DNA from: an uncultured virus (IMG/VR IMGVR_UViG_3300031998_000055)
Taxonomy: Duplodnaviria > Heunggongvirae > Uroviricota > Caudoviricetes
Virus record (IMG/VR): IMGVR_UViG_3300031998_000055
DNA: 64,000 nucleotides
Direction: 5' to 3' (one strand)
The notes beneath the pieces are model-generated. The model saw only the letters and a list, made by a program, of their open reading frames with translations. It had not been told where the DNA came from and searched no databases. Positions 1-64,000 of this stretch are shown here, in pieces. The position numbers and the translations under genes are program-made. The number at the start of each line of letters is the position of its first letter. The first letter of the stretch is position 1.

Positions 1-450
1 GGGCGGCCTCTGGGGCCACCCCTCCCCCCCCCCCACCCCCCCGGGTGGGGGGGGGGGGGGCAAAAATCCCCCCCCGGCGGAATGAAATCCCCCCGGATGG
101 GGGGAGGATGGGGTGTGGGGGGCGCGGATTCCTCCGGAATCCCCATGCGGGGCGGGCCGAGGGGCCCGGGCTCGGCCGGGGGATCCGTTGGGGGGGGGCG
201 AAGGGCGCGGGAGCGCCCGAGGGGGAAGCGGAAAAAACCCCGATTATCTCGGATAAATCCGATGAAATCAGGGTTTTATTCAATTATATTAATATTTATA
301 TAATATTAATATATGTCGAGGATGAGCCAGTCGCCGCGCCTCTTCCGGCGGGGCTTCGCTTTGACCCGGACCGGATGGAGGGTCAGCAGGAGCCCGGCCA
401 CGGGGCCGAGGCAGCCCAGGAAGGCGCCTATGGCCGCAGAGGCGAGGGCT

Positions 451-807
451 TCAGCGGCGGGCACGGCCCCAAGCCTCCTCGACGGAGACGGCGGCATCGC
501 GGGCAAGCGTCATCCTGGCATCGCGGCATCTGCCCAGCCTGGCCCGGGCGGCCGCCATCCATTTGGACGACATCGCCCTGAGCTTCTCGGGGTCGCTGCA
601 CGCGATGGCCCTGGCGAGGTCCATCATGGCCAGCGCGCCTTCGTCGGATTGGGCGGCGGCTTTGGCCGTCCCCACCGTGATCTTGGCGTCCCCCCTCGTC
701 AGCTTCTCGAGCTGCAGGGCGGCGGCGCAGAAGGCGGAAACCGCCATCACGGCCTGATGCCTCGCCCGAGCGAGCTCCTCGGACGAGTCCATTGCTTTCT
801 TTCCCAT
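451..807 (-). CDS. hypothetical protein
   Basis: ORF 451..858; start refined to MGKKAM behind an AAAGGAG RBS and the leader motif at 830-841. Confidence 0.55.
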   Translation of the reverse strand: MGKKAMDSSEELARARHQAVMAVSAFCAAALQLEKLTRGDAKITVGTAKAAAQSDEGALAMMDLARAIACSDPEKLRAMSSKWMAAARARLGRCRDARMTLARDAAVSVEEAWGRARR

Positions 808-848
808 AGGGATCTCCTTTCGGATGATTATGATAATGATTCGCGGCG

Positions 849-938
849 TCAGCGCCAATCGCCGAACGTCGCCTTCGCCAGGACGGCGATGACGTACCCG
901 AGGGCGATCAGGAACGCCAGGGTGCCTAGTGCTCCCAT
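849..938 (-). CDS. small hydrophobic peptide (29 aa)
   Basis: Hand-translated MGALGTLAFLIALGYVIAVLAKATFGDWR with an AAAGGAGG RBS; too short for the ORF track. Confidence 0.55.
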   Translation of the reverse strand: MGALGTLAFLIALGYVIAVLAKATFGDWR

Positions 939-952
939 GGCTGGGCCTCCTT

Positions 953-1036
953 TCATTTCCGCCTAGGCGGGATCCCGCCCATCATGCATACGAAGAAGCA
1001 TATGAGCAGGATGAAGAAGAAGATCAAGTACCCCAT
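953..1036 (-). CDS. small hydrophobic peptide (27 aa)
   Basis: Hand-translated MGYLIFFFILLICFFVCMMGGIPPRRK with an AAAGGAG RBS and the leader motif at 1059-1070. Confidence 0.5.
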   Translation of the reverse strand: MGYLIFFFILLICFFVCMMGGIPPRRK

Positions 1037-1089
1037 TGGTCGCGGGCTCCTTTCGTTGATGATTATGATGCAAATGATCCTTCCCATAT

Positions 1090-1118
1090 ATTATAGGGCC
1101 TATGGGCGGGCCCGTCAA
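1090..1118 (-). promoter_or_regulatory. sigmaA/sigma70-type promoter
   Basis: TTGACG-17 nt-TATAAT on the minus strand. Confidence 0.7.
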
Positions 1119-1126
1119 GATTCGGA

Positions 1127-1870
1127 TCAGGGGATCCGCCGCGCCGGCATTTGATTTAAATGACCTGGATGATCTTCAGGGAAGTTAAGACGTGCGTAAG
1201 GGCCATGCAGCGCAATTGCTTTGGCGTCGTAGGCTCTTGCCGCTTCTTCTGGAGATGCAAATCCCGTTTCGTGTATCACTCTGCCGTCATTCTTTAAAGC
1301 GAATGTCCAAACATCTCTATTTTTATAGCGTTTATCCTTAAAGACTCCCTTATATCCAGATTCATTGTTTCTGGATATTCCATTGTTTTTAGAGTTTTCT
1401 CTTTGGGAGCAGATGCGCATATTAGATTTTCGGTTATCCATCCGGTTGCCGTTTATATGATCGATTACTTGACCCGGCTTTATTGGCATTATCAAATGAT
1501 ACATGACGATGGCTTTTTTATGGTCCGAGTTTTTGAATATTGGATATTCGATAGCGTCATCATGTCCTCTTTTTTTGTTTTTTTGACGTCTTAGATGCCA
1601 CCTATATTTAATCACAAGCGGCAAATCTTCTTCGTCCAAAAGGCAAACGCGCCCTCCGACATCCATGTAAACGATTCCATCTTTTACCGTATAAGGATTC
1701 ATTCCTTTGGTTGCGACCAATCTTCTTTGGATTTCGTATTTTGAGAATTCTTTTTCTTCCCCAAAATCTGATACACAAAGATATCTGGTTTCTTGCTGTC
1801 CTTTTTTCAGAATTTCCTTCACGGTATAAATACTGAATCTCGTTCCTGGTCCTATGTTTACTCCTTTCAT
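1127..1870 (-). CDS. HNH homing endonuclease with AP2 DNA-binding domain
   Basis: IDHINGNRMDNRKSNMR HNH motif; SGYKGV...EEAARAYDAKAIALHGPYARLNFP AP2 motif; AT-richer than its flanks. Confidence 0.9.
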   Translation of the reverse strand: MKGVNIGPGTRFSIYTVKEILKKGQQETRYLCVSDFGEEKEFSKYEIQRRLVATKGMNPYTVKDGIVYMDVGGRVCLLDEEDLPLVIKYRWHLRRQKNKKRGHDDAIEYPIFKNSDHKKAIVMYHLIMPIKPGQVIDHINGNRMDNRKSNMRICSQRENSKNNGISRNNESGYKGVFKDKRYKNRDVWTFALKNDGRVIHETGFASPEEAARAYDAKAIALHGPYARLNFPEDHPGHLNQMPARRIP

Positions 1871-1888
1871 TTTACCTCCTTCCGCTCT

Positions 1889-2773
1889 TTAATGGGCGTA
1901 TACGGCGATATGCCTATAATTTTGGTTGTAGCAGGACATCTTTCCCTTGCATTTGTCGCAGGTGAAGTCGCTTCCGTCCGGCATCTTGCGGTGATGGCCG
2001 TTTTTGTCGATGCTCGGGCAATGGGGCGTCTTCGCGAGACGGTCCAGGTCTTCCTGGCTCAATCCGTTCCCGGGGACAAAGCTGTCGTCATATTCAAAAA
2101 TCCCCAAAGACCACCGTTCGGCGTACTTCGCGATGAATTCGTCGGCGCAGTGGTGCCATTGGGAGATCTGGATCGAGAAATTTGCCGGGATGTCCTGATG
2201 GCTGGCCTCAAGATCGTCGAGCCATTCCCCGAGGGCATCGAAGTTCTTGGTATACAAAGTGAATTGCGTCATGGGATGAGCGAGCGCCAGGAATGCCCAG
2301 CGTCTGAACTGCTGCGCGTTTTCGACCTCGCCGCTCGTGTGGATCCTGAAAACCTTCACGACTGCAAGATCCTTGGCCTTAGCGAGCGCCTCGTCCGGAT
2401 CCATGCCGGCCTTATGGGCCTCGTCCAGGAACTTCTCCGCCTTCCCGTTCTTGAGGGTCAGGAAGACCGCGAGCTGGTCCCAGAGTTTCCCATTTCGCAA
2501 TAGGATCGTGTTCTCGGCGAGGGCCGGGATTACGCTGTTGTGGTATCTTCGGCAAAAATTGAACGCATAGCAGCTTTTTGCACAGACGTCTGCTAGCTTG
2601 CCGCAGGTACCAGGGATGTCCGTAAGCAATCCCTTGTCTTTGGTTTGGATCATATGCTCCTCATTGCCCGGGAGAGTGGAAAAGGACCAGATCCCCTTGC
2701 CGATCTTCGAATTGCCCTTCGAGACGTGCAGGGTGGCCTGATCCTCGCGTATTTCGTAAAGTGGCTGTGCCAT
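1889..2773 (-). CDS. Gp88-like phage protein
   Basis: GNSKIG...SFSTLPG...TC...CAKSCYA...FRIHTSGE...LYTK pattern typical of the Gp88 family. Confidence 0.65.
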   Translation of the reverse strand: MAQPLYEIREDQATLHVSKGNSKIGKGIWSFSTLPGNEEHMIQTKDKGLLTDIPGTCGKLADVCAKSCYAFNFCRRYHNSVIPALAENTILLRNGKLWDQLAVFLTLKNGKAEKFLDEAHKAGMDPDEALAKAKDLAVVKVFRIHTSGEVENAQQFRRWAFLALAHPMTQFTLYTKNFDALGEWLDDLEASHQDIPANFSIQISQWHHCADEFIAKYAERWSLGIFEYDDSFVPGNGLSQEDLDRLAKTPHCPSIDKNGHHRKMPDGSDFTCDKCKGKMSCYNQNYRHIAVYAH

Positions 2774-2915
2774 ACGGCACTCCTTTCCTTCATGATAGAT
2801 GATTCTGCCCCTCCGGCCCCCGCCCCCCTCAACTTTGGGGGCGGGACCCGTCGTTTCGACTAGGAGGAGTCAATGAGCGGCGAAGGGACATGCCATAACC
2901 CTTCCGCCTGAGGAT

Positions 2916-2944
2916 ATTGTAGCGCGGATGCGGCGCCGCGTCAA
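2916..2944 (-). promoter_or_regulatory. sigmaA-type promoter
   Basis: TTGACG-17 nt-TACAAT on the minus strand. Confidence 0.65.
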
Positions 2945-2954
2945 TACCTTTTTT

Positions 2955-3863
2955 TCAGATGTGGCAATCGATGATCGCGACGTAGTCGTCGGGCCCGAGG
3001 GCGTCGACGAAGTTGGATCGGAACCCTTCCTCCCACGCCTTCTCGGCGCCTTCGGCCTCGTTGGAGATCCCGAACCAGCCCATCTTGCCGACGGAGTGCC
3101 AGCCGTCGGAATCCACGACGGCGTACGGGGCCCACAGCGCCAGGTGCCTGGCGTATCCGTCGGCCGTGCCGTAGCGCTCCGCATAGTATTCGGGGCGGTA
3201 CATGACGAACCCGAATTCCTCCATGAGGTATTCCCTGACGGCATCCTCGCCGCCCTCGCGGACGGCCTTCGGGAGCTTGCGCTCGACGTAGCATCTCCAG
3301 AAGTGGCGGGCCTTCTTCTCCTGCGCGGCGGTCAGGGACATCATGGCGTCCCAGTCGATGTCCTTGGCGCGGGCGGCGTCGCAGTTCGAGGATTTCCCCT
3401 TGCCCTTGATCCGGAGCTGCTTCGAGTAGCGGCCCCCGAGCTCGTACCAATCCCATTTGGAATCGGGGTTGTAGGTGGAGAGTCGGTTGCCTTCGGCGTC
3501 GAGCTCGCCCTCGTTCTCGGCCTCCACGAGCTTCCAGACCTCTTCGTCGGGGGATCCATCTGCGGCGGCGAGCTTCTTGAAGTGCTCGGAGGCCGTGAAC
3601 GTATAGTGGAACCACGGCCAGGCGCCGAAGAGCTTGTTGTAGGCATCCTCCCTCTCGTCCTCGGGGAGATGGGCGACGGACTCGGCCGCCTTCGCGCATT
3701 CCGCCGCGTGGTGGCAGCGCTCCCTCATGCCCTCCAAGAGCTGTTCCCTGGTCTCGGCGACGTATGGGGGCATCTCGAGGTTCTCGTCGTATGGGGCGAG
3801 CAGCTTCTCGACGGTGTCTTTGCTTCCGGCCTTGATGATGGCCATTACCATGAAATGAGACAT
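2955..3863 (-). CDS. conserved phage hypothetical protein
   Basis: 302-aa ORF with AGGAGG RBS; YNPDSKWDWYELGGRY motif seen in phage proteins. Confidence 0.75.
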   Translation of the reverse strand: MSHFMVMAIIKAGSKDTVEKLLAPYDENLEMPPYVAETREQLLEGMRERCHHAAECAKAAESVAHLPEDEREDAYNKLFGAWPWFHYTFTASEHFKKLAAADGSPDEEVWKLVEAENEGELDAEGNRLSTYNPDSKWDWYELGGRYSKQLRIKGKGKSSNCDAARAKDIDWDAMMSLTAAQEKKARHFWRCYVERKLPKAVREGGEDAVREYLMEEFGFVMYRPEYYAERYGTADGYARHLALWAPYAVVDSDGWHSVGKMGWFGISNEAEGAEKAWEEGFRSNFVDALGPDDYVAIIDCHI

Positions 3864-3895
3864 AATGTTTCCTCCTATGGATATGATATATGATA

Positions 3896-3925
3896 ATGAT
3901 ACGCGGCCCGCGAGGGGCCTGTCAA
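3896..3925 (-). promoter_or_regulatory. possible sigmaA-type promoter
   Basis: TTGACA-18 nt-TATCAT; the -10 overlaps the leader motif. Confidence 0.5.
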
Positions 3926-3928
3926 GCC

Positions 3929-4585
3929 TCAGCAGACCTCAACCAGCATCCGGTCCTCCTCGAGGCACCCGATGGCGAAGCCGGGGGCCCCGTCGAAGAG
4001 CTTCTCAAGCTCATCGAGGTCTTCTGCCGAGAGGTCGGATGCGTAGAAGTCCAGGACCCCTTCCTCGACTTCCCGGTATTCCGGGTCCTCGAGGAATTCG
4101 TCCTTGTACGATGAGATCGTCTCGACGTCCAGCGGGTCGAATCTGGAGACGATGGACTTGCCGTCGTGCAGCAGGTCGATCCAGAGCTCGTACTCGGACC
4201 ACGCCGCATTCGCCTCCATCCCCGCCGGGGAGATGGCGATGAGCCCGTCGTTCCGGTTGTCCCCGTAGGGGTCTCCGTAGATGCCGGAGGCGTCGAAGCC
4301 GAGGTCTTCCATCAGCTCCCAGACGCCTTTCCGATCCCCTTCGTGGACGCCGGATCCGGGCCAGGCGCGGAGCGCCGCCGCGAGGGCGGACGACTTGCGG
4401 TTGGGCATGCCCCTTCTGGCGCCTGCCCTGACCCGGGCGCGGCAGCGCTCCCTCTCCTCGGCGTATCCCTTTATGAAGCTGCGCGCGAGGTGGATGGCCG
4501 GGATGGTGTATCCGGACCAGTGGAAATAGCAGTTGAGGACCGGTTTCCCCGAGATCCTCACGGTGATCAGCAATCTCTGTCCCAT
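3929..4585 (-). CDS. hypothetical protein
   Basis: 218-aa ORF with GAGGAGG RBS; MGQRL...YFHWSGY N-terminus. Confidence 0.7.
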   Translation of the reverse strand: MGQRLLITVRISGKPVLNCYFHWSGYTIPAIHLARSFIKGYAEERERCRARVRAGARRGMPNRKSSALAAALRAWPGSGVHEGDRKGVWELMEDLGFDASGIYGDPYGDNRNDGLIAISPAGMEANAAWSEYELWIDLLHDGKSIVSRFDPLDVETISSYKDEFLEDPEYREVEEGVLDFYASDLSAEDLDELEKLFDGAPGFAIGCLEEDRMLVEVC

Positions 4586-4596
4586 GCAGCCCCTCC

Positions 4597-5226
4597 TCAG
4601 TCGTTGAAATCGTCCCTGTCGCCCATCAGGTAGGCGAGGGCCTCCGGGCGGTCGGATATATCCACGAGGTGTTCGAAGCGGGGGCCATGCTTGGTTTCCG
4701 ACATCGTGACTACGAGGATCCCGTCGTTCCTCAGTATGATGCTGTAGACGTAATCGTTGGGGGCGAGGGGGAGGACCTCATCCGCCCTCTTGTTCAATTC
4801 GCCTAGGCTCAATTCAGAATCTCTGTTCATACGGTCTCTCCTTCTTTCTTGGCCTTCCGGCGGCAGATCGTCGATGTCGTCGACCTCCATCGGCTGGGTC
4901 CCATACCATTCGACGACCGTTCTGGAGTCGTATGGATAGATCCCGATGGCTTCCTTGCCGATCTGGCACTCGGCGTAGAACGCCTTCCCATCCCAGTCGG
5001 AGAAGGGGGCGGAGTGCTGCGGCGTGCCCAGGAAGAGGGAGAGCAGCTCGCCGTAGGAGAGCGGCTTCCCGTTCCTGTTCGGCAGCAGGCCGTCGAGGCC
5101 GTGGTGGGAGATGATCCGGGAGAAGCGGATGTATTCCGCCTCGTCCCGGATGAGGATGACGTTGGCGTTCTGGAGGAACTCGAGGAGGTTGGTGAGCTTA
5201 TAGGTGGTTTCCCTTTTCGTGGCCAT
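4597..5226 (-). CDS. hypothetical protein
   Basis: ORF 4597..5244; start refined to MATKRE after GAGGAGG. Confidence 0.7.
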   Translation of the reverse strand: MATKRETTYKLTNLLEFLQNANVILIRDEAEYIRFSRIISHHGLDGLLPNRNGKPLSYGELLSLFLGTPQHSAPFSDWDGKAFYAECQIGKEAIGIYPYDSRTVVEWYGTQPMEVDDIDDLPPEGQERRRDRMNRDSELSLGELNKRADEVLPLAPNDYVYSIILRNDGILVVTMSETKHGPRFEHLVDISDRPEALAYLMGDRDDFND

Positions 5227-5227
5227 A

Positions 5228-5437
5228 TCACTGTTCCTCCTCATCTCCCGCTTCGAGCTCGGCGAGCACGCTTTCCGCGTAATCGAGGTCCTCCGGCTTG
5301 ACCCAGAGCCCGGTATCGGCGTATTCGCTGGGGATGCCCCGGATATCGAGCTCCTCCTTGAGCTCCCTGGCGGAGACGGAGGAATTGTGGGTCTTGATGA
5401 GCGCCGCGAGGCGCTTTTCGTATTCTTTCTGTTCCAT
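5228..5437 (-). CDS. hypothetical protein
   Basis: MEQKEY... ORF packed tightly in the operon, with RBS. Confidence 0.6.
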   Translation of the reverse strand: MEQKEYEKRLAALIKTHNSSVSARELKEELDIRGIPSEYADTGLWVKPEDLDYAESVLAELEAGDEEEQ

Positions 5438-6021
5438 TATAGGTTCTCCTCGGCCCATTCGGCCAATTCACGGTACGAATCCGGATAGTTCGCATCCTCC
5501 GGATGGCGGATGATCCACTGGACGAGCCAGTCGGCGATGAAGCAGAGGCTCGTCCTGTCCTCGCAGTCGAGCCATAGCTCCGACGCGAGGTCGCAGAAGA
5601 TCTCGAAGGGGGTCTTCGCGATGTTCTCCTCCTCCTCGAAGGCGTCGATGGCGTTGCGGCAGGCGCAGGCGACCAGCACGGTGGTCAGTTTCTGGCCCAG
5701 CCCCGCATCCGTGAGGGTTTCGAGGGCGGTCGTGTACGGCATCACGCCGCAGGCGATGCGGGCCCTCCTGAAGCAGGCTTCGGCGATCTTGATCTCATCC
5801 GGATCCAATCCGCCGCTCTGGGGCTCATCGAGCCCGTAGGCCAGCCCGCCTTCCAATATGCAGACGAGTTTTGCATCCGATGCGTCCTTCATCTCCCCCT
5901 CGAGGTCTTCCACGTGGAGGTCGTCATTGATGTAGAACCAGGCGTCCATCTTGGTCGCCTCGGCGATCTTGTCGAGGACATTGGCTTCCTCGGCGGTGAG
6001 TCTGAAATCCTTTTCTTCCAT
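5437..6021 (-). CDS. hypothetical protein
   Basis: 194-aa acidic ORF with RBS and the leader motif at 6036-6047. Confidence 0.7.
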   Translation of the reverse strand: MEEKDFRLTAEEANVLDKIAEATKMDAWFYINDDLHVEDLEGEMKDASDAKLVCILEGGLAYGLDEPQSGGLDPDEIKIAEACFRRARIACGVMPYTTALETLTDAGLGQKLTTVLVACACRNAIDAFEEEENIAKTPFEIFCDLASELWLDCEDRTSLCFIADWLVQWIIRHPEDANYPDSYRELAEWAEENL

Positions 6022-6046
6022 GGATTCTCTCCTATATGATGATGAT

Positions 6047-6478
6047 TCAATCGTACCAGCAGTAGCAGGAGGGATGGTCGGTCCCCCTGGCGATGCTCAT
6101 GTCGTCGGCGTATCTGAACGCCTCGGCGAAATCCAGCGCGTCGTCGATGCTGGCGGCCTCGCCTTGGATGCCTTCAACGGTGATTCTGGCGTCGCTGCGG
6201 TCCTCGCCGATGGTGTATCCGTGCATCGTGAATCCGGGATGGCCTTCGCAGAACTCGACCATCTCGAGGAAGGTCGGCGAGTCGTTCTGCTGGTCATTGG
6301 GATCCGCGAATCCGGCTTCGATGAGTTTTCTGCCGGTTTCGGCGGTCATGCCGCTGAAGCGGGCGTAGTTCTCATAATCGGAAGAGGTGTAGTTGGTTCC
6401 GCCTTCGCGGATGATGGCGCCCCTTTCCTTCTGCTCGGCAAGCGTGAGCTGTCGGAAGCATTTCTTTTCTTGTGCCAT
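6047..6478 (-). CDS. hypothetical protein
   Basis: Start refined to MAQEKK after GAAAGGAG; ends ...YCWYD. Confidence 0.7.
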   Translation of the reverse strand: MAQEKKCFRQLTLAEQKERGAIIREGGTNYTSSDYENYARFSGMTAETGRKLIEAGFADPNDQQNDSPTFLEMVEFCEGHPGFTMHGYTIGEDRSDARITVEGIQGEAASIDDALDFAEAFRYADDMSIARGTDHPSCYCWYD

Positions 6479-6512
6479 ATTGGCTCCTTTCATGATAATG
6501 ATTGGCGGGGTC

Positions 6513-6531
6513 GGGGGCGCGGAGCGCCCCC
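6513..6531 (+). repeat. GGA-triloop inverted repeat, copy 1
   Basis: GGGGGCGC-GGA-GCGCCCCC. Confidence 0.85.
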
Positions 6532-6537
6532 TCCCCC

Positions 6538-6741
6538 TTACATGATCTCGACGGGGATCCCCTCGAACTGGGTCTCCTCCGTCTCGGCCTCCCAGTCCCC
6601 CAGCATCTGGGGGATGAGCTCCTTCGGCATCGAAGGCGGCCATTTCACGAAGACCTTGGTCCGATCCGCCGCGACGGTGATCCGCTGCGGGTCGACGTAT
6701 TCGCCGAGCACGTCGAAGCATAGCAAATCCAGGCTGCTCAT
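6538..6741 (-). CDS. hypothetical protein
   Basis: MSSLDLL... start after GGAGGAG, overlapping the upstream stop. Confidence 0.55.
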   Translation of the reverse strand: MSSLDLLCFDVLGEYVDPQRITVAADRTKVFVKWPPSMPKELIPQMLGDWEAETEETQFEGIPVEIM

Positions 6742-7553
6742 TGCTGCTCCTCCAGGTCTTCCTGCGTGCAGCCGCAGGCGTAGAGGTAGGTCTTGAAGGC
6801 GTTGAGGCGCTTCTCGAGGTCTTCGTTCCAGGCGGGGTCGAACAGCTTGACGTACGCCTCGACGAGGTCCATCGGGGTGAAGCGGTTGTCGTCGAAGGAC
6901 ACGGCCTTGGATTCGCCGCTGCACGACGTGAATACGGTGAGGGAGAAATCCTGGATCACCCTGACGTCGATCAGGCCGTCGTTGTAGTGCTCCGGATCCA
7001 CGCACGGCTCCTCCGTCATGGAGATCTGGGTGAACATCTCATCCTTGAGCCACGGCGCGTCGAATTCGGGATGGTCGGCGACGTAATCGTCGATCCAGTT
7101 GGACGCGACCCCTGCCGAAGGCTTGCTGTTGCAGGTGACCTTCTTGAAGTTGGCCCACGCGTCGTCGATCTCGCCGATCGCCGGCAGCGGGATCACCGGA
7201 TACGCGAACATGACGAAGTACCTCCCGTCGGGGAGATCCTCCGTGAGGAATCCGGACATCGTTATCGCCTTCCATCCGGTGGCGAGGATGCCGTCGAAGG
7301 CCGCCTGATTCATCCCTTCCACGGAGACGTATTGCTTGCTGGCGGCCTCGATCTGGCCGAATCCGCATTGCCCCAGCGCCTTCGACCGGAGGTCATTCAG
7401 CGGCATGAGGATGCCGACGGCCTCCACGAGCCTGAAGGCGCCGCAATGGCCGTCGTCGTCGATGTACTCCTCGACGAAGGAGACGAGGTGGGCCTTGCCA
7501 TCCTCGATTTCGATGAATTCCCCCATCTGGAGGGGGAGGATAGTCTTATCCAT
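6738..7553 (-). CDS. hypothetical protein
   Basis: Start refined to MDKTIL after GAAAGGA. Confidence 0.7.
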   Translation of the reverse strand: MDKTILPLQMGEFIEIEDGKAHLVSFVEEYIDDDGHCGAFRLVEAVGILMPLNDLRSKALGQCGFGQIEAASKQYVSVEGMNQAAFDGILATGWKAITMSGFLTEDLPDGRYFVMFAYPVIPLPAIGEIDDAWANFKKVTCNSKPSAGVASNWIDDYVADHPEFDAPWLKDEMFTQISMTEEPCVDPEHYNDGLIDVRVIQDFSLTVFTSCSGESKAVSFDDNRFTPMDLVEAYVKLFDPAWNEDLEKRLNAFKTYLYACGCTQEDLEEQQ

Positions 7554-7587
7554 AGGCTTTCCTTTCCATGATAATGATTGGTCAGAG

Positions 7588-7604
7588 GGGGCGCGGAGCG
7601 CCCC
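7588..7604 (+). repeat. GGA-triloop inverted repeat, copy 2
   Basis: GGGGCGC-GGA-GCGCCCC. Confidence 0.85.
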
Positions 7605-7612
7605 ATCGGCAG

Positions 7613-7999
7613 CTACCCATTGAGGGTCTTGACCTCCTGCCTGTAGTAATTGTCGTCCTCGAGATCGGTATACCTCTTGGGGAGGTATTTGCATGCGGCG
7701 GATTCATGGGCGTATTGGGACATCACGTCGCTCATGAGGGCATAATCCTCGTCGTCGATGCGATGCCTTTTCTTGATCAGCTCGACGGCTTCGTCATCCG
7801 TCCGGCAATTGACGTTGACGAGCACTCTGTCGTACGCCCCGATCCGGCCGAACCCGACCTTTTTGCGGATCTCCTCCATGTGGAGGGGGGGCCAATCGGC
7901 TGGGCGCTTGCCGATCATGCCCTCTTCCCCCGTCTGGAAGAGCTTCTTCCCCGTGAAGGATAGGGCCTTCCTCATTTCTTCTTCATCTTCTGTGGGCAT
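7613..7999 (-). CDS. hypothetical protein
   Basis: Start refined to MPTEDE after AAGGAGG. Confidence 0.65.
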   Translation of the reverse strand: MPTEDEEEMRKALSFTGKKLFQTGEEGMIGKRPADWPPLHMEEIRKKVGFGRIGAYDRVLVNVNCRTDDEAVELIKKRHRIDDEDYALMSDVMSQYAHESAACKYLPKRYTDLEDDNYYRQEVKTLNG

Positions 8000-8025
8000 T
8001 GCTTTCCCTCCTTGGTGATAATGAT

Positions 8026-8436
8026 TCAGAGCACGGTGTACAGGTCTTCGCCGGGGATGACGGCTGCGCCGCCCCACGTGCCATGCAGTTGGCCCTCGTC
8101 GTCGACGTATTCGACGGTGCCGACCTTCCCGGAGTATTGCGGCTCTCCGGCCATCGCGTCGATGCGGATGGTTTTGCCAACCGGCGATCCGGGGCCCTTC
8201 TGCCTATGCGGGTCCCCTTTTGAGGATACGAAGTAAGTGGCGTCGTGGATGGGGATGTCCTCATCCAGCTCTTCCGCCGTCACGACGCCTTCCTCGGCGA
8301 TCAGGCTGTATTGGGACATGTACCATCCGAGGGCTTTTTCCTTCGCCTCGTCCTGATCTTCGGCCTCGACGATCACGACGCATTGGGGATCGTAGGGCGG
8401 AACGACCCTGACGATGTCCACGCTGTACTTAGCCAT
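8026..8436 (-). CDS. DUF4314-like domain protein
   Basis: C-terminal GKVGTVEYVDDEGQLHGTWGGAAVIPGED matches the DUF4314 pattern. Confidence 0.7.
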   Translation of the reverse strand: MAKYSVDIVRVVPPYDPQCVVIVEAEDQDEAKEKALGWYMSQYSLIAEEGVVTAEELDEDIPIHDATYFVSSKGDPHRQKGPGSPVGKTIRIDAMAGEPQYSGKVGTVEYVDDEGQLHGTWGGAAVIPGEDLYTVL

Positions 8437-8971
8437 AGATGACCTCCCCGTACATGGCGATCTGGATGATCGCGTCCGCGTCGTAGAAGTCCCCATCGTC
8501 GTTGACGCTCTCGAGGGTGGGGCGGCAGCCGTTGGCGTATCCCATGAGGCCATAGGTCAGCAGGCCCCTGAGGATGTCCTCGATCCCGATGTCGTGCCAT
8601 TCGCCGCCTTCGGGCTCGGATCCTTCTGCCCTGATCTGCCAGCTCCAGAGCATCTCGCCTTCCTTATGGCCCTTCCAGTGCCATTCGGATTCGGGGTCGA
8701 GCAGCCTGAGCTTCTCCCCGTTGAGCAGCATTCTGGCCCAGATCTGCTCCGTGCAGATCTCATCGTCGGTGTCTGGCATGAGCTCCTCGATCAGGGCGTT
8801 CTTGGTGTTGATGTAGGACATTTCGTCGACTGGCTTCCACCAGGCGCATCCGCAGCTTTCGGAAGAGGCCGTCGCGAGCATGTCGGTCAGCTGCTCCTCG
8901 ATGATCTTGATGGGGATCTTGATCTCCTTTGCGCCTTCGATGGCGACTCGGATCTCATATGTCTTTTTCAT
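8429..8971 (-). CDS. hypothetical protein
   Basis: MKKTYE...DADAIIQIAMYGEVIYG, a C-terminus common in phage proteins. Confidence 0.7.
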   Translation of the reverse strand: MKKTYEIRVAIEGAKEIKIPIKIIEEQLTDMLATASSESCGCAWWKPVDEMSYINTKNALIEELMPDTDDEICTEQIWARMLLNGEKLRLLDPESEWHWKGHKEGEMLWSWQIRAEGSEPEGGEWHDIGIEDILRGLLTYGLMGYANGCRPTLESVNDDGDFYDADAIIQIAMYGEVIYG

Positions 8972-9004
8972 ATGCTTTCTCCTATGATGATTATGATGGG
9001 GAAA

Positions 9005-9021
9005 GGGGCGCGGAGCGCCCC
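9005..9021 (+). repeat. GGA-triloop inverted repeat, copy 3
   Basis: GGGGCGC-GGA-GCGCCCC. Confidence 0.85.
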
Positions 9022-9024
9022 CTC

Positions 9025-9780
9025 TCAGTCGTCGATGAGGTGCCAATGTCCTGCTTCATCCTTCTCATACAGGTCTTCGTCCCCCTGGACCCTGATGGCC
9101 AGGTCGAATGCCGCATCGCTGCCGTCCTCAAGGTATTCGACGCGGCAGTTGTGGTACTTGTAGTCGTAATAGCCGCAGTTATGGCCCACATCCTCGTCGG
9201 CGAACTCGACGGATTCGATCCCGTTCGGGATCATCTCGGACAGCTCGTAGATGATGGGGACGGGGGTCGACCAAGCCGTCTGGAAGAACACGAGCAGCTC
9301 ATCTGGGTTGTCCCTGTAATTGTAGGAATTCCATTTGGTGCCCCAGTTCTCGACGGCCCATTGGTACCAGCTGCAGCATCCGTAGTCGAGGATATTCTGG
9401 ATGGCCTTCTTGCCGAGGTCGATCAGCTTGTCGTAATCGCCTCTTGCCTTCCTCCTCTCGGCGATCTCATCCAAGGCTTCGTCGGACAGTCCCTGGTATC
9501 GGGGGAAGACCTGCTTGCTCATGGCGTCGATGACCTTCTCGATCGTCTTTTTGGTCCCGGGCAGCCCGGATCTCCTCAAGTCGCGGAGGATCAGCTCGAT
9601 GCCGTCTCCGAGGTCGGAGCTGCATTCAATGCCGAGCTCTTTCGGCATGGGGATGATCTTGTTGAAGTCGAATACCTCATCCCCGCCTTCGACGGAAGGC
9701 GCGGATACGCACATCTCCTTGAACAGGTCGAAGGCTTTCTGATTCTTGAACGTGATGATGTTCGTTACATGATTTGGCAT
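9025..9780 (-). CDS. DUF1281/YubB-like (ferredoxin-like fold) protein
   Basis: MPNHVTN, FDFNKIIPMP, WYQWAVENWGTKWN and FQTAWSTP motifs. Confidence 0.8.
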   Translation of the reverse strand: MPNHVTNIITFKNQKAFDLFKEMCVSAPSVEGGDEVFDFNKIIPMPKELGIECSSDLGDGIELILRDLRRSGLPGTKKTIEKVIDAMSKQVFPRYQGLSDEALDEIAERRKARGDYDKLIDLGKKAIQNILDYGCCSWYQWAVENWGTKWNSYNYRDNPDELLVFFQTAWSTPVPIIYELSEMIPNGIESVEFADEDVGHNCGYYDYKYHNCRVEYLEDGSDAAFDLAIRVQGDEDLYEKDEAGHWHLIDD

Positions 9781-9806
9781 GCTTTCTCTCCTATGATGAT
9801 AATGAT

Positions 9807-10058
9807 TCAGCGGGCCATCGTGAGATGGATGTTCGTGAGGGCCCACTCGGCCTCGTCCCTGAGGGACATGCAATGGCCGGTGAAGGTGTATCTGAAGGCG
9901 CCGGATTTCCCGCGCCCGCCCAGATCGATGAGGTTGACGACCGTCGCCTCGAAGCGGCGGTTGCCGTTGCGGTCGTTCTTGAGGCCGCAGAGGATGACGA
10001 GGTAGTCGCCTCCCATGAGGAGGAAGGCATCCTGGGTGCTCAGCTGTTTAGTCATCAT
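9807..10058 (-). CDS. hypothetical protein
   Basis: 83-aa ORF with overlapping start/stop in the operon. Confidence 0.6.
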   Translation of the reverse strand: MMTKQLSTQDAFLLMGGDYLVILCGLKNDRNGNRRFEATVVNLIDLGGRGKSGAFRYTFTGHCMSLRDEAEWALTNIHLTMAR

Positions 10059-10381
10059 CTGTCCTCCGGGTCGACGAAGATTATCTCCATCGGGTTGTTC
10101 TGGAAATCCAGGTGATGGGCGAACCCATTGTCCTGGAGGAACTGCCTGGCGGCCTTGAGGAGGGCCTTCTTCTCGGGGTCGCGGCAGTATACCGACTCCT
10201 CGGCGACCCCCATATAGAAGGATATCTCAAGGGAATGGGCCTTGATGTCCCTCGGGATGTCGTCGTACACGACGTGGTGGCTGAACCCATCCAATTGGAT
10301 GGCGAGCAGCCTTTTGTTGGGGAAGAGCTTCTCGAAGCTCTTGAGGATCTTGCGATTCTTGGAATGGACGGTGCTCATCAT
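10055..10381 (-). CDS. hypothetical protein
   Basis: 108-aa ORF with AGGAGG RBS. Confidence 0.65.
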   Translation of the reverse strand: MMSTVHSKNRKILKSFEKLFPNKRLLAIQLDGFSHHVVYDDIPRDIKAHSLEISFYMGVAEESVYCRDPEKKALLKAARQFLQDNGFAHHLDFQNNPMEIIFVDPEDR

Positions 10382-10869
10382 TCTTCTCCTCCTTCCTGGT
10401 CGCTGCGGCCCGCCGGGGCGTACAGGTATTTCCTGCCGTAGTCCCCGAGCGTCAGACGGTAGGCGGTAGCCTCGAGGTCTTCAAGGCTCTTCACCTCATC
10501 GTAGTAGCCGCCATCCAGCAGCCTTCCTATCTCGCGGAAGTTGGCTGCGTTGGAGTTGTGGGTGGCGTTCCTGGCGGCATACGCTCCTTTGCCGTAATGG
10601 ACGACGAGCATCTCCTGGACGGAGAAGGACGGGATCATGCCCCCATTCGGAACAAGATATATCCTCAGCTCGCATCCTTTGCACGATCCGATCGAGCTTT
10701 CGTAGGCCTGGGATGCCTTGCTCATCACGGAGCTGATGAGATTGACGGCCCCTTGCTTGTGGTACAGCTCATTGAGGCGGATATCGCCGAGGCCGGCTAG
10801 CATCAGGATGTTGTCTGCTTTCTTTTTGTCGCGGATGTATCTTGCAGACAGTATATTCTTCACGGCCAT
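10378..10869 (-). CDS. hypothetical protein
   Basis: 163-aa ORF with RBS and the leader motif at 10885-10896. Confidence 0.7.
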   Translation of the reverse strand: MAVKNILSARYIRDKKKADNILMLAGLGDIRLNELYHKQGAVNLISSVMSKASQAYESSIGSCKGCELRIYLVPNGGMIPSFSVQEMLVVHYGKGAYAARNATHNSNAANFREIGRLLDGGYYDEVKSLEDLEATAYRLTLGDYGRKYLYAPAGRSDQEGGEE

Positions 10870-10905
10870 ATATGGCTCCTTTCGATGATAATGATTCAGG
10901 GGATC

Positions 10906-11220
10906 TCAGTCCCCGTACTTCAGGAGGATATCCTCCTTCGTGTCGTATAGGATGATGGGGGCTTTCGGCCCGGCGTACGGAATGGCGCGGATGGTATTGT
11001 AATCGATCCATTCGACGGCCTCCTCCTCGGACCAGCCCTCATCCTCCATCAGCTCCTCGACCATCTTCTGGTAGGAGTAGACGATTCTATTGTCGTCGGT
11101 GACGCCCACGATGGATTTGTCGTAGGCCATCGAGTCGAGGATTATCGGCTGTTCATCCTCCTCGAGCTGCATCTCCTCGCACATGGCGGCGAGGGCTTTG
11201 CGGAATCTTTCGTCTTTCAT
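10906..11220 (-). CDS. conserved phage hypothetical protein
   Basis: IVYSYQKMVEELMEDEGWSEEEAVEWIDYNTIRA...GPKAPII pattern. Confidence 0.75.
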   Translation of the reverse strand: MKDERFRKALAAMCEEMQLEEDEQPIILDSMAYDKSIVGVTDDNRIVYSYQKMVEELMEDEGWSEEEAVEWIDYNTIRAIPYAGPKAPIILYDTKEDILLKYGD

Positions 11221-11224
11221 GGGA

Positions 11225-11569
11225 TTATCCTCCTATGTATGATTCGTACGGGATGACCTCGGATTCGTTCCGCACCCCGTTCCAATGATACCGCCTGACG
11301 TGCAGGCGCTTGGACTTCGCGGCCTCCCGGATTTCCTTCAGGACGCCCGGATAGGCGGCTTCGAAATCCGCTTCCCTCCGATAGGATGAGGCTTCGCCGC
11401 AGTCGATGGACGACGCGGAGCGGAAGCTCAGGTCCTTCTTCAGGGTGAGGTCGAACTCATGCCCGAACCTCAGTATGCCCATGCTGCGGCTGCGGTCTTC
11501 GGTGAGGCACAGCATCTCCTCGCCGGTGTCCTCATCCCAGCACGTGGTCATCGTTATCTCGTATTGCAT
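11225..11569 (-). CDS. hypothetical protein
   Basis: Start refined to MQYEIT after AGGAGG. Confidence 0.6.
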   Translation of the reverse strand: MQYEITMTTCWDEDTGEEMLCLTEDRSRSMGILRFGHEFDLTLKKDLSFRSASSIDCGEASSYRREADFEAAYPGVLKEIREAAKSKRLHVRRYHWNGVRNESEVIPYESYIGG

Positions 11570-11586
11570 GCTTCTTCCTCCTATGA

Positions 11587-12012
11587 TCATGATTCGAGCC
11601 AAGAGGGGTCGTATCCCTCGAGGCGGCCTTCCGGGGACAGCCTGAACGGCGGGTCGAGGTCTATCCTGACCCTCCCCCCATACAGTTCGGACCCCTCTGG
11701 GCGGACGTAGTCCTTGAGCTGGTAGTCGTAGGGCTGGAACGACGGGCGCATCGGCCTGCCTTCCGAGTCCAAGGCCCCTATCTCGCAGGTGAAGTAGGCG
11801 AGGCGGATGGTATCGGGCCTCCTATGCTCCATCCTGAAGACCCCGTAGACCGGGTATTCCGCAGGCTTGGCGGAGCCCCATCGGTCGTCGAGGGGGCATG
11901 GCGCCTCGTAATGGGCGCGGGTGAGGGTCTCGAGCACCGTGAGGGTGCCGATGCGGGGCATGAGGCGGTCCTCATGCTCCCCGTCGATCCAATCGTATTT
12001 CCTGAACTCCAT
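11587..12012 (-). CDS. hypothetical protein
   Basis: Distal part of ORF 11587..13074; MEFRKY start after AAAGGAGG. Confidence 0.6.
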   Translation of the reverse strand: MEFRKYDWIDGEHEDRLMPRIGTLTVLETLTRAHYEAPCPLDDRWGSAKPAEYPVYGVFRMEHRRPDTIRLAYFTCEIGALDSEGRPMRPSFQPYDYQLKDYVRPEGSELYGGRVRIDLDPPFRLSPEGRLEGYDPSWLES

Positions 12013-12191
12013 AAGAGTCCTCCTTTCCATGATACGTCTGCGGCCCCGCCCCGGAGCGCAGCGCCTCAGCGCATTCCCCGAGGCGATGCCCAACCCGGGC
12101 AGAGGCTCCGCGACTTGCGGATGGCGATGTCGCGGAGAAGGCCGGGTTTGCGAGGCGCGGGGAATCCGCGCACCCGGACCCCAGGCGCGGA

Positions 12192-12300
12192 GGGTCGAAG
12201 ACCCAGCGGAGGGGCGGTCGGGGGAAGGGCGCGGAGCGCCCCCGCAGGGCCGGCGGCAGGGGGCGGAGCCCCCGGTGGGGAGAGGGGCGCGGAGCGCCCC
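12192..12300 (+). repeat. cluster of four C-GNA-G triloop hairpins
   Basis: GGGTC-GAA-GACCC, GGGCGC-GGA-GCGCCC, GGGGGC-GGA-GCCCCC, GGGGCGC-GGA-GCGCCCC. Confidence 0.85.
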
Positions 12301-12305
12301 GGGGA

Positions 12306-12602
12306 TCAGTCCGGATAGGACGTGTCCCTCGAGCGGCGCTTCGGCGGGACGCGGTCCTTCCTCAGGGTCAGCGAGATCGATTCGCCGCCGAAGAAGTGGA
12401 TGTCGGTCCTGTCCCTCTTCAGAGAAGCCAGCTTGCGCTTGGCGGCCTCGTAGTTGGCGATCGAGATCCCGATCCCGCCGCAGTTCATCGTGTCGCAGCA
12501 GTAATGCTCCCCGAGGAGCTTGACGAACTCCTTCTCGTCGATCTCGACGACGGAGCGGTCGGCCCCGTAATGGGACTGCTTGAAGTAATGGAATCTGCTC
12601 AT
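12306..12602 (-). CDS. hypothetical protein
   Basis: 98-aa ORF overlapping the upstream stop. Confidence 0.6.
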   Translation of the reverse strand: MSRFHYFKQSHYGADRSVVEIDEKEFVKLLGEHYCCDTMNCGGIGISIANYEAAKRKLASLKRDRTDIHFFGGESISLTLRKDRVPPKRRSRDTSYPD

Positions 12603-12898
12603 GCTTCGTGCTTCTTCTTTCCCGCAGGGAGCCCGTCCAGCCCGCTGAACGCCGGCTCCTGCGATGATAATGACTCGATCCCGGCCTTGATGGCCATGGC
12701 AGACGCCACTGCCTCCAAAGCGGAATGGTACAGGACCATGGCGAACAGGTGGTCCTGCGATTCGTGCTCAAGGGCGATGCAGCCCTTGGCGATGACCTCC
12801 TTCGGGAGCATCTCGGAGAGGATACTGAACGTCTCTGGGTAGAGCTTCTCGCACCTCTCGATCTCCTTCGGGGATATCTTCTTCTCTTCCTCAGCCAT
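12599..12898 (-). CDS. hypothetical protein
   Basis: Start refined to MAEEEK after GGAGGT. Confidence 0.6.
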   Translation of the reverse strand: MAEEEKKISPKEIERCEKLYPETFSILSEMLPKEVIAKGCIALEHESQDHLFAMVLYHSALEAVASAMAIKAGIESLSSQEPAFSGLDGLPAGKKKHEA

Positions 12899-13436
12899 TG
12901 AGGGCCACCTCCGCGATCGCCGTCTGGAGCAATTCGCTTTCCCTGGGATCGAATTCGATCTGAAGAGCATCCAATTCCCCCTTCTTGTCGCGGTGGCCGT
13001 ATACCGGCACCCTCGTCGACAATCCCTGGGAGGAGGGGGCGAAGAACTGCTTCGAGTTGATGTTGACCCAGCATCTTCCGGAATGCTCCTTCTCGAGCTG
13101 CGCCACGTATTCGCCGAGCTGGTTGAGCGTATACGCCTTCTTCGGGTGGGAGAAGAACCCGACGACCCCGCTCAGCGCGGATTGCGTGTAGCCGATGAAC
13201 TCGGACGTCTCGAGGGAATCCCCCGGATAATCCGCGTGGACGACCATGATCGCGGTGATCCTCTGGGCGTCGTCCGACACGGCGTAATGGCAGTAGTATC
13301 TGCCTTTCTTCATCTGGATGGAGCCGAGGAACCCCGCAACGCCTTCCCTCCCTTCGAGAGGGGATACGTCGAGGAGCCCCGTGCTCAATAGTGTGAACAT
13401 GCCGGCGTACATTACCGGCCTAATCTCTTTTTCCAT
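12891..13436 (-). CDS. hypothetical protein
   Basis: 181-aa ORF with RBS. Confidence 0.65.
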   Translation of the reverse strand: MEKEIRPVMYAGMFTLLSTGLLDVSPLEGREGVAGFLGSIQMKKGRYYCHYAVSDDAQRITAIMVVHADYPGDSLETSEFIGYTQSALSGVVGFFSHPKKAYTLNQLGEYVAQLEKEHSGRCWVNINSKQFFAPSSQGLSTRVPVYGHRDKKGELDALQIEFDPRESELLQTAIAEVALNG

Positions 13437-13491
13437 GGTTTCGTTTCCTTTCGTCTATATGATAATGCATATGCATGCGCGATCGCAAGGG

Positions 13492-14742
13492 TCAATTCCC
13501 GGCGAGGGCCTGGTCGAATTTCGCCCAGAACCTGTTGAACGCCACGGGGGTGTACGCCTTGTTGATGGGGTATCTGTCCTGATAGGCAGCTTCCCTGCTG
13601 CCGATGGACGACGCCACGGCCACCCACAAAGCCTCCTGCCCTTCGACCGTCTCGAGCTTCGGCGCGGCCTCGGAGATGAGGAAATCCGGCGCCGGGACGC
13701 TTGAAACGGCCCCCGCGAGGTAAGAAGCGCCCTCCGCGAGGAGAAGGGAGTTGGCGTCTTTCTGATTCCTGTAGTCGGCGGTCAATACGGAGACCCTGAG
13801 GTCCTTCATGTAGCGGATGGCCAATCTGGTGGCCCTTTCGCCCGCCTCGTCCCTGTCGAACCCGAGGACGACGGTCCTGTCTGGGATCTTCCTGAGGATG
13901 TCGAGGTGCCTGTCGCTCAAAGAGCAGCCGAGGGGGGACACGACGTTGCGCACGCCGGCCGCGATGTAGGAAAGGGCGTCGAACGCGCCTTCCACGACGA
14001 TGATCTCCTTGGAATCCCTGTCGAGGAGGGCTCCCGCGTTGTAGAACACGTCCCTCTTCCTGAAGATGGAGGAGTTCTCGGAGATGAGGTATTTCGGATG
14101 GGAATCGTCCACTTCGCGATCGGGCAGGCGGCCGATGAATCCGATGATGTTGCCATGGTAGTCCTTGATGGGGAGGATGTACCTTCCGGCGAACACGCAT
14201 TCGCCCCTGTCGTTGCCGACGCCGCACTTGACGGCGAGCTTGGCGTCCTTGGTGAAGATGACGCCTTTCGGGCAATAGCCGAAGATGAATTCCTCGGCGA
14301 GCGATCCGACGCCCCTCTTCTCGAAGAACTTGGGGTCGGGGGCCTTTTCGAGGCATCCTTTGAAGTACATCGCGAGCCTCAGGTTGTTCTTGAGGAGGAT
14401 GTCGGCCGGCAGCCGGTCTTCCTCGGGGGCGGCTGGGACGGCTGCGGATGAGACGCGCGGGGCATCGTACTCGACGCCGAAGCTCTCGCAGATCCAGATG
14501 GCTGCGGCTTTGTTGTCGAGGTTGAGCAGATGCATGGCGAGGTCGATGTTGGATCCCTGCCTATGGCATCCGAAGCAGAAGAAGGTGTTGTTGTCGTCGT
14601 ACAGGGCCATCGAGGGCTTCCTGTCGTCGTGGAATGGGCAGCTGACCATCGCGCCTTTGCGGGTCTTCTTGACTTTCTTGTTGGTGATCTTCTCCCAAAC
14701 GTCGGTGATATGCACGGTTTTCGCGGCTTCAAAAAGTTTCAT
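13492..14742 (-). CDS. dnaG: DNA primase (CHC2 zinc finger + TOPRIM)
   Basis: CPFHDDRKPS...FFCFGC zinc finger; IIGFIGR, PKY, VVEGAFD and FDRDEAG TOPRIM motifs. Confidence 0.92.
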   Translation of the reverse strand: MKLFEAAKTVHITDVWEKITNKKVKKTRKGAMVSCPFHDDRKPSMALYDDNNTFFCFGCHRQGSNIDLAMHLLNLDNKAAAIWICESFGVEYDAPRVSSAAVPAAPEEDRLPADILLKNNLRLAMYFKGCLEKAPDPKFFEKRGVGSLAEEFIFGYCPKGVIFTKDAKLAVKCGVGNDRGECVFAGRYILPIKDYHGNIIGFIGRLPDREVDDSHPKYLISENSSIFRKRDVFYNAGALLDRDSKEIIVVEGAFDALSYIAAGVRNVVSPLGCSLSDRHLDILRKIPDRTVVLGFDRDEAGERATRLAIRYMKDLRVSVLTADYRNQKDANSLLLAEGASYLAGAVSSVPAPDFLISEAAPKLETVEGQEALWVAVASSIGSREAAYQDRYPINKAYTPVAFNRFWAKFDQALAGN

Positions 14743-14782
14743 GGATCTCTCCTTTACAGATGATAATGATTCCGGAAGGCTA

Positions 14783-15073
14783 TCATGCCATGTATTCGTA
14801 AGCCTTCTCTATGCATTCCCGAGAGGGCTCGTCGAAGTCCCCAGCCTCGATGAAGCCCTCGATTTGGTAAACCAATTCGTCGATATCGACTTCGAATCCC
14901 TTTTCATGGACGAAGTCGAATATGCGTTGGCAGACTTTCTCGTATTCCTTGTCGCTGTAGTCCGATGTGGTGAGGTTGTCGTCCACCGCCGCGACGATGA
15001 GTATCTTGACGACGATGTACGGATCTTTTCCATGGAGCTCATCGGTGAGTTTGCTAATTTCTTTGTAGGTCAT
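14783..15073 (-). CDS. hypothetical protein
   Basis: 96-aa acidic ORF with the leader motif at 15089-15100. Confidence 0.6.
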   Translation of the reverse strand: MTYKEISKLTDELHGKDPYIVVKILIVAAVDDNLTTSDYSDKEYEKVCQRIFDFVHEKGFEVDIDELVYQIEGFIEAGDFDEPSRECIEKAYEYMA

Positions 15074-15107
15074 GTTTTTTGCCTTTTTATGATAATGATT
15101 GATAACA

Positions 15108-15794
15108 TCAGCTGAATCGGCGCCCTTCCTCGAACAGGACTTCTTCGGAGATGTCCTTCCATTCGCCTTCGGGCTCCGGATCGCCGGGTTTGGCGATCAG
15201 CAATGGGTGGAGTGCCCAGAGGCCGACCCATTCTCTGCAGGTCGCCCCCTTGTCGTCGTAGTCCCCGCCCCCCTTGCCGTTGCCGATGCAGGTGAGGAGG
15301 GGGATCGGATGGATGATGAGCGTTTCCGGGCCTTCCCCCCAGGGGGAGATGTTGAGCTCGATCCTCTTGCGGATCTGCGCGGCTCTGTATTTCCGGAGGG
15401 ATATCTTCTCCTTCCTTATGAGGTCATAGACGACGATATCGTCTACGTTGCCCTGGAATTCGAGGACGTCCGGATCATCGGGCTCGATCCTGCGGACGCC
15501 GTTGTCCGCCGCCCGCTTCGCCCGGAGGAATATCCTCTCGTAGTCGCGGCCGTCGCCGGAGTAGCGGCCGCTCATCCTGATGTCCTCGTCGATGTCGGAG
15601 TAGTCGCCGACCCAGGCCAAGGTGAATTCCTTGGCGGCCATGGCCTTGGCGAGGACGGCGTTGACGAAGCAGTTGCCGAGATAGGAATGCTCCATCAGCT
15701 TAAGCCCGTTGTGGTCGTAGGCATGGGAGAAGAAGGAACCGATGACGGTCCCTCCTTCCCTATTCATGACGATCGGATAGTAATATTGTCCCAT
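15108..15794 (-). CDS. conserved phage hypothetical protein
   Basis: MGQYY, GLKLMEHSY, WVGDY and IHPIPLLTCIGNGKGGGDY motifs. Confidence 0.75.
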   Translation of the reverse strand: MGQYYYPIVMNREGGTVIGSFFSHAYDHNGLKLMEHSYLGNCFVNAVLAKAMAAKEFTLAWVGDYSDIDEDIRMSGRYSGDGRDYERIFLRAKRAADNGVRRIEPDDPDVLEFQGNVDDIVVYDLIRKEKISLRKYRAAQIRKRIELNISPWGEGPETLIIHPIPLLTCIGNGKGGGDYDDKGATCREWVGLWALHPLLIAKPGDPEPEGEWKDISEEVLFEEGRRFS

Positions 15795-15812
15795 ATGGGC
15801 CTCCTTTCATGG

Positions 15813-16298
15813 TCAGATCTTCCCATCCACGAGATCGAGGATGGATTGGTATATCAGCCCGAGCGCCGCCTTCCCCAGCGTTTGGCTGAAGTCGATGTAA
15901 TTCTCGCCTTCGCTCTTGGTCGGATCGGGGATGAACGACTGCTGCTGCGCGGCGAAGAACGCCGGATCGTCCCTTTCCGCTTTGTCGAGGTTGAAATGTA
16001 TCTTCACCGGAGGATTGAGCGGCTGGAAGTCGTAATCCCGGATCTCGATGGAAGAGAAAACCGGAAGATACTGCGTCTTCCGGTTCCTCTTGACTTCCCT
16101 GAACCTATAGGTGATGTACCCCGCGAAATCCACAAGGTGCCCTTTATCCCTGTACACCCTTTGGACGAGGGCGATGTAGTGGTCGTCGTCCGTTCCGGGG
16201 TTCGAGGTGACGGCGAGGTGGGCGTTGGGTCGGTCAACCGACAGGCTGCCCTCGATGATGGCCGCCAGGTGGAGCGGATTCTGATAATCGACTCCCAT
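15813..16298 (-). CDS. hypothetical protein
   Basis: 161-aa ORF with RBS. Confidence 0.65.
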   Translation of the reverse strand: MGVDYQNPLHLAAIIEGSLSVDRPNAHLAVTSNPGTDDDHYIALVQRVYRDKGHLVDFAGYITYRFREVKRNRKTQYLPVFSSIEIRDYDFQPLNPPVKIHFNLDKAERDDPAFFAAQQQSFIPDPTKSEGENYIDFSQTLGKAALGLIYQSILDLVDGKI

Positions 16299-16879
16299 CA
16301 GTTCTCCTCCTCTTGGGGGGCGGCGAGCTTCTGGAAGGAAGCCACCCTCTTCTTCTCCTCCGTCTCGGTGAGGAGGGAAGCCACCGATTGAGGCAAGCTT
16401 CCATTGGCCTTCGCCTCGAAGAGCTTGTCGTTCTGGATCTCGATGGTCCGCCTGGTGTAATCGGATAGGATTCCGGCGGCGTTCAGATTATCGATGACCG
16501 CATCCCTGACTTTTTTCTTGGTCGTGGACCTGACGACGCAGATCTGCGTCTTCACCGAGACCCCTCCGACGGTTTCGCCGGTGTTTTTGTCCACGATGCT
16601 GACGAGGCAATCATCATTCGGGAAGTCCGTTTCCGGACGGTCTTCGATATCCTGGATGACCAATGAGCAGATGTCGGAGAATTCCTGGATCCTGCGCCCA
16701 AGATAGGCGGTCAGCGCGATCTGGTCGTTGAGGGGGAGGGCATGGATGGCTTCTGCCCTTTCCTCGGGGGTGGTTGGGTTTTCCCTCGATCCGAATACTT
16801 TATCGAAGATCGGGGAGAAATCGACTGCGGTGGTGTAATCTGGGGTGGTTTTGACTGGGTTTTGAGCTTTTCTTGCCAT
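16298..16879 (-). CDS. hypothetical protein
   Basis: 193-aa ORF with RBS and leader motif. Confidence 0.7.
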   Translation of the reverse strand: MARKAQNPVKTTPDYTTAVDFSPIFDKVFGSRENPTTPEERAEAIHALPLNDQIALTAYLGRRIQEFSDICSLVIQDIEDRPETDFPNDDCLVSIVDKNTGETVGGVSVKTQICVVRSTTKKKVRDAVIDNLNAAGILSDYTRRTIEIQNDKLFEAKANGSLPQSVASLLTETEEKKRVASFQKLAAPQEEEN

Positions 16880-16912
16880 AATAGGCTCCTTTCATGATAA
16901 TGATACTTATGA

Positions 16913-17212
16913 TTAGAATTCGGTAATCGCGGACATCACATCATCGATGCCGTATACCTTTTTGAGGGATTCGATGAATTCATCCCTGAGGCGGCTTGCC
17001 TCTTCGACCGCCCTATCCTCATTGAAGGTGGCTTGAGGGGGGATCGGGAATTTCTTCATTTCATCGAATAACGCGTTCCATAGGTCGTCGTACACGCATT
17101 CGCTTCCGACCACAAGAGTACATTTTCCCGCGATTTCGACAAGATCTACGCCATATTTCCCGAGGATCTCGGCCATCGCGGCTTTCGCTTTTTCTTTGGA
17201 TTCAAATTTCAT
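16913..17212 (-). CDS. hypothetical protein
   Basis: 99-aa ORF with RBS and leader motif. Confidence 0.65.
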   Translation of the reverse strand: MKFESKEKAKAAMAEILGKYGVDLVEIAGKCTLVVGSECVYDDLWNALFDEMKKFPIPPQATFNEDRAVEEASRLRDEFIESLKKVYGIDDVMSAITEF

Positions 17213-17252
17213 AGCGGTTTTAACTCCTTTATGATGATAATGATACGCTTCC

Positions 17253-19478
17253 TTAATACCCCTGGAAGTTGGGGGAGGACATTGCGTCCCTGATCTCGTC
17301 GGATACGTAATCCGGGAGCTTCGATAAGGAGGAGGAGGTGTTGAACGATTTGCAGTGGTCGAAGCATTTGCGCAGGGATTCTTCGGAAGACCCGATGCCT
17401 ATGCCGATGACGACCATTCCCTCTTCCCTTGCCTTCTTCACCATCTCGCCGACCCGTTTGGGATCTCCGGTGTCTCCATCGGTGATGATGAACACCAGTT
17501 TGCAGGCTTTTCCGTCATATTTGCGGAGATTCCCGAGCAAGACGCTCAAAGCGCCTTCGCAATCGGTTCCTCCCCACAGCCAGATGCCTTCCCCTGTTTT
17601 TCCGGAATCGTCGACCGGAAGATATGCCCCTTGGATATCGGAGCAAAGCAATCCGATCGTCTGCTTCGTTTCATCGACGGTCTGGTCGAAATGCTTGACG
17701 TAAAGGACGCCTCCGGTGGAGAATGCGGCGATCTCGCTCGGCACGTCGGCCTCTTCACATGCCAAAGCCGCCATGACGGAAGCCGCATATGCGCATCGGC
17801 TCTCATCTCCCATCATCGAGCCTGAGCAATCGACGAGGAGCGATACCGCCAAATCGGTGATCTCCCTTCCGGGGATCTCATCCCGATAGACGTCCAACGT
17901 CATTTCGCGAGAAGCCATCGAATCCATGTAGTCATCGATGTCTATCTCTTCCCCATCCGATAGGTTGTGAAGTTCTAAAGCCCCAGTCTGGGCTTTGATC
18001 TCCCTCAATGCATCGGCGAGGTTGGTAGGCATCGATCCCAGGGAAGAGACGCATGACTCATAGGCTTTGTCGGCAGAATAGGGTTTGTCGATGTCGAATT
18101 CCTGATCTGCTTCGAAGCTGAGGGATGAGGGATTGGATTCCGCGTCGGTCTCCAAAGCATTCTCGAGTTCGGGATCGCATCCGTTTATCAGGGAATCGAT
18201 TTCCAAGATGCTGATGGGGTCGGTTCCGTCGAAATCCCAATCGAGATCGTCGTTAAGCGTGCTTCCGGTTTGGCAGCCAGGTCCGTTTCCGGCGCTGCTG
18301 GATCCGCCCGGGGCGTCTCCGCTTCCATCCTCTTCGTCGCCGTCCTCCCCTTCGTCATCCTCTTCTTCATCAGATTCAGATTCAGATTCAGATTCAGATT
18401 CAGATTCAGATTCGCCGCCTTCACCTTCCTCCTCATCCCCCTCTTCGGCTTCGGAAGCTCGAGAATGGCTTTTGCCGCTCTCTTCTCCTTCTTCGCCTTC
18501 GGGCTTTTGAGTGCGCATGTCGATGATGTCGGCATCGGGCTTTTCGCCTTCTTCCCCATCTTCGCCTTCCCCGGCCTCGGCGATCGAGACCGGCGGGAGC
18601 TCGGCGGGTTTCTGAGGCTGCAGGACGCTTTGCTTGCCACGCTTTCCGGGGGTTTTGTCGACCAGGATGATGACCGGCCTTTCCTCGGTAAGGGGTTTCT
18701 TGGTTGGATAATCGCTCGCCTTCAGCCCAAGCTCGTCTATCATCCAGATGGCCGCCGCGACCTGTTTGCGGCATCTTTCGATGGGATCGTTCTCCCTATA
18801 GGCGTCGATCAGCTTCTCCATGAAGCCTTTCTGAGCCAATAAGTCGAACTTCGCGTTATTCCCGCCAAGCGCTTTTGGACCGCATCTGAGGTACAGCAGG
18901 ATATACATCAGAAGGGATTGGACGGACCCATTGTCTTTATATGATTTCGCCTGGGGTAGGAAGATCGAGCGGACGAGGAACCCGAACACCGGCTTGAGGA
19001 ACCTGTAGCGGAAATCCTTCGACATGGATCTCTCCATCTTCGGATCCTCGCACATGTTCACGAAATCCCTGATGAGGGGAATCGCCCATTGATAGGCGGG
19101 ATCGACGTTCTCGAACGCCTTTCCCGTCATGTCGGTGAACAGGAGATGCCCGAATTCGTGGTAGATCAGGCCTTCCATGGAGACCTTCAATCTCTTCGCG
19201 GCTTTCAGGACGCTCGACGAAGGTATCCTCTTCGAGGCATCCGAGGCATCCAGGCCGGCTCCCCACAGAGCCGTCCCAAGCCCGAGATGCACGACCGCGA
19301 CCCCGGGCTTGCTCTGGTATGTGTACGTGTTGAGCGACGCATCGTATTCCATCCTGATCCTCAGGCGGCCGAGGAACACCGCCGACATCGCCGACGAAAG
19401 CCTCAGCCTGACGTCCCTGACGAACACCGCTTCCGCGAGGTCGAGGGCCGTATCGTAGTCTTTTATATTAACCGGCAT
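17253..19478 (-). CDS. VWA-domain protein (CobT/NorD-like) with N-terminal HExxH and acidic linker
   Basis: YHEFGHLLFT; Glu/Ser-rich linker; MIDAS DCSGSM...GGT...ITDG. Confidence 0.85.
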   Translation of the reverse strand: MPVNIKDYDTALDLAEAVFVRDVRLRLSSAMSAVFLGRLRIRMEYDASLNTYTYQSKPGVAVVHLGLGTALWGAGLDASDASKRIPSSSVLKAAKRLKVSMEGLIYHEFGHLLFTDMTGKAFENVDPAYQWAIPLIRDFVNMCEDPKMERSMSKDFRYRFLKPVFGFLVRSIFLPQAKSYKDNGSVQSLLMYILLYLRCGPKALGGNNAKFDLLAQKGFMEKLIDAYRENDPIERCRKQVAAAIWMIDELGLKASDYPTKKPLTEERPVIILVDKTPGKRGKQSVLQPQKPAELPPVSIAEAGEGEDGEEGEKPDADIIDMRTQKPEGEEGEESGKSHSRASEAEEGDEEEGEGGESESESESESESESDEEEDDEGEDGDEEDGSGDAPGGSSSAGNGPGCQTGSTLNDDLDWDFDGTDPISILEIDSLINGCDPELENALETDAESNPSSLSFEADQEFDIDKPYSADKAYESCVSSLGSMPTNLADALREIKAQTGALELHNLSDGEEIDIDDYMDSMASREMTLDVYRDEIPGREITDLAVSLLVDCSGSMMGDESRCAYAASVMAALACEEADVPSEIAAFSTGGVLYVKHFDQTVDETKQTIGLLCSDIQGAYLPVDDSGKTGEGIWLWGGTDCEGALSVLLGNLRKYDGKACKLVFIITDGDTGDPKRVGEMVKKAREEGMVVIGIGIGSSEESLRKCFDHCKSFNTSSSLSKLPDYVSDEIRDAMSSPNFQGY
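18370..18413. repeat. perfect hexanucleotide microsatellite (TCAGAT)x7
   Basis: Seen directly; encodes a Ser-Glu repeat in the VWA linker. Confidence 0.95.
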
Positions 19479-19490
19479 ATGCCGACCTCC

Positions 19491-20573
19491 TTATATCCTG
19501 GTGCCGTACAGATCATCGAATAGGTCCATCCCGCTTTTCGGCGTCGGCGGGTTGGACGGCTGCTGGGCCTGCGGCTGCTGTTGGACCGCCTGCGCCTGCT
19601 GGGACATCCCGGGAGCGATCGGCTTCGGGGATGCCTTGTATTCGTTGTACATCTTGGTGATGTACGCGCCGACGACGGGCGTGGTGTAGAACATCTCGAC
19701 CTTTTCGGAGGGGAGCAGCGCCTTCCTGAGGACGTTGATGAACGTCGTCTTCACCCTCAGGGAGAATTGGTCGAGGGTGAGCGGCCCGCTCTGGGGGATT
19801 ACGCCCATGAGCCCCTCGAGCTGCCTGATGCCGCACGGCACGTGCTTCTTGGCGTTGTTCTTCGCCTCGACCATGACGGCCGTGCACAGATCGTATGCCT
19901 GATTGAAGAAATCGTCTTTGACCCATGGCCATTTCGACTTCCCGATCATCAGGAACGCCTTCTTCGACAAGCGGTCGACGTCGATGGAGACCCTGAACCT
20001 GTCGAGGAGCGCCTCCGGCACCTTGTTCGTGCCGACGCATCCGAGGTTCCCCGTCATGACGATTCGGAAGTTCGGATGTTTGTGGTAGATGTTGCCGTCG
20101 GCCACACAGTTGTAGATATCCGGCATCATGGCGAATTCCATCGCCTCGGTCATCAGGCCTTCTTTGAGCTGAAGCCCATCGTCCAGGACGCAGATCGCCC
20201 CGTTCGCGTAGCTCCAGAGGAGGGGGCCTGGCTGGAATACGGTCTCCCTCTCATCGCCGTCTATCCCCTTATGGGGATTGAACACGACTTTGCCGTTGAG
20301 GGCCGACCCCGGCATGGACGAATTGCAGGGGACGATGTAGACCGGTATGCCTTCCTTCACGCCGAGGTTGATGACGGTGCTCGTCTTGCATGTGCCGGGC
20401 TCCCCGGTGATGAGCAGGGGGATCCCGGCGAGCAATGCGTCGGAAGCGACTTCGTAGTCGCCGTGGATGGCGATCGGGTTGAGGGTATTCCTCTTGCTGA
20501 ACGCCAGGTTGTCGGCGAGCAGTTCCCGGGAGCGATTGTCCTGGTAATAGCTCGGATCTTGTTTGAACGGCAT
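19491..20573 (-). CDS. MoxR/CobS-like AAA+ ATPase
   Basis: Walker A GEPGTCKT, Walker B ICVLDD, HPNFRIVMTGN...ALLDRF. Confidence 0.88.
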   Translation of the reverse strand: MPFKQDPSYYQDNRSRELLADNLAFSKRNTLNPIAIHGDYEVASDALLAGIPLLITGEPGTCKTSTVINLGVKEGIPVYIVPCNSSMPGSALNGKVVFNPHKGIDGDERETVFQPGPLLWSYANGAICVLDDGLQLKEGLMTEAMEFAMMPDIYNCVADGNIYHKHPNFRIVMTGNLGCVGTNKVPEALLDRFRVSIDVDRLSKKAFLMIGKSKWPWVKDDFFNQAYDLCTAVMVEAKNNAKKHVPCGIRQLEGLMGVIPQSGPLTLDQFSLRVKTTFINVLRKALLPSEKVEMFYTTPVVGAYITKMYNEYKASPKPIAPGMSQQAQAVQQQPQAQQPSNPPTPKSGMDLFDDLYGTRI

Positions 20574-20588
20574 GTTTGTTTCCTCCTT

Positions 20589-21182
20589 CTAGTTCTCGTA
20601 ATATGCCTCGAAATCGACCTCGTCCTGATCGATCTCGTCTTCGGTGTCTTCCCCGTCCAGGTATTCTGGTCCGTCCTCGAAATCGTCTTCCGCCGGCTGT
20701 TCGGCCGCATAGGCGCCGAGGGCCGCATTTATCGCGGCGGCATCGTCTTGATCGAGGATCAAGCGGTTCTCTTCCTGGATCCTTTCGACCTGGCGCTCGA
20801 CCGATTCCTCGGGCTTCCTCTGCACGGGTTCGACGAGAAGCGGCCTTTCGTCTTCGTCCCTCTCGATGTGGACGTCATAGGCTTGGGGGAGCCTTTTCTT
20901 GTCCCATCTCCATTGGAACGAGACGCGGTGCCCGTATTTGATGCCGTATTCATTGCCTTCGCAGGCGAAGAAGGTATCATGGTCATTGTGCGGCATGATG
21001 AAGCTGATGTTGCCGGGATCCTTGCATCTGATGCCCAGCTTGGCGCGGGCCTTTGCGAATCTATCCCTCAGGTTGGGGTCGTCGGGATCGATATAGCCGA
21101 CCCTGCGCTGCCCCTTGATCTTCGGCTCGGCGGTGTTGACGACGATGCCGGTCGGATTCTTTTTGGTTTCTTCTTTTTTCAT
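20589..21182 (-). CDS. hypothetical protein with acidic C-terminal tail (possible OB/cold-shock-like fold)
   Basis: 197-aa ORF; GHRVSFQ...PQAYDVH resembles a cold-shock-domain end; Asp/Glu tail. Confidence 0.55.
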   Translation of the reverse strand: MKKEETKKNPTGIVVNTAEPKIKGQRRVGYIDPDDPNLRDRFAKARAKLGIRCKDPGNISFIMPHNDHDTFFACEGNEYGIKYGHRVSFQWRWDKKRLPQAYDVHIERDEDERPLLVEPVQRKPEESVERQVERIQEENRLILDQDDAAAINAALGAYAAEQPAEDDFEDGPEYLDGEDTEDEIDQDEVDFEAYYEN

Positions 21183-21305
21183 AATGATTCTCTTTCCGGG
21201 CTTTGTGCCCTATTAATGATGATTCTGGGCGGTTTAGCGACATGCCCCAGGTCGATGGAAGCTATTCCTGTCCTGTTCTATTCTGTCCTCCTTCTTATTG
21301 TAGCA

Positions 21306-22067
21306 TCACTTGACCTCCTCCTCAAGGGCTTTGGCCATGGCGTTGCGCCATTCTTCCGACTGGAGTTGCTTCGCCTTCGCGAACATCTCCGTCCAGACAT
21401 GCTGCTTGCGTCCGTCTCCGACGAGTTTCTTATGCTGCTCGAACTCCTCTTCACGTCCGAACCAGGAGCAGAGCATCAGATACAGGCCGCCGAAGATCTT
21501 ATGATCGTATTTGTCCAAGACGAGGAAGGGGTAGTCGGTGACGTTGTCGTCGACGTACTTCTCGACGAACGCTTCCCTCATGTCCTTCGCATAGGGGCTT
21601 GGCAGGATATACGTGTCGGCGACCTCCTCGGCGATATTGCGGAGCTTTTCGCTCTCGGCGTCGTAGACTTCGCAGGCCTTGCGGTATTCGGCGTAATCGT
21701 ACGTCGCCACCCGCTCTATTGATCGGACGAGCCTGAGGGACGCCGCGAGCACGTTCCTTTCAAAGAGCTCTTGCTTGTATTCTGGGTTGTTGATTGGGAT
21801 GTAGTCGCAAGAGTATTGCTGCCCATATATCCACGTGGACAGCCTTCCCCTCTTGAACGGGAAGCTATCGTATCCGACTTCGGAGCGGATGTAGTTGTTC
21901 TTGACGTTTATCTCGATCATCCTCCAGTAGATCTCGATATTCCCAGATTTGTAGATGATCCATTTCCGCCCCCAGAACTCCGGGTTGCGGTAATTGGCGA
22001 GTATGACCGACAGGTCGAGATACGCCAATTGTGTGCTGATGTGGTTGTTGGATTTCTTCTTAGTCAT
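21306..22067 (-). CDS. hypothetical protein
   Basis: 253-aa ORF with GAGGA RBS. Confidence 0.7.
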   Translation of the reverse strand: MTKKKSNNHISTQLAYLDLSVILANYRNPEFWGRKWIIYKSGNIEIYWRMIEINVKNNYIRSEVGYDSFPFKRGRLSTWIYGQQYSCDYIPINNPEYKQELFERNVLAASLRLVRSIERVATYDYAEYRKACEVYDAESEKLRNIAEEVADTYILPSPYAKDMREAFVEKYVDDNVTDYPFLVLDKYDHKIFGGLYLMLCSWFGREEEFEQHKKLVGDGRKQHVWTEMFAKAKQLQSEEWRNAMAKALEEEVK

Positions 22068-22654
22068 TGTGTTTCCTCCTTAAGAAGTTTTTTGATTGTT
22101 TGTGTTCCAGAATGGCTTCTTTTCAGAATCGTTCTGTAAAGTTGATGGGTGGTTCTCAATTCTTTGTTGAAATGGCTTCTGACTTTCTTGGTGTCTTTCT
22201 CTCTTAAATCCAAAAGCCTTTTCATAAGGGTTTCGATAGAGATTTCTTGATCAATGTAATCATAGGCAACAACATAGGATTCAAACATTTTAAGCGAAAA
22301 ATAGCTATATTTGTCGAGAACGCGGAATACGAACTTCGTCTCTTTGTCGTAGCAGACTTCCAATTCGATATCCCCAAAAGCCAAAATCGAAGATTCGCTG
22401 TTTGGGTCGTCGAGATAGCACTCGACCCGTTTGATTGTATTGCCTACCGAAAGCACTGATATGAGATCGTAACCAAAAGATTTGATGAGATTCTCTACAT
22501 CATAATATGATCGGCTCGAAGAATCCAATGAACTTACGAAATTCTGGATCTCTTCGTAATGGGCGTCTTTGTCTGAAAGCTTTCTCCTGCTTCCATAAGT
22601 TGCGTATTTGTAGGTTTCTACGAAACCCAAACCGTAAAAATCTTGCAAAAGCAT
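22064..22654 (-). CDS. hypothetical protein (AT-rich)
   Basis: 196-aa ORF coupled to its neighbours. Confidence 0.6.
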   Translation of the reverse strand: MLLQDFYGLGFVETYKYATYGSRRKLSDKDAHYEEIQNFVSSLDSSSRSYYDVENLIKSFGYDLISVLSVGNTIKRVECYLDDPNSESSILAFGDIELEVCYDKETKFVFRVLDKYSYFSLKMFESYVVAYDYIDQEISIETLMKRLLDLREKDTKKVRSHFNKELRTTHQLYRTILKRSHSGTQTIKKLLKEETQ

Positions 22655-22863
22655 TAGATCGGTTCCTCCTCGGGTATGACGATTTCCAGGTCCAAGGTTT
22701 CATCTGATAAACCTCGTGGTGTATATTCAAGCATACAAGAATCAAGATTATAATCATCGATTTGAAAGCACCTAAGCAACGGGCAATCGCCGCAATATTC
22801 TTGCTTCCCGCAATATTTCTTCACTTCCCCGTAAGTGCAGTCGCGTAGTTTCTTTTTAGGCAT
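22654..22863 (-). CDS. small Cys-rich protein
   Basis: YCGKQEYCGDCPL motif; AAAGGAGG RBS. Confidence 0.6.
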   Translation of the reverse strand: MPKKKLRDCTYGEVKKYCGKQEYCGDCPLLRCFQIDDYNLDSCMLEYTPRGLSDETLDLEIVIPEEEPI

Positions 22864-23005
22864 GTTTCCTGCCTCCTTTCGTTTTGCGTTTCGGCTTGGC
22901 GTGGGCCTTGGCCTTCTTCGTCCTATGGGCGAAATGATGGTAGTTCCATTCCGGCTCCTCCTTCCAGGGGAACCAGCGGTCTGGATATGCGAATTGGCCG
23001 AACAT
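22856..23005 (-). CDS. small basic protein
   Basis: MFGQFAYPDRW...KRKTKGGRKHA with AAAGGAGG RBS. Confidence 0.45.
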   Translation of the reverse strand: MFGQFAYPDRWFPWKEEPEWNYHHFAHRTKKAKAHAKPKRKTKGGRKHA

Positions 23006-23019
23006 GTCCTTTCCTCCTT

Positions 23020-23577
23020 TCATTGCAGGTAGACGGCCGGGGGCAGAAGCCCGAGGTCCATCGCGTCGTTGACCCTGTAGATGGTGGGGTTCCTCAGGGT
23101 CAGCAGCCTGCGGCCCTTCGTCCCCACCTTGGCGTATCTTACCTCTCCGAACGCGCAGACGAGGTCTCCGGCCCTGTACCGGCATCCCTTGAAGGAATTC
23201 TCGAGGCCGTCGAACGCCATGAGGTGGCCGTCCGCCTCCTCCTGGGTCATCTGGCTCATCGACCAGGTCGAGTAATCGGCGGGGTCGTCGAGGTCCTGGA
23301 AGAGGTTCACCCCCCAGAAGGATCTGGACGCCCGGCATATGATCCTGACGTCCATCGTCCCCTCGAGGTCAGGCCTTTCGGCCAATATGGATTTGACGTG
23401 CCTGATCTCGTATTCGGCCGTGCAGTTCGCCACGCAGCCGTATTCGTTGAGGTTGTCGAGGGCCCGATACGTGGATGAGCCCGATCCGATGATGTTGTCG
23501 AAGGCGACTGCGCCCCCGACGGCGGCGACCGCCAACCCGAAGGTCAGGGACGCCAAGGTCTTCTTCGCTTTGTTCAT
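23020..23577 (-). CDS. secreted or membrane-anchored hypothetical protein
   Basis: N-terminal signal/TM segment MNKAKKTLASLTFGLAVAAVGGAVA. Confidence 0.65.
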   Translation of the reverse strand: MNKAKKTLASLTFGLAVAAVGGAVAFDNIIGSGSSTYRALDNLNEYGCVANCTAEYEIRHVKSILAERPDLEGTMDVRIICRASRSFWGVNLFQDLDDPADYSTWSMSQMTQEEADGHLMAFDGLENSFKGCRYRAGDLVCAFGEVRYAKVGTKGRRLLTLRNPTIYRVNDAMDLGLLPPAVYLQ

Positions 23578-23915
23578 AGTGATTTGTTTCCTTTCTCGCC
23601 GAATGCCTCCTCAAGCTTCTTCCAAAGCTCCTGGGGCTTCCTTGTGAACGGCGTTTTCCTGTCTGCGAATACGTCTTTCTCGATGCGGTCGAACGCCTCG
23701 ATGAACTCATCGAATTCGGGGTACACATGCCTTCTGTGCCTGATGTCCTCCCCTTTGTAGGTGAGGGTGACGTCGACCCTGTCCCCGATGTAATGGGAGA
23801 TGCGGACCTGATAGTCCGCGTTCTTGAACCAGAGGCCGTAGTCGAACACATCGCCTTCCTGGAACCAGGCGATGCCGACCCCGGCGTCGGACAGCATCTT
23901 CTTGAGGCCGATCAT
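23574..23915 (-). CDS. hypothetical protein
   Basis: Start refined to MIGLKK. Confidence 0.6.
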   Translation of the reverse strand: MIGLKKMLSDAGVGIAWFQEGDVFDYGLWFKNADYQVRISHYIGDRVDVTLTYKGEDIRHRRHVYPEFDEFIEAFDRIEKDVFADRKTPFTRKPQELWKKLEEAFGEKGNKSL

Positions 23916-24307
23916 AGCAGGATCCTCTCGACGTTGTCCTTCGCGATGCATGCCTCGGCCAGCGGGAACACTGCGGTCTTGCCTTCCCCCGGCATCTCCA
24001 CGACGGCCAATCCGATCTCGAACCCGTCGTCGTCCGGGGATTCGGCCGCATTCTCGATGGCGTGGGCCAAAACCCCCATGAACCGACGGTCCCAGACCGC
24101 CTTCCCCTCATCGGGGTCGTAGTAGGTGCAGAGGCCCTTCCTCTGCTCGGGGGTGAGTTCGTTGAACACCCGGAGGAACATCAGCCGATGCTCGGCGGGG
24201 TTGCCCGGGAAGGCCTTCAGGTCCTCGGGGGCGGGGGAGGTTCCATCCTTTTCGCATCCGACGATGCCGGCGAGGATGATCGCCTTCATTCTGTTTTCCA
24301 TTTCCAT
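23912..24307 (-). CDS. hypothetical protein
   Basis: 131-aa ORF with RBS. Confidence 0.65.
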   Translation of the reverse strand: MEMENRMKAIILAGIVGCEKDGTSPAPEDLKAFPGNPAEHRLMFLRVFNELTPEQRKGLCTYYDPDEGKAVWDRRFMGVLAHAIENAAESPDDDGFEIGLAVVEMPGEGKTAVFPLAEACIAKDNVERILL

Positions 24308-24356
24308 GGTTTTGGGCGCCTTTCTTTATGTATATATCTTTTCGCCCATGAGCGCC

Positions 24357-24413
24357 GCCCCTTGCGGGGCATCGGGCTTGCACCGATCATCCTTGCGGAT
24401 GGGCCTTGCGGGC
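24357..24413 (-). repeat. tandem GCAA-tetraloop hairpins
   Basis: Four TTGC loops (GCAA on the minus strand) spaced about 15 nt apart, in short stems. Confidence 0.7.
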
Positions 24414-24638
24414 TTAGAATAAGCCGATCGCTCGTTTGTAGTTGTTGGAGATCTTCTTGGAAAGATCTTTGAGCCAAGCGACCGTATTGGCTTCATCATG
24501 CTTCAAAGCATGCATGATGACGAGCCTCTTGAAGCTATCGACGGTAATCAAGGACAAACCGTCGTGGATGAGCTTGGCCGCTTCGATGTTGAAGGCGCGG
24601 TCGATGGTGGTGCTGGTGATGGTGATGCTGTTGATCAT
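24414..24638 (-). CDS. hypothetical protein
   Basis: 74-aa ORF with AAGGAG RBS. Confidence 0.6.
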   Translation of the reverse strand: MINSITITSTTIDRAFNIEAAKLIHDGLSLITVDSFKRLVIMHALKHDEANTVAWLKDLSKKISNNYKRAIGLF

Positions 24639-24745
24639 GTTTTTTCTCCTTATATTATTATGATCAAACCATATCGTGAGATACGGTTCATTCAGCCTCT
24701 ATGGAAATAGAAGCTGAATGAACCCATCTTGCGATGGGTTGACGG

Positions 24746-25099
24746 TCATCTGCCGAAGATAAGCTGACGCTCCCTCGGATGCAAACCGCCGAGGTAGGAA
24801 TTGGGCGCCACGGCCTCCACGGCCAGGTCGCCGAGGATGTTGACGTCGCTTGGGGTGAAGACTCTGTGTATTCCCGCTTCGGCGTCGTCGTAATCGTGTC
24901 TTGCGATGGCATTACCTGCTTCACACGCGATGATATCGGAATGGGAGAGGGAGAACATGGCTGGGTCGTCGATATGTTCGATTGGGTTGTCGATATGTTC
25001 GATGACGACGAGGATGTCCCAGAGGTATTTCTCCACGGCGGGGATGGCAAAGGTCTCAATGAGGTGCTTTGCATGCTGGGCGTTGCATTCAGTGATCAT
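24746..25099 (-). CDS. hypothetical protein
   Basis: Start refined to MITECN after AAAGGA. Confidence 0.55.
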   Translation of the reverse strand: MITECNAQHAKHLIETFAIPAVEKYLWDILVVIEHIDNPIEHIDDPAMFSLSHSDIIACEAGNAIARHDYDDAEAGIHRVFTPSDVNILGDLAVEAVAPNSYLGGLHPRERQLIFGR

Positions 25100-25368
25100 A
25101 GGTTGATTCCTTTGTGCTGCATCCATTTCCTGAAAGCAAAAATGGCTTTATGCTGTTCGGGATATTCTTCTTCAAACTGAATGTGAATGGCTTTTCTGTC
25201 TTCAATTTGAAGGTTCCTTGTTCTTTCGAAGAAGCTATTCTGCGCTTTGATTACGGTGGTGATGGGGGCACTGGAAAGAGGTTTACCCTCGTCATCGGTG
25301 TTTGCTTTGACGATGTTCGCGTCGCTGACCATTGATTGGATCAGCATTCTTTTCTCTTCTTGACTCAT
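25096..25368 (-). CDS. hypothetical protein
   Basis: 90-aa ORF with GAAAGGA RBS. Confidence 0.6.
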   Translation of the reverse strand: MSQEEKRMLIQSMVSDANIVKANTDDEGKPLSSAPITTVIKAQNSFFERTRNLQIEDRKAIHIQFEEEYPEQHKAIFAFRKWMQHKGINL

Positions 25369-25395
25369 AATCTTTATTCCTTTCCGCCTTTCGGC

Positions 25396-26430
25396 TTATT
25401 TCTATGAGCGACACATGGCTGCAGGACTTCGGACGCTGCAGTGGTCTTAATCCAGATCCGCAGACCTGGACCCGTCGATATGTTGCCATGTCGTGGTTAT
25501 TCCCCTATCGCAAGGGGTATGTGGTGGGGAAGGAGACTTCTGTACTACCTGTTCTCCCTAGTCCCTGTTTCAGGCGCACTGACATTTGGGCTGTGCATTC
25601 TTGTTTGCCTCGGGTAAAACCCTAGCGTCTTGCTCCTCTTGGCTTAACGTCGCCTCAACCGGTTATCGCCATCTTCGTGATGGGCGGATTTTCCTGCTTC
25701 CCTTCAAGGGGAAGCGCCTTTCAGCGAAGGCCTCCAACTGTTACATATCGCTTGCGCATATCCTATCATTTGTCGGATATGTTTCAGGGCATGTTTGACA
25801 TGCTTTTGAGCGCGAACCGAAGTTCGTTGCTTCGCCCCCCATTGTGTTGGTTCGACGGAGCCTCTGGAAATGCAACTGTTCCAGGACCGGGCTTTTATGC
25901 GTTAAGCAGCCGGCTTGCTATGGACTTAACTGAATAAGTCCTCGCGGACCCCTGCCAGAGGGAACCAAAGGAAAGGAAGGGGTACAACCGCATAAGCGGT
26001 CAACCTTTCCCTTGATCCCCGTTTCGGCGACGGGGCGGTCTTGCTATAAAAGCAAGGATGCTGAGCATCTATCCATAGGGTATTATCCTATGGCTATGTA
26101 CGTGTAAGGAGTCGCCCGAAGGTCCCCTCCCCTACGCATATCTTTCGATATGCCCTTTCATTCTTTTTCATCGGTCCTTCAGACCGATTGGCTTAAAATG
26201 CGAGATAAAAACCAACCTGCTTTTCCCGACCAACAGGCTAAGTCGTTGCGACATGATCAAAAGCGATCTCCCAGCCGCAATTGGGGATTTTTTCGTATTT
26301 TCCGTTACGAAAGCCCCGGGACTTTGGACCCGGTCCTTGTTTCCAAGGAGGCCTTAACCAGCAAATCGCTGGCCCATCGGTTTATGAAAGAGCTACTTAT
26401 TAAAAATAGCTTTTTCACTTATAGAAATAA
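25396..26430 (+). ncRNA. candidate large structured non-coding RNA (~1035 nt)
   Basis: No credible ORF; more than 20 back-to-back hairpins; 13-bp closing helix between 25396-25408 and 26418-26430; G-U pairs mostly on +; followed by a terminator. Strand is inferred. Confidence 0.65.
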
Positions 26431-26431
26431 C

Positions 26432-26472
26432 GTAATTTACAAATTTTTAAAGTAAATTACTTTTTCTTTTTT
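26432..26472 (+). terminator. intrinsic terminator after the candidate ncRNA
   Basis: GTAATTTAC...GTAAATTAC followed by TTTTTCTTTTTT. Confidence 0.55.
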
Positions 26473-26511
26473 CACTATCTGGTTAAAGCACCGACTCACC
26501 CCGGCCAAAGG

Positions 26512-26532
26512 AAAAAGCCCCCAACGGGGGCT
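26512..26532 (-). terminator. intrinsic terminator of the RNA polymerase operon
   Basis: AGCCCCC-GTT-GGGGGCT-TTTT on the minus strand, just after the stop at 26538. Confidence 0.75.
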
Positions 26533-26537
26533 CATCC

Positions 26538-27029
26538 TTATCTCTCTCCTTCGTCCTTTCCCCCCTCCCCCAGCCACGGCAGGGAGACGGCGGTGAACGG
26601 GTCGCGGGACCCCACGCACCACGCCTTCGCGAGGCCCTTGGCGGCGAGGCCGTTCCACGCGGCCAGGTAGTCCTTCCGGGCCCTCAGGCCGGATAGGGCC
26701 ATGAGCTCGGCGTCTTCGTAGCGGATCCTGCCGGTCGGGTGCGGGCGGGCCCTCGCGAGCCGCGCCATCGCGCGGAGCAATGAGGCCTCGTCCTCCGGCA
26801 GGGCCATCGCGGATATCAGGGTTTCGTCCCCCTCCCCGAGCGGCGGGATGGGGTCCCCCCCGGGGGCCGGCAGCCTCCCCTCCCTCCCCATGCGGGCGAG
26901 CGGCTCGGCGGCCTTGGCGGCTATCCCGGGCTCGAGGCCCAGGGCGGAGATCGCCCCGGCCAGCGCCTTGGCGTCCCCGGAGCGGGCGGCCTCCCCTATC
27001 GGGGGGAGGCCTGCCTTGCGGGCGCTCAT
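26538..27029 (-). CDS. hypothetical protein coupled to the RNA polymerase gene
   Basis: Distal part of ORF 26538..29075; MSARKAG start overlaps the RNAP stop (ATGA), with GGAGG RBS. Confidence 0.6.
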   Translation of the reverse strand: MSARKAGLPPIGEAARSGDAKALAGAISALGLEPGIAAKAAEPLARMGREGRLPAPGGDPIPPLGEGDETLISAMALPEDEASLLRAMARLARARPHPTGRIRYEDAELMALSGLRARKDYLAAWNGLAAKGLAKAWCVGSRDPFTAVSLPWLGEGGKDEGER

Positions 27030-29962
27030 TCGGAGCCCTCCCAGCCCTCGGCCGGGCCCAGTCCGTCGTAGTCCCCGAAGAGGGCGCGCATCAGGCGCTC
27101 GATGGCCATGTCGGCCTGGGGGGCGGCGGAAACGGGCGAGTAGCGGGCGCCCAGGTACCCGATGGGGCCCTCCGGGTCCGGCTCGGGGGCCATGGCGGCC
27201 CCGGGCGGTATCAGCGGGAGGATCGCGGAGTCGAGGGCGTCCCAGGCGAAGGCCCAGTCGAAGCCCTTCCTCTCCCCCTCCATGATGGAGCATGCGCGGA
27301 GGAGCTCCGGCGGGAGCACCCCGGCGGCCGACAATATCCCCCTGACGTCGGCCATCATGGCGTCCAGCGCCTCGGCGCGGGCGTCGGCGAAGGCGGCGTC
27401 CCCCGGGTCGGCCCCGGCCGCAGATATCGCGGCGGCGAGGGCCTTGGAGCGGCGGCGGCGGGACCATTCGCGGTACGCGGCGCGGGCCGCCTCCAGCTTG
27501 GCGGGGGGGAGGTCGATCCCCGGGTAGGTGGGGAGCATGGTGCCGCGCGCCTTGGCGGGGGCGCCGAAGCGGAGGTCGAAGTCCTCGGACTCGACGGCGC
27601 GGCAGAGCAGGTTCATGGCGCAGGGCGCGGTTATGAGGGGGCTGTACTTCTCGTAGCGGCGGACGAGGCCGTCCTGGTCCGGCGTGCGCTGGGCGCGGGG
27701 GATGGCCAGCAGCCTCTTGAACCGGACGCCGAACATGGCGAGGGACGCCTTGTCGTAGGAGGACTCGAACTTCCTGTGGAGGGCGTCGAGCTCCGGGTAG
27801 AGGTAGCGGAAGAAGTACGGCTTCTTGGATATGACGGTGGAGTTGCGGCGGTAGGCCTCGCGGACCTCCTCGGGGGAGGCGGAGGCGGGGTCGGGGATCG
27901 GCTCGTGCCTCTTCCAGCGGGTGGGGAGGTAGGGCTTGTCGGCGCCCTTGATGCGGTCGATCTCCTGGCCGACGATCTCGCGCTCGAGCTTTATGCGGCG
28001 GAGGAGCTCCGCGCGGCGGGGGTCGTCGGGCCTGAATATGGCGGCCATGGCGTACATGCAGGTGGCGGCGTTCGAGAAGCCGCCGACGCCGGTGCCGAAG
28101 CCCTTGATGACGGTGTCCGTGATGTTGCGGACGGTCATCTTGGCGGGCTTGGCGAGGCCCTTGTCGTAGGTTATGATGGGGTGGTCCTTGTTGGCGCCCG
28201 CGATGAACTGCGGGTTGTCGGTGACGAGGACGATATCGCCGTCGAAATCGCAGTCTTCGCCCCTGGCGGTGGAGGTGTCGTACGTGGAGAGGACGCACCC
28301 CGAGTAGAGGTGGGAGAGCCATCGGTCGGCCTCCCCGCACCCCACCATGCAGGTGGAGACGTTGTGCTCGTGCTGGTCGATCATGGGGGACCGGCAGACG
28401 TCCACCCACGGCCCGGGGCCGCATTGGCCCTTGGGGGGATCCATCGGGGGCTGGGGGGAATCGATGAGGCGGCGGCGCCAGTAGTCGCACCAGACGTGGT
28501 CGGCCGGGACGACGCCGACGGGGTCGAGCCCGAGGGCGGCCTGGCACTGGGCCACGGGGTCGGATATGAGGAACTGGTAGCTCCCCCTGACCCATATGCG
28601 GCCGAGCTTGGCGCGGCGGATCGCCTCCTGTATGTTCTTGCGGACCTTCCGGAGGACGTAGGGGTCCCTGAGGAAGGCGGGGTTCTTGGCGGCGGCCTTC
28701 ATGGCCGTCGTCTGGGCGCACGACTGCATGCGGCGCTGGGCGGACTCCGGGGAGGACCCGGGGTCGACGGGGCCGAGCATGTAGAGGAGCACGGCCATCG
28801 GGTCGCCGGAGCAGACGCGGTGTATCCACCCGACCGTCGGGCGGATGAGCTCCTGCAGCTGCTCCTTGGAGAGCGTGAGGGCCTGTATGTACTGGTAGTT
28901 GGCCTGCGTCATGTCGGCGTCCCGCTGCTTCGAGTAGCGGGCGACGCCCCAGCGGATGCGGCCGGCCTCCGCGTAGGAGAGGTACTCCTGCCAGGAGGAG
29001 TAGTATTTGTGGGTCTTGAACTGGGACTCGGACACGATCGCGTCGACCTCGTCGATCGGGTACTCGCGCCCCCATTTGTCCCTTATGGTCTCTATCCCGC
29101 GCTCATGGGCGTAGGCCCTGAAGTCGAAGGCGACGAGGTCGCCCTTGATGAAGCACGAGCGGGCGACGAACGTGCACGGGACGTAGGGGAGGTCCATGTC
29201 GCGGGCCCAGAGCTCGGCGAATCCGGGGTCGATCAGGCCCTGGCCGTCGGCGCAGTTGATCTCTATGTCCATGGCGCGGCGCTCGAGGCGGGCCTCCTCG
29301 TGGGGGTCGGCCGAGTCGCGGACTATGAAGTCGACGGGCTGGGCCGGGATCGTGCGGAAGAAGTCCTTCACGACGCAGACGCGGGGGGTGCGGACCCACA
29401 TGACGGACGAGAAGGACAGGGCGAAGTACGCGGTGTACTTGGCCAGGACGAATTCCTCGGTCTTCTCGTCGAGGCCGCAGTTGAGGGCCTTGCAGAGCGG
29501 GGCCTTGAGGTCCTCGCGTACGAAGGTCGCGGTGTTGCGGCGGATCTGGCCGGACCCGGAGCAGAGGTACACGTAATGGGCGCCGTTGAAGTCGAAGCCC
29601 TGGACGCAGAACGACCGGAAGTCGGACTTCTTGGCGTCCACGACGACGTTGACGACCTCGCGGACGAACATCCTCTGGTTCATGAGCTGGCGGTAGACGC
29701 GGGCCTTCGAGAAGTCGCCCTCGCGCTTGGACGCCTCCATCTTGCGTCGGAGGGAGGCGATCTCCGCGAATATCTCGTGGTGGTCCCTCTCGTCGCCCCG
29801 CATGTAGCGGAGCTGCTGGAACACCTGGTTGTCGCCTATGGACACGACGTTGCCGTCGCGGATGCCCATGGCGATGGTGTAGCCGTCGACCGAAAGGCCC
29901 GACGACGCTATCAGCGACGCGGGCAGCTTGAATATCTTGTAAAGGTTCTGGATTACGGCCAT
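27026..29962 (-). CDS. YonO-like single-subunit RNA polymerase (double-psi barrel, related to eukaryotic RdRP)
   Basis: 978 aa; GSGQIR, ADGQGLI, FIKG, ANYQYIQ and RSP motifs; catalytic DFDGD at 28235-28249; EIDRIKG and KKPYFF. Confidence 0.88.
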   Translation of the reverse strand: MAVIQNLYKIFKLPASLIASSGLSVDGYTIAMGIRDGNVVSIGDNQVFQQLRYMRGDERDHHEIFAEIASLRRKMEASKREGDFSKARVYRQLMNQRMFVREVVNVVVDAKKSDFRSFCVQGFDFNGAHYVYLCSGSGQIRRNTATFVREDLKAPLCKALNCGLDEKTEEFVLAKYTAYFALSFSSVMWVRTPRVCVVKDFFRTIPAQPVDFIVRDSADPHEEARLERRAMDIEINCADGQGLIDPGFAELWARDMDLPYVPCTFVARSCFIKGDLVAFDFRAYAHERGIETIRDKWGREYPIDEVDAIVSESQFKTHKYYSSWQEYLSYAEAGRIRWGVARYSKQRDADMTQANYQYIQALTLSKEQLQELIRPTVGWIHRVCSGDPMAVLLYMLGPVDPGSSPESAQRRMQSCAQTTAMKAAAKNPAFLRDPYVLRKVRKNIQEAIRRAKLGRIWVRGSYQFLISDPVAQCQAALGLDPVGVVPADHVWCDYWRRRLIDSPQPPMDPPKGQCGPGPWVDVCRSPMIDQHEHNVSTCMVGCGEADRWLSHLYSGCVLSTYDTSTARGEDCDFDGDIVLVTDNPQFIAGANKDHPIITYDKGLAKPAKMTVRNITDTVIKGFGTGVGGFSNAATCMYAMAAIFRPDDPRRAELLRRIKLEREIVGQEIDRIKGADKPYLPTRWKRHEPIPDPASASPEEVREAYRRNSTVISKKPYFFRYLYPELDALHRKFESSYDKASLAMFGVRFKRLLAIPRAQRTPDQDGLVRRYEKYSPLITAPCAMNLLCRAVESEDFDLRFGAPAKARGTMLPTYPGIDLPPAKLEAARAAYREWSRRRRSKALAAAISAAGADPGDAAFADARAEALDAMMADVRGILSAAGVLPPELLRACSIMEGERKGFDWAFAWDALDSAILPLIPPGAAMAPEPDPEGPIGYLGARYSPVSAAPQADMAIERLMRALFGDYDGLGPAEGWEGSE

Positions 29963-30039
29963 CCAAGCCTCCTTCTTCTATCGGTTATCGGTTGTATTCT
30001 GATTGGCTTGCGCCGGGCGCGCATCCCCCTCGCGTCCGG

Positions 30040-30459
30040 TCAGGCCTCCCAATCCTCCTCGTCGAAGGGCTCGGGCTCTTTGCCGAGGGCGTCGCCCTTG
30101 GCGTGGCTCCAGAGCTCCGGCGAGTCGGCGAACATGGAGAGGACGGTGTCCATCTCGCGGTCCGTCGAGACGACGTAGGTCGAGGTCGGCGGGAGGCCGT
30201 CGGGCACCGCCGGATCCTTCGACTGGTGCACGAAGTACGCGCTGTCGGGGCGGCCATGCCCATGGTCTATGACGGTCATGCGGTGGGGGGTCCCCTCCTG
30301 CGTGACGTAGAGGGAGAAGCCCGCCTTCGACGGCGGGAGGGAGCGCAGGTGCCTCACGGCGGCCATCGCCACCCTGGACAGGCGTATCCTCGCGTCCCTC
30401 TTCTTCCTTTTCTGCTTGCGTTCGATGGTATGCTGGTCGGTCAGGTCCATGTCTCTCAT
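30040..30459 (-). CDS. hypothetical protein upstream of RNAP
   Basis: Start refined to MRDMDL after AAGGAGG. Confidence 0.6.
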   Translation of the reverse strand: MRDMDLTDQHTIERKQKRKKRDARIRLSRVAMAAVRHLRSLPPSKAGFSLYVTQEGTPHRMTVIDHGHGRPDSAYFVHQSKDPAVPDGLPPTSTYVVSTDREMDTVLSMFADSPELWSHAKGDALGKEPEPFDEEDWEA

Positions 30460-30505
30460 GTCCTCCTTCGGCCCGGGGATGGGCTTGTTCGTTCTCGTTG
30501 CGGAC

Positions 30506-30534
30506 ATTATAGCGCGGATCGGGCCGGAGGTCAA
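30506..30534 (-). promoter_or_regulatory. sigmaA-type promoter for the RNAP operon
   Basis: TTGACC-17 nt-TATAAT. Confidence 0.7.
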
Positions 30535-30616
30535 GCCGGGCCGCTCGTTTTTTCCCGGAGGCCCTCCCTCCCCGGGGAAGGCGCGCGAAAGCCATGCGGC
30601 CTCGGCCTCTGTTTCC

Positions 30617-30645
30617 AGGATAAGGGGTTTCCGGGGCGGCGTCAA
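30617..30645 (-). promoter_or_regulatory. possible second leftward promoter
   Basis: TTGACG-17 nt-TATCCT. Confidence 0.45.
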
Positions 30646-30902
30646 GCCTTCTTTTTTGCGGATTGGGGGGACGAGCCCCGGTTTTCCCTTTTTGCAGGGA
30701 CCTTATTGGGGGTCGCTTTTTCCCTTCGGTCAAAAGCTCCCATATTTACCTTCCTCGCTTATGCTCGGATAGGTATCTTTTTAGTTTCTTTTTAATATTT
30801 TTCTTATTAACTCTTACCTTTACTATACTGTGGTATACATCGGTTGGGTTCCCATTGGGTACTGCGCATGCGCGCGATGCGGATGGATGGGAGCGGGCGG
30901 GC

Positions 30903-30932
30903 TTGACTCCGGGCCCCCGCATGCTGTATGAT
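30903..30932 (+). promoter_or_regulatory. rightward sigmaA-type promoter
   Basis: TTGACT-18 nt-TATGAT. Confidence 0.55.
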
Positions 30933-30963
30933 CGTGGCGGAACATCTCATAAGGAGGCGCCGC

Positions 30964-31764
30964 ATGATATTCGATTGGGAGGCCAACAGCATGAAGGTCC
31001 TGGCGGAGGGGAGGCTCTCCGCCTCGGACGACTGGGAGGCCAGGAGGGCGTTCGCCCAGGAGCTCGCGCTGCTCCGACACCTCATCTTCTCCAAAGGGAT
31101 GGGGAAGGCCGAGGCCAGGTCCGTGTGGGACGGGCTTTCGGGCGGGACCGCCGAGTCCCTCGCGTTCGACCCCCCCGCCAGGGACAGGGCGTTCGAGGCG
31201 GAATGGGAGGCCGCGTCTGGGGCCGGGCCGAACGAGCCGCTGCCCACCGTGGCGGTCACCCGGCAGGAGGCCGAATACCTCAATTCGCTCCAGGCCCCCC
31301 TCGACGTGAGGAGGTACTGGATCAGGCTCCTCGCGTACGTCAAGACCAAGAGGGCCATGGGGCGCACCCCCAAGGACGACCCCCGCGTCGACTCGTGGCT
31401 CATGAGGTCCGCCGGGATGCCCGGCAGGAGGGACGACGAGGTCAGGAGGGCCAGGATGTGGTCGCTCCGGTGCGGCGTGCCCTTCCCCCAGAGGGTGGTG
31501 CCCTACGCCGGCGGCGCGGTCAACGCGTACTTCCCCGGATGGCTGGGCGGCGACCCGGCCTGGGAGGGGAGGCTCGGCGAGTTCGATGGGCTCGATGAGC
31601 TGCTGGACCCCGGCTCGTTCCTGTGCCCGAGGTGCGGAACGCGGTTCGAGAGGGCCCCGAGGGCCAAGACGGATCTGTGCCCGGATTGCGCGGCCGAGGC
31701 CAGGAGGGAGGCCCAGCGCGGCAGGATGAGGGCCAGGAGGAAGAAGGATGTTATCGGGAATTGA
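30964..31764 (+). CDS. hypothetical protein with C-terminal zinc ribbon (possible transcription factor)
   Basis: CPRCG...CPDC; AAGGAGG RBS. Confidence 0.7.
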   Translation: MIFDWEANSMKVLAEGRLSASDDWEARRAFAQELALLRHLIFSKGMGKAEARSVWDGLSGGTAESLAFDPPARDRAFEAEWEAASGAGPNEPLPTVAVTRQEAEYLNSLQAPLDVRRYWIRLLAYVKTKRAMGRTPKDDPRVDSWLMRSAGMPGRRDDEVRRARMWSLRCGVPFPQRVVPYAGGAVNAYFPGWLGGDPAWEGRLGEFDGLDELLDPGSFLCPRCGTRFERAPRAKTDLCPDCAAEARREAQRGRMRARRKKDVIGN

Positions 31765-31863
31765 GGATTTATATAAGGTGGAAACGGGGAAGATGGGCGA
31801 TCCCATCCCGGCCCGTTGCGCAGGCCGCTTGCGGCCGACGGAAGCGAAAGGAGACGGATACCG

Positions 31864-33153
31864 ATGACTAAACAGGAATTCTGGCAATACGTCGAAGGCT
31901 TCGGGAAGAAGCCCGGCGAATTCACCGACGAGGAGCGCGAGGCGATCTGCCTCAAGGGCAAGACCGAGCTCTCCGCGAAGGACAAGGTCGGGTTCTGGGG
32001 CGAGCTGGCCGAGAGGCTCGGCGTCAACCCCGGCAACAGCCACAAGAAGGGCGAGGCCCTCAGGTGCTGGCTGAAGATGAGGCTCGCGAGGAAAGGCGAG
32101 CTCCCGAAGACCGTAACCATGCTCGACGGCAAGGTCATAGGCGACGCGGACGGGCAGTCCCTCGCCGCGATCGTGGCCGAGCAGAAGAGGGAGCTCTACA
32201 TGGCGCAGACCCTGGCCAGGGACGTCATGAACGAGTACAGGGACGACCTCCGCAAGGAGGCCAGGGCCCAGCTCCTCATCCGCGCCATACAGGAGGCGGC
32301 CGAGAAGATGCCCCCCCTCGGGTTCGAGCCGTATGAGAGGAAGGAGGGCGACGCCCCGTTCAGGGAGGCGGTCCTCGTCCTGTCCGACATGCACATAGGC
32401 ATGCAGATAAACAGCTTCTGCAACGTATACAGCGCCGACATCGCCACCAAGAGGATGGCGAAGCTGGTGTCCGACGTGGCCACGGAATGCGCCAGGTTCG
32501 GCGTGGAGACCCTCCACGTGCTCGACCTGGGCGACGCGATCCACGGCCTCATACACAATTCCGCGAGGCTCTCCCAGGAGTACGACGTGGCCGAGCAGGT
32601 CATGATCGCCGAGGAGCTCATCGCGGAGGCCCTCGCCAAGCTGGCGTCGGCGGTCCCCCACGTCACGTACAGGGGGTGCCTCGACAACCACAGCAGGATG
32701 ATGGCCAACTACCGCGACAGCAAGGACACGGAGAACTTCGGCCGGGTCATAGCCCATTTCCTCAAGGCGAGGCTCAAGGGCATCCCGTCCATATCGTTCC
32801 CCGAGGACAACCTCGACCCGTCCCTCGGGCTCCTGAGGCTCGGGAACGGCGAGAGCCTGATGTTCGCGCACGGCCACCTCGACAACCCGACGCAGGCCAT
32901 CCAGGAGATAGCCGGGATAGCGTCGTCGATGCCGGGCGGCCCGATCAAGGTGTCCTACTTCGTCGTGGGGCACTACCATTCCGAGAAATTGAAGTCCTAC
33001 CAGGGCTGCAGGGTGATCGTCAACGGATCCTTCTGCGGCACGGACGAATACGCATTGTCGAGGAGGCTCTTCAGCGCCCCCTCGCAGACCCTGCTCATCT
33101 TCAACGGCCAGAACCTGGTCGAGGAGAGGATAGGGCTGGACATACGCGCCTAA
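31864..33153 (+). CDS. metallophosphoesterase-fold protein (YonJ-like position)
   Basis: SDMHIG, LGDAIHG, DNH, AHGH and GHYH motifs; VNGSFCGTDEYA. Confidence 0.85.
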   Translation: MTKQEFWQYVEGFGKKPGEFTDEEREAICLKGKTELSAKDKVGFWGELAERLGVNPGNSHKKGEALRCWLKMRLARKGELPKTVTMLDGKVIGDADGQSLAAIVAEQKRELYMAQTLARDVMNEYRDDLRKEARAQLLIRAIQEAAEKMPPLGFEPYERKEGDAPFREAVLVLSDMHIGMQINSFCNVYSADIATKRMAKLVSDVATECARFGVETLHVLDLGDAIHGLIHNSARLSQEYDVAEQVMIAEELIAEALAKLASAVPHVTYRGCLDNHSRMMANYRDSKDTENFGRVIAHFLKARLKGIPSISFPEDNLDPSLGLLRLGNGESLMFAHGHLDNPTQAIQEIAGIASSMPGGPIKVSYFVVGHYHSEKLKSYQGCRVIVNGSFCGTDEYALSRRLFSAPSQTLLIFNGQNLVEERIGLDIRA

Positions 33154-33166
33154 GGGGGCGACGGGC

Positions 33167-34348
33167 ATGGACGGCCTAGCCGGGATGCTCGAGCCCGAGA
33201 TAAGCGAGATGATGGAGGACCCCGAGTCCTTCGCCGAGGCGGCCGCAGACATGGCGGAGGCCGAGGAGGAGGCGGAAAGGGGGCGCGCGGCCGGAGGGCC
33301 GTCGTTCTCCGAGTACAGGGGCGCCCCGTCCGAGACGGACAGGGAGGCCTACGAGAGGATCCTCAGGGAGGACCCCGCCGACGTGGCTGGGGCCCTTTTC
33401 AGATTCTGCTTCGAGCGCGACGTGTTCTACCATGAGAAGTACGCCAAGGCGTGCGCGTCGACTCTGGACGACGACGCCCTGAACGCCATGCCGCAGACGT
33501 ACCTCGACATGCTCTCGTCGGACCCGGCGTTCGACGGGCTGACCTTCTTCTCCCAGCTGAAGAGGGAGAACTTCGAGAAGGTCTATTCGGAGGACCTGAC
33601 GGTCCTCTCGCTGTCCGCAGAGGACAGGAAGAACAGGCAGCAGATCCTCAGCATAGTCAGCTACGATCCCTTCGAGGACGAGCCGGCTGAGGACAGGCCC
33701 CAGATGTACAGGGACCTGGCCGGCCTGCTCACGGACGCGATGCGCCGCGACATCCCCAAGAGGAACGCGGCGATCGAGATCGTCCACGACTACACCACCA
33801 TCGCGAGGTACCAGCGCCGCATGGCGCAGCTGGAGGTATCCGGCAACGACGACGACGAGACCCGCGAGAGGATAGACAACTGCATCAAGATGATCTCGAA
33901 GATGCAGGACACCATCAACAAGCTCACCAAGGAGAACGGCTTCTCCTCCGGCAAGGCCATAGGGGCCAACGGCAGGGGAGGGCTGTCCGATGTCATGGCG
34001 ATATGCGAGGAGCGCGGGTACGATCCCGCCGCGCCCAACATATACGACATGGAGACGTCGAAGGCGATCGAGGAGGTCGCCGAGATAAGCTTCCGGGCGA
34101 TGCTCAACCAGGTCAACCTGTCGGGCACCGACTACGCGGACATACTGACCGCGCAGTGCGAGAAGGTCCGGGAATACCGCGACGCGGCCCTAAGGGCCAT
34201 CGAGGCCAAGAGGCTGGCCGAGGAGAAGCTTGAGAAGCAGGCGATCCTCGAGGAATACCGGGCGGAGCTCGCCGCCAAGGGGATAAACGAGAAGGACATC
34301 ATGGAGATACTGTCTCAGGAGATCCATATGGTCAGCGGAGGCAAATGA
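33167..34348 (+). CDS. hypothetical protein upstream of terminase (possible small subunit)
   Basis: 393-aa helical ORF directly before TerL. Confidence 0.65.
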   Translation: MDGLAGMLEPEISEMMEDPESFAEAAADMAEAEEEAERGRAAGGPSFSEYRGAPSETDREAYERILREDPADVAGALFRFCFERDVFYHEKYAKACASTLDDDALNAMPQTYLDMLSSDPAFDGLTFFSQLKRENFEKVYSEDLTVLSLSAEDRKNRQQILSIVSYDPFEDEPAEDRPQMYRDLAGLLTDAMRRDIPKRNAAIEIVHDYTTIARYQRRMAQLEVSGNDDDETRERIDNCIKMISKMQDTINKLTKENGFSSGKAIGANGRGGLSDVMAICEERGYDPAAPNIYDMETSKAIEEVAEISFRAMLNQVNLSGTDYADILTAQCEKVREYRDAALRAIEAKRLAEEKLEKQAILEEYRAELAAKGINEKDIMEILSQEIHMVSGGK

Positions 34349-34351
34349 CCC

Positions 34352-36322
34352 ATGATCAGCGTCTACAGCCATTTGACCAACAACAACATGACCCAGAGGG
34401 ACGAGGAGTCCGTCAAGAGGTACGTGAAGCTCATACAATGGGGCAGATCGAACCCAGTGCAATTCGTGGAGTGGGGCCTCGGCGTCCCCTTGATGGATTA
34501 CCAGAGGTGGCTCCTCTCGATGTCATGGCTCGCGGAATACGTCGTATGGGTGTGCTCGCGAAGCGCGGGCAAATCCTTCTTATTGGGGAACCTGCTCAGC
34601 GCGAGGGCGCTGCTGTTCCCCAAGCAGAAAATAAATATAATGAGCTACGTGTCCAGGCAGGCGACCGAGACCTTCGCGACGATGGAGAACATCGTCAAGA
34701 GGAACGTCGCGGCGCTTAAGACCCGCAACACGGTCTTCATCGACGAGTTGAGGAAATCCAACGCCAACACGGACGGATTCACCCACAGCGCGAAGACGGG
34801 GAGCGAGTGCGAGCTCCTCAACGGGTCGTCGATCTCCGCCGTCGTCGGTACCGTTAAGACGGTCCGAGGCAAGAGGTCCACCTGCAACGCCTACGACGAG
34901 GCGGGCAGCATAGACAGGGAATTCTTCGACGTCACCGAGCCGTTCATGGTCCAGAGCGCGGACTTCGTCATGACCGAGGATGGGGTGAATTCCGCCATCC
35001 TCCCCAAAGGCATACCGAACCTCAGGCTCTACATAGGATCGGCTTCCGACACGGGGTCCGAGTTCTACAGGAGGTACCGCGAGGGGTTCAAGCAGATGCT
35101 CGCGGGGAATCCCCGCTACTTCGTGGCGGACATAAACTGCGACATACCGATGCATCCGACCCAGAACGGAAAGCCCAGAGAGCCATTGCTCGGGGCCGAA
35201 GAGGTCCAGAGGAAGATGCGCGAGAACGAGATACTCGCCAACCGCGAGTACTACAACATATTCGACCGCTTCAACGCGGAGGACTCTCTGGTGTCGCGCG
35301 CCGACATCAGGGACTGCTCCGACGCCTTCGTGCCGCATGTGCGGTGGGGAGGAAAGAAGCATAAATACGTGCTCTGCTACGACCCTGCGTCCAAGTCCGA
35401 CAACTCGCCCGTATTGGTGGGCGAGGTTTACAAAAACGACGACGGCATATGGGAAGGCAGAATCGTCAATCTCGTGAATCTGGTCGTGACTTACCCCGAC
35501 GGATCCCACAAGCCGATGAGGCTCGACGAGCAGCTCGCGAAGCTGAGGTCGATGATATGGGACTACAACGGGCGCGAGAAGGGCACCCCGTACGAGAACA
35601 TCATGGTCTTAGTTGATGCGGGCTCCGGCGGGCAAGCGCCCAGTTTGGCCCAGGAGCTCGTCAAGGACTGGCAGGACGAAGCGGGGATCACCCATCCCGG
35701 CATCACGGACGAGACCTGCAAGGACATGGAGAGGTGGGGGGAGGCGTTCCCCCACGCGATAAAGGAGCATTTCAGGCTCCTCGAGCCCCGCACTTACAGG
35801 AATTCATTCTTCGAATCGATGAAGGAGGAGATACCCGCCGGCCACATAAGGATGACGGTGGAGGCCCCGAAGTTCGACATCCTCGTCATAGACAAGGAGG
35901 ACGAGAAGGGAAGGGTCTACCGCGAGGAGAAGAAGCTCGGCAAGGACGAGCTCGCCGCCATGATCCAGATAGACCTCATGAAGGAGGAGGCCGTCAGCAT
36001 CGTGAAGACGAAGACCGCCGCCGGCAACGTCACTTACGGCCTGCCGCCGGAGAAGAAGAACAGGATGCACGACGACCGCGTGTACGTATTGGCGATGTTC
36101 TGCTGGTGGGTGAAGCAGCTTCAGATCGACGAGGCCCTCGGAGAGGGCCCCGCGATCGACTACCAGAAGGCATACATAGACAGGATGGCCGCAGCGGGCA
36201 AGGCGAAAGGGCAGCAACAGCAGCCCCAGATGCCGGACTCGCCCTGGGCCTCGCTCATATCGGGCGGGGGCAGGAAAAGGGCTTCGGCGAACCCATTCGC
36301 CGGATCCAAGAAGCCTTTCTGA
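34352..36322 (+). CDS. terL: terminase large subunit
   Basis: Walker A-like SRSAGKS, RGKRS...YDEAG, REY, YDPASKSDNS nuclease motif and HDDRVY. Confidence 0.9.
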   Translation: MISVYSHLTNNNMTQRDEESVKRYVKLIQWGRSNPVQFVEWGLGVPLMDYQRWLLSMSWLAEYVVWVCSRSAGKSFLLGNLLSARALLFPKQKINIMSYVSRQATETFATMENIVKRNVAALKTRNTVFIDELRKSNANTDGFTHSAKTGSECELLNGSSISAVVGTVKTVRGKRSTCNAYDEAGSIDREFFDVTEPFMVQSADFVMTEDGVNSAILPKGIPNLRLYIGSASDTGSEFYRRYREGFKQMLAGNPRYFVADINCDIPMHPTQNGKPREPLLGAEEVQRKMRENEILANREYYNIFDRFNAEDSLVSRADIRDCSDAFVPHVRWGGKKHKYVLCYDPASKSDNSPVLVGEVYKNDDGIWEGRIVNLVNLVVTYPDGSHKPMRLDEQLAKLRSMIWDYNGREKGTPYENIMVLVDAGSGGQAPSLAQELVKDWQDEAGITHPGITDETCKDMERWGEAFPHAIKEHFRLLEPRTYRNSFFESMKEEIPAGHIRMTVEAPKFDILVIDKEDEKGRVYREEKKLGKDELAAMIQIDLMKEEAVSIVKTKTAAGNVTYGLPPEKKNRMHDDRVYVLAMFCWWVKQLQIDEALGEGPAIDYQKAYIDRMAAAGKAKGQQQQPQMPDSPWASLISGGGRKRASANPFAGSKKPF

Positions 36323-36428
36323 CGCATATAGGCGCCGTTGGGAAAGCGCCCTCGCAAGAGGACGCTTGGCAATGCCGCCTAAGGCATGGGGGACCCGATC
36401 CCCGGATAGCGAAAAGGAGACGATTCTT

Positions 36429-36851
36429 ATGATAGTTTGCAAGATCATGGCCGATTTCGATTCCGCCGCCGGCGATTTCGACGGCCTGTTCAGCTCGCTC
36501 GCCCCCCTCGGGGCGATACTGTGCCCAGGCGACGCGATATTCTTCGCCTCGCCCTTGGACCCGATCGACAAGAAGAAGGTCAAGAGGCTCCTGAAGAAGG
36601 CAGGATACGCCGATTCCGTCGTGATAGAGTACGGGGTCGGGAACCCTCCGAAGGAATCCCCAGACATCAACGGGTGGATCTTCGATTTCGTGACCCAGAA
36701 CGCCATAACGCGGCTCGGGAGGGACAATCGGGAGGCCATCCGGGAAGGGATGCAGCAGCTGGACGAGATAGACTCCCTGATAGCGAAGGAGCTCGGCTCA
36801 TTGCCGGAGCCGCCGGAGCCGGAAGGGGAAGGAGAAGAGACGGAGGATTAG
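36429..36851 (+). CDS. hypothetical protein
   Basis: Start refined to MIVCKI after AAAAGGAG. Confidence 0.6.
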   Translation: MIVCKIMADFDSAAGDFDGLFSSLAPLGAILCPGDAIFFASPLDPIDKKKVKRLLKKAGYADSVVIEYGVGNPPKESPDINGWIFDFVTQNAITRLGRDNREAIREGMQQLDEIDSLIAKELGSLPEPPEPEGEGEETED

Positions 36852-36854
36852 CGA

Positions 36855-38795
36855 ATGGCCGAAGAAACCAAAAAGAAGAAGCGCGGAAGGCCAAAATCCC
36901 CCGCGCAGGAAGGCAGCGTGCTCGATGAGCCCGGGAACCAGCCCCTCATGATGGAGGAAGGCCCCTCGGTAGAGGCGCTGTCGCGCAGATGGAGGGACAC
37001 CTTCGTCAACATAATGAACCTCAGCAGCAGGGGCGTCGACGTGACGAATTACCTGTATGCGTGGAACAGGGCGAACCCGTTCGTCCAGAACCAGAGGGTC
37101 AAGGGGCTATCCGCGCAGCCCGGGACCTATCCCAAGGAGCAGCTCGCGAAGTTCGCGGCCAACCCCGGGTCGAGCGAGTACCAGCTCCGCTCTGCGGCGA
37201 TGTCGGCTTCGTCCTCGCAGCAGATATACTACAACATACTGCGCAGGTCGTGCGACGTGCCGCTGTACAACTACTTCGTCATCCCCGAGAACCTCGGCGG
37301 GGACGGGGATCCGTATTCCAAGGACGAATTCCGCGCGGAGGCTGCGCTCGCCGATGATTGGCTCGCCACCCTCAACGTCCCGAATTCGCTCAAGAACATA
37401 GCCCTCCAGGTCAAGAGGGAGGGCAAATGCTCCTATATAATGCGCACGCGCATGTCGGGCTCCGGGAAATCCCGCAAGACCGATTACGCGGCGTTCGAGA
37501 AGCTGCCGACCGACTGGATCAAGATCACGGGCATCGGGCAGCTCGGCTACACCGTCTCATTCGATTTCTCGTATTTCCTGCAGATCGGCAACGATCCCGC
37601 GTTTTTCGGCGAATTCTTCGTCGCCGCGTGGGAGGACATGCTGTCCAAGGGGATAGTCCGGGACGGGACCGACGGCAAGAAGGTCCTCGACGTGTCCATG
37701 GCCAGGAACTACAAATTCGATTGGAACGGGGCGACGATGTCCTCGTCCATAGAGTCGAGGATGGTCGACAGGATGCAGGAGAGGTTCATCTTCTGGATCA
37801 CCTTGCCATTCGATCTGGCGTACACGTTCGCGAGCGACAATTCCGTGCCGTTCGTGGCGCCGGACACTATAGGGCTTCTGCAGAAGCTGCAGGAGCTCAC
37901 CGACTACGGCACGCTGGCGGGCCTGATCGCCAGCACCCCCCTCACGGCGGTCCTCACGGGCGAAGCCGAGTTCATAGAGGGGGCCAGGGCGAACAAGAAC
38001 GAGACGAAGATCGCGCCTGAGGTCCTGATGGGGCTCCAGACGATGTTCAACTCGATGACCTCGTCCAACGTCGAGGCGTACTTCATGCCGCTGAAGAACA
38101 TTAAGCTCCAGCAGCTGAACGCCGACGTCAACTCAAGCGACATCACCACCCGCGCCATGGAGAACCTAGTGTCCTACGCCGGCGAGGGGGGTTTGACGAT
38201 CACCACCAACAAGCCAAGCATCGCGCAGGTCAGGGCTGCGGAGAAGCTCGTCGCCGAGCAGCAGAGGTACGTCACCCTGCAGATCGAGAACGTGCTGAAC
38301 TACATCCTGAGGTACGGGCTTGGGTTCAAGCATAGGTGGAAGGTCAGGATATGGGGAGACATCTTCTTCGCGGACGACGAGAAGTCCTTCGTGAAGGAGC
38401 AGGTCCAGGCGGGCAACCTCGCCCTCCTCCCCAAGCTCATGTCCGGAGAGGGCATAAGCATGACCGACGCCGAGGCGCTGACGAGATACGTCGCGAGCCT
38501 CGGCATATACGACTTGTTCCGCACCATGACCATGGATAGGGCCCACGAGCTCAAGGTCGAGGACGCGGGAGAGGATCAGGAGGGCGGAACCGGCAAAGTC
38601 GGGCGCCCAGCCATCCCCGAAGGGCAGATAACCTCGGACGCCACCGGGGTCTCAAGGGATTCCGGCTCCAATACCGCCGCCGGCCGCGAGACGGCCGAGG
38701 CGATGTGCCCCATCTGCCATGAAAGGCATGTGGAGGAAGGCGAAAGGATATGTGAGCATTGCCTCGAGGAGATCCTCGAGGACCATGCCGAGTGA
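36855..38795 (+). CDS. portal protein (SPbeta YonE-like position)
   Basis: 646 aa after TerL; LPTDWIKI...FDFSYF; C-terminal GRP. Confidence 0.75.
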   Translation: MAEETKKKKRGRPKSPAQEGSVLDEPGNQPLMMEEGPSVEALSRRWRDTFVNIMNLSSRGVDVTNYLYAWNRANPFVQNQRVKGLSAQPGTYPKEQLAKFAANPGSSEYQLRSAAMSASSSQQIYYNILRRSCDVPLYNYFVIPENLGGDGDPYSKDEFRAEAALADDWLATLNVPNSLKNIALQVKREGKCSYIMRTRMSGSGKSRKTDYAAFEKLPTDWIKITGIGQLGYTVSFDFSYFLQIGNDPAFFGEFFVAAWEDMLSKGIVRDGTDGKKVLDVSMARNYKFDWNGATMSSSIESRMVDRMQERFIFWITLPFDLAYTFASDNSVPFVAPDTIGLLQKLQELTDYGTLAGLIASTPLTAVLTGEAEFIEGARANKNETKIAPEVLMGLQTMFNSMTSSNVEAYFMPLKNIKLQQLNADVNSSDITTRAMENLVSYAGEGGLTITTNKPSIAQVRAAEKLVAEQQRYVTLQIENVLNYILRYGLGFKHRWKVRIWGDIFFADDEKSFVKEQVQAGNLALLPKLMSGEGISMTDAEALTRYVASLGIYDLFRTMTMDRAHELKVEDAGEDQEGGTGKVGRPAIPEGQITSDATGVSRDSGSNTAAGRETAEAMCPICHERHVEEGERICEHCLEEILEDHAE

Positions 38796-38812
38796 TCGGA
38801 GGATAATCGCTT

Positions 38813-39298
38813 ATGGACAATCAGACAACCGAGATGATGAACAGGTATCTGCAGTTCCTATTCAACGGGAACGCGATAATCGACAACATCTGCTATAACC
38901 TCAAGCACCGCAACTACGCGCGGCTCGAAAGCGCCGTGCACGGGCCGGTCGCCCATCTCATGGGCGCATGGGCCGATGAGGTTTCAGACCTGATGGACGA
39001 GCTCGAGGCCCGTCCCGTCAGATACGCGCTGCCGGACAACGTCGAGGAGATGGAGCCCGAGCAGTGCTTCGAGAGGCTCGTCGCCTATTTCGACGAGCTT
39101 CGCGGCATCACGGCGAAAGCCATCTCCGCCGCAGAGGATTCGGGGGAGATCGAGGTCAAGGTCTTCTTCGAGAATTTCATGACCGAGAAGGTGCTCCCTT
39201 ACCGCAAGCAGGCCATCGAATGGCGCGACGCGGTGAAATCGATAGGCGCGGATTCCCTCAACGTGCATATCGGGGATTACACCTCATACATCAAATAA
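38813..39298 (+). CDS. ferritin/Dps-like four-helix protein
   Basis: 161 aa; H...AH...ADEVSD and EVKVFFENF helical pattern. Confidence 0.5.
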   Translation: MDNQTTEMMNRYLQFLFNGNAIIDNICYNLKHRNYARLESAVHGPVAHLMGAWADEVSDLMDELEARPVRYALPDNVEEMEPEQCFERLVAYFDELRGITAKAISAAEDSGEIEVKVFFENFMTEKVLPYRKQAIEWRDAVKSIGADSLNVHIGDYTSYIK

Positions 39299-39299
39299 G

Positions 39300-40127
39300 A
39301 TGCCCCTTTCATATGAGGCCGTGTTCAACCCTGATTGGGTGAAATACGGCATCGAGGGCGCTATCTTCCTCGCCGCCATTGTGATAATGTTCGTCCTCTA
39401 CAACATGACCAAGAAGGGCAATGAGTCCTTCCAGGATCAGATGACGAAGAGGCAGGATGCGCAGGATCAGGCGATGGCCGAGAGGCAGAAGCAGCAGGAT
39501 GAGAGGGCGAAGCAGCAGGACGAGAAGTTCGCCATGGCCTTGGAGGCCCTGATAAAGGGGCAGTCGCATATCCACTCCCAGGAGGAGGAGACGGCGACGT
39601 CCAAGTTCACGAACTTCGTGCATATGAACCTCGAGAAGCTCGTCAAGGGCATAAAATGCTCGCGCGCGTACTTCGTTATATACCATAACGGCGCGTGGAG
39701 CAACAACGGCATCAGCCTTCCCAAGATGTCGCTGATAAACGAGGCTTATGAGGACTACGGCATGGAGCCGCTGATGCCTCAGCTGCAATCCATACCGAGG
39801 GGGTTCCTCCCCGCGCTGGACTCCATTTTGGAGAAAGATGGGAGGGTATTCTACCGGGACATCGAGAAGTTCCGGGAGAAGGATCCGATAACGTATTCCT
39901 GGCTCACGTCCCATGGGACGAAGTCGGTAGCGATATTCCCGGTGAGGGATGTGTGCAAGGATTACGATATAGGGTTCGTGGTGGCCGAATACTACGGGGA
40001 GATCCCCGAGGGCATCACGGACAAGGCGATCAAGATCCACACCTCGAAGGTGGCGGAGGGGATCGCCGCCGCGGCGTGCTTCACCAATGAGGATGAGAAG
40101 CTGGCTGCGGGGCATAAGGCCCAATGA
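39300..40127 (+). CDS. membrane protein with coiled coil and GAF-like domain
   Basis: One N-terminal TM helix; RAYFVIYHNG...KMSLINE...IGFVVAEY. Confidence 0.6.
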   Translation: MPLSYEAVFNPDWVKYGIEGAIFLAAIVIMFVLYNMTKKGNESFQDQMTKRQDAQDQAMAERQKQQDERAKQQDEKFAMALEALIKGQSHIHSQEEETATSKFTNFVHMNLEKLVKGIKCSRAYFVIYHNGAWSNNGISLPKMSLINEAYEDYGMEPLMPQLQSIPRGFLPALDSILEKDGRVFYRDIEKFREKDPITYSWLTSHGTKSVAIFPVRDVCKDYDIGFVVAEYYGEIPEGITDKAIKIHTSKVAEGIAAAACFTNEDEKLAAGHKAQ

Positions 40128-40143
40128 CAGGAGGAGGGGCGAC

Positions 40144-41841
40144 ATGAAGAAGATGTTTTTGGAAGCCGACCCGAATCAGGTCGAGATAAAGAAGCTGCTC
40201 GGAAAGGATTTCCTGGAGCTGTCCATGAGGACCGTTAGCTCCGCCAATCCGAACAGGAACGGGTCGTGGTTCACCCAGGAAGCGCAGGAGAAGGCGTTGG
40301 CGTCTTACGACGACAAGCCGATCCTGGCCTACTTCGAGAACGGCGACTTCGTCAGCCACAACGGCGAATGGAAGAACGATCCCGGCACCGGGATGGACTT
40401 CTGGGACACCCTGGGGGCCAGGGGGGAAAGGCCGATAGGCACCATACGCGGGAAAGACAGGAAGGAAGTCGTCTACGACGAGGAAACCGGCCTGTACTGG
40501 ACGGAGATAACGTGCGCCCTGTGGACGCAATACTCCTACCGCCAGGTGAAGAGGCTCATAGAGGACGCCAAGAAGGCGGCCTTGACCGGAGGCCCGACGA
40601 AGAACATCTCCGTCGAGGTCGACATAACCGATTACGAGGAGCTCCCGAACGGGGTCCTCAAGATCAACGATTACGTTCTGCAGGGAATCACCATCCTTGG
40701 TTCCCGCAACGGAAAGAAAGTGGAGCCCGGCATCGAAGGGGCGCAGCTCTCCGTGCTGGATGTGATTTCCAGCAACCTTTACGAGAGGCAGCGCCACGCC
40801 CTCATGCAAGCGTATGAGGCATTGGATGCCACGCTCCGAACCAAGGAGGAAAACCCAATGGAAGACAACCAGGATCTAGGGCAGTTCGAGGACAAGAAGC
40901 CCGAAGACGAAAAGCCTGAGGACAAACCTGAGGACAAGCCTGAGGATAAGCCTGAAGACAAGCCCGAGGATAAGAAACCTGAGGACAAGCCCGAGAATAA
41001 CGAGGCCCATGAAGGCGATCCAGCCCATGAGGATGAATCGAAGCCAGAGAACTTCGACGTCGTCCCCGAAGGCGAGGAGCCTAAAGTCGACCCTCAGTCC
41101 CAGATCATCTGCGACCTCGCATGGATGATCGACCGCGAGAACTACGCGGCCATGGACTGCGACAGGGCCATCGAGCATTATGAGGAGCTGGATGACAGCT
41201 TCCCCGGAAAGAAGCTCATCTTGAACACCCTCAAGCGCATGAAGGCGTGCGCTTTGGAGAACGTAGCCGAACTAGGAAGCCTTCTGGCCGTCGTCAGCGC
41301 CGAAGGATTCTCCGAAGATCCGGAGAAAGAGGAGTTCGAGTGCAAGCTCGCCGAGCATTGCTCGCTTCCTGAGCTCTATGCTGAGTTCTGCAGGATGCAG
41401 GAGGAATGCAAATCGTACCGCGAGAAATGCGAATCCTATGAGGCCCCATGCCCCGAATGCGGGGAGAACCCATGCGTCTGCGAGAAGAAGAAGCTCGAGG
41501 CGCTGCAGGCCGAGTTCGATAAGCTCATGGAGGAGAAGAAGCAATTGGAGTTCTCCGCCTTCATGGAGAAGGCCGAATCGAAGATCGAAGAGGCGAAGGG
41601 CCATCTCGGCGAAGAAGCCGCGAAAGCCCTGTTGGAGCGCTGCGAGAAGAAGGAAATCGATACCTTCGAGGCGCTCGAAAGCGAGATCGCGCTTGCCGTC
41701 GGCAAGATCGCGCTCTCCACACCAAGAGCCAATAATGCGTATATCGCGCCGTTGACCACCGTCCCGAACATGGGCGACAAGGAAGCCGAAGCCGTGTCGC
41801 GCGACCCGTTCGTGAGGATGGGGTACAAGGCGAAGAAATAA
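40144..41841 (+). CDS. prohead protease/scaffold fusion
   Basis: NRNGSWF, KPIL, SHNG, ISVEV and GITILG...VEPGIEGA; acidic coiled-coil C-terminus. Confidence 0.8.
   Translation: MKKMFLEADPNQVEIKKLLGKDFLELSMRTVSSANPNRNGSWFTQEAQEKALASYDDKPILAYFENGDFVSHNGEWKNDPGTGMDFWDTLGARGERPIGTIRGKDRKEVVYDEETGLYWTEITCALWTQYSYRQVKRLIEDAKKAALTGGPTKNISVEVDITDYEELPNGVLKINDYVLQGITILGSRNGKKVEPGIEGAQLSVLDVISSNLYERQRHALMQAYEALDATLRTKEENPMEDNQDLGQFEDKKPEDEKPEDKPEDKPEDKPEDKPEDKKPEDKPENNEAHEGDPAHEDESKPENFDVVPEGEEPKVDPQSQIICDLAWMIDRENYAAMDCDRAIEHYEELDDSFPGKKLILNTLKRMKACALENVAELGSLLAVVSAEGFSEDPEKEEFECKLAEHCSLPELYAEFCRMQEECKSYREKCESYEAPCPECGENPCVCEKKKLEALQAEFDKLMEEKKQLEFSAFMEKAESKIEEAKGHLGEEAAKALLERCEKKEIDTFEALESEIALAVGKIALSTPRANNAYIAPLTTVPNMGDKEAEAVSRDPFVRMGYKAKK
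40888..40995 (+). repeat. imperfect 12-bp tandem repeat encoding (KPED)n
   Basis: GAGGACAAGCCT-like units. Confidence 0.85.
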
Positions 41842-41879
41842 GCATTTTGGAACATAAAACAAAGGAGATATAGACAATT

Positions 41880-42443
41880 ATGGCTATTCAAAATTTATTC
41901 CATGCCGGAAAGATGGCCAGCCAGGATGTCCGCACTTTCCTTGCCGGAGCCATCGTCCTCGACGAGAACGATGATCCGATCGAAGCCCCGGACGGCGGCT
42001 TGGTCGAGCTCGGCAACCTCCATGCGGATGACACCTATTCCGCCACTGGTCTCGAATATGACGTCTACGACGCCAAAGCTCCCGCCGCTGAACCCAAGGA
42101 CCTCGCCCTCATCGACTATGCTGGCGTTTCCCAAGGCGAAATCGGCGAGAACGAATACAAAATCGGCCTCAAGCTCTATGGCTTGAAGGTCCCCGCCGGA
42201 CAGGTCACCCGCGTCCGTCGCCCCGCCCTCCACGACAAGTTCTGGCTCGGCGAAGCCAACTTCAAGACCGAGCCTGCCATCGGAGATGGCTATGGCATCT
42301 CGGCCGGCGAATTCACCCACGCCAAAGTCGCTGACGAATCTCAGCACGACGGATACATGATCCGCGTCCAGATCGCCCGCGAGCTCACCACTGGCATGCG
42401 CAGCCAAGGTCACATGTACCTTGTCGAAGTCGTCGCTCTTTAA
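41880..42443 (+). CDS. capsid decoration/cement protein
   Basis: 187 aa between scaffold and capsid genes, with strongly biased codon use. Confidence 0.65.
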   Translation: MAIQNLFHAGKMASQDVRTFLAGAIVLDENDDPIEAPDGGLVELGNLHADDTYSATGLEYDVYDAKAPAAEPKDLALIDYAGVSQGEIGENEYKIGLKLYGLKVPAGQVTRVRRPALHDKFWLGEANFKTEPAIGDGYGISAGEFTHAKVADESQHDGYMIRVQIARELTTGMRSQGHMYLVEVVAL

Positions 42444-42464
42444 TCTAACGGAGGTACAGACATT

Positions 42465-43580
42465 ATGATCAAGCAGTTCTCTTACAACGCCTCCGCCGTC
42501 GACACCCAAGAGGCGATCGACATCATCGAAGGCTCCCTCGCTTTGGCCCGCCAGACCTATGGCAATGCCAAAGCCTCTGACTATGACGCCAAGAACACCG
42601 TTCTTTGCAACGCCATGGCCAAATACGCCATCTTGGACACCAAGTTCGCGTCCCGCATCAGCCAGCTTCCCGAAGAGGAGCAAGGCGAAGCCGCCCGTAA
42701 GCTCTTCTCCGAGGCTCAGGTCCGCGCGAACCCCGTCGTCCGCTCCAACTTTGAGATCGTCCTCGCCCAGGTCGTCAACGCGATCATCCCCGAGGTCTCC
42801 AATGACATCTTCTCCCGCTTCATCGCGGAAGTCCGTCAGATCGGTTTCGGCGACACCGCCGACTTCAAGATCGAGAGCAACGATCTCTTCGCAGTCAAGG
42901 AAATCGCCGAAGGCATCCGTGACAGCGTCAGCCAGCCTATGTACGATGACGAGTTCACCGTCCATACCCATGCTGTCGCCATCCAATCCCACATCGATTG
43001 GTATCCGTTCGCCGCAGGCCGCTTCGACATGGGCTACTATGCCGTCAAAGTCGCGCGCTCCTATGCTGCCTACGTCTTCATCAAGGCCGTCAAAGGCTTG
43101 ACCGCCGCCACCACCCTCTATGGCGCTGCCTATGAGATCAACGGCGTCGCGGCCGACGACTGGACCAAGCTCGCCCAGCGCGTCAAAGCCGCCAACGGCG
43201 GAATGAACGTCATCGCCATCGGCACCAAAGTCGCCCTCTCCAACGTTGTCCTCAACGGCAACTTCCAGGTTGAGGTCGGCGAGGAAATGAACAAAGTCGG
43301 CTACCTCGATCAGTTCCAGGGCATCCCCTTGATCGCCATCGACAACGTCTTGGTCCCCGGCACCGTCAATTCCACCGGCACCTTCGTCCTCCCCGATGAC
43401 CGCATCTACATGATCCCGGTCGCAGGCGACAAGCCCGTCAAGATCGTCTTCGAAGGAAACCAGATCTCCATCACCGAAGATCCCAAAGATACCACCGACG
43501 TCCGTCTTGGCCTCATCACCAATATGAGGTGTGGAGTGAGCGCCATAGTTGGCTCGAAGTGCGGAACTGTCAAGCTTTAA
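42465..43580 (+). CDS. major capsid protein
   Basis: 371 aa; position and biased codon use; FIAEVRQIGFGD and KPVKIVFEG. Confidence 0.8.
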   Translation: MIKQFSYNASAVDTQEAIDIIEGSLALARQTYGNAKASDYDAKNTVLCNAMAKYAILDTKFASRISQLPEEEQGEAARKLFSEAQVRANPVVRSNFEIVLAQVVNAIIPEVSNDIFSRFIAEVRQIGFGDTADFKIESNDLFAVKEIAEGIRDSVSQPMYDDEFTVHTHAVAIQSHIDWYPFAAGRFDMGYYAVKVARSYAAYVFIKAVKGLTAATTLYGAAYEINGVAADDWTKLAQRVKAANGGMNVIAIGTKVALSNVVLNGNFQVEVGEEMNKVGYLDQFQGIPLIAIDNVLVPGTVNSTGTFVLPDDRIYMIPVAGDKPVKIVFEGNQISITEDPKDTTDVRLGLITNMRCGVSAIVGSKCGTVKL

Positions 43581-43680
43581 TTTTAGAACTTGACATTTAA
43601 TCGTAGTTTTTCATAGATTTTTCGCAAAAATCTTTTATTCTCTGATGGTCAATTCATCATTACTTAATTAATTGGTTTTC

Positions 43681-43709
43681 GGCCCTCTTCCCCGATCGGG
43701 AGGAGGGCC
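43681..43709 (+). other. GC-rich stem-loop downstream of the capsid gene
   Basis: GGCCCTCTTCCC...GGGAGGAGGGCC. Confidence 0.5.
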
Positions 43710-43769
43710 GGATTCGGATTTTCCCCATTTATATGAGGAAACTTGAGGAAGCAAAAGGAGGAATCTCGA

Positions 43770-44519
43770 ATGTCCGAAAACAAAAAGAAACCCGTCCCCG
43801 TCTCGGTTGAGGAACTAGCCCCCGAGGTCGAGGACATAGCCGCTCCCGAATCTAACCCCGCCCAAATCGCGGTCACGCAGGATGTCTTGAATGAGCTCAT
43901 CGCCAAGGCGGTGGCCCAGGCCCTCGCCGCCCAGAAGGCGGAAAGCGACGGGAAGATAGCGGAATTGGAAGCGAAGCTCGCGGCCAAGGAAATCGCCAAG
44001 ACGGCGAATCCCGGAGGCGATTACGTGACCCTCGTCTACCTCTCCGACTCCCCAGGCATCCTGAACAAGGTGCCGGGGATCACATTGCGCTGCACCCACT
44101 ACGGCGAGGAGTTCTCCTTGCCGAGGTATCAGTTCGACCAGATCGTCGGCGTATACCGCCCCTGGTTCGACGAAGGCATCCTAGCGGTCTCCCGCGACGA
44201 TATCGGGGTTGCGGCCAAGAAGGGCTTGCGCACCCAGGACGAATACGCTTTGAAGCCGTCCGTCCTCAACCGCTTGGGCACCATGTCCATCGATGAGCTC
44301 AAGAAGACCTGGAAGGCATGCGTCAATGAGAACGAGCGCCTTTCCATGATATTCTATTACAAGCGCAAATTCATCGAGGGCAAAGAGCCCGGTTTCCGCG
44401 AGACCGAAAGGGTCCTCGCGATGAACGCCCTCACGAATCAGGGATTCGCGAGGGAGGCAATCGAGATTTCCGGAGCTCCCACCAAAATCCAGCCACGCGA
44501 CTTCATGTCGATCAAGTGA
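43770..44519 (+). CDS. head-associated hypothetical protein
   Basis: Start refined to MSENKK after AAAAGGAGG. Confidence 0.65.
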   Translation: MSENKKKPVPVSVEELAPEVEDIAAPESNPAQIAVTQDVLNELIAKAVAQALAAQKAESDGKIAELEAKLAAKEIAKTANPGGDYVTLVYLSDSPGILNKVPGITLRCTHYGEEFSLPRYQFDQIVGVYRPWFDEGILAVSRDDIGVAAKKGLRTQDEYALKPSVLNRLGTMSIDELKKTWKACVNENERLSMIFYYKRKFIEGKEPGFRETERVLAMNALTNQGFAREAIEISGAPTKIQPRDFMSIK

Positions 44520-44569
44520 TTTTGGCCGATCAGGGAAAATCTCTAAGATCAGCACGATAGGAGGGATCT

Positions 44570-45274
44570 TTGAAAATGATACCATTCAGCGAAATCTTCG
44601 ATCTCGCGGTCAACCTTTTCGATGACCCCGACATCAGGCGGATGTACGTCGAGGATCCGGTGGGATTCCAGCAGTCCATGCGCCCTTACCTCATAAAAGG
44701 CAAGGAGGAATTCACCCACCCGATCGCGATAGCAGACAAACTCGCGGTCTATTCCGCCCCTCAAGGCTCCCTGGAGGAGTTTGACGGGGACGGGTCAGCC
44801 GTTTATGGCTTGAGTACCACGCCGACCCCAGGGTCTTCGTTCACCTACAAAGTGAACGGATTCCCCGTGATTGGGGGTTCCTACGATCCGGAGACCGGGA
44901 AAGTGACTTTCCCGGAGCCGGTCCCCGAGGGATCCGTGGCGTCGGTTGCATGGTACTATGCCGGCGCTTTCACGGAGGATTTCTCGGACCTTGGCCTTCG
45001 CGGCGACTACAACGTCGCCGGGATCATGTCCAAGGTCATGAACATCCTCGCCACCTCGGTGGCCGTCGCGTGGAGCTTCAACGAGATGAACCGCGCGCTT
45101 GAGATCAGGAACATCCTGTCCAACGCGGAACTCTCGTTCTATTCGCCGGCTAATTCGGCGCAGGCCAAATCGGAATGGCATATCCGCGTCCAACGCGAGA
45201 TGGATAGCCTTGAGTCCCAATTGAATTGGCGCATATACGCCACCCCGCTGGGTGGCAGCCGCTTCGGGAAGTGA
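44570..45274 (+). CDS. head-tail adaptor-like protein
   Basis: PFSEIFDL...ILA...FYSPAN pattern and position. Confidence 0.6.
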   Translation: MKMIPFSEIFDLAVNLFDDPDIRRMYVEDPVGFQQSMRPYLIKGKEEFTHPIAIADKLAVYSAPQGSLEEFDGDGSAVYGLSTTPTPGSSFTYKVNGFPVIGGSYDPETGKVTFPEPVPEGSVASVAWYYAGAFTEDFSDLGLRGDYNVAGIMSKVMNILATSVAVAWSFNEMNRALEIRNILSNAELSFYSPANSAQAKSEWHIRVQREMDSLESQLNWRIYATPLGGSRFGK

Positions 45275-45279
45275 CGACC

Positions 45280-45657
45280 ATGTCGGAGCAACTGGAAGGG
45301 GCGCTGTGCGCCGTATCCCTCACGGACGGGGAGAAGGTCGAGTACCTAAAAAGCGTCCGTACCCAACTCATCAAGCTCCTGAACCTCATAGAGGCCGAGA
45401 GGGACGGCGGCGCGTCTGCGCGGCTTTTCTTCGGAGGCCTGATGTTCGATATCGGATCCGCCGATTGGCTTTTCGGGAACCGGCTCTCGTCGGTCATCGT
45501 CAAGCTGAACGGCCTTTACATGGAAAACGCGTACCTCTCCCTTGAGCATCGCGTGATCCGCAACAAGATATTCGAATCGAGGGGAGTGATAGATGGCCTT
45601 ATCCGGGAGATAGAAGGAACCGAGCGCCCGAAGGCGCGCAGGCCCAAGGGGGAATGA
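45280..45657 (+). CDS. hypothetical protein
   Basis: MSEQLE...KLLNLIE...IRNKIFE. Confidence 0.6.
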   Translation: MSEQLEGALCAVSLTDGEKVEYLKSVRTQLIKLLNLIEAERDGGASARLFFGGLMFDIGSADWLFGNRLSSVIVKLNGLYMENAYLSLEHRVIRNKIFESRGVIDGLIREIEGTERPKARRPKGE

Positions 45658-45660
45658 CCC

Positions 45661-46803
45661 ATGGGCAGAGTCACCGACATCTCCAAGGGGTGCGTCGCGG
45701 GATACGTGACGCTGTCCAGCACCCCGAAGAACAGGGATAAGCGCAATTTCTTCAGAAGGGAATTGCAGGACAAATACGACGCGGAATGGAAATACGCGCC
45801 CGACGTCGTCGACGTCGAATACGAGGCGTCTTGGGGCAAGAGCGACTTCGAATGGATCGAGGTCAGGGACCAGAAGGTCCGCAGCGACAAGAACAAGCCG
45901 TATTCGGACGACACGAGGAGGCTCGTGTTCCGCGACATAAGCGAGAAGCGCTTCCGGATCGGAAGCAAATTCCGCTTCTCAGAGAGGTTCGATGAGGGCA
46001 TCCCGCCCGAGGAGAGGAGCATCTGGCTCGCCACCAACGCATCTTATGCGTCGCCCGCCACATCGGTGGTCGTCACGAGGTGCAACGGCCGGCTTGGCTT
46101 CCGACTCACGGACGAAAGGGGCATATCACGGGCCTATTATGAGCCGGTCATATTCGGCGGGGAGCTGAAAGGCGTCGATATCTACGACAGCCAGACGGCG
46201 GTGTCCCCCGAATCCGAGCTCACTGCGGTCATGCAGCACAACGCGCATACCGCCACTTTCTACATTAACCAGCGATTCGTCGTGGGATACGATCAGGTCT
46301 ATAGGGTGAAGGGTTTGAACAAATTCTACTCCCGCACGACCGACGATCCACACGACCCAGGCCTCATGATCCTGTACCTGGAGATCACCGAGAAGTCCGA
46401 GAAGGACGAGTTCGGCGACGTTCTGATCGCTTACAACGAGAGCCATGACGTCATCATGCAGCCATCCGGCCAGCCCGGGGAAGCTGCGATAGAGTGGACG
46501 GCGCCGAAGGTCATCCCTTCGTCCGCGCCCACCGAGGCGACGGTCTTCTCCGCCCGGCCATTGGTCGGCGGCCAGGAGATCCAGGCGGCCCTCGCGTTCT
46601 CCTATGAATTGGAGAATCTGCCAAGCGGCGTCGACCCGGCGAAATACGTCGAGTTCGAGGTCAGCGGCAATTCGTTCTCCCTGAAGAGGAAGAAGCAGTA
46701 TCTGAACGGCGGGATAAGGATCACCGCCACTTTGCCGGCATCCGAGTACGGCGGCTCCGAGGATTATTCGGTGTCGTTCTCGATGAGGATGAGCGGCTTG
46801 TGA
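45661..46803 (+). CDS. neck/head-closure-like structural protein
   Basis: 380 aa; RCN...INQRF pattern and position. Confidence 0.55.
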   Translation: MGRVTDISKGCVAGYVTLSSTPKNRDKRNFFRRELQDKYDAEWKYAPDVVDVEYEASWGKSDFEWIEVRDQKVRSDKNKPYSDDTRRLVFRDISEKRFRIGSKFRFSERFDEGIPPEERSIWLATNASYASPATSVVVTRCNGRLGFRLTDERGISRAYYEPVIFGGELKGVDIYDSQTAVSPESELTAVMQHNAHTATFYINQRFVVGYDQVYRVKGLNKFYSRTTDDPHDPGLMILYLEITEKSEKDEFGDVLIAYNESHDVIMQPSGQPGEAAIEWTAPKVIPSSAPTEATVFSARPLVGGQEIQAALAFSYELENLPSGVDPAKYVEFEVSGNSFSLKRKKQYLNGGIRITATLPASEYGGSEDYSVSFSMRMSGL

Positions 46804-46821
46804 CGCTAGGAGGCAGAAGGC

Positions 46822-47502
46822 ATGGAATACAGCGGAAAATACCAAAGCGCAAACAGGTTCTCCAACCTGGACGGCATCGAAGCCAAGATCATAACGCATC
46901 TGATAGGCTCGAAGTCGTGCTTGGCGGAAGATATCTGGCGTCTGCTGAAATACGCGGATGAGGGAGCCCTATCCAAACCGGCCCTTACGAGGGAGGAGAA
47001 GGAGGAGCTAGTCTTCACCGGGGACAACGGTGCCCCGGACGCGACCAAAGCGGCTCGCGTCTTCTTGGCGCCCTTCGTCGACGATGCGTGGAAAGAACAA
47101 GGTTCCTCTTTGTACGTCTACGTCTCCGAGATCTATCCTTTAGATAGGATGAATTCGGAGGTCGTGGTCAACTTCGAGGTCGTTGTCCATTCCCAAACCA
47201 GCGTGGTCAGGGGAAATGGCGATCCAGATTTGAACCCGCATGCGAATCCCAACGATTCGGACGCGGAGGGGAATCTCGTCGTTTCCGTCAAGAACCGCGC
47301 CACCGCCCTCATGAAGGATGTGATGGCCGAATTCAACGGCATCTACCTGGATGGGGTCGGCTACCTTTTCATGGCCGATGGCAAAAAAGCCAAGGCCGGC
47401 GTGAAGGTATCGCTGTGGAACAAGGGGTCGTTCTATGGCCACCGCATATCGATGGTCATGGGAATGTCGGGAGTCTCTTCGGCTCCCCAATATGCCTGCT
47501 GA
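46822..47502 (+). CDS. tail terminator/completion-like protein
   Basis: IWRLLKY...FEVVVH...FNG...GVG and position. Confidence 0.55.
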   Translation: MEYSGKYQSANRFSNLDGIEAKIITHLIGSKSCLAEDIWRLLKYADEGALSKPALTREEKEELVFTGDNGAPDATKAARVFLAPFVDDAWKEQGSSLYVYVSEIYPLDRMNSEVVVNFEVVVHSQTSVVRGNGDPDLNPHANPNDSDAEGNLVVSVKNRATALMKDVMAEFNGIYLDGVGYLFMADGKKAKAGVKVSLWNKGSFYGHRISMVMGMSGVSSAPQYAC

Positions 47503-47513
47503 GGCGAAGGCAT

Positions 47514-48506
47514 ATGGAAAAAGACAAATACAAGGGGGTAAACCCCGACATCGCGAAGGAGCTCATGGCCTATGAGACCACCTACTTCCGCATGGATGAG
47601 CCGGTGCCGTTCTGCGGCCTGGCGATACGCCCTGCGACGGTCAGGGACTATGAGATATTCCTGGACGCGACGAGCTGCCTCACATTGGATAAGAACAAGA
47701 CTCTGGAGGGGATCAGGATGTCCAACCTCGACTACTTCGTCAAGATGCTGTCGGGGGAGGAAGGGCCTCTCTGGTCTTATAGATTGACCAATTTGGTCAA
47801 AGTCTGCTTCGGAATACCGAGCGGATACCGCTGCCCGAAATGCGGGAAGCTGATACCGTTCGGGAGCGAGGAGGCCGTGGCGCTCGCCAAAGCCTCCGAG
47901 GAATCTGCCAAAAGATATGTGGAGGAACATCCCGATTCCCTCGGGACGGAAGAAGGGCTCATCGCCCTTCGGGAAGCCGCCAAGCCAAAGTGCCCCGATG
48001 ACGGGGAGGAGCTTAGACCGACGGTCTCGCTCGACAAAGGGGAAGATGGGAAGAGCCGTTTAGTGATAGACGGCCATCCCATTAATTCCTCTGATTTCAA
48101 CAGATTCCGTCAAATCGTGCTTTTCCAGAATCTCCCCGATTACCGGGACGAGAGCTGGGTTGACCCGGCACTCAAGAAGGACAGGGAGATGAAGCTCGAG
48201 ATGGAACGTAAGCAGAATGATCTCCACGCATCCGTGGAGAAGAAGGTCATAGCCCTATCAGTCTCGACGAATTACCGACTCGCCGAGATATGGGATATGT
48301 CCGTCAGGAAATTCTCGATGGCCTTGTCCACCGTGGATGCACTGATAAACTATCAGATAACCAAGCTCGCGTACATGACGGGCTTGGTGACGCCGCCGAA
48401 AGGGAAGCCTCTGGAACATTGGATATACACGTACGACCGTGACATGTATGGAGATGACTACAAGGCTCTAAGCGCGGCACAGGCCGACGCCGCCCTAGCC
48501 GGGTGA
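47514..48506 (+). CDS. tail assembly chaperone-like protein
   Basis: DFNRFRQIVLFQN...IWDMSVRKF...EHWI; start refined to MEKDK. Confidence 0.55.
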   Translation: MEKDKYKGVNPDIAKELMAYETTYFRMDEPVPFCGLAIRPATVRDYEIFLDATSCLTLDKNKTLEGIRMSNLDYFVKMLSGEEGPLWSYRLTNLVKVCFGIPSGYRCPKCGKLIPFGSEEAVALAKASEESAKRYVEEHPDSLGTEEGLIALREAAKPKCPDDGEELRPTVSLDKGEDGKSRLVIDGHPINSSDFNRFRQIVLFQNLPDYRDESWVDPALKKDREMKLEMERKQNDLHASVEKKVIALSVSTNYRLAEIWDMSVRKFSMALSTVDALINYQITKLAYMTGLVTPPKGKPLEHWIYTYDRDMYGDDYKALSAAQADAALAG

Positions 48507-48666
48507 CGCCGACCGGTTCAATCTGTTTCCCCATATGGTATAAAGAAGAGGAGGATGCGATCTTATGTCAACCATCGTCAGCGGTGATCGTCAATCGACC
48601 ATCGTATCCACAAGAACCTTCGTCTCCCCAAATACCATAGTAGGATATAAAGGAGAATTAAGATCT

Positions 48667-49710
48667 ATGGACAAAAACAATTATTTCCTTGGCTCAGTCG
48701 GTTCCGTCAGCGCTTTCCGCAGGAACAACGCCGGCGAATTGGAGTTGGCTTTCGTTTCCACGACCAATACCGACCAAGGCCTTAACACCACCGTGTCCGC
48801 CGACGACCTTCGCGGCGGCCAAGGCGCCCCCATCATCACCCGCTTCTACCATGATACCTCCGTTGAGATCACCCTCACCGACATCATGTTCAAAGAAGCC
48901 TACATCCGCGCTCAGCTCGGCGCTGACTTCCAGTCCGAAGGCAAGGCCTATGTCTGCGAAAATCTCGACGTTGCCACTGGCAAAGTCACTCTCAGCCATA
49001 CCCCTTCCAGCATCGGTTTCGGCTGCGACACCGGTTCCAAGACCGCTGTCTGGTACGCTTCCGAAGGCAAGAATAACTGGGTTTTGGCCGAAGAAAGCGA
49101 ATTGAGCGACAAGGAAGTGACCCTCAACACCGCAAAACTCGGTGAGACTCCTACCCGCGTCACCGTCCGTTATCTCGCCACTGGCCTTTCCGGCGCCGTC
49201 GAAGCGAAGATCTACGCGAACTTCGTTCCCGAAGAGCTCTTCCTCGTCATCACGACCCCGCTCTTCGCCGGCGATGCCTGCAATGCCTCCAATGGCGCTG
49301 CTGCCGGCTCCGTCCAATTCGAGATCCCCAGGTTCCGCTTGAACGGTGGACAGGATTTCGCTGCTGCGATGTCCTCTAACCAGACCGTCAACATGAGCGG
49401 CTCCGCCATGGGCACCATCGGTGGATGCGACTCCAGGGGCGCGTATCTCTACAAGATCATCATCAACTACGAGAATGAGACGCTCGGTGATCGCTATCGC
49501 TCTCTCGAGGTCTTGGATGAATCCCTCAAAGCCAATGCCATCCCAGTCGTTTACGGCATCGATGGACAGAACAATGCGACTTTGATCTCCAACAACCTCT
49601 TGAGCTTCAGCCCGGCCCTCGTCGGCGGCGCTTTCTCTACCAGCGGTTCCAACACCATCACCGCGAAAGACGGCTCCGGCCTTACTGCTACCGTCACCGT
49701 CGCGGCCTAA
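48667..49710 (+). CDS. major tail tube protein
   Basis: MDKNNY start after AAAGGAG; DLRGGQG...YHD; codon bias like the capsid gene; C-terminal Ig-like strand. Confidence 0.7.
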   Translation: MDKNNYFLGSVGSVSAFRRNNAGELELAFVSTTNTDQGLNTTVSADDLRGGQGAPIITRFYHDTSVEITLTDIMFKEAYIRAQLGADFQSEGKAYVCENLDVATGKVTLSHTPSSIGFGCDTGSKTAVWYASEGKNNWVLAEESELSDKEVTLNTAKLGETPTRVTVRYLATGLSGAVEAKIYANFVPEELFLVITTPLFAGDACNASNGAAAGSVQFEIPRFRLNGGQDFAAAMSSNQTVNMSGSAMGTIGGCDSRGAYLYKIIINYENETLGDRYRSLEVLDESLKANAIPVVYGIDGQNNATLISNNLLSFSPALVGGAFSTSGSNTITAKDGSGLTATVTVAA

Positions 49711-49724
49711 TCGGGCCGCCTAAG

Positions 49725-49907
49725 ATGGCCAAAGACCCTCAGCATCCATCTAAATGCAAAAACGCCAAGCGCGTGAATGATTTCTGCTTTACTTGCGAGA
49801 TATTGAAGCATAATTGCCCATTTCAGAGGTATTGTTCCAGAACCCATTGCAATATATTGGTGGATTGCGAGAAATGCTCTTCGTTCGCTGAGAACGAGGA
49901 GAGCTGA
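49725..49907 (+). CDS. small Cys-rich protein
   Basis: C...C...CPFQRYC...C...C pattern. Confidence 0.6.
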   Translation: MAKDPQHPSKCKNAKRVNDFCFTCEILKHNCPFQRYCSRTHCNILVDCEKCSSFAENEES

Positions 49908-49912
49908 AAATC

Positions 49913-49958
49913 GCCCCCGCCCCGGCTACGAGCCTCGGCGGGGGTTTTTGTGTTTTTT
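49913..49958 (+). terminator. intrinsic terminator
   Basis: GCCCCCGCC...GGCGGGGGT followed by a T-rich tract. Confidence 0.7.
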
Positions 49959-50050
49959 GTTTCCCTTTGCTAGTTTTTCGAAGTCGGCGTCTCGCCGCTT
50001 TCTTTTTTTTCTTTTCGCAAAGGGGAACAGCGAAGCGAAAGGAGGCCGAA

Positions 50051-51181
50051 ATGCCTATTAAGATATGCGTATATGCGATCTGCAAGAACGAATCAAAATT
50101 CATAGATGCATGGCTCGACAATATGTCGGAAGCCGATTACATCGTCGTTTTGGATACCGGATCTACTGATGGATCGTATGAGAGACTGTCTTCGGATCCT
50201 AGGGTGACGAAGGTCATCCGCAAAAACATAACCCCTTGGCGTTTCGACGTCGCCAGAAACGAATCCATGAAATTGGTTCCCGATGACGCCGATGTCCTGG
50301 TCTGCACGGATTTCGATGAGAGATTCGACAAAGGATGGGCCGATGTCATCCGCAGCAATTGGGGAGAGGGGAAATACAATCGAGCGAGATATGTCTATGT
50401 TTGGGGAACGAACGAGATGAACGAGCCGGCCGACGTATTCTTTTATGATAAGATAACGACCCGCGATTATCATTGGAAATACCCAGTGCATGAGATATTG
50501 ACCCCAAATGATGGAATCGAGGAGCGCCGTCTTGATCTGGATCAGCAAATCGTTCTGCGCCATTATCCGGATTTGGAGAAATCGCGCGCCAGCTATCCCG
50601 GCCTCATAAAGATGGGCGCGGAAGAGCTTCCCGAAGACCCCCATGCCAGATATCTGTACGCAAGGGAATTGCTTACCACGAATAAACTGGATGAGGCTCT
50701 TGAGGAATTCAAGGCCATACTTGGGATGCCTGATATCAGAGACGAAAGCCATAAAGCGCAATATTATGCCTGTTTGGTCTCGTGCATGTCGATATATTTG
50801 GCGAAGAAGGATTATTCATCCGTCGTCGCATATGGCAACGAGCTCATCGCTCACGATGATACGTATTTCGAGCCGTATCTTTTCATAGCTGAAGTCTACA
50901 ATGCTTTGGATAATTACGAGATAGCCAGAGCTTACGCCAAAGGCGCGTTGGTCAAGTGCCATCGTCATTATCATTGGTTCGAGCTTCCTTATACTTTTTT
51001 GGGTTGGCCCCAGGAAATATTGGCCGTATCGTACGCCGGCCTCGGCGATATCGATTCGGCGCTGGAATACATAAAAGAGCCGCTTAAGCATTATCCGAAC
51101 GACCTTAGGCTCCTGAAGAAGGAAAACGCTTTGTTGAAAATGAAGCTCAGATCTATTGAACAATCGAAAAACCCCGCATAA
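50051..51181 (+). CDS. GT2-family glycosyltransferase with TPR repeats
   Basis: ICVYAICKNE, VLDTGSTDGS, FDVARN, DFDE and VHE motifs; helical TPR-like C-terminus. Confidence 0.85.
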   Translation: MPIKICVYAICKNESKFIDAWLDNMSEADYIVVLDTGSTDGSYERLSSDPRVTKVIRKNITPWRFDVARNESMKLVPDDADVLVCTDFDERFDKGWADVIRSNWGEGKYNRARYVYVWGTNEMNEPADVFFYDKITTRDYHWKYPVHEILTPNDGIEERRLDLDQQIVLRHYPDLEKSRASYPGLIKMGAEELPEDPHARYLYARELLTTNKLDEALEEFKAILGMPDIRDESHKAQYYACLVSCMSIYLAKKDYSSVVAYGNELIAHDDTYFEPYLFIAEVYNALDNYEIARAYAKGALVKCHRHYHWFELPYTFLGWPQEILAVSYAGLGDIDSALEYIKEPLKHYPNDLRLLKKENALLKMKLRSIEQSKNPA

Positions 51182-51295
51182 ATCGAATAAAAGCGCGTTT
51201 TCATGCACAATAGCCGGCCCCTATGCGAGAAGGGCCTGGTTTTTCTGTATTTTCTCGCGAATTAAAAGGAAACCAACAGGAGGTAAAGAAAAACC

Positions 51296-51961
51296 ATGAC
51301 TTCTACTTTATTCACTTTAGGCGGCGGAGCCGGTATCGGCTCTTACGTCGTCGTTTTCGAGAACGGCGTTATCAGGCCCGATACCGATTTCGTCAAGGTG
51401 CGCGGCGCCTACGACGCCGGTGACTCCATCCTCTTCTCGATCATCGATGAAGGGGCTTCCGAGGCTTTGATCCCCGCCGCAGGTTGGGTCGGAGATGAAA
51501 ATGAGCTTCATCTGATTGCCCGCGATTTCGATGATAACAAGACTTATCAGGTCGTCGCGGAGGCCGGCGCGCATGAACCCGTCGAGGCCGAAGTCGAGGA
51601 AGGGATCGAATTGGGCGACGAGACCGTTCCCACCATGGAGGATCTCGCGGCCAAGGCCGACCTCGTGGATGGCAAGGTTCCAGCATCCCAGCTCCCGAGC
51701 TACGTCGACGACGTCGTCGAGTATGCTTCCATGAGCGAATTCCCCGAAGAGGGCGAAGCCGATAAGATTTACGTCGACTTGTCGACGGGATACACCTATC
51801 GCTGGGGAGGAACCGAATACGTTCAGATCGGGGGACAGGACCTTAGTGATTATTATACCAAGTCCGAGACCAATGATCTTTTGGCTGCCAAGACCAGCGC
51901 CGAAGAGGTCCAGGCCATGATCGACGCCGCGATCGATGACGCGCTAGAGGCCACTTATTGA
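51296..51961 (+). CDS. virion structural/fiber-associated protein
   Basis: Contains the KADLVDGKVPASQLPSYVDDV...GYTYRW module. Confidence 0.65.
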   Translation: MTSTLFTLGGGAGIGSYVVVFENGVIRPDTDFVKVRGAYDAGDSILFSIIDEGASEALIPAAGWVGDENELHLIARDFDDNKTYQVVAEAGAHEPVEAEVEEGIELGDETVPTMEDLAAKADLVDGKVPASQLPSYVDDVVEYASMSEFPEEGEADKIYVDLSTGYTYRWGGTEYVQIGGQDLSDYYTKSETNDLLAAKTSAEEVQAMIDAAIDDALEATY

Positions 51962-51980
51962 TGGCTGAAGGAGAGTTAAT

Positions 51981-52154
51981 ATGCCTGATAAAAAGACATT
52001 AACAGACGTCTTCACCGACGTCGCGGACGCGATCCGCGAAAAGAAAAGCTCCGTTGAGCCTATTTGTCCCCTCGACTTCGCGACGGAGATATCCACGATT
52101 GAGGGGGGCGGAGAAGATCCCGAACTTGATGCATTGATGCAGGAGGAGTTCTAA
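51981..52154 (+). CDS. small protein with a fiber-type N-terminal motif (57 aa)
   Basis: Hand-translated MPDKKTLTDVFTDVADAIREKKSSVEPICPLDFATEISTIEGG...; AAGGAG RBS. Confidence 0.6.
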   Translation: MPDKKTLTDVFTDVADAIREKKSSVEPICPLDFATEISTIEGGGEDPELDALMQEEF

Positions 52155-52155
52155 T

Positions 52156-53946
52156 ATGAGCGAAAATATTGAAAAACTCCGTACATTGCTTGAAAAGACA
52201 GCGGACCTTACCCGTAAGGTCAACGGAGGCACAGAAGGCTTGACCGTTGACGATATGAATCAGGAGATCACTGGCAATGAAACGGTGACGGCCTTTGCGA
52301 GCGCCAACAAAACCATTGATACGAATGATATGTGGCAGTATGCCCGTACGATTGCCCTTCCAGAAGGTATCTCTTTCATACCATCGAAATTTTGCAGTCC
52401 CGGATTTGGCGATAACAATATTCTCCGTAAAGTGACTTTCCCCTCTACCGTCTACGGAATTGGCTTCTCTGCTTTTTACTATTGCAGGAAACTCGAAGAA
52501 ATCAATGTTCCTCCGAATCTAAGTTATATCCACAGCAACGCTTTCAATGGTTGTGAAAAATTAAAATACGCAAACCTCGCCTTCCCCTCTTCTCTGCAAA
52601 CCATTGGAGAATATGCCTTCTTCCGTTGCTATGGCCTTACTGGCTCGCTAACGATTCCATCCAGCCTTACCTCGATGGGATCGAGGGCTTTTGATTATAC
52701 GCCAATAGATTCTCTGATTTACCACGCTTCTGTCATGAATCAGGCTGCATTCGCGGATTGCTCGAAGCTTGTTTCGGCAACTTTTACTTCGGATGAGCTT
52801 CTTACTTTGCCAAATAACTGTTTCAAAGATTGTGTTTCTCTCGCTACAGTGAATCTTCCTCCCAACCTTATTGACATAGGAGGAGGGGCTTTTAACGATA
52901 CTGGGCTTACTTCCATTACCTTACCTTCGGGAATCACTAGTATAAAAACCGGCACTTTCAGTAGCTGCATTTATCTTTCGGGAGTGACCTTTTTGGGAGA
53001 CATCGCGACGATTGGCGATTATGCATTCGCAAATTGCCGTTCTCTGTCTTCTTTTTCTATTCCGCAAACTGTTACGCGCATTGGAGAGTTGGCTTTCGCG
53101 GGAGCGATGATTACTTCTGTCAATATTCCCTCTGCGACCACCGAAATAGGGGATGGCGCTTTCCGATGCACCACTCTGCAATCGATTGCTGTCGATCCTG
53201 GGAACCATGCTTACGATAGCCGGGACAATTGCAATTGCTTGATCAAAACCGTTGGCAATAAACTGCTTCAAGGCAGCAGCGATTCGGTTATTCCGTCGAC
53301 CGTTACTTCCATAGAAGATAATGCTTTCTTCGGAATCGGGATAGATTCCCTCGAAATTCCTTCTTCGATCACGAAGATAGGGGAGGCTGCTTTTGATTCC
53401 TGCAGCATTTCTTCCGTCTGGCTTCCCAATTCCATTGTTTCTTTAGGAGAACGTGCTTTTAATAATTGCGAAAGCTTAACTTCTATTCACTTTCCCCCCG
53501 CTGGATCGTTGGTTGAAATTCCCGACAATCTTTGCGCTGGCTGCAGGAGCCTTACGGGTGTATCAATCCCTGACGGATATACTTTAATTGGATCTGGCGC
53601 ATTTGCGAACAGCGGTCTGGTTCAGGTTGCTTTGCCGCAGGATTTGGAAACCATTGAATACAATGCTTTCTCCTATACCAATCTAGAATCGATCGAAATA
53701 CCGGCTTCCGTTACCAAGATTGAGCCAGACGCTTTCTCTTATAACGATCAGCTTGATGGCCACATACTCGTCCACTACCCGAATCCGATAAACCAATTGA
53801 GCGGGGATGATACTTATCTGAAAAATGTCTTACGAAGTTTTTATGCGGAGAGATTGATTCATATAGAAATTCTCGATGGAGACGGCGTCACGACTCAGGT
53901 CAATTTGGAAGATTATTTCTCCGGTGGCTCTGGATCCGGTGATTAA
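52156..53946 (+). CDS. BspA-type (LRR_5) leucine-rich repeat protein
   Basis: Many IPxxVTxIGxxAFxxCxxL repeats; VDPGNHAYDSRDNCNCLI. Confidence 0.92.
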   Translation: MSENIEKLRTLLEKTADLTRKVNGGTEGLTVDDMNQEITGNETVTAFASANKTIDTNDMWQYARTIALPEGISFIPSKFCSPGFGDNNILRKVTFPSTVYGIGFSAFYYCRKLEEINVPPNLSYIHSNAFNGCEKLKYANLAFPSSLQTIGEYAFFRCYGLTGSLTIPSSLTSMGSRAFDYTPIDSLIYHASVMNQAAFADCSKLVSATFTSDELLTLPNNCFKDCVSLATVNLPPNLIDIGGGAFNDTGLTSITLPSGITSIKTGTFSSCIYLSGVTFLGDIATIGDYAFANCRSLSSFSIPQTVTRIGELAFAGAMITSVNIPSATTEIGDGAFRCTTLQSIAVDPGNHAYDSRDNCNCLIKTVGNKLLQGSSDSVIPSTVTSIEDNAFFGIGIDSLEIPSSITKIGEAAFDSCSISSVWLPNSIVSLGERAFNNCESLTSIHFPPAGSLVEIPDNLCAGCRSLTGVSIPDGYTLIGSGAFANSGLVQVALPQDLETIEYNAFSYTNLESIEIPASVTKIEPDAFSYNDQLDGHILVHYPNPINQLSGDDTYLKNVLRSFYAERLIHIEILDGDGVTTQVNLEDYFSGGSGSGD

Positions 53947-53961
53947 CAGCCATTTTGATGT

Positions 53962-55524
53962 ATGTCTTGCTGTATAGCCACTATCATCAAAAATGAGCAT
54001 TTGTATTTAGAGGAGTGGCTGTCATACCATCTAAATCTGGGCATTGAGCATATTTTTCTCTTTGAGGACCTTGATAGCTTATCTCATCAGGATATAATAT
54101 CAAAATATGCGGATAAAGTATCATTATATCGTTTTGTCGATATGCTTCCCGATTATATATTTAAAAGAGTTACGGATCTCAAAACGACTAAAAGAGACAA
54201 TCCTCAGAACAGGTATTTCCCTTTCGCATTGTCTTTTCTGAAAAAATCTTTTTTATATGATTGGTGTTTTACGATAGACGTTGATGAGTTTATCACTTTG
54301 GGGAAGGAGGGCGATCTCAACGCCCTCCTTTCCTCTTATGCAGATTATGATGCAGTTCTTCTCGAATGGAAATGTTATGGGGCAAATGGCTTTTTGAAAA
54401 CACCGGATTACAGCAGACAAGGGGTTCTCGATGTTTTTACGGAACCGATCAAAGGTTTTGTTCCAGGTCCTTACCCCGATAGTTTCTGTAAGAAGTTGGT
54501 TTTCAATATGCATAAATATAATCCAGGTTTTTGGGATAATGTCCATCAACCGAGCGATAAATGCAATTTTTGCAATACGGAATTTGTCCGAGACAGGAAA
54601 GCCCATACTTTTTCTCGAATATATATAAGACATTATATTACAAGGTCTTGGGAAGAATATGTTTGGAAAAAGAAAACTCGTGGCTATTTTATGGGGTTCA
54701 GGCGTACTTATGATGCTTTTTTTGATATTAATCCCGACTTGCTTCCCTATAAAGACATTCTTTTGTCTGAAGTCACAGAGGAATTGTTGGTATTGCTTCC
54801 ATATGTTTCTCTTAGGGCGCAAGGGAATGAAATCCAGTTGGCATTGCGCGCCTGGAAAAAATTTTGCACGTCGAAATATCATTTTGTCGTCATAGGGGAT
54901 TGCCCTTCCGACCTCATTTCCGAATTTGGAGATTGGGTTGAGTTTATTCCATTGGAGAAGATCCCTAAACATGAAGGGCAATACAATCCTCATTTGGATA
55001 TACAGCATAAAATGGAGGAAGCTTATCGCCTATTTAAAGACAAATACAATGGTTTCGTATGGATGGTGGATGATAATTATGCCATCAAACCCTTTTGTTT
55101 GGCAGAAATACTGTCCATACATAGCCATGCTTCCGATTTCACGGGAGAGAAGGAAGCCCCAACGTATTTCTGGAAACATGATAAATGGAAGACTCGCCAA
55201 TTGTTAGAGAAAGAAAGATTCTCGCATATAAACTATACAACTCATTTCCCTTGTTATTTTGAGTTTGAGAAACTGAAGGAATTATGGGATAAATACGATA
55301 TGAGGAATAATAGTTTTGTGATAGAGGATATCTATTTTAATTCTTTTCGGCATGAAGTCCCCATTCCTGATGATAAAATCAGATTCGGCGTTTGGAGTAA
55401 AAAGGGATTTGACGAAGAACTCTCTGCAGCCATCGCCGATCCCAACATCAAGTTCATATGCAACAGCGTCGAGGGCTGGAGCCCTGAGCTGGAGCGGATC
55501 TTGGAAAGGATTATCTATGGATAG
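53962..55524 (+). CDS. two-domain glycosyltransferase-like protein
   Basis: IIKNEHLYLEEWLSYH, DVDEF and HYITRS in the N-domain; second domain EIQLALR...VIGD...MVDD...NYTTHFP. Confidence 0.75.
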   Translation: MSCCIATIIKNEHLYLEEWLSYHLNLGIEHIFLFEDLDSLSHQDIISKYADKVSLYRFVDMLPDYIFKRVTDLKTTKRDNPQNRYFPFALSFLKKSFLYDWCFTIDVDEFITLGKEGDLNALLSSYADYDAVLLEWKCYGANGFLKTPDYSRQGVLDVFTEPIKGFVPGPYPDSFCKKLVFNMHKYNPGFWDNVHQPSDKCNFCNTEFVRDRKAHTFSRIYIRHYITRSWEEYVWKKKTRGYFMGFRRTYDAFFDINPDLLPYKDILLSEVTEELLVLLPYVSLRAQGNEIQLALRAWKKFCTSKYHFVVIGDCPSDLISEFGDWVEFIPLEKIPKHEGQYNPHLDIQHKMEEAYRLFKDKYNGFVWMVDDNYAIKPFCLAEILSIHSHASDFTGEKEAPTYFWKHDKWKTRQLLEKERFSHINYTTHFPCYFEFEKLKELWDKYDMRNNSFVIEDIYFNSFRHEVPIPDDKIRFGVWSKKGFDEELSAAIADPNIKFICNSVEGWSPELERILERIIYG

Positions 55525-56296
55525 AAAGATCTTGATCGTCGGATACGGCGTGGTTGGCCACAACCTCGCCGAAGAGCTCCGCGCTTTGGAGCCTTGGGTA
55601 TACGACAAATACAAAGATATAGATGAAGGAGAGGGCAGGAGGGTGCTCTATGATTTCGTTTACCCCTCGTTTGAGGCGGATATCGCATTCATATGCGTCG
55701 ACACCCCCCGCACCCCCGCCGCCGCGTGCGACCTGAGCGCCGTGCGCGACGTCCTGTCCACGGCGAAGGCCAAGGTCTTCGTGCTCAAATCCACCGTCCT
55801 CCCTGAGACCACCGAGGCGCTCCGCGCCGAATTCCCGGGCAAGAGGATCGTGTTCAGCCCCGAATACTACGGCGGGACGCAGCACTGCAACAACTTCGAC
55901 TTCGACTTCACCATCCTGGGGGGAGACAAGGATGACTGCGCTTATGTGCAGCAGGCCCTTCAGGAATGCTACGACGCGCGCCACCGCTTCGTGATGGCCG
56001 ACCCGACGACCGCCGAGCTGGCCAAATACATGGAGAACGCATGGCTCGCGACGAAGGTCTCCTTCTGCAATCAGTTCGCCAGGCTGGCCGGCAAGGCCGG
56101 GGTGCGCTACGAGGAGCTCAGGGAGCTCTTCATCCTCGACCCCCGGGTCAACCCGTCCCATACGTTCGTCTACGACGACCATCCGTATTGGGACAGCCAC
56201 TGCCTCAACAAGGACGTCCCCGCCATCGCCGAATGGGGCGACGCGGACCTCCTCAAGGCGGTGATCGCGTTCAATGAGGCCTGCAAGGGCGAATGA
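55517..56296 (+). CDS. UDP-glucose/GDP-mannose dehydrogenase-like protein (short form)
   Basis: GYGVVG, FICVDTP, LKSTV, FSPEY, AELAKYMEN...KVSFCN and CLNKD. Confidence 0.85.
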   Translation: MDRKILIVGYGVVGHNLAEELRALEPWVYDKYKDIDEGEGRRVLYDFVYPSFEADIAFICVDTPRTPAAACDLSAVRDVLSTAKAKVFVLKSTVLPETTEALRAEFPGKRIVFSPEYYGGTQHCNNFDFDFTILGGDKDDCAYVQQALQECYDARHRFVMADPTTAELAKYMENAWLATKVSFCNQFARLAGKAGVRYEELRELFILDPRVNPSHTFVYDDHPYWDSHCLNKDVPAIAEWGDADLLKAVIAFNEACKGE

Positions 56297-56447
56297 AAGA
56301 CGCCTTTCATTCGCTCTCGCGCCTTTTTTAATTATGATATTTGATTTTTGGCTTTTGCCTTTTCCGCCTGATTTCAGGCAGCTTCCCTATCTCGACGGGA
56401 AGCACAGTCGAGAAAGGGAAGCCTTCTAAACAGGAGGTTGCTATTAC

Positions 56448-56819
56448 ATGAAGCAATTCTGCATCACGCCCTTCTTCAAGAACGGCGTACACGTCATCGG
56501 CCAGCGCACCGTCAAGGTCGTGGTCCCCGAAGACGAAAGTCAGGTTTTCAATAACCAAACCTATTCCGATCTCACCATCGAGGTCAAGGGAACCGCCGGA
56601 AGCTCCGCGTTCCCGGTCAAGCTGATGGGGAGCATCGACACCGAGAGCGACCCGACGTACTTCGAGATGGTGGGCATCAACCTCACCGATTTCTCCTCCG
56701 CGCTGACCATAACCAAGCCCGGCATCTATTCGTACGCGGTCTCCGGCATGGCCCATCTCAAGGTCTCCGTCGCCGCCGCAGGCAGCGACCTGACCATCAC
56801 CGGCAAGTTCGTGGAGTAA
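56448..56819 (+). CDS. beta-rich structural hypothetical protein
   Basis: 123 aa with AGGAGG RBS. Confidence 0.65.
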   Translation: MKQFCITPFFKNGVHVIGQRTVKVVVPEDESQVFNNQTYSDLTIEVKGTAGSSAFPVKLMGSIDTESDPTYFEMVGINLTDFSSALTITKPGIYSYAVSGMAHLKVSVAAAGSDLTITGKFVE

Positions 56820-56824
56820 GAACC

Positions 56825-57691
56825 ATGGCCATTGACATAATCGCAAGGGGCATAGCGGCCGGGAAGGCCGATTTGGACGGCGGCAAGGTCCCCGCGTCCG
56901 AATTGCCCAGCTACGTTGATGACATCGAGGAGTACGAGGACCTCGCCCATTTCCCCGCCGAAGGCGAGGAGGGCAAGATCTACGTCGACCTTTCCGATGG
57001 GTACACATACCGCTGGAGCGGCACCGAATACGTCAAGGTCGGCATGACCGACGTCGACGATCAGATGTCGGATACCTCCACCAACCCCGTCCAGAACAGG
57101 GTCATCTCCGAAGCCTTCGAGAACATCAAGACCTACAGGGGCTTCAAGCCCGAATGGCCGACCACCACGACCCTGCTCGCTCTGCTCCAGGCAGTCGACT
57201 CGGATCCCGACGCGAAGGTCGGCATGGCCTTCCTCGGCGAGGTGAGCTGCTCCGGCATGCCGTTCTCCGGCAACGGCGAGCTCACCATCAACGTCATGAA
57301 CCAGTCCGGATCCCATAAGATCCTCTGGGTGCAGATGTCGAGCTCCAACGTCGCCCCATACCATTGGGAGGCCACCTATTGGAACGCCGCCCTCACCGAT
57401 TGGCGCTCCTACATGCCGACCTCCATGATCGGCGTGATCCAGATCTCCGACGCCAGCGCGACGTCCGGCACCTTCAACCAGACCGAGATGGCGGAGGTCT
57501 CGAAGCCTTTGAGCTTCATCTCCCGTGGATACGAGACGTTCGTCCGCTCCGATATGGATGCGAACACCGCCACCTACAAATCGCTTAACATACAGGCGAT
57601 CGCTCAGGTGGTCAACGACTCTCTTCCGGTCAATCCCGGCAAGATCACCGTCACCAGGCAGACCGGCGCCTGGGCATACAGCGCCTCGTGA
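56825..57691 (+). CDS. virion structural/fiber-associated protein
   Basis: Second copy of the KADL..GKVPAS.LPSYVDD module; VDDQMSDTSTNPVQNRVI fiber motif. Confidence 0.7.
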   Translation: MAIDIIARGIAAGKADLDGGKVPASELPSYVDDIEEYEDLAHFPAEGEEGKIYVDLSDGYTYRWSGTEYVKVGMTDVDDQMSDTSTNPVQNRVISEAFENIKTYRGFKPEWPTTTTLLALLQAVDSDPDAKVGMAFLGEVSCSGMPFSGNGELTINVMNQSGSHKILWVQMSSSNVAPYHWEATYWNAALTDWRSYMPTSMIGVIQISDASATSGTFNQTEMAEVSKPLSFISRGYETFVRSDMDANTATYKSLNIQAIAQVVNDSLPVNPGKITVTRQTGAWAYSAS

Positions 57692-57728
57692 TCCAAAGCG
57701 AGCGTAAGCAAAAGGAGGAAACAATCCT

Positions 57729-58094
57729 ATGATACCTTTCATTATTCTCTTGAGCGCGCCCGAGACCCCGATAGAATGGGTTTCGCTGATCGCCGCCTGC
57801 GTTGTGGCGCTGGCGATCGTCGGCTACGCCATCTACATCACCATCAAAATGATCAAAGAAGGGAAATTCGGCCAACTCAAGGACGCCATCATCAAAGCCA
57901 TCAAAGAGGCAGAGAAAACGCATGGAAGCTCCGAGGACAAGCTCAAATACGCATTGGCGGCCGTCAAAGCGTATTGCGGCGAGATCGGCATCAAGGTGGA
58001 CGACAAGCTTTTGGCTTGGGTCACCGAATACATCGAAAAATACATCCTGGATCACAATGAGCTCGAGGAAATCGAAGAGCAGGAGGGAAAATAA
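57729..58094 (+). CDS. holin-like membrane protein
   Basis: N-terminal TM; AIKEAEK...EDKLKYAL pattern. Confidence 0.65.
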   Translation: MIPFIILLSAPETPIEWVSLIAACVVALAIVGYAIYITIKMIKEGKFGQLKDAIIKAIKEAEKTHGSSEDKLKYALAAVKAYCGEIGIKVDDKLLAWVTEYIEKYILDHNELEEIEEQEGK

Positions 58095-58096
58095 CC

Positions 58097-58312
58097 ATGA
58101 CCTTGAAAGAATTGCAGGCCAAAAACGAGGAATACCGCCGCAGATTGGCCTTAGAGAAAAAGAGGGAAGAGGAAGAGCTCGCCCAGAAGCAACCTGAAAA
58201 ACCTGCCAAGAAGCCTTCCAAGAGGAAATACCTCGTCATCGACGACGAAGCCCCGAAGGAAGAGGAAAAGAAGCCTGAGCCGGCCGAGCCGGCTGAGGAG
58301 GAGGCCGAATAG
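58097..58312 (+). CDS. small charged protein
   Basis: 71-aa Lys/Glu-rich ORF. Confidence 0.55.
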   Translation: MTLKELQAKNEEYRRRLALEKKREEEELAQKQPEKPAKKPSKRKYLVIDDEAPKEEEKKPEPAEPAEEEAE

Positions 58313-58330
58313 GCCTCGGGGCGGTGATAT

Positions 58331-59167
58331 ATGGGCAAGAACCGTGGCAACGCGGCGGCCCAGCTCGTCGATCTGGTCAAATCGATCATCAGGGATGAGG
58401 AATCGAAGCGGGACCAGATCATAGTCGGGACCGTCCTGACGAGGAACAAGTCCGACGACACCTACGACATCTACATCGACACCGATGCGAATGCCTCGGG
58501 CAGACAAGCGCTCATGAAAGGCATACCGAATGAGTCCAAGCACACCTATTCGCGCGGGGACCACGTCTACGTGCTGAAGGTGCGCGGCCAGCTGTCCCAG
58601 GGGTTCATCATCGGGTCGGTGGGGTCGGTCGGGGTATCCCTCAACGCCAAAGTCGAGGACCTCGCCGAGCAGGTGTCCAGCCTGAAGACCGTCGTCGGCC
58701 CCGCGATGCAGACCACGTCGCCGAACCCGACGGTCATGCCGATACCATATACTATGGAGGTCGATGGCATCGAGAAAGATATTTTCGCATATGAGATATC
58801 ATGGAATGGGGATAACCTCCCAGCGAATCTCCACGTTTTTTCATATCTCATGATAAATCATGAATCTTCGTATACAAACGGGAATCTTAGTATTGATTTT
58901 TCTCCGGAGCACGATACGGATGGTGAACTTTATCCGAATATCCGCATCGTCGGCGCAGCCGATATTTTTCCGTCTTCCGATCCAACGAAATTAACCGTTG
59001 TATATGCGGATATCAGGCCAGGGAATACAAGGCAAACGCTACGTATTGCGTTCACGAACGGATCGAATCCGATACCGGTTTCCAAGGTTGAGGTTATTCA
59101 ACCGCTTAGGATCTCCACACCGCGTGGCTTTACGGTCATGGGAAGGGGCTATACCCCGATATATTAA
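58331..59167 (+). CDS. hypothetical protein (possibly tail/baseplate-related)
   Basis: OB-like N-terminus (IPNES...GDHVYVL); AT-richer C-terminal half. Confidence 0.55.
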   Translation: MGKNRGNAAAQLVDLVKSIIRDEESKRDQIIVGTVLTRNKSDDTYDIYIDTDANASGRQALMKGIPNESKHTYSRGDHVYVLKVRGQLSQGFIIGSVGSVGVSLNAKVEDLAEQVSSLKTVVGPAMQTTSPNPTVMPIPYTMEVDGIEKDIFAYEISWNGDNLPANLHVFSYLMINHESSYTNGNLSIDFSPEHDTDGELYPNIRIVGAADIFPSSDPTKLTVVYADIRPGNTRQTLRIAFTNGSNPIPVSKVEVIQPLRISTPRGFTVMGRGYTPIY

Positions 59168-59253
59168 TGTACAATATATTGAACAAAAAGGGGGTGTTTT
59201 GTCTATTATATTAGACATTACGCCCCCTCGGAAAGCAAAAGGAGGCTTCGAAT

Positions 59254-59940
59254 ATGGAGGCAAAATTCAGGAAAAAACTATCCGAATACGATTACCTGGT
59301 CATCTTCGACCTGGCTACTCGCTCCACGGGCGCGTGCGTATGGGATCTCAGGAAGGGCGAGCCCCTTTATACCGAGAACCTTATCACCACCGGCAAGACG
59401 GGCAACCGCGCCAGGGAGCTCTGGGACGCTTTGGATCGTTTCTTCGTGCATCTTGCATGCAAATTCGGGCTCGTCTATTCCTCTAAGATCTTGGTGCACA
59501 GGGAGCTGTGCCCGATACAGCAGGGGAAATTCACGACGGCCAAAACGCTCATCTCCTTGGGCAAGTCGCACGCCGTCCTCGACCTTTATCTCGAGGAGAG
59601 GGCGATCGACTACTACGACCTGGAAGGGATATCCCCCTCCACCGCCCACGCGTACTTCCGGCGCCTCGCCGGGCTTGACGCCAGGGACAAGGTCGAGAAG
59701 GAGGACATCCGCGACTACCTGGTCCGGGAATACGGGATAGACCCGTCGACCGGCCTGGACGAGACGGACGCGATCTTCCTCGCGAAGACGTTCGTCGACG
59801 TGTTCTGGGACAAGCAGATAGACGAGGAGATCAAGGAAAGGAGGAAGCACCGCAAGGGGCTTAAGGCCCCCGCTGCCATCGCGGCGGTCGACGCCGAGAT
59901 AGAGAGGCTGCGCTCCCTCAAGAGGCAGAAGGAGGATTGA
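59254..59940 (+). CDS. RuvC-like Holliday junction resolvase/nuclease
   Basis: IFDLATRSTG...E...DETDAI acidic triad. Confidence 0.75.
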   Translation: MEAKFRKKLSEYDYLVIFDLATRSTGACVWDLRKGEPLYTENLITTGKTGNRARELWDALDRFFVHLACKFGLVYSSKILVHRELCPIQQGKFTTAKTLISLGKSHAVLDLYLEERAIDYYDLEGISPSTAHAYFRRLAGLDARDKVEKEDIRDYLVREYGIDPSTGLDETDAIFLAKTFVDVFWDKQIDEEIKERRKHRKGLKAPAAIAAVDAEIERLRSLKRQKED

Positions 59941-59941
59941 A

Positions 59942-60982
59942 ATGGGAAGAAAGACAGTATACAATTCCAACATAACCCGCGAATGGTACGGCTACGACGA
60001 CGAGAACGGCAACCACATAGAGGTATCGCCCGAGAACAAAGACCTCGTCGAGAGGTACATATCCTCCTGCAAGGCCAATGACAGGGCGCCCCAGACCATC
60101 GATCAGTACAAATCATGGCTCATGGTGTTCTTCTCGTGGAACTGCCGTGAGAACGGGAACAGGTTCTTCATCGACCTGGACGTCACGGACTTCATGTCCT
60201 ACATAGGATGGCTCCGCGACCTCGACGTCAGCCCCAGGCGCATCGCCACGCTGAAGTCGGTCCTGAGCTCCATGTCCAAGATGATACAGCGCACGTACCG
60301 CGCGAAATACCCGAACTTCCGCAACCAGGTGCAGGACCTTGAGGCCGTGCACATAGAGAATATTCGCGAGAAGACCGTCTTCTCCACGGAGAGGGTGGAC
60401 GAGATACTGGCCGACCTCGTCGCCAAGGAAGATTACCAGGCCGCATGCTATCTGGCCCTTGTGTGCGCTTCGGGCGCCAGAAAGGCCGAATTGCTGCAGA
60501 TGAAGGCCGATTGGTTCGGCGATACCGGCAAGACCGTGTTCAACGGATACATGTACCTGACCCCGAAGATCAGGACGAAAGGACGCGGCAAGCGCGGCAA
60601 GATGATCGGCAAATACGTCATCAAGCCGATGTTCGACAAATACTATGACCTATGGATGGCCGAGCGCAAGCGCCTCGGCGTCGATTGCGAATACCTGTTC
60701 GTCAGGAAATTCGGCGGCGTTTGGGAGCAGGCGCAGATCAGCACCGCCAATGCGTTCGCCGATAGGATATCCAAGAACTCCGGAGAGGATTTCTACGCCC
60801 ATTCGGGCAGGCATTATTTCTGCACGATGCTGAAGTCGATGAACCTCCCGGACGACGTCATCATGGAGATCTTCGGATGGAGCTCCAACATGATCTCGGT
60901 ATACGACGACACGCCGGCCGAGAAGAGGCTTCAGAAGTTCTTCGAGAACTTCGGGGCAGAAGGCCCTAAGGCCGATGAATGA
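59942..60982 (+). CDS. tyrosine recombinase (SPbeta YomM-like position)
   Basis: SGARKAE, KG, AHSGRH, FGW and VYD catalytic signature. Confidence 0.88.
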   Translation: MGRKTVYNSNITREWYGYDDENGNHIEVSPENKDLVERYISSCKANDRAPQTIDQYKSWLMVFFSWNCRENGNRFFIDLDVTDFMSYIGWLRDLDVSPRRIATLKSVLSSMSKMIQRTYRAKYPNFRNQVQDLEAVHIENIREKTVFSTERVDEILADLVAKEDYQAACYLALVCASGARKAELLQMKADWFGDTGKTVFNGYMYLTPKIRTKGRGKRGKMIGKYVIKPMFDKYYDLWMAERKRLGVDCEYLFVRKFGGVWEQAQISTANAFADRISKNSGEDFYAHSGRHYFCTMLKSMNLPDDVIMEIFGWSSNMISVYDDTPAEKRLQKFFENFGAEGPKADE

Positions 60983-61002
60983 AGCAAAAGGAGGCAATAG
61001 AT

Positions 61003-61710
61003 ATGCAAAACATAGAAGGAAGCCAGGTTTCCCTGAGCGAGTTGCTCGAGAAATGCCTTTCGTTCAGGCAGAAGCCTGACGAGGATATATACAAGGAGAT
61101 AGAGAAGACCATCGCGTCGCTCAACGTGCGCGAGAGGCTTTCCCTCGCCGAGAAAGGATTGGCCGTCATGGCCGTCCTCGGCAGGATAGAGGACAACACG
61201 AGCGCGCTTGAATGCGCGTTCGAGCTCACTGCGGGGTTCTTCTTCAAGGCGACGCTTTCCTACGTCACCAACCTCAAGGTCGATATCCCCGTATCGCTTA
61301 TGTCGATCGAGATGTACGACGTCCTCGTCACGTTCGGATTAGAGGACCATATCCTCAAATTCTGCGAGAAGGACCATGCGGCCCTCAGGAAGATGCTGGA
61401 CGATGCAGTCAACTTCTCCAACGTGTTCAGGCTCGTCAATGCGACGAAGCTCATCTCCGGCGAGAATATCGCCGAGCTCGACAAGGTCCTCAAGAGCATC
61501 AAGGACAATCTGACCCTTGACAAGATCCGCGAGCTAAAAGGCATATTGGCCAATACCGATCCGGCTTGGACCTCCCTCAAGGAGACCCTCGGGGAAGAAG
61601 CGGCCTATGCCTCCACCATCAATGAAGTCGAGGAATTCGCCGAGACCTTCGAAGAGAAACCGGAAGAAAAACCCGAGGAGGCGAAACCCGATGGAACAGG
61701 CGGAGAATAA
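61003..61710 (+). CDS. hypothetical protein
   Basis: Start refined to MQNIEG after AAAAGGAGG. Confidence 0.65.
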   Translation: MQNIEGSQVSLSELLEKCLSFRQKPDEDIYKEIEKTIASLNVRERLSLAEKGLAVMAVLGRIEDNTSALECAFELTAGFFFKATLSYVTNLKVDIPVSLMSIEMYDVLVTFGLEDHILKFCEKDHAALRKMLDDAVNFSNVFRLVNATKLISGENIAELDKVLKSIKDNLTLDKIRELKGILANTDPAWTSLKETLGEEAAYASTINEVEEFAETFEEKPEEKPEEAKPDGTGGE

Positions 61711-62575
61711 GAAGACCTACTTCGTCATGAGCGATATCCACAGCTATTACACGGCGATGATGGAAGCGCTTGATGAAGCGGGCTATGACAAAAACAATGA
61801 GAACCACGTTTTCATCCTGGTGGGGGATCTCTTCGATCGGGGGGATGAGACCCTGCAGGTCTACGACTTCGTGAGGTCCATCCCGAAGGAGCGCAGGATC
61901 CTGGTAAGGGGGAACCATGAGCTCCTCCTGCGCGATTGCTATAGGCACGGATCATACCGTCTCTATGACGAATCGAACGGCACCGCGATGACGCTGTGCC
62001 ATTTCTGCGGCTTCGACCCCGATTTCAGGGCCAAGGCCTACAGATCCATGAATTCCATGGAATACGAGGATTGGAAGAGGATGTACGAACGCAAATGGGA
62101 CGAATACCTCACCAAGCCATTCAAATGCGAGAAGACCGAGGATGTCATATCCTGGATATTCGATTCCGGGGAATGGGTCAATTTCTTCGAGCTGGGGAAA
62201 TTCCTGTTCGTGCATTCCTGGGTCCCGGTTGAGGACTACTTCGATCAGGACTACAAGCAGCACGAGAGGCCCAAGAAGAATTGGCGCCAAGCCTCCGACG
62301 AGGAGTGGGGCAAAGCGATGTGGGGCTGCCCATGGCAGCATTACCTCGCGAAGTCCATGCCCAGAGGCAAGACGATAGTCTGCGGCCACTGGCATGTCCA
62401 GGATTTCCACACCCATCTGGGCCATGATATAGACGGATACAAGAACAGAGAGATCTATTTCAGTGATCGTCTGATAGCCTTGGACGCCATGACGGCGAAG
62501 GAGCCGCACGTGTGCAATGTCCTTGTCATCGACGGCGATACGTGCTATGATAAGCACCATCGGGCTTTGAATTAG
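61691..62575 (+). CDS. calcineurin-like metallophosphoesterase
   Basis: SDIHS, GDLFDRG, RGNHE, FVH and CGHWH. Confidence 0.9.
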   Translation: MEQAENKKTYFVMSDIHSYYTAMMEALDEAGYDKNNENHVFILVGDLFDRGDETLQVYDFVRSIPKERRILVRGNHELLLRDCYRHGSYRLYDESNGTAMTLCHFCGFDPDFRAKAYRSMNSMEYEDWKRMYERKWDEYLTKPFKCEKTEDVISWIFDSGEWVNFFELGKFLFVHSWVPVEDYFDQDYKQHERPKKNWRQASDEEWGKAMWGCPWQHYLAKSMPRGKTIVCGHWHVQDFHTHLGHDIDGYKNREIYFSDRLIALDAMTAKEPHVCNVLVIDGDTCYDKHHRALN

Positions 62576-62600
62576 GCCTAGAAAGGAGGACTATCCTTAT

Positions 62601-62807
62601 ATGGAAGTTATATTCTATTCCACCCACTGCCCCCAATGCCGTGGGCTAGAGATGCAATTGAAAGCGAAGAAAGTGGAATACACGGAATGTGACGATCGGC
62701 AGGAAATGCTGCGCCTGGGTCTGCAATCAGCCCCCGCGCTTTCCGTCGACGGGAAGATCATGAATTACGCCGAGTCCCTGCAGTGGCTCAGGGGGCTGGG
62801 CAAATGA
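62601..62807 (+). CDS. nrdH: glutaredoxin-like protein
   Basis: YSTHCPQC...SAPALSVDG. Confidence 0.8.
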   Translation: MEVIFYSTHCPQCRGLEMQLKAKKVEYTECDDRQEMLRLGLQSAPALSVDGKIMNYAESLQWLRGLGK

Positions 62808-64000
62808 AGCGCGAGAATCGGTACATCAGAGAGAAGAAACGCTTCATCTCGGAATACAAGAAAGCGGTCAACGCCGCGTCGGGATCCCAGGTGGATGCCA
62901 ACGCCAACGTGACACAGAAAAACATTGCCACCCTTCAATGCGAGCTTGGCAAAAAAGACATAATCTCTCTGCGCAGGGCGATTATGCGCGATTATCTCAC
63001 CCAGAAGTTCGGGAAGAAGGCCGCCCATGATTATATGGCGGACCTCAAGCACCATTCCATCTACCAGAACGACGAGACGTCGCTGTTCCCTTATTGCGCG
63101 AGCGTATCCTTGTATCCGTTCTTACTCAACGGATTGAAGGATCTGGGGGGATCGAGCGATGCCCCAAAGCACGCGAATGGATTCATCGGTGGGCTCATCA
63201 ATCTGATATATCAGGTCGCGAGCCAATTCGCCGGCGCCATCGCGGTGCCCGAATTCCTGACGTATTTCGACCATTTCCTCCGCATCGACTATGGAGAGAA
63301 CTACATCGCCCATCTGGACGAGCCGGTCGAGGTTGTCGGGAAGCGCAAATTCACGTTAAGGCATAAGATCGAGGATTGGTTCCAGCAATTGGTCTACAGC
63401 ATCAATCAGCCGGCCGGAGCAAGGAATTACCAGTCCCCGTTCACGAATATCGCGTATTTCGATAAATACTATTTCCAGAGCATCTTCAAAGACTTCGTGT
63501 TCCCCGACGGCGACGAGCCGAAATGGAAGACCACGAAGGAATTGCAGAAGATGTTCATGAAGTGGTTCAATAGGGAAAGGCTTCGCGAAGTGCTGACGTT
63601 CCCTGTTGAAACGGCGAATCTTCTCGTGAAGAATGGGAAGTATGCCGATGAGGAAACGGCCGATTTCATGGCTGAGATGTGGTCCGAAGGGCATTCGTTC
63701 TTCATGTACCAGTCCGATTCGGTTGATGCACTGGCTTCGTGCTGTTTCAGTAAAGACCAGATGGTCCTTGCTCGCAGCATGAATCATGGAATTCCAAAAA
63801 TATATTTCGATACCTTTGAAAACATTGGCAAGACGTCTGATGGCCCCGACCGTACGAAATTCGAGGTCTTCCATAATGGATCTTGGTGCGCTGGCAAAAA
63901 AATTTCCTTGCCGAAGCGTCCGATGTTCAAAATAACGACCGCCAACAATAAAGAAATCATTGTTTCAGATAACCATCTCCATCCTACGCTCCGTGGCAAT
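62804..64000 (+). CDS. nrdD: anaerobic ribonucleoside-triphosphate reductase (partial, intein-containing)
   Basis: Hand-translated MKRENRY...NAASGSQVDANANV...PYCAS...SQFAGA...QSPFTN...LTFPVET...DALASC; runs off the window end, so it is absent from the ORF track. Confidence 0.9.
   Translation, partial: MKRENRYIREKKRFISEYKKAVNAASGSQVDANANVTQKNIATLQCELGKKDIISLRRAIMRDYLTQKFGKKAAHDYMADLKHHSIYQNDETSLFPYCASVSLYPFLLNGLKDLGGSSDAPKHANGFIGGLINLIYQVASQFAGAIAVPEFLTYFDHFLRIDYGENYIAHLDEPVEVVGKRKFTLRHKIEDWFQQLVYSINQPAGARNYQSPFTNIAYFDKYYFQSIFKDFVFPDGDEPKWKTTKELQKMFMKWFNRERLREVLTFPVETANLLVKNGKYADEETADFMAEMWSEGHSFFMYQSDSVDALASCCFSKDQMVLARSMNHGIPKIYFDTFENIGKTSDGPDRTKFEVFHNGSWCAGKKISLPKRPMFKITTANNKEIIVSDNHLHPTLRGN
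63743..64000 (+). mobile_element. intein (N-terminal part) in NrdD
   Basis: LASC|CFSKDQMV block A replaces the expected SCCRL; KITTANNKEIIVSDNHLH block B; shift to lower GC. Confidence 0.85.

Follow-up and report, generated by a model that had tools for sequence, protein, structure and literature searches.

Downstream of its RNA polymerase gene, an uncultured tailed phage carries a real, conserved, non-coding and unusually folded region of 1169 nt, which probably yields a large structured RNA read from the same strand as the surrounding genes. All positions refer to the window, that is the whole stretch of 64,000 nucleotides that was analysed, and the region itself (the gap, 25369-26537) lies between a 163-aa ORF and a 90-aa gene, with all flanking genes on the minus strand. 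Because the gap folds better than expected by chance and is kept in related phages, a large structured RNA is its probable product, and we regard the folded region as a promising but unproven candidate.

In the left arm of the window, from about 1 to 30.8 kb, all genes are on the minus strand and include those for a primase, an HNH endonuclease, an AAA/VWA pair and a 978-aa RNA polymerase, and the right arm carries the genes for terminase, portal, structural proteins and integrase on the plus strand. The polymerase had been called YonO-like in the initial annotation, and its matches to Pfam and PHROG families agree with this assignment (Table 1). Relatives of the polymerase, with identities of up to 75%, are encoded in 77 IMG/VR loci and in 78 metagenome loci, and the identity to the polymerases of the closest cultured phages is at most 33%. 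For the 163-aa ORF no Pfam or PHROG family was found; residues 740-835 of the long frame at this ORF gave a 47% match with positions 9044-9337 of L095, one of the related loci. On the other side of the gap, the 90-aa ORF was the sole called protein among the 10 ORFs checked against a collection of about 15 billion proteins, where it forms a cluster of size 1, and it belongs to no Pfam or PHROG family. A GCC-GAAA-GGC hairpin and an AAAGGA site precede its ATG at 25368. The folded element just upstream of the next gene, which encodes 74 aa, scored 27.9 bits with the freshwater-2 RNA model, below the gathering score of 49.9, and is retained in the close relatives X3, X4 and X7 that are described below. 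The region 24200-27100 was complete in two runs of one bovine-gut sample, possibly the source of the window, and small shares of it were present in 20 other gut runs, mostly from ruminants (22 runs and 17 studies in total, no run being recorded as RNA).

Table 1. Features in and around the gap, with strand and basis of assignment.
Feature	Positions	Strand	Basis
YonO-like single-subunit RNA polymerase gene, 978 aa	27026..29962	-	PF05183 E 5.2e-10; phrog_8308 E 3e-76
163-aa ORF, start overlaps stop of polymerase gene	26538..27029	-	translation
Intrinsic-terminator-like hairpin (8 bp, 6 GC) and U run, closing the polymerase operon	26515..26533	-	terminator scan
Conserved block 1, GGGGTGrGTCGnnGCyTTmACCAGATA	26478..26507	-	nhmmer alignment with L095
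Palindromic promoter-/operator-like motif, GTAATTTAC N11 GTAAATTAC	26429..26463		21-mer identical in L095
Strongly structured core, ~485 nt	25946..26430	-	domain z scores, high-probability helices
Core domain, folded alone	26101..26430		z -4.91 minus, -3.69 plus
Core domain, folded alone	25946..26100		z -6.07 minus, -3.41 plus
17-bp helix 26020-26004 / 25976-25960, enclosing hairpin ACCGC-UUAU-GCGGU	25960..26020	-	pair probability 0.99
Middle part, several good hairpins, weak overall excess	25576..25945	-	folded alone, z -1.85 minus, -2.25 plus
3' part, continuous with the ribosome-binding site preceding the 90-aa gene; distinct mosaic module in relatives	25369..25575	-	folded alone, z -1.43 minus, -1.01 plus
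Left arm of end-to-end pairing (partner 26415-26430)	25396..25411		pair probability ~0.75 on minus
90-aa gene, first gene past the gap	25096..25368	-	called protein in 15-billion collection
Folded element just upstream of the 74-aa gene	24636..24738	-	sliding z -7.3
Twister-sister self-cleaving ribozyme	24339..24416	-	RF02681, 68.5 bits vs gathering 34

The non-coding status of the gap was apparent from several searches. As had been noted in the initial annotation, more than 1 kb is free of any credible gene, and the gap is poorer in GC than the polymerase operon, with a GC content of 0.50 as compared to 0.63-0.72 in the polymerase gene. The longest ORF in the gap is on the plus strand, measures 101 aa and has no homologue in 5.8 billion clusters, and the longest one on the minus strand amounts to 44 aa. 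None of the nine gap ORFs was present among the called proteins of the 15-billion collection, a Pfam search with gap ORFs gave nothing above the cut-off, and no conserved open frame with homologues was found in the gap. For the ORF at 25677-25937, just one of five shared variants, among the 40 of 203 substitutions listed, falls on a third codon position.

When the whole window was scanned with Rfam 15 at gathering scores, the twister-sister ribozyme was the only match, so that no family matched the gap in the Rfam comparison that had been proposed for it. The models for GOLLD, ROOL, OLE, HEARO and raiA did not match in the gap, the Rfam models for pistol, twister, twister-sister, hammerhead and hatchet found nothing inside 25369-26537, and a search of 25200-26700 with relaxed filters at E<=10 returned eight matches, all to unrelated families and far below their thresholds. 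Group I and group II introns, RNase P and tmRNA were absent from the window according to Rfam models (and, for tmRNA, ARAGORN), and ARAGORN found no tRNA or tmRNA gene in the 64 kb, in agreement with the earlier statement that hallmarks of tRNAs and of both intron groups were missing. The Rfam scan was able to detect group I introns, since it found them in the related loci L121 and L122. The gap is not a detectable GOLLD or ROOL member, and the idea of a divergent member of these classes was not borne out, as neither model matched at gathering scores or at E values of up to 10. No report of an RNA at this locus was found in the titles and abstract openings of the literature.

Folding of the complete 1169 nt gave an MFE of -406.1 kcal/mol for the plus strand (z -7.2) and of -431.7 kcal/mol for the minus strand (z -7.6), each z being derived from 40 dinucleotide shuffles. 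The comparison with shuffled sequences had been suggested in the initial annotation, and five coding windows of 1169 nt from the same contig, with 15 shuffles each, served as controls and gave z values of -3.7, -4.3, -1.2, -1.7 and -2.2. As the control values are already negative, the true excess of the gap corresponds to about 3-4 control standard deviations. All hairpins listed in the initial annotation were located in the gap. Its description of the gap as tiled almost continuously with stems holds as far as the hairpins are concerned, but not for an even tiling, because the excess of structure is confined to 25946-26430. When the parts were folded alone (Table 1), the excess was clearly uneven across domains, and it is for a core of about 485 nt, not for an evenly tiled RNA of 1.05 kb, that the evidence is convincing. 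Within this core, the centroid fold of 25946-26100 equals its MFE fold. Helices predicted on the minus strand include, besides the 17-bp helix of Table 1, 26418-26404/26398-26384, 26153-47/26142-36 and the long-range pairings 26337-28/25892-83 and 26354-47/25735-28. In contrast, the 3' 580 nt of the gap are not significantly structured. The pairing of the extreme ends was also confirmed, and extends over 16 nt with 88% complementarity between 25396-25411 and 26415-26430.

Close relatives of the gap were encountered as contigs of about 94-97% identity in three of four gut runs (Logan contigs over 24200-27100). The X4 contig is about 94% identical over 25446-26534, where it differs by 56 substitutions and 9 gap letters, the X3 pieces span 25471-26198 and 26302-26622 at about 97%, X7 spans 25446-26104, and X6 is about 89% identical over 25022-25575 and different beyond. 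The adjoining coding DNA, where alignable, is 88-95% identical, so that conservation of the gap equals or exceeds that of the neighbouring genes. Alignment at 80% was not obtained for two stretches with small genes (24738-25446 and 24420-24642), where about an equal length of other letters lies in between. In X3, X4 and X7, sequence is alignable only as far as 25446-25471, which means that the left arm of the closing helix (25396-25411), not alignable in the relatives, is not common to these three. Together with the divergence of X6 past 25575, this stop counts against one integrated 1-kb RNA, and the initial proposal of a single 1.05-kb RNA closed by its ends gains no support from relatives in which homology ends at 25446 or 25471.

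The variation was read from this one clade of about 94-97% identical relatives, with 40 of 203 substitutions and 12 of 18 indels listed. Among the listed indels, an insertion of 2 nt after 25825 lies beside the C(UUCG)G hairpin 25814-25, a deletion of 8 nt at 25927 lies within the tip of the hairpin 25922-41 and shortens it, and an insertion of 1 nt after 25972 falls within a helix; these lengths are not multiples of three and argue against coding. Among the listed substitutions, 5 of the 16 shared ones are at paired sites as compared to 61% expected (p=0.016), and when variant clusters were counted once the proportion was 5 of 11 (p=0.23, not significant). One candidate compensatory change, 25901 G>A with 25943 C>T, was present among these listed substitutions and concerns a 3-bp helix that closes two hairpins and that occurs in neither MFE fold.

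Beyond this clade, hardly anything similar was encountered. The gap gave no match by blastn at a distant setting in phage and plasmid collections, none by blastn or nhmmer in the 77 IMG/VR YonO loci, the motif of L095 alone by nhmmer in 163 loci, and only chance matches of 14-29 nt by BLAST in five whole IMG/VR phage records; exact 20-mers of the gap had no match in IMG/VR. A covariance model of 25946-26100 (R1), built from one sequence entered twice, found only itself in 156 sources and nothing in seven IMG/VR records. The homologues expected near YonO-like genes were thus obtained in part, as the gut-run relatives of about 94-97% identity, and 155 loci were without a match. Judged from these searches, the gap sequence has a very narrow distribution, which consists of near-identical relatives.

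With regard to the strand of the candidate RNA, the evidence leans towards the minus, gene-sense strand and falls short of being decisive. The 17-bp helix of the core is perfect on the minus strand, where it includes three G-U pairs, and would contain three A.C mismatches on the plus strand. Both core domains have stronger z values on the minus strand than on the plus strand, and over the whole length the strands barely differ. Under strict rules, three GNRA/UNCG tetraloops were counted on the minus strand and one on the plus strand. The 16 substitutions common to X3, X4 and X7, among the 40 of 203 listed, were mapped on pair-probability folds. On the minus strand, 5 of these 16 are at paired sites, and pairing is retained at 25542, 25698, 25962 and 26078 and broken by variant 25478 alone, whereas on the plus strand one of five well-paired variant sites (25478) retains its pairing and 3-4 break; the change 25962 G>A leaves a pair intact on the minus strand only. 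The gene context of the gap agrees with the minus strand as well. Features that fit the plus strand are a C(UUCG)G loop at 25427-32 and the hairpin 25476-93 together with the change 25478 A>G. G-U pairs in 13 local hairpins (6 on the plus and 4 on the minus strand) leave the matter undecided and do not sustain the claim that most non-Watson-Crick positions are G-U on the plus strand. The preference of the initial annotation for a plus-strand RNA was likewise not upheld, as the z values of the core, the 17-bp helix, the variants and the tetraloops favour the minus strand.

Searching for intrinsic terminators on the minus strand from 26515 to 25369 revealed one weak site at 26069 and otherwise none. 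On the plus strand there are seven terminator-like sites, and both strands together hold nine, as compared to 4.1 ± 2.1 in shuffled sequences. Among the signals of a stand-alone non-coding RNA on the minus strand, a promoter-like motif is present and an intrinsic terminator on the 3' side was not found.

This motif stands at the upstream edge of the gap. Its core, TGTAAATTACG, reads on the minus strand from 26441 to 26431 and belongs to an AT hairpin (26432-26460) that is followed by a T run. Between the window and L095, whose polymerase is 66% identical, only the segment 26507->26429 on the minus strand is common; in it, a GC-rich block is followed by an AT-rich spacer and then by a 21-mer that is identical in both and ends in TGTAAATTACGTT. 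The pattern of block 1 was found in L095 only, among 173 loci, and block 1 pairs with the RNA body no better than shuffled blocks do. The 11-mer of the motif core occurs in five YonO loci (L095, L101, L106, L120 and L121), is invariant in their alignment, and in all five is in polymerase sense at a distance of 1.2-4.4 kb past the polymerase gene. The motif of the window comes directly after the terminator of the polymerase operon, and the 21-mer is present as a single copy in the 64 kb. One-mismatch variants of the motif with an A-rich lead-in were counted 47 times on the plus and 53 times on the minus strand of 155 partly redundant loci. A 19-mer of the motif had no exact match in IMG/VR and 10 matches in GTDB genomes, which belong to unrelated taxa and were taken as chance.

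What follows the motif varies from phage to phage: a pistol ribozyme in some, leaders of 85 nt or 250 nt in others, and folded non-coding sequence of 1.06 kb in the window. In L119, L120, L124 and L125, which are four of the five pistol-bearing loci among 10 loci scanned, the pistol starts 16-45 nt past the motif or a one-mismatch variant of it, and the order is motif, pistol, an ORF of about 71 aa and twister-sister. The 239-nt leader past the motif of L095 is not significantly folded (z -1.51). In our reading, the unit beginning at the motif would have it as its promoter, alone or combined with an operator. Because it is conserved at the upstream edge of a minus-strand unit, it looks like a promoter or operator and not like a plus-strand terminator; a palindrome that is present once in 64 kb may serve as an operator instead of a promoter. 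The hairpin and T-tract that the initial annotation placed after the 3' end of a plus-strand RNA are therefore present, but a role as terminator does not agree with their position at the upstream edge of the minus-strand unit.

The locus downstream of the polymerase gene is rich in RNA elements in related phages. Rfam scans of 10 related loci detected pistol in five, twister-sister in five, twister-P5 in one, HEARO in one (L005, with a 412-aa ORF) and group I introns in two, and sliding z values of -9 to -14 were obtained around the ribozymes of L124, L005 and L121. L095 carries a different ORF-free stretch of 596 nt with a z of -9.69 in the sense direction as compared to -4.86 on the other strand; it has no relative among the loci and is unrelated to the gap of the window.

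As a tentative explanation, quite possible though short of probable, we propose that the gap is a structured minus-strand 5' leader of about 1.06 kb, which reaches from the motif to the 90-aa gene and serves to protect or process the transcript. Transcription on the minus strand would start a few bases past TGTAAATTACG, near 26425, close behind the polymerase operon's terminator, and the RNA would begin with a compact domain of many helices formed by its first ~485 nt (26430->25946). As the minus strand is without an intrinsic terminator, this RNA would extend into the 90-aa gene as well as the small-gene/twister-sister unit. The folded part may then be a cis-acting 5'-end module that protects or processes the operon RNA, a counterpart of the pistol that follows the same motif in related phages. 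Against this leader speak the weak folding of the 3' 580 nt, the occurrence of one-mismatch motifs on both strands and the possible role of the motif as an operator. We know of no citable precedent for a 1-kb leader.

A rather unlikely alternative is that the minus strand encodes a separate, trans-acting ornate RNA of a new class, about 0.5-1 kb long and released by processing or by a terminator that was not recognised. It would act like ROOL and GOLLD, being phage-borne, highly folded and possibly self-assembling, and the abstract of one report describes ROOL and GOLLD as RNA-only homo-oligomeric cages (10.1101/2024.12.08.627333). The evidence from structure, strand and conservation is the same as for the leader, and a separate RNA is further suggested by the compact, well-determined core with its coinciding centroid and MFE folds at 25946-26100, by the rumen origin of the phage, which is the habitat that gave ROOL its name, by the unrelated 596-nt folded stretch of L095, and by stretches of related loci, downstream of the polymerase gene, that are rich in ribozymes and fold strongly. 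However, the minus strand has no 3' end signal, the gap has no Rfam match, there is no tRNA gene in the 64 kb, and homologues are only near-identical ones, as judged from 155 loci by nhmmer and from the covariance model.

It is unlikely that the gap is a non-functional mosaic spacer or acts at the DNA level, possibly with regulatory sites or an origin, its RNA fold being incidental. The very narrow distribution, the recombination breakpoints inside the gap (25446, 25471 and 25575) and the palindromic flanking motif, which resembles a protein-binding site, would suit such a spacer, as would the facts that half of the gap is not significantly structured and that coding controls of this GC-rich phage also reach z values of -3.7 and -4.3. 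A neutral spacer should drift faster, however, and the identity of 94-97% in relatives, equal to or above that of the adjoining coding DNA, counts against it; the strand asymmetry and the helices with G-U pairs point to selection at the RNA level. Moreover, repeats in the gap are limited to 13 two-copy repeats of chance size, with no iterons or direct-repeat families, and the GC-skew profile has no feature at the gap.

We consider it very unlikely that the product is a plus-strand RNA of about 1.05 kb with paired ends, stopped at 26432-26472 by the AT hairpin with its T run. Terminal pairing does exist, the whole-length z of the plus strand is -7.2, the hairpin 25476-93 with 25478 A>G and the loop at 25427-32 fit this strand, and it has the seven terminator-like sites, but such an RNA would be antisense to every gene of the 30-kb arm, its core domains fold worse, its 17-bp helix is interrupted by the three mismatches, and 3-4 of five confidently paired variant sites, among the 40 of 203 substitutions listed, would break. 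In relatives, moreover, the motif that would be the terminator of such an RNA is conserved at the upstream border of units in sense direction, and the left arm of the closing helix is not conserved. Least credible is a non-autonomous, MITE-like element with 16-bp terminal inverted repeats, or a set of missed small protein genes, because, despite the inverted ends and the mobile RNA-linked elements that related phages carry at this locus (group I introns, and HEARO in L005), the sequence shows no target-site duplication, the right end coincides in part with sequence common to L120 (ACGTTATT), homology with the relatives continues without a break across the right end but is lost 35-60 nt before the left end is reached, the window holds no second copy, and coding is opposed by ORFs without called proteins, Pfam matches and homologues as well as by the indels listed above.

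To our knowledge, only a small number of large and highly folded phage RNAs, GOLLD and ROOL among them, have been described, and a function has been established for none of them. Each new unrelated one in a defined genetic setting helps. For the gap, this setting comprises a conserved upstream signal, an adjoining phage single-subunit RNA polymerase and, within the same unit, self-cleaving ribozymes. Should the motif be a YonO-type start signal and the fold replace a 5' ribozyme, this would suggest that such RNAs shape or shield the 5' end of the transcript; if the fold is only a long leader in one narrow phage lineage, the interest is local. A wider idea, which we hold to be doubtful, is that the core (26430->25946), perhaps with the rest of the gap, represents a new class of ornate RNA made from a promoter of the YonO-type polymerase within a fast-evolving 'RNA island' downstream of the polymerase gene. 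If true, pistol, twister-sister, twister-P5, HEARO, the 596-nt RNA of L095 and the gap RNA would be members of this island, and its RNAs would have the phage's own transcripts, or RNA-sensing defences of the host, as targets.

Among known systems, ROOL measures about 580 nt and GOLLD about 800 nt, and both are often found next to tRNA genes. The gap resembles them in kind, being phage-borne, large and ornate, and differs from them in that it is matched by neither Rfam model and has no tRNA neighbours. Like ROOL (Rumen-Originating, Ornate, Large), it comes from the rumen, is carried by a phage, extends over several hundred nucleotides and is dense in helices, and its core of about 485 nt is close in size to ROOL; unlike ROOL, it lacks an Rfam match even at E<=10 as well as a nearby tRNA, and is limited to near-identical relatives. 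With GOLLD it has in common that it would be a large ornate phage RNA, of similar length if the whole gap is considered, whereas an Rfam match, tRNA neighbours and a predicted discrete 3' end are absent. When compared to the pistol/twister-sister cassette of related YonO phages, no known ribozyme model matches inside the gap, which is about 15 times as long as a pistol. The gap occupies the same locus and the same strand as this cassette and follows the same upstream motif, and the window retains twister-sister and a 74-aa ORF.

Downstream of YonO-like RNA polymerase genes, the window and five related phage loci encoding such polymerases (L-numbers) carry a conserved TGTAAATTACG motif, often together with an A-rich lead-in and a nearby inverted partner. 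L119, L120, L124 and L125 carry a pistol ribozyme that begins 16-45 nt past this motif. As a candidate promoter in this group of phages, the motif possibly serves the YonO-type enzyme.

Coordinates of features in the window and in related polymerase loci
Feature	Locus	Position	Strand	Remark
Conserved TGTAAATTACG motif	window; L095; L120; L121; L106; L101	26429-26463; 10138-10158; 12031; 12542; 10327; 7892
Twister-sister self-cleaving ribozyme	window	24339-24416	-	68.5 bits (gathering 34)
74-aa ORF	window	24414-24638
Strongly folded element	window	24636-24738	-	z -7.3 (200-nt window)
163-aa ORF	window	26538-27029	-	ATG overlaps polymerase stop codon
HNH endonuclease gene	window	1127-1870	-	phrog_99, 5.9e-32
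ORF-free 596-nt stretch	L095	10788-11383	+	z -9.69 (gene-sense strand), -4.86 (opposite strand)
Folded stretches, 0.5-1.4 kb	L121; L005; L124	12600-13500; 12600-14000; 12350-12800		z -5 to -14 (300-nt windows)
Stretch past twister-sister	L121	13235-13700
Group I introns	L121; L122	62-362	-
HEARO RNA	L005	9348-9562	+	111 bits

In the window, the 74-aa ORF immediately precedes the twister-sister ribozyme, and nhmmer matched window 24338-24554 to an ORF-plus-ribozyme cassette of L121. The folded element just upstream of the ribosome-binding site of the 74-aa gene resembles freshwater-2 RNA at a sub-threshold score (27.9 bits vs 49.9) and is retained in X3, X4 and X7, gut sequencing runs with contigs of close relatives, in which the adjacent gene bodies are not alignable.

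Folding is also strong in some of the related loci. The ORF-free stretch of L095, which gave no Rfam match at gathering and for which no relative was found among the loci, is a candidate for a second large structured RNA, unrelated to the gene-free gap of the window. The folded stretches of L121, L005 and L124 surround twister-sister, pistol and twister-P5 ribozymes. The part of L121 past the twister-sister ribozyme (13235-13700) looks non-coding, and the five loci homologous to it (L119, L120 and L123-L125) are sufficient for a covariation test.

The window's 163-aa ORF, for which no Pfam or PHROGs family was found, shares 47% identity with the equivalently placed ORF of L095. The HNH endonuclease gene lies within a low-GC island (0.43 vs about 0.6) and looks like a homing-endonuclease insertion.

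When the 978-aa polymerase was used as tblastn query, the match spanned 3.0-4.0 kb instead of 2.9 kb in many loci (L016-L020, L034-L036, L045, L070-L077, L119-L121 and others), suggesting that introns or inteins are inserted within the polymerase gene; group I introns are present elsewhere in L121 and L122. In L005 the YonO-like gene is immediately followed by a HEARO RNA and then by a 412-aa ORF, a mobile-element insertion at the position equivalent to the window's gap.

What the first reader, a model, noticed from the sequence alone, without database searches (positions are those of the whole stretch)
25396..30534. RdRP-related YonO-like polymerase operon converging on the large structured RNA: possible polymerase-RNA system
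Seen: a three-gene operon (139-aa ORF, 978-aa DFDGD polymerase, translationally coupled 163-aa ORF) with its own promoter and terminator ends ~40 bp from the terminator of the candidate ncRNA. Established: YonO of SPbeta is a DNA-dependent RNAP homologous to eukaryotic RNAi RdRPs and transcribes late genes. Inference: the RNA has no clear sigmaA promoter, so it could be a dedicated product, template, scaffold or 6S-like regulator of this enzyme. Adjacency alone does not prove a functional link.
Basis: inference. Interest (0 to 1): 0.75.

Follow-up and report, generated by a model that had tools for sequence, protein, structure and literature searches.

The report
Phage polymerase beside unrelated structured leader
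A gut phage carries a YonO-type RNA polymerase whose steady neighbour in related phages is a small winged-helix protein, while the 1-kb folded non-coding stretch next to it runs in the same direction and looks like the front end of the early-gene transcript, not a partner RNA of the enzyme.

Summary
The three-gene operon is real: sigmaA-type promoter, 139-aa ORF, 978-aa DFDGD polymerase (25% identical to SPbeta YonO over 542 aa), overlapping 163-aa ORF, terminator. The polymerase-RNA system is not supported. The structured gap (25396-26430) folds better on the minus strand, so it is tandem with the operon, not converging. What was read as its terminator is a conserved promoter-like element (AAAAAWTGTAWATTAS) that heads the early arm across this phage clade. 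It lies 0.6-9 kb after the polymerase in 22 of 30 sites and on the opposite strand before it in 8. Long structured non-coding runs follow it in about 13 of 30, mostly unalignable to each other. The window RNA matches no Rfam family, is conserved in near relatives, and shares only a 17+12-nt motif with one distant lineage. The conserved neighbour of the polymerase is the 163-aa winged-helix gene (99 of 121 loci). A second motif before the late operon is a candidate YonO-type promoter; it scores poorly at the RNA head. Whether the phage enzyme transcribes the arm stays open. The scan noted similar leaders and polymerases earlier on other DNA.

The parts
30506..30534 (-). sigmaA/sigma70-type promoter of the polymerase operon (TTGACC-17-TATAAT)
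   Evidence: 11 of 12 matches; a similar TTGACT-17-TATAAT lies before the operon in L087
30040..30459 (-). 139-aa ORF, no known family; found only in the two closest relatives
   Evidence: no family; tblastn hits in L078 and L087 only, of 155 loci
27026..29962 (-). 978-aa YonO-like single-chain two-barrel RNA polymerase, DFDGD at 572-576
   Evidence: Pfam RdRP E 5.2e-10; YonO 25% over 542 aa, E 9e-37; model pLDDT 85.5; best folds RDR2 and QDE-1
26538..27029 (-). 163-aa translationally coupled protein with a C-terminal winged helix; the conserved neighbour of the polymerase; candidate accessory factor (inference)
   Evidence: homologue directly behind the polymerase in 99 of 121 loci; model pLDDT 87.5; winged-helix matches Z 7-8.5
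26510..26533 (-). intrinsic terminator of the operon
26431..26451 (-). conserved promoter-like element heading the early arm (AAAAAWTGTAWATTAS; TAWATT resembles a -10 box, no -35)
   Evidence: 19 bp identical in L087; top window hit, 12.4 vs next 1.1, of a model trained without the window and L087
25396..26430 (-). 1035-nt structured non-coding region with paired ends (arms 26415-26430 and 25396-25411); no terminator called before the next gene; no Rfam family
25737..25882 (-). bipartite motif shared with one distant lineage: hairpin with 9-nt loop (25882-25866) and a distal 12-mer (25748-25737) that can pair with the loop
   Evidence: 3 of 2000 shuffles share a 17-mer with any of 30 regions; not recovered by covariance model R1
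25096..25368 (-). 90-aa ORF, first gene of the early arm, directly behind the RNA
   Evidence: no relative in viral contigs
24339..24416 (-). twister-sister ribozyme in the same arm
   Evidence: Rfam RF02681, 68.5 bits, E 1.7e-13
31755..31786 (+). weak match to the two-box motif found before the yonJ-like gene in relatives; candidate late (YonO-type) promoter
   Evidence: score 10.0, fifth-best site in the window, window not in training
31864..38795 (+). start of the SPbeta-like late module: yonJ-like phosphoesterase, terminase large subunit (34352-36322), portal (36855-38795)
   Evidence: PHROGs 284, 2, 2739; same order as SPbeta yonJ onward only for yonJ shown

Best explanation
Two neighbouring but separate units. 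(1) An operon read by host RNA polymerase makes a YonO-type DNA-dependent RNA polymerase and a coupled winged-helix protein; by homology the enzyme transcribes the divergent late (virion) operon, probably from the two-box motif before the yonJ-like gene, possibly with the winged-helix protein as factor. (2) Behind the operon terminator a clade-wide promoter-like element starts the early-arm transcript. Its first 1035 nt are a folded, end-paired non-coding leader built of lineage-specific modules, running into small ORFs and a twister-sister ribozyme; it most likely stabilises or processes that transcript or is released from it as a stable RNA. Shown: genes, homology, fold class, gene linkage, position of the element, strand bias of folding, conservation in near relatives. 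Inferred: transcription itself, which enzyme reads which promoter, the role of the winged-helix protein, the leader's function.
For: YonO homology and fold. YonO strongly prefers DNA templates and is needed for 37 late genes, while the other induced SPbeta genes stay expressed without it (PMC5467207). Minus-strand folding. Element is the top-scoring site in 7 of 7 whole relatives, 5 of them not in training; 22 of 30 sites are on the polymerase strand 0.6-9 kb behind it and 8 of 30 on the opposite strand 3.0-7.2 kb before it. It is followed by a short leader and ORFs in some phages (L005, L010, L098, L118) and by long structured runs in others. Ribozymes recur in these arms. Winged-helix gene linkage 99 of 121. 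Late two-box motif: leave-one-out p<=0.05 in 22 of 51, a second identical copy inside the late operon of G005, RNA head only 4.0.
Against: No transcript data. The arm element has no -35 box and occurs throughout a clade that encodes this polymerase, so it could be read by the phage enzyme. A one-box version of the late motif scored 10.1 at the RNA's 5' end (shuffle p 0.026) and 9.6 in the L087 leader (p 0.018), better than at the window's own late site (5.2, p 0.088); the two-box model still gave 13.8 in the L087 leader. In SPbeta a 1.7-kb RNA-bearing gap does lie shortly behind yonO and holds the YonO start site. The paired ends (probability about 0.99) fit one discrete RNA as well as a mosaic leader. 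Near-identical relatives keep the adjacency.
Confidence: 0.6

Rival explanations
1. Same anatomy, but the arm element is a promoter of the phage polymerase (perhaps with the winged-helix protein), so the RNA is the first product of the enzyme, as class II genes are for T7-type phages (comparison recalled), without being its partner.
For: No -35 box; element conserved and close to single-copy across the clade; polymerase operon has a strong host promoter and so could be made first; one-box late motif scores at two leader heads; SPbeta YonO starts upstream of an unannotated non-coding RNA.
Against: Arm and late motifs have different consensus; two-box late model gives 4.0 at the RNA head; TAWATT fits a host -10 box; in SPbeta only late genes need YonO; best arm-element score in the 11-kb SPbeta locus is 2.8.
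Confidence: 0.22
2. One reading: the RNA is a dedicated template, scaffold or 6S-like regulator of the polymerase.
For: Shortest distance in the survey (0.58 kb); closest solved folds are RNA-dependent enzymes RDR2 and QDE-1; long structured regions lie within 2 kb behind the polymerase in L087, L156 and L159 too.
Against: RNA body not found at 167 polymerase loci by nhmmer/blastn, in 44 related records or in 401 Bacilli-order genomes by BLAST; 55 of 64 dereplicated loci have no ORF-free run of 600 nt within 3 kb behind the polymerase; position varies with the arm; multibranched, longest unbranched stem-loop 89 nt, unlike 6S; no antisense or second copy in the window; YonO disfavours RNA templates.
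Confidence: 0.06
3. The gap is not mainly a minus-strand RNA: either a DNA element (miniature mobile element with 16-bp inverted ends, or a replication/packaging signal) or a plus-strand RNA.
For: 16-nt inverted ends, 88% complementary; closing helix predicted on both strands; G-U/A-C count neutral; a 9-of-12 promoter-like site on plus at 25740-25769; in several relatives antisense z is as low as sense z.
Against: No target-site duplication seen at the flanks (read); no second copy in the window; A-rich unpaired bases and capped tetraloops on minus; the shared loop-strand pairing needs a G-U pair that exists only on minus; an 8-nt deletion in X3 and X4 falls in a hairpin and leaves a stem.
Confidence: 0.1

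Closest known systems
YonO of Bacillus subtilis phage SPbeta (Forrest et al. 2017, PMC5467207)
   Same: 25% identity over 542 aa, DxDGD motif, single chain of similar size, neighbouring yonJ-like, terminase and portal genes.
   Different: Here the late module is divergent and upstream; a coupled winged-helix gene follows, which profile A5 did not detect in the SPbeta or PMBT24 loci; no HU gene.
SPbeta yonN-yonK gap with the YonO start site, skipping-rope-like and DUF3800-VIII RNAs
   Same: Long non-coding stretch on the polymerase strand shortly behind the polymerase gene.
   Different: That gap heads the late operon; this one heads the early arm. No sequence similarity (best blastn E 0.84) and neither Rfam family hits here.
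Eukaryotic RNAi polymerases RDR2 and QDE-1 (Pfam PF05183)
   Same: Best structural matches, E 6e-17 to 4e-12.
   Different: 12-15% identity, TM 0.35-0.44; the tested phage homologue YonO is DNA-dependent.
Large ornate phage RNAs GOLLD, ROOL (Rfam; 10.1101/2024.12.08.627333 seen as listing only; PMC10383478 passages)
   Same: Size near 1 kb, multibranched, phage-encoded.
   Different: No Rfam match at E<=10, no tRNA in the window, no terminator of its own, body not conserved across the clade.
Self-cleaving ribozymes in phage early polycistronic transcripts (hammerhead example in PMC3088659, passages)
   Same: Twister-sister in this arm; pistol, twister, twister-sister in relatives' arms.
   Different: The 1035-nt region itself holds no Rfam ribozyme and no hammerhead core by pattern.

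Membership tests
YonO-like single-chain two-barrel RNA polymerases | Catalytic DxDGD aspartate triad | tested here: met
   D572, D574, G575, D576 invariant in 27 of 27 aligned sequences (rows were chosen for carrying the motif)
YonO-like single-chain two-barrel RNA polymerases | Sequence homology to SPbeta YonO | tested here: met
   25% over 542 aa, E 9e-37; 39 phage records hit, including SPBc2 yonO
YonO-like single-chain two-barrel RNA polymerases | Two-barrel fold related to RDR2/QDE-1 in one chain of about 100 kDa | tested here: met
   Model pLDDT 85.5; Foldseek best matches RDR2 and QDE-1, then Thermus phage and phi14:2 polymerases
YonO-like single-chain two-barrel RNA polymerases | DNA-templated synthesis and transcription of late genes | not testable with these tools
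   Shown only for SPbeta YonO
6S RNA | Rfam match | tested here: not met
   No such hit at E<=10 in 24000-27000
6S RNA | Single long rod with central bubble (feature recalled) | tested here: not met
   28 hairpin loops, longest unbranched stem-loop 89 nt
GOLLD, ROOL, OLE, HEARO and other Rfam large RNAs | Covariance-model match | tested here: not met
   best hit inside the gap was a microRNA model at E 0.99
Group I or II intron | Rfam match and insertion in a gene | tested here: not met
   No hit; region is intergenic
SPbeta-type RNA island at the YonO late start | Lies at the head of the late operon | tested here: not met
   Late module starts on the other side of the operon
Miniature inverted-repeat mobile element | Terminal inverted repeats, target duplication, further copies | tested here: inconclusive
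   16-nt inverted ends present; no duplication seen; no copy in the window, rest of genome not held
Winged-helix proteins (163-aa ORF) | Winged-helix fold | tested here: met
   Residues 63-155 match winged helices: RPC62 Z 8.5, rmsd 2.3 over 76; TFE Z 7.8, rmsd 3.4 over 82; Foldseek E only 0.1-0.2; no particular family can be named

The most novel reading that the evidence does not exclude
The conserved arm element is a promoter of the YonO-type enzyme and its winged-helix partner, and the 1035-nt end-paired RNA is a discrete ornate RNA of an undescribed family (conserved loop-strand pseudoknot) that binds or regulates that enzyme, i.e. a phage transcription machine with an RNA component.
Probability: 0.06. 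Interest if true: 0.85.

Novelty: new variant of a known kind. Interest (0 to 1): 0.45.

Why it matters
Forrest et al. left open which promoter YonO reads and whether it needs factors; my searches found no later answer in the library. This clade offers testable candidates for both: a two-box motif before the late operon and a coupled winged-helix protein. The early-arm slot also holds many uncatalogued 0.6-1.3-kb structured RNAs. The more exciting claim, an RNA partner for an RdRP-related phage enzyme, is not supported.

Tried and rejected
No whole genome is held. No RNA holder listed among 22 runs, which says nothing on expression. Runs X5 and X7 have no cover over most of the gap, but no contig joins across it, so this was not used. 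Homologue searches for the RNA body found nothing: GenBank phages, exact 23-mer, 44 records and 401 genomes gave only short, mostly AT-rich hits near the 5' element. The exact 19-mer scan gave 2 chance hits in coding DNA. Of 18 hits to the 17-mer, 8 lack the distal half; of 19 hits to the bipartite pattern, 7 are the known lineage and the other 12 lie in or across ORFs of unrelated contigs. Covariance model R1 from 12 sequences of that lineage (92% identical, almost no covariation) did not find the window module with or without filters, nor anything in 90 other loci. An unseeded Gibbs search found only CxxC codons; the late motif was seeded by eye and from enriched 8-mers, so its p-values are optimistic. 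Folding z-scores use 5-8 shuffles and are rough; ORF-filled arm starts L005 and L118 also gave z -9.7 and -6.6, so hairpin richness alone does not prove a giant RNA. The ORF filter misses GC-rich genes (it missed the 163-aa ORF itself). nhmmer --max runs reported zero residues processed, so only the blastn result is used for SPbeta. No T-arm or tRNA-like element in the window RNA, no hammerhead core. Complex prediction for polymerase residues 1-800 with ORF163 residues 55-155 gave no verdict (0.07, 0.61, 0.00). No sequence match in solved structures for the polymerase or at E<0.1 for the ORF163 profile. Relatives of ORF90 and of the L087 loop ORF were not found in viral contigs. One search was a mistaken query and is not used.

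Full report
Context. The window is part of a large SPbeta-like phage from gut metagenomes (runs X3, X4, X5, X7 laid; X1 may be the source). Left of 30.6 kb small ORFs run on the minus strand; right of it a virion module runs on plus (phosphoesterase, terminase, portal). Relatives are mostly 110-215-kb contigs with polymerases 24-75% identical. The host is unknown; one relative lies in a Bacilli bin, others in bins of other groups.

The operon. All three ORFs, the promoter and the terminator are as described. The large protein hits Pfam RdRP, aligns with SPbeta YonO at 25% over 542 aa, and its model (pLDDT 85.5) matches RDR2 and QDE-1 best, then phage two-barrel polymerases. I read the abstract, results, discussion and start of methods of PMC5467207 (parts 1-2 of 5), plus passages of its main text and two supplements: YonO strongly prefers DNA templates, is needed for 37 late genes, starts upstream of yonK and of an unannotated non-coding RNA, and its promoter and factor needs were left open. 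DNA-dependent late transcription here is an inference from that homology.

The gap is tandem, not convergent. Minus-strand folding is better by z-score, capped tetraloops, confident pairs and A-rich loops; one neutral test did not discriminate. A 16-nt inverted pair closes 26430-25396. No terminator was called between 25396 and ORF90, and a twister-sister ribozyme lies 1 kb further on the same strand. The 5' half is locally well structured, the 3' half is not. The contigs may come from different strains. This indicates constraint, not proof of structure.

Is the RNA linked to the polymerase? Its body was not found at any of 167 polymerase loci, in 44 related records or in 401 genomes. Of 64 dereplicated loci with 3 kb behind the polymerase, 9 showed an ORF-free run of 600 nt or more, several being GC-rich genes missed by my filter; L087, L156, L159 and the 571-nt L165 run were structured and not alignable to the window RNA beyond the 5' element. 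The only clear shared sequence with L087 was a 19-bp element at 26449-26431. A profile of it finds the window site without being trained on it and gives a top site in each of 7 whole relatives, G009 having a second. With a pattern widened after seeing sites, 31 dereplicated sites were collected and one (L009 7139, upstream on the polymerase strand) was dropped before counting. Of the 30 kept, 22 are on the polymerase strand 0.6-9 kb behind it and 8 are on the opposite strand 3.0-7.2 kb before it, in phages whose late genes follow the polymerase in tandem. So the element marks the head of the early arm wherever it lies. An automated count finds 600 nt or more of non-coding sequence in the next 1.3 kb in 13 of 30; others go straight into ORFs. 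These regions fall into separate lineages that do not align with each other.

One link to another lineage. The window RNA shares a 17-mer and, 120 nt later (137-151 in the others), a 12-mer with the L021-L051 lineage (polymerase 44-45% identical), in the same slot and strand. The 17-mer forms a hairpin whose stem extension differs yet still pairs, and its loop can pair over 7 bp with the distal strand through a G-U pair. Chance of the 17-mer is about 3 in 2000. But this is two lineages, the pairing itself is invariant, and model R1 did not recover it. It fits exchangeable modules, a wording I took from earlier finding e1-5884839, or a very diverged common ancestor.

What does travel with the polymerase. 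A homologue of the 163-aa ORF directly follows it, usually overlapping the stop, in 99 of 121 loci, not dereplicated; in L111 and L116 it is displaced by an inserted ORF and in L015, L023 and L032 it lies nearby; it was not detected in SPbeta, PMBT24 or 8 other loci tested. Its C-terminal domain is a winged helix; matches include RPC62 and TFE but also ordinary regulators and DnaD, so the fold names no function. A role as accessory factor is inference.

Candidate late promoter. Before the yonJ-like gene many relatives carry CAGGAAAA-N11-ATATATGGAAAG: leave-one-out p<=0.05 in 22 of 51 (two-box) or 28 of 51 (one-box). The window's site is weak (10.0), SPbeta's start interval weaker (4.8; interval placed by eye from the paper's primers), and the top window hit (1091, minus) overlaps an ordinary TATAAT promoter, so part of the motif may be a -10 box. 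The RNA head scores 10.1 with one box and 4.0 with two. The result is mixed; I lean to the arm being read by host polymerase but cannot show it.

Literature. Passages of 10.1101/2021.11.22.469490 place the SPbeta genome opening between yonR and yonP, just before yonO, which may explain why many related contigs begin 1.2-1.9 kb before the polymerase. Passages of PMC3088659 describe a hammerhead at the 5' end of an early polycistronic phage transcript and the U4C core variant. Passages of PMC10383478 mention long non-coding RNAs in staphylococcal phages. Searches (listings only) returned no description of this clade's leaders, arm element or late motif; the library lacks most subscription journals, and bioRxiv supplements were not available, so a catalogue of candidate phage RNAs could hold them.

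Verdict. A new member of the YonO family in a variant arrangement with a coupled winged-helix gene, next to an uncatalogued structured early-arm leader. The polymerase-RNA system is unlikely (about 0.06); the RNA being merely a product of the enzyme is possible (about 0.22). Interest 0.45, mainly because promoter and factor candidates make an open question testable.

Noticed in passing
window 834-17244, minus strand: ATCATTATCAT (<=1 mismatch) lies at 17 minus-strand sites in the left arm, nearly all a few bases before a ribosome-binding site, several behind a GC hairpin; not seen in this role in 9 relatives checked. Possibly a translation enhancer or protein-binding site.
   Followed up: partly
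L087 10150-11385: Ornate region with a 129-aa ORF enclosed by a long helix and a type III hammerhead-like element with a U4C-type core just before the next gene; a similar element in L118.
   Followed up: partly
window 24660-24745, minus strand: Two strong hairpins before the 74-aa ORF (local z about -7.7) that are covered in all four laid runs although flanking ORFs differ.
   Followed up: no
L005, L017, L020, L034, L111 and others: Many polymerase genes of relatives span 3.0-4.0 kb instead of 2.8 kb, suggesting introns or inteins.
   Followed up: no
L012, L017, L020, L050 leaders: A family of 750-950-nt structured leaders with a nearly invariant 70-nt core, 66% mean identity; a better target for covariation analysis than the window RNA.
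   Followed up: partly
L005 11348-11562; L111, L114, L116 directly behind the polymerase: A HEARO RNA (L005) or inserted ORFs sit between the polymerase and the winged-helix gene in some relatives.
   Followed up: no
window 30928-31764, plus strand: 278-aa ORF with a C-terminal CxxC pair, conserved beside the yonJ-like gene; in distant relatives the gene behind the polymerase carries a similar CxxC tail.
   Followed up: no
window 1-340: Non-coding, very GC-rich end with long C and G runs and hairpins.
   Followed up: no
G011 73391-74293 (L236); G005 49626-51800 (L206): Further long, strongly folding ORF-free regions far from the polymerase; L206 had no Rfam hit.
   Followed up: no
window 17253-20573, minus strand: AAA ATPase and vWA-domain gene pair in the early arm.
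   Followed up: no
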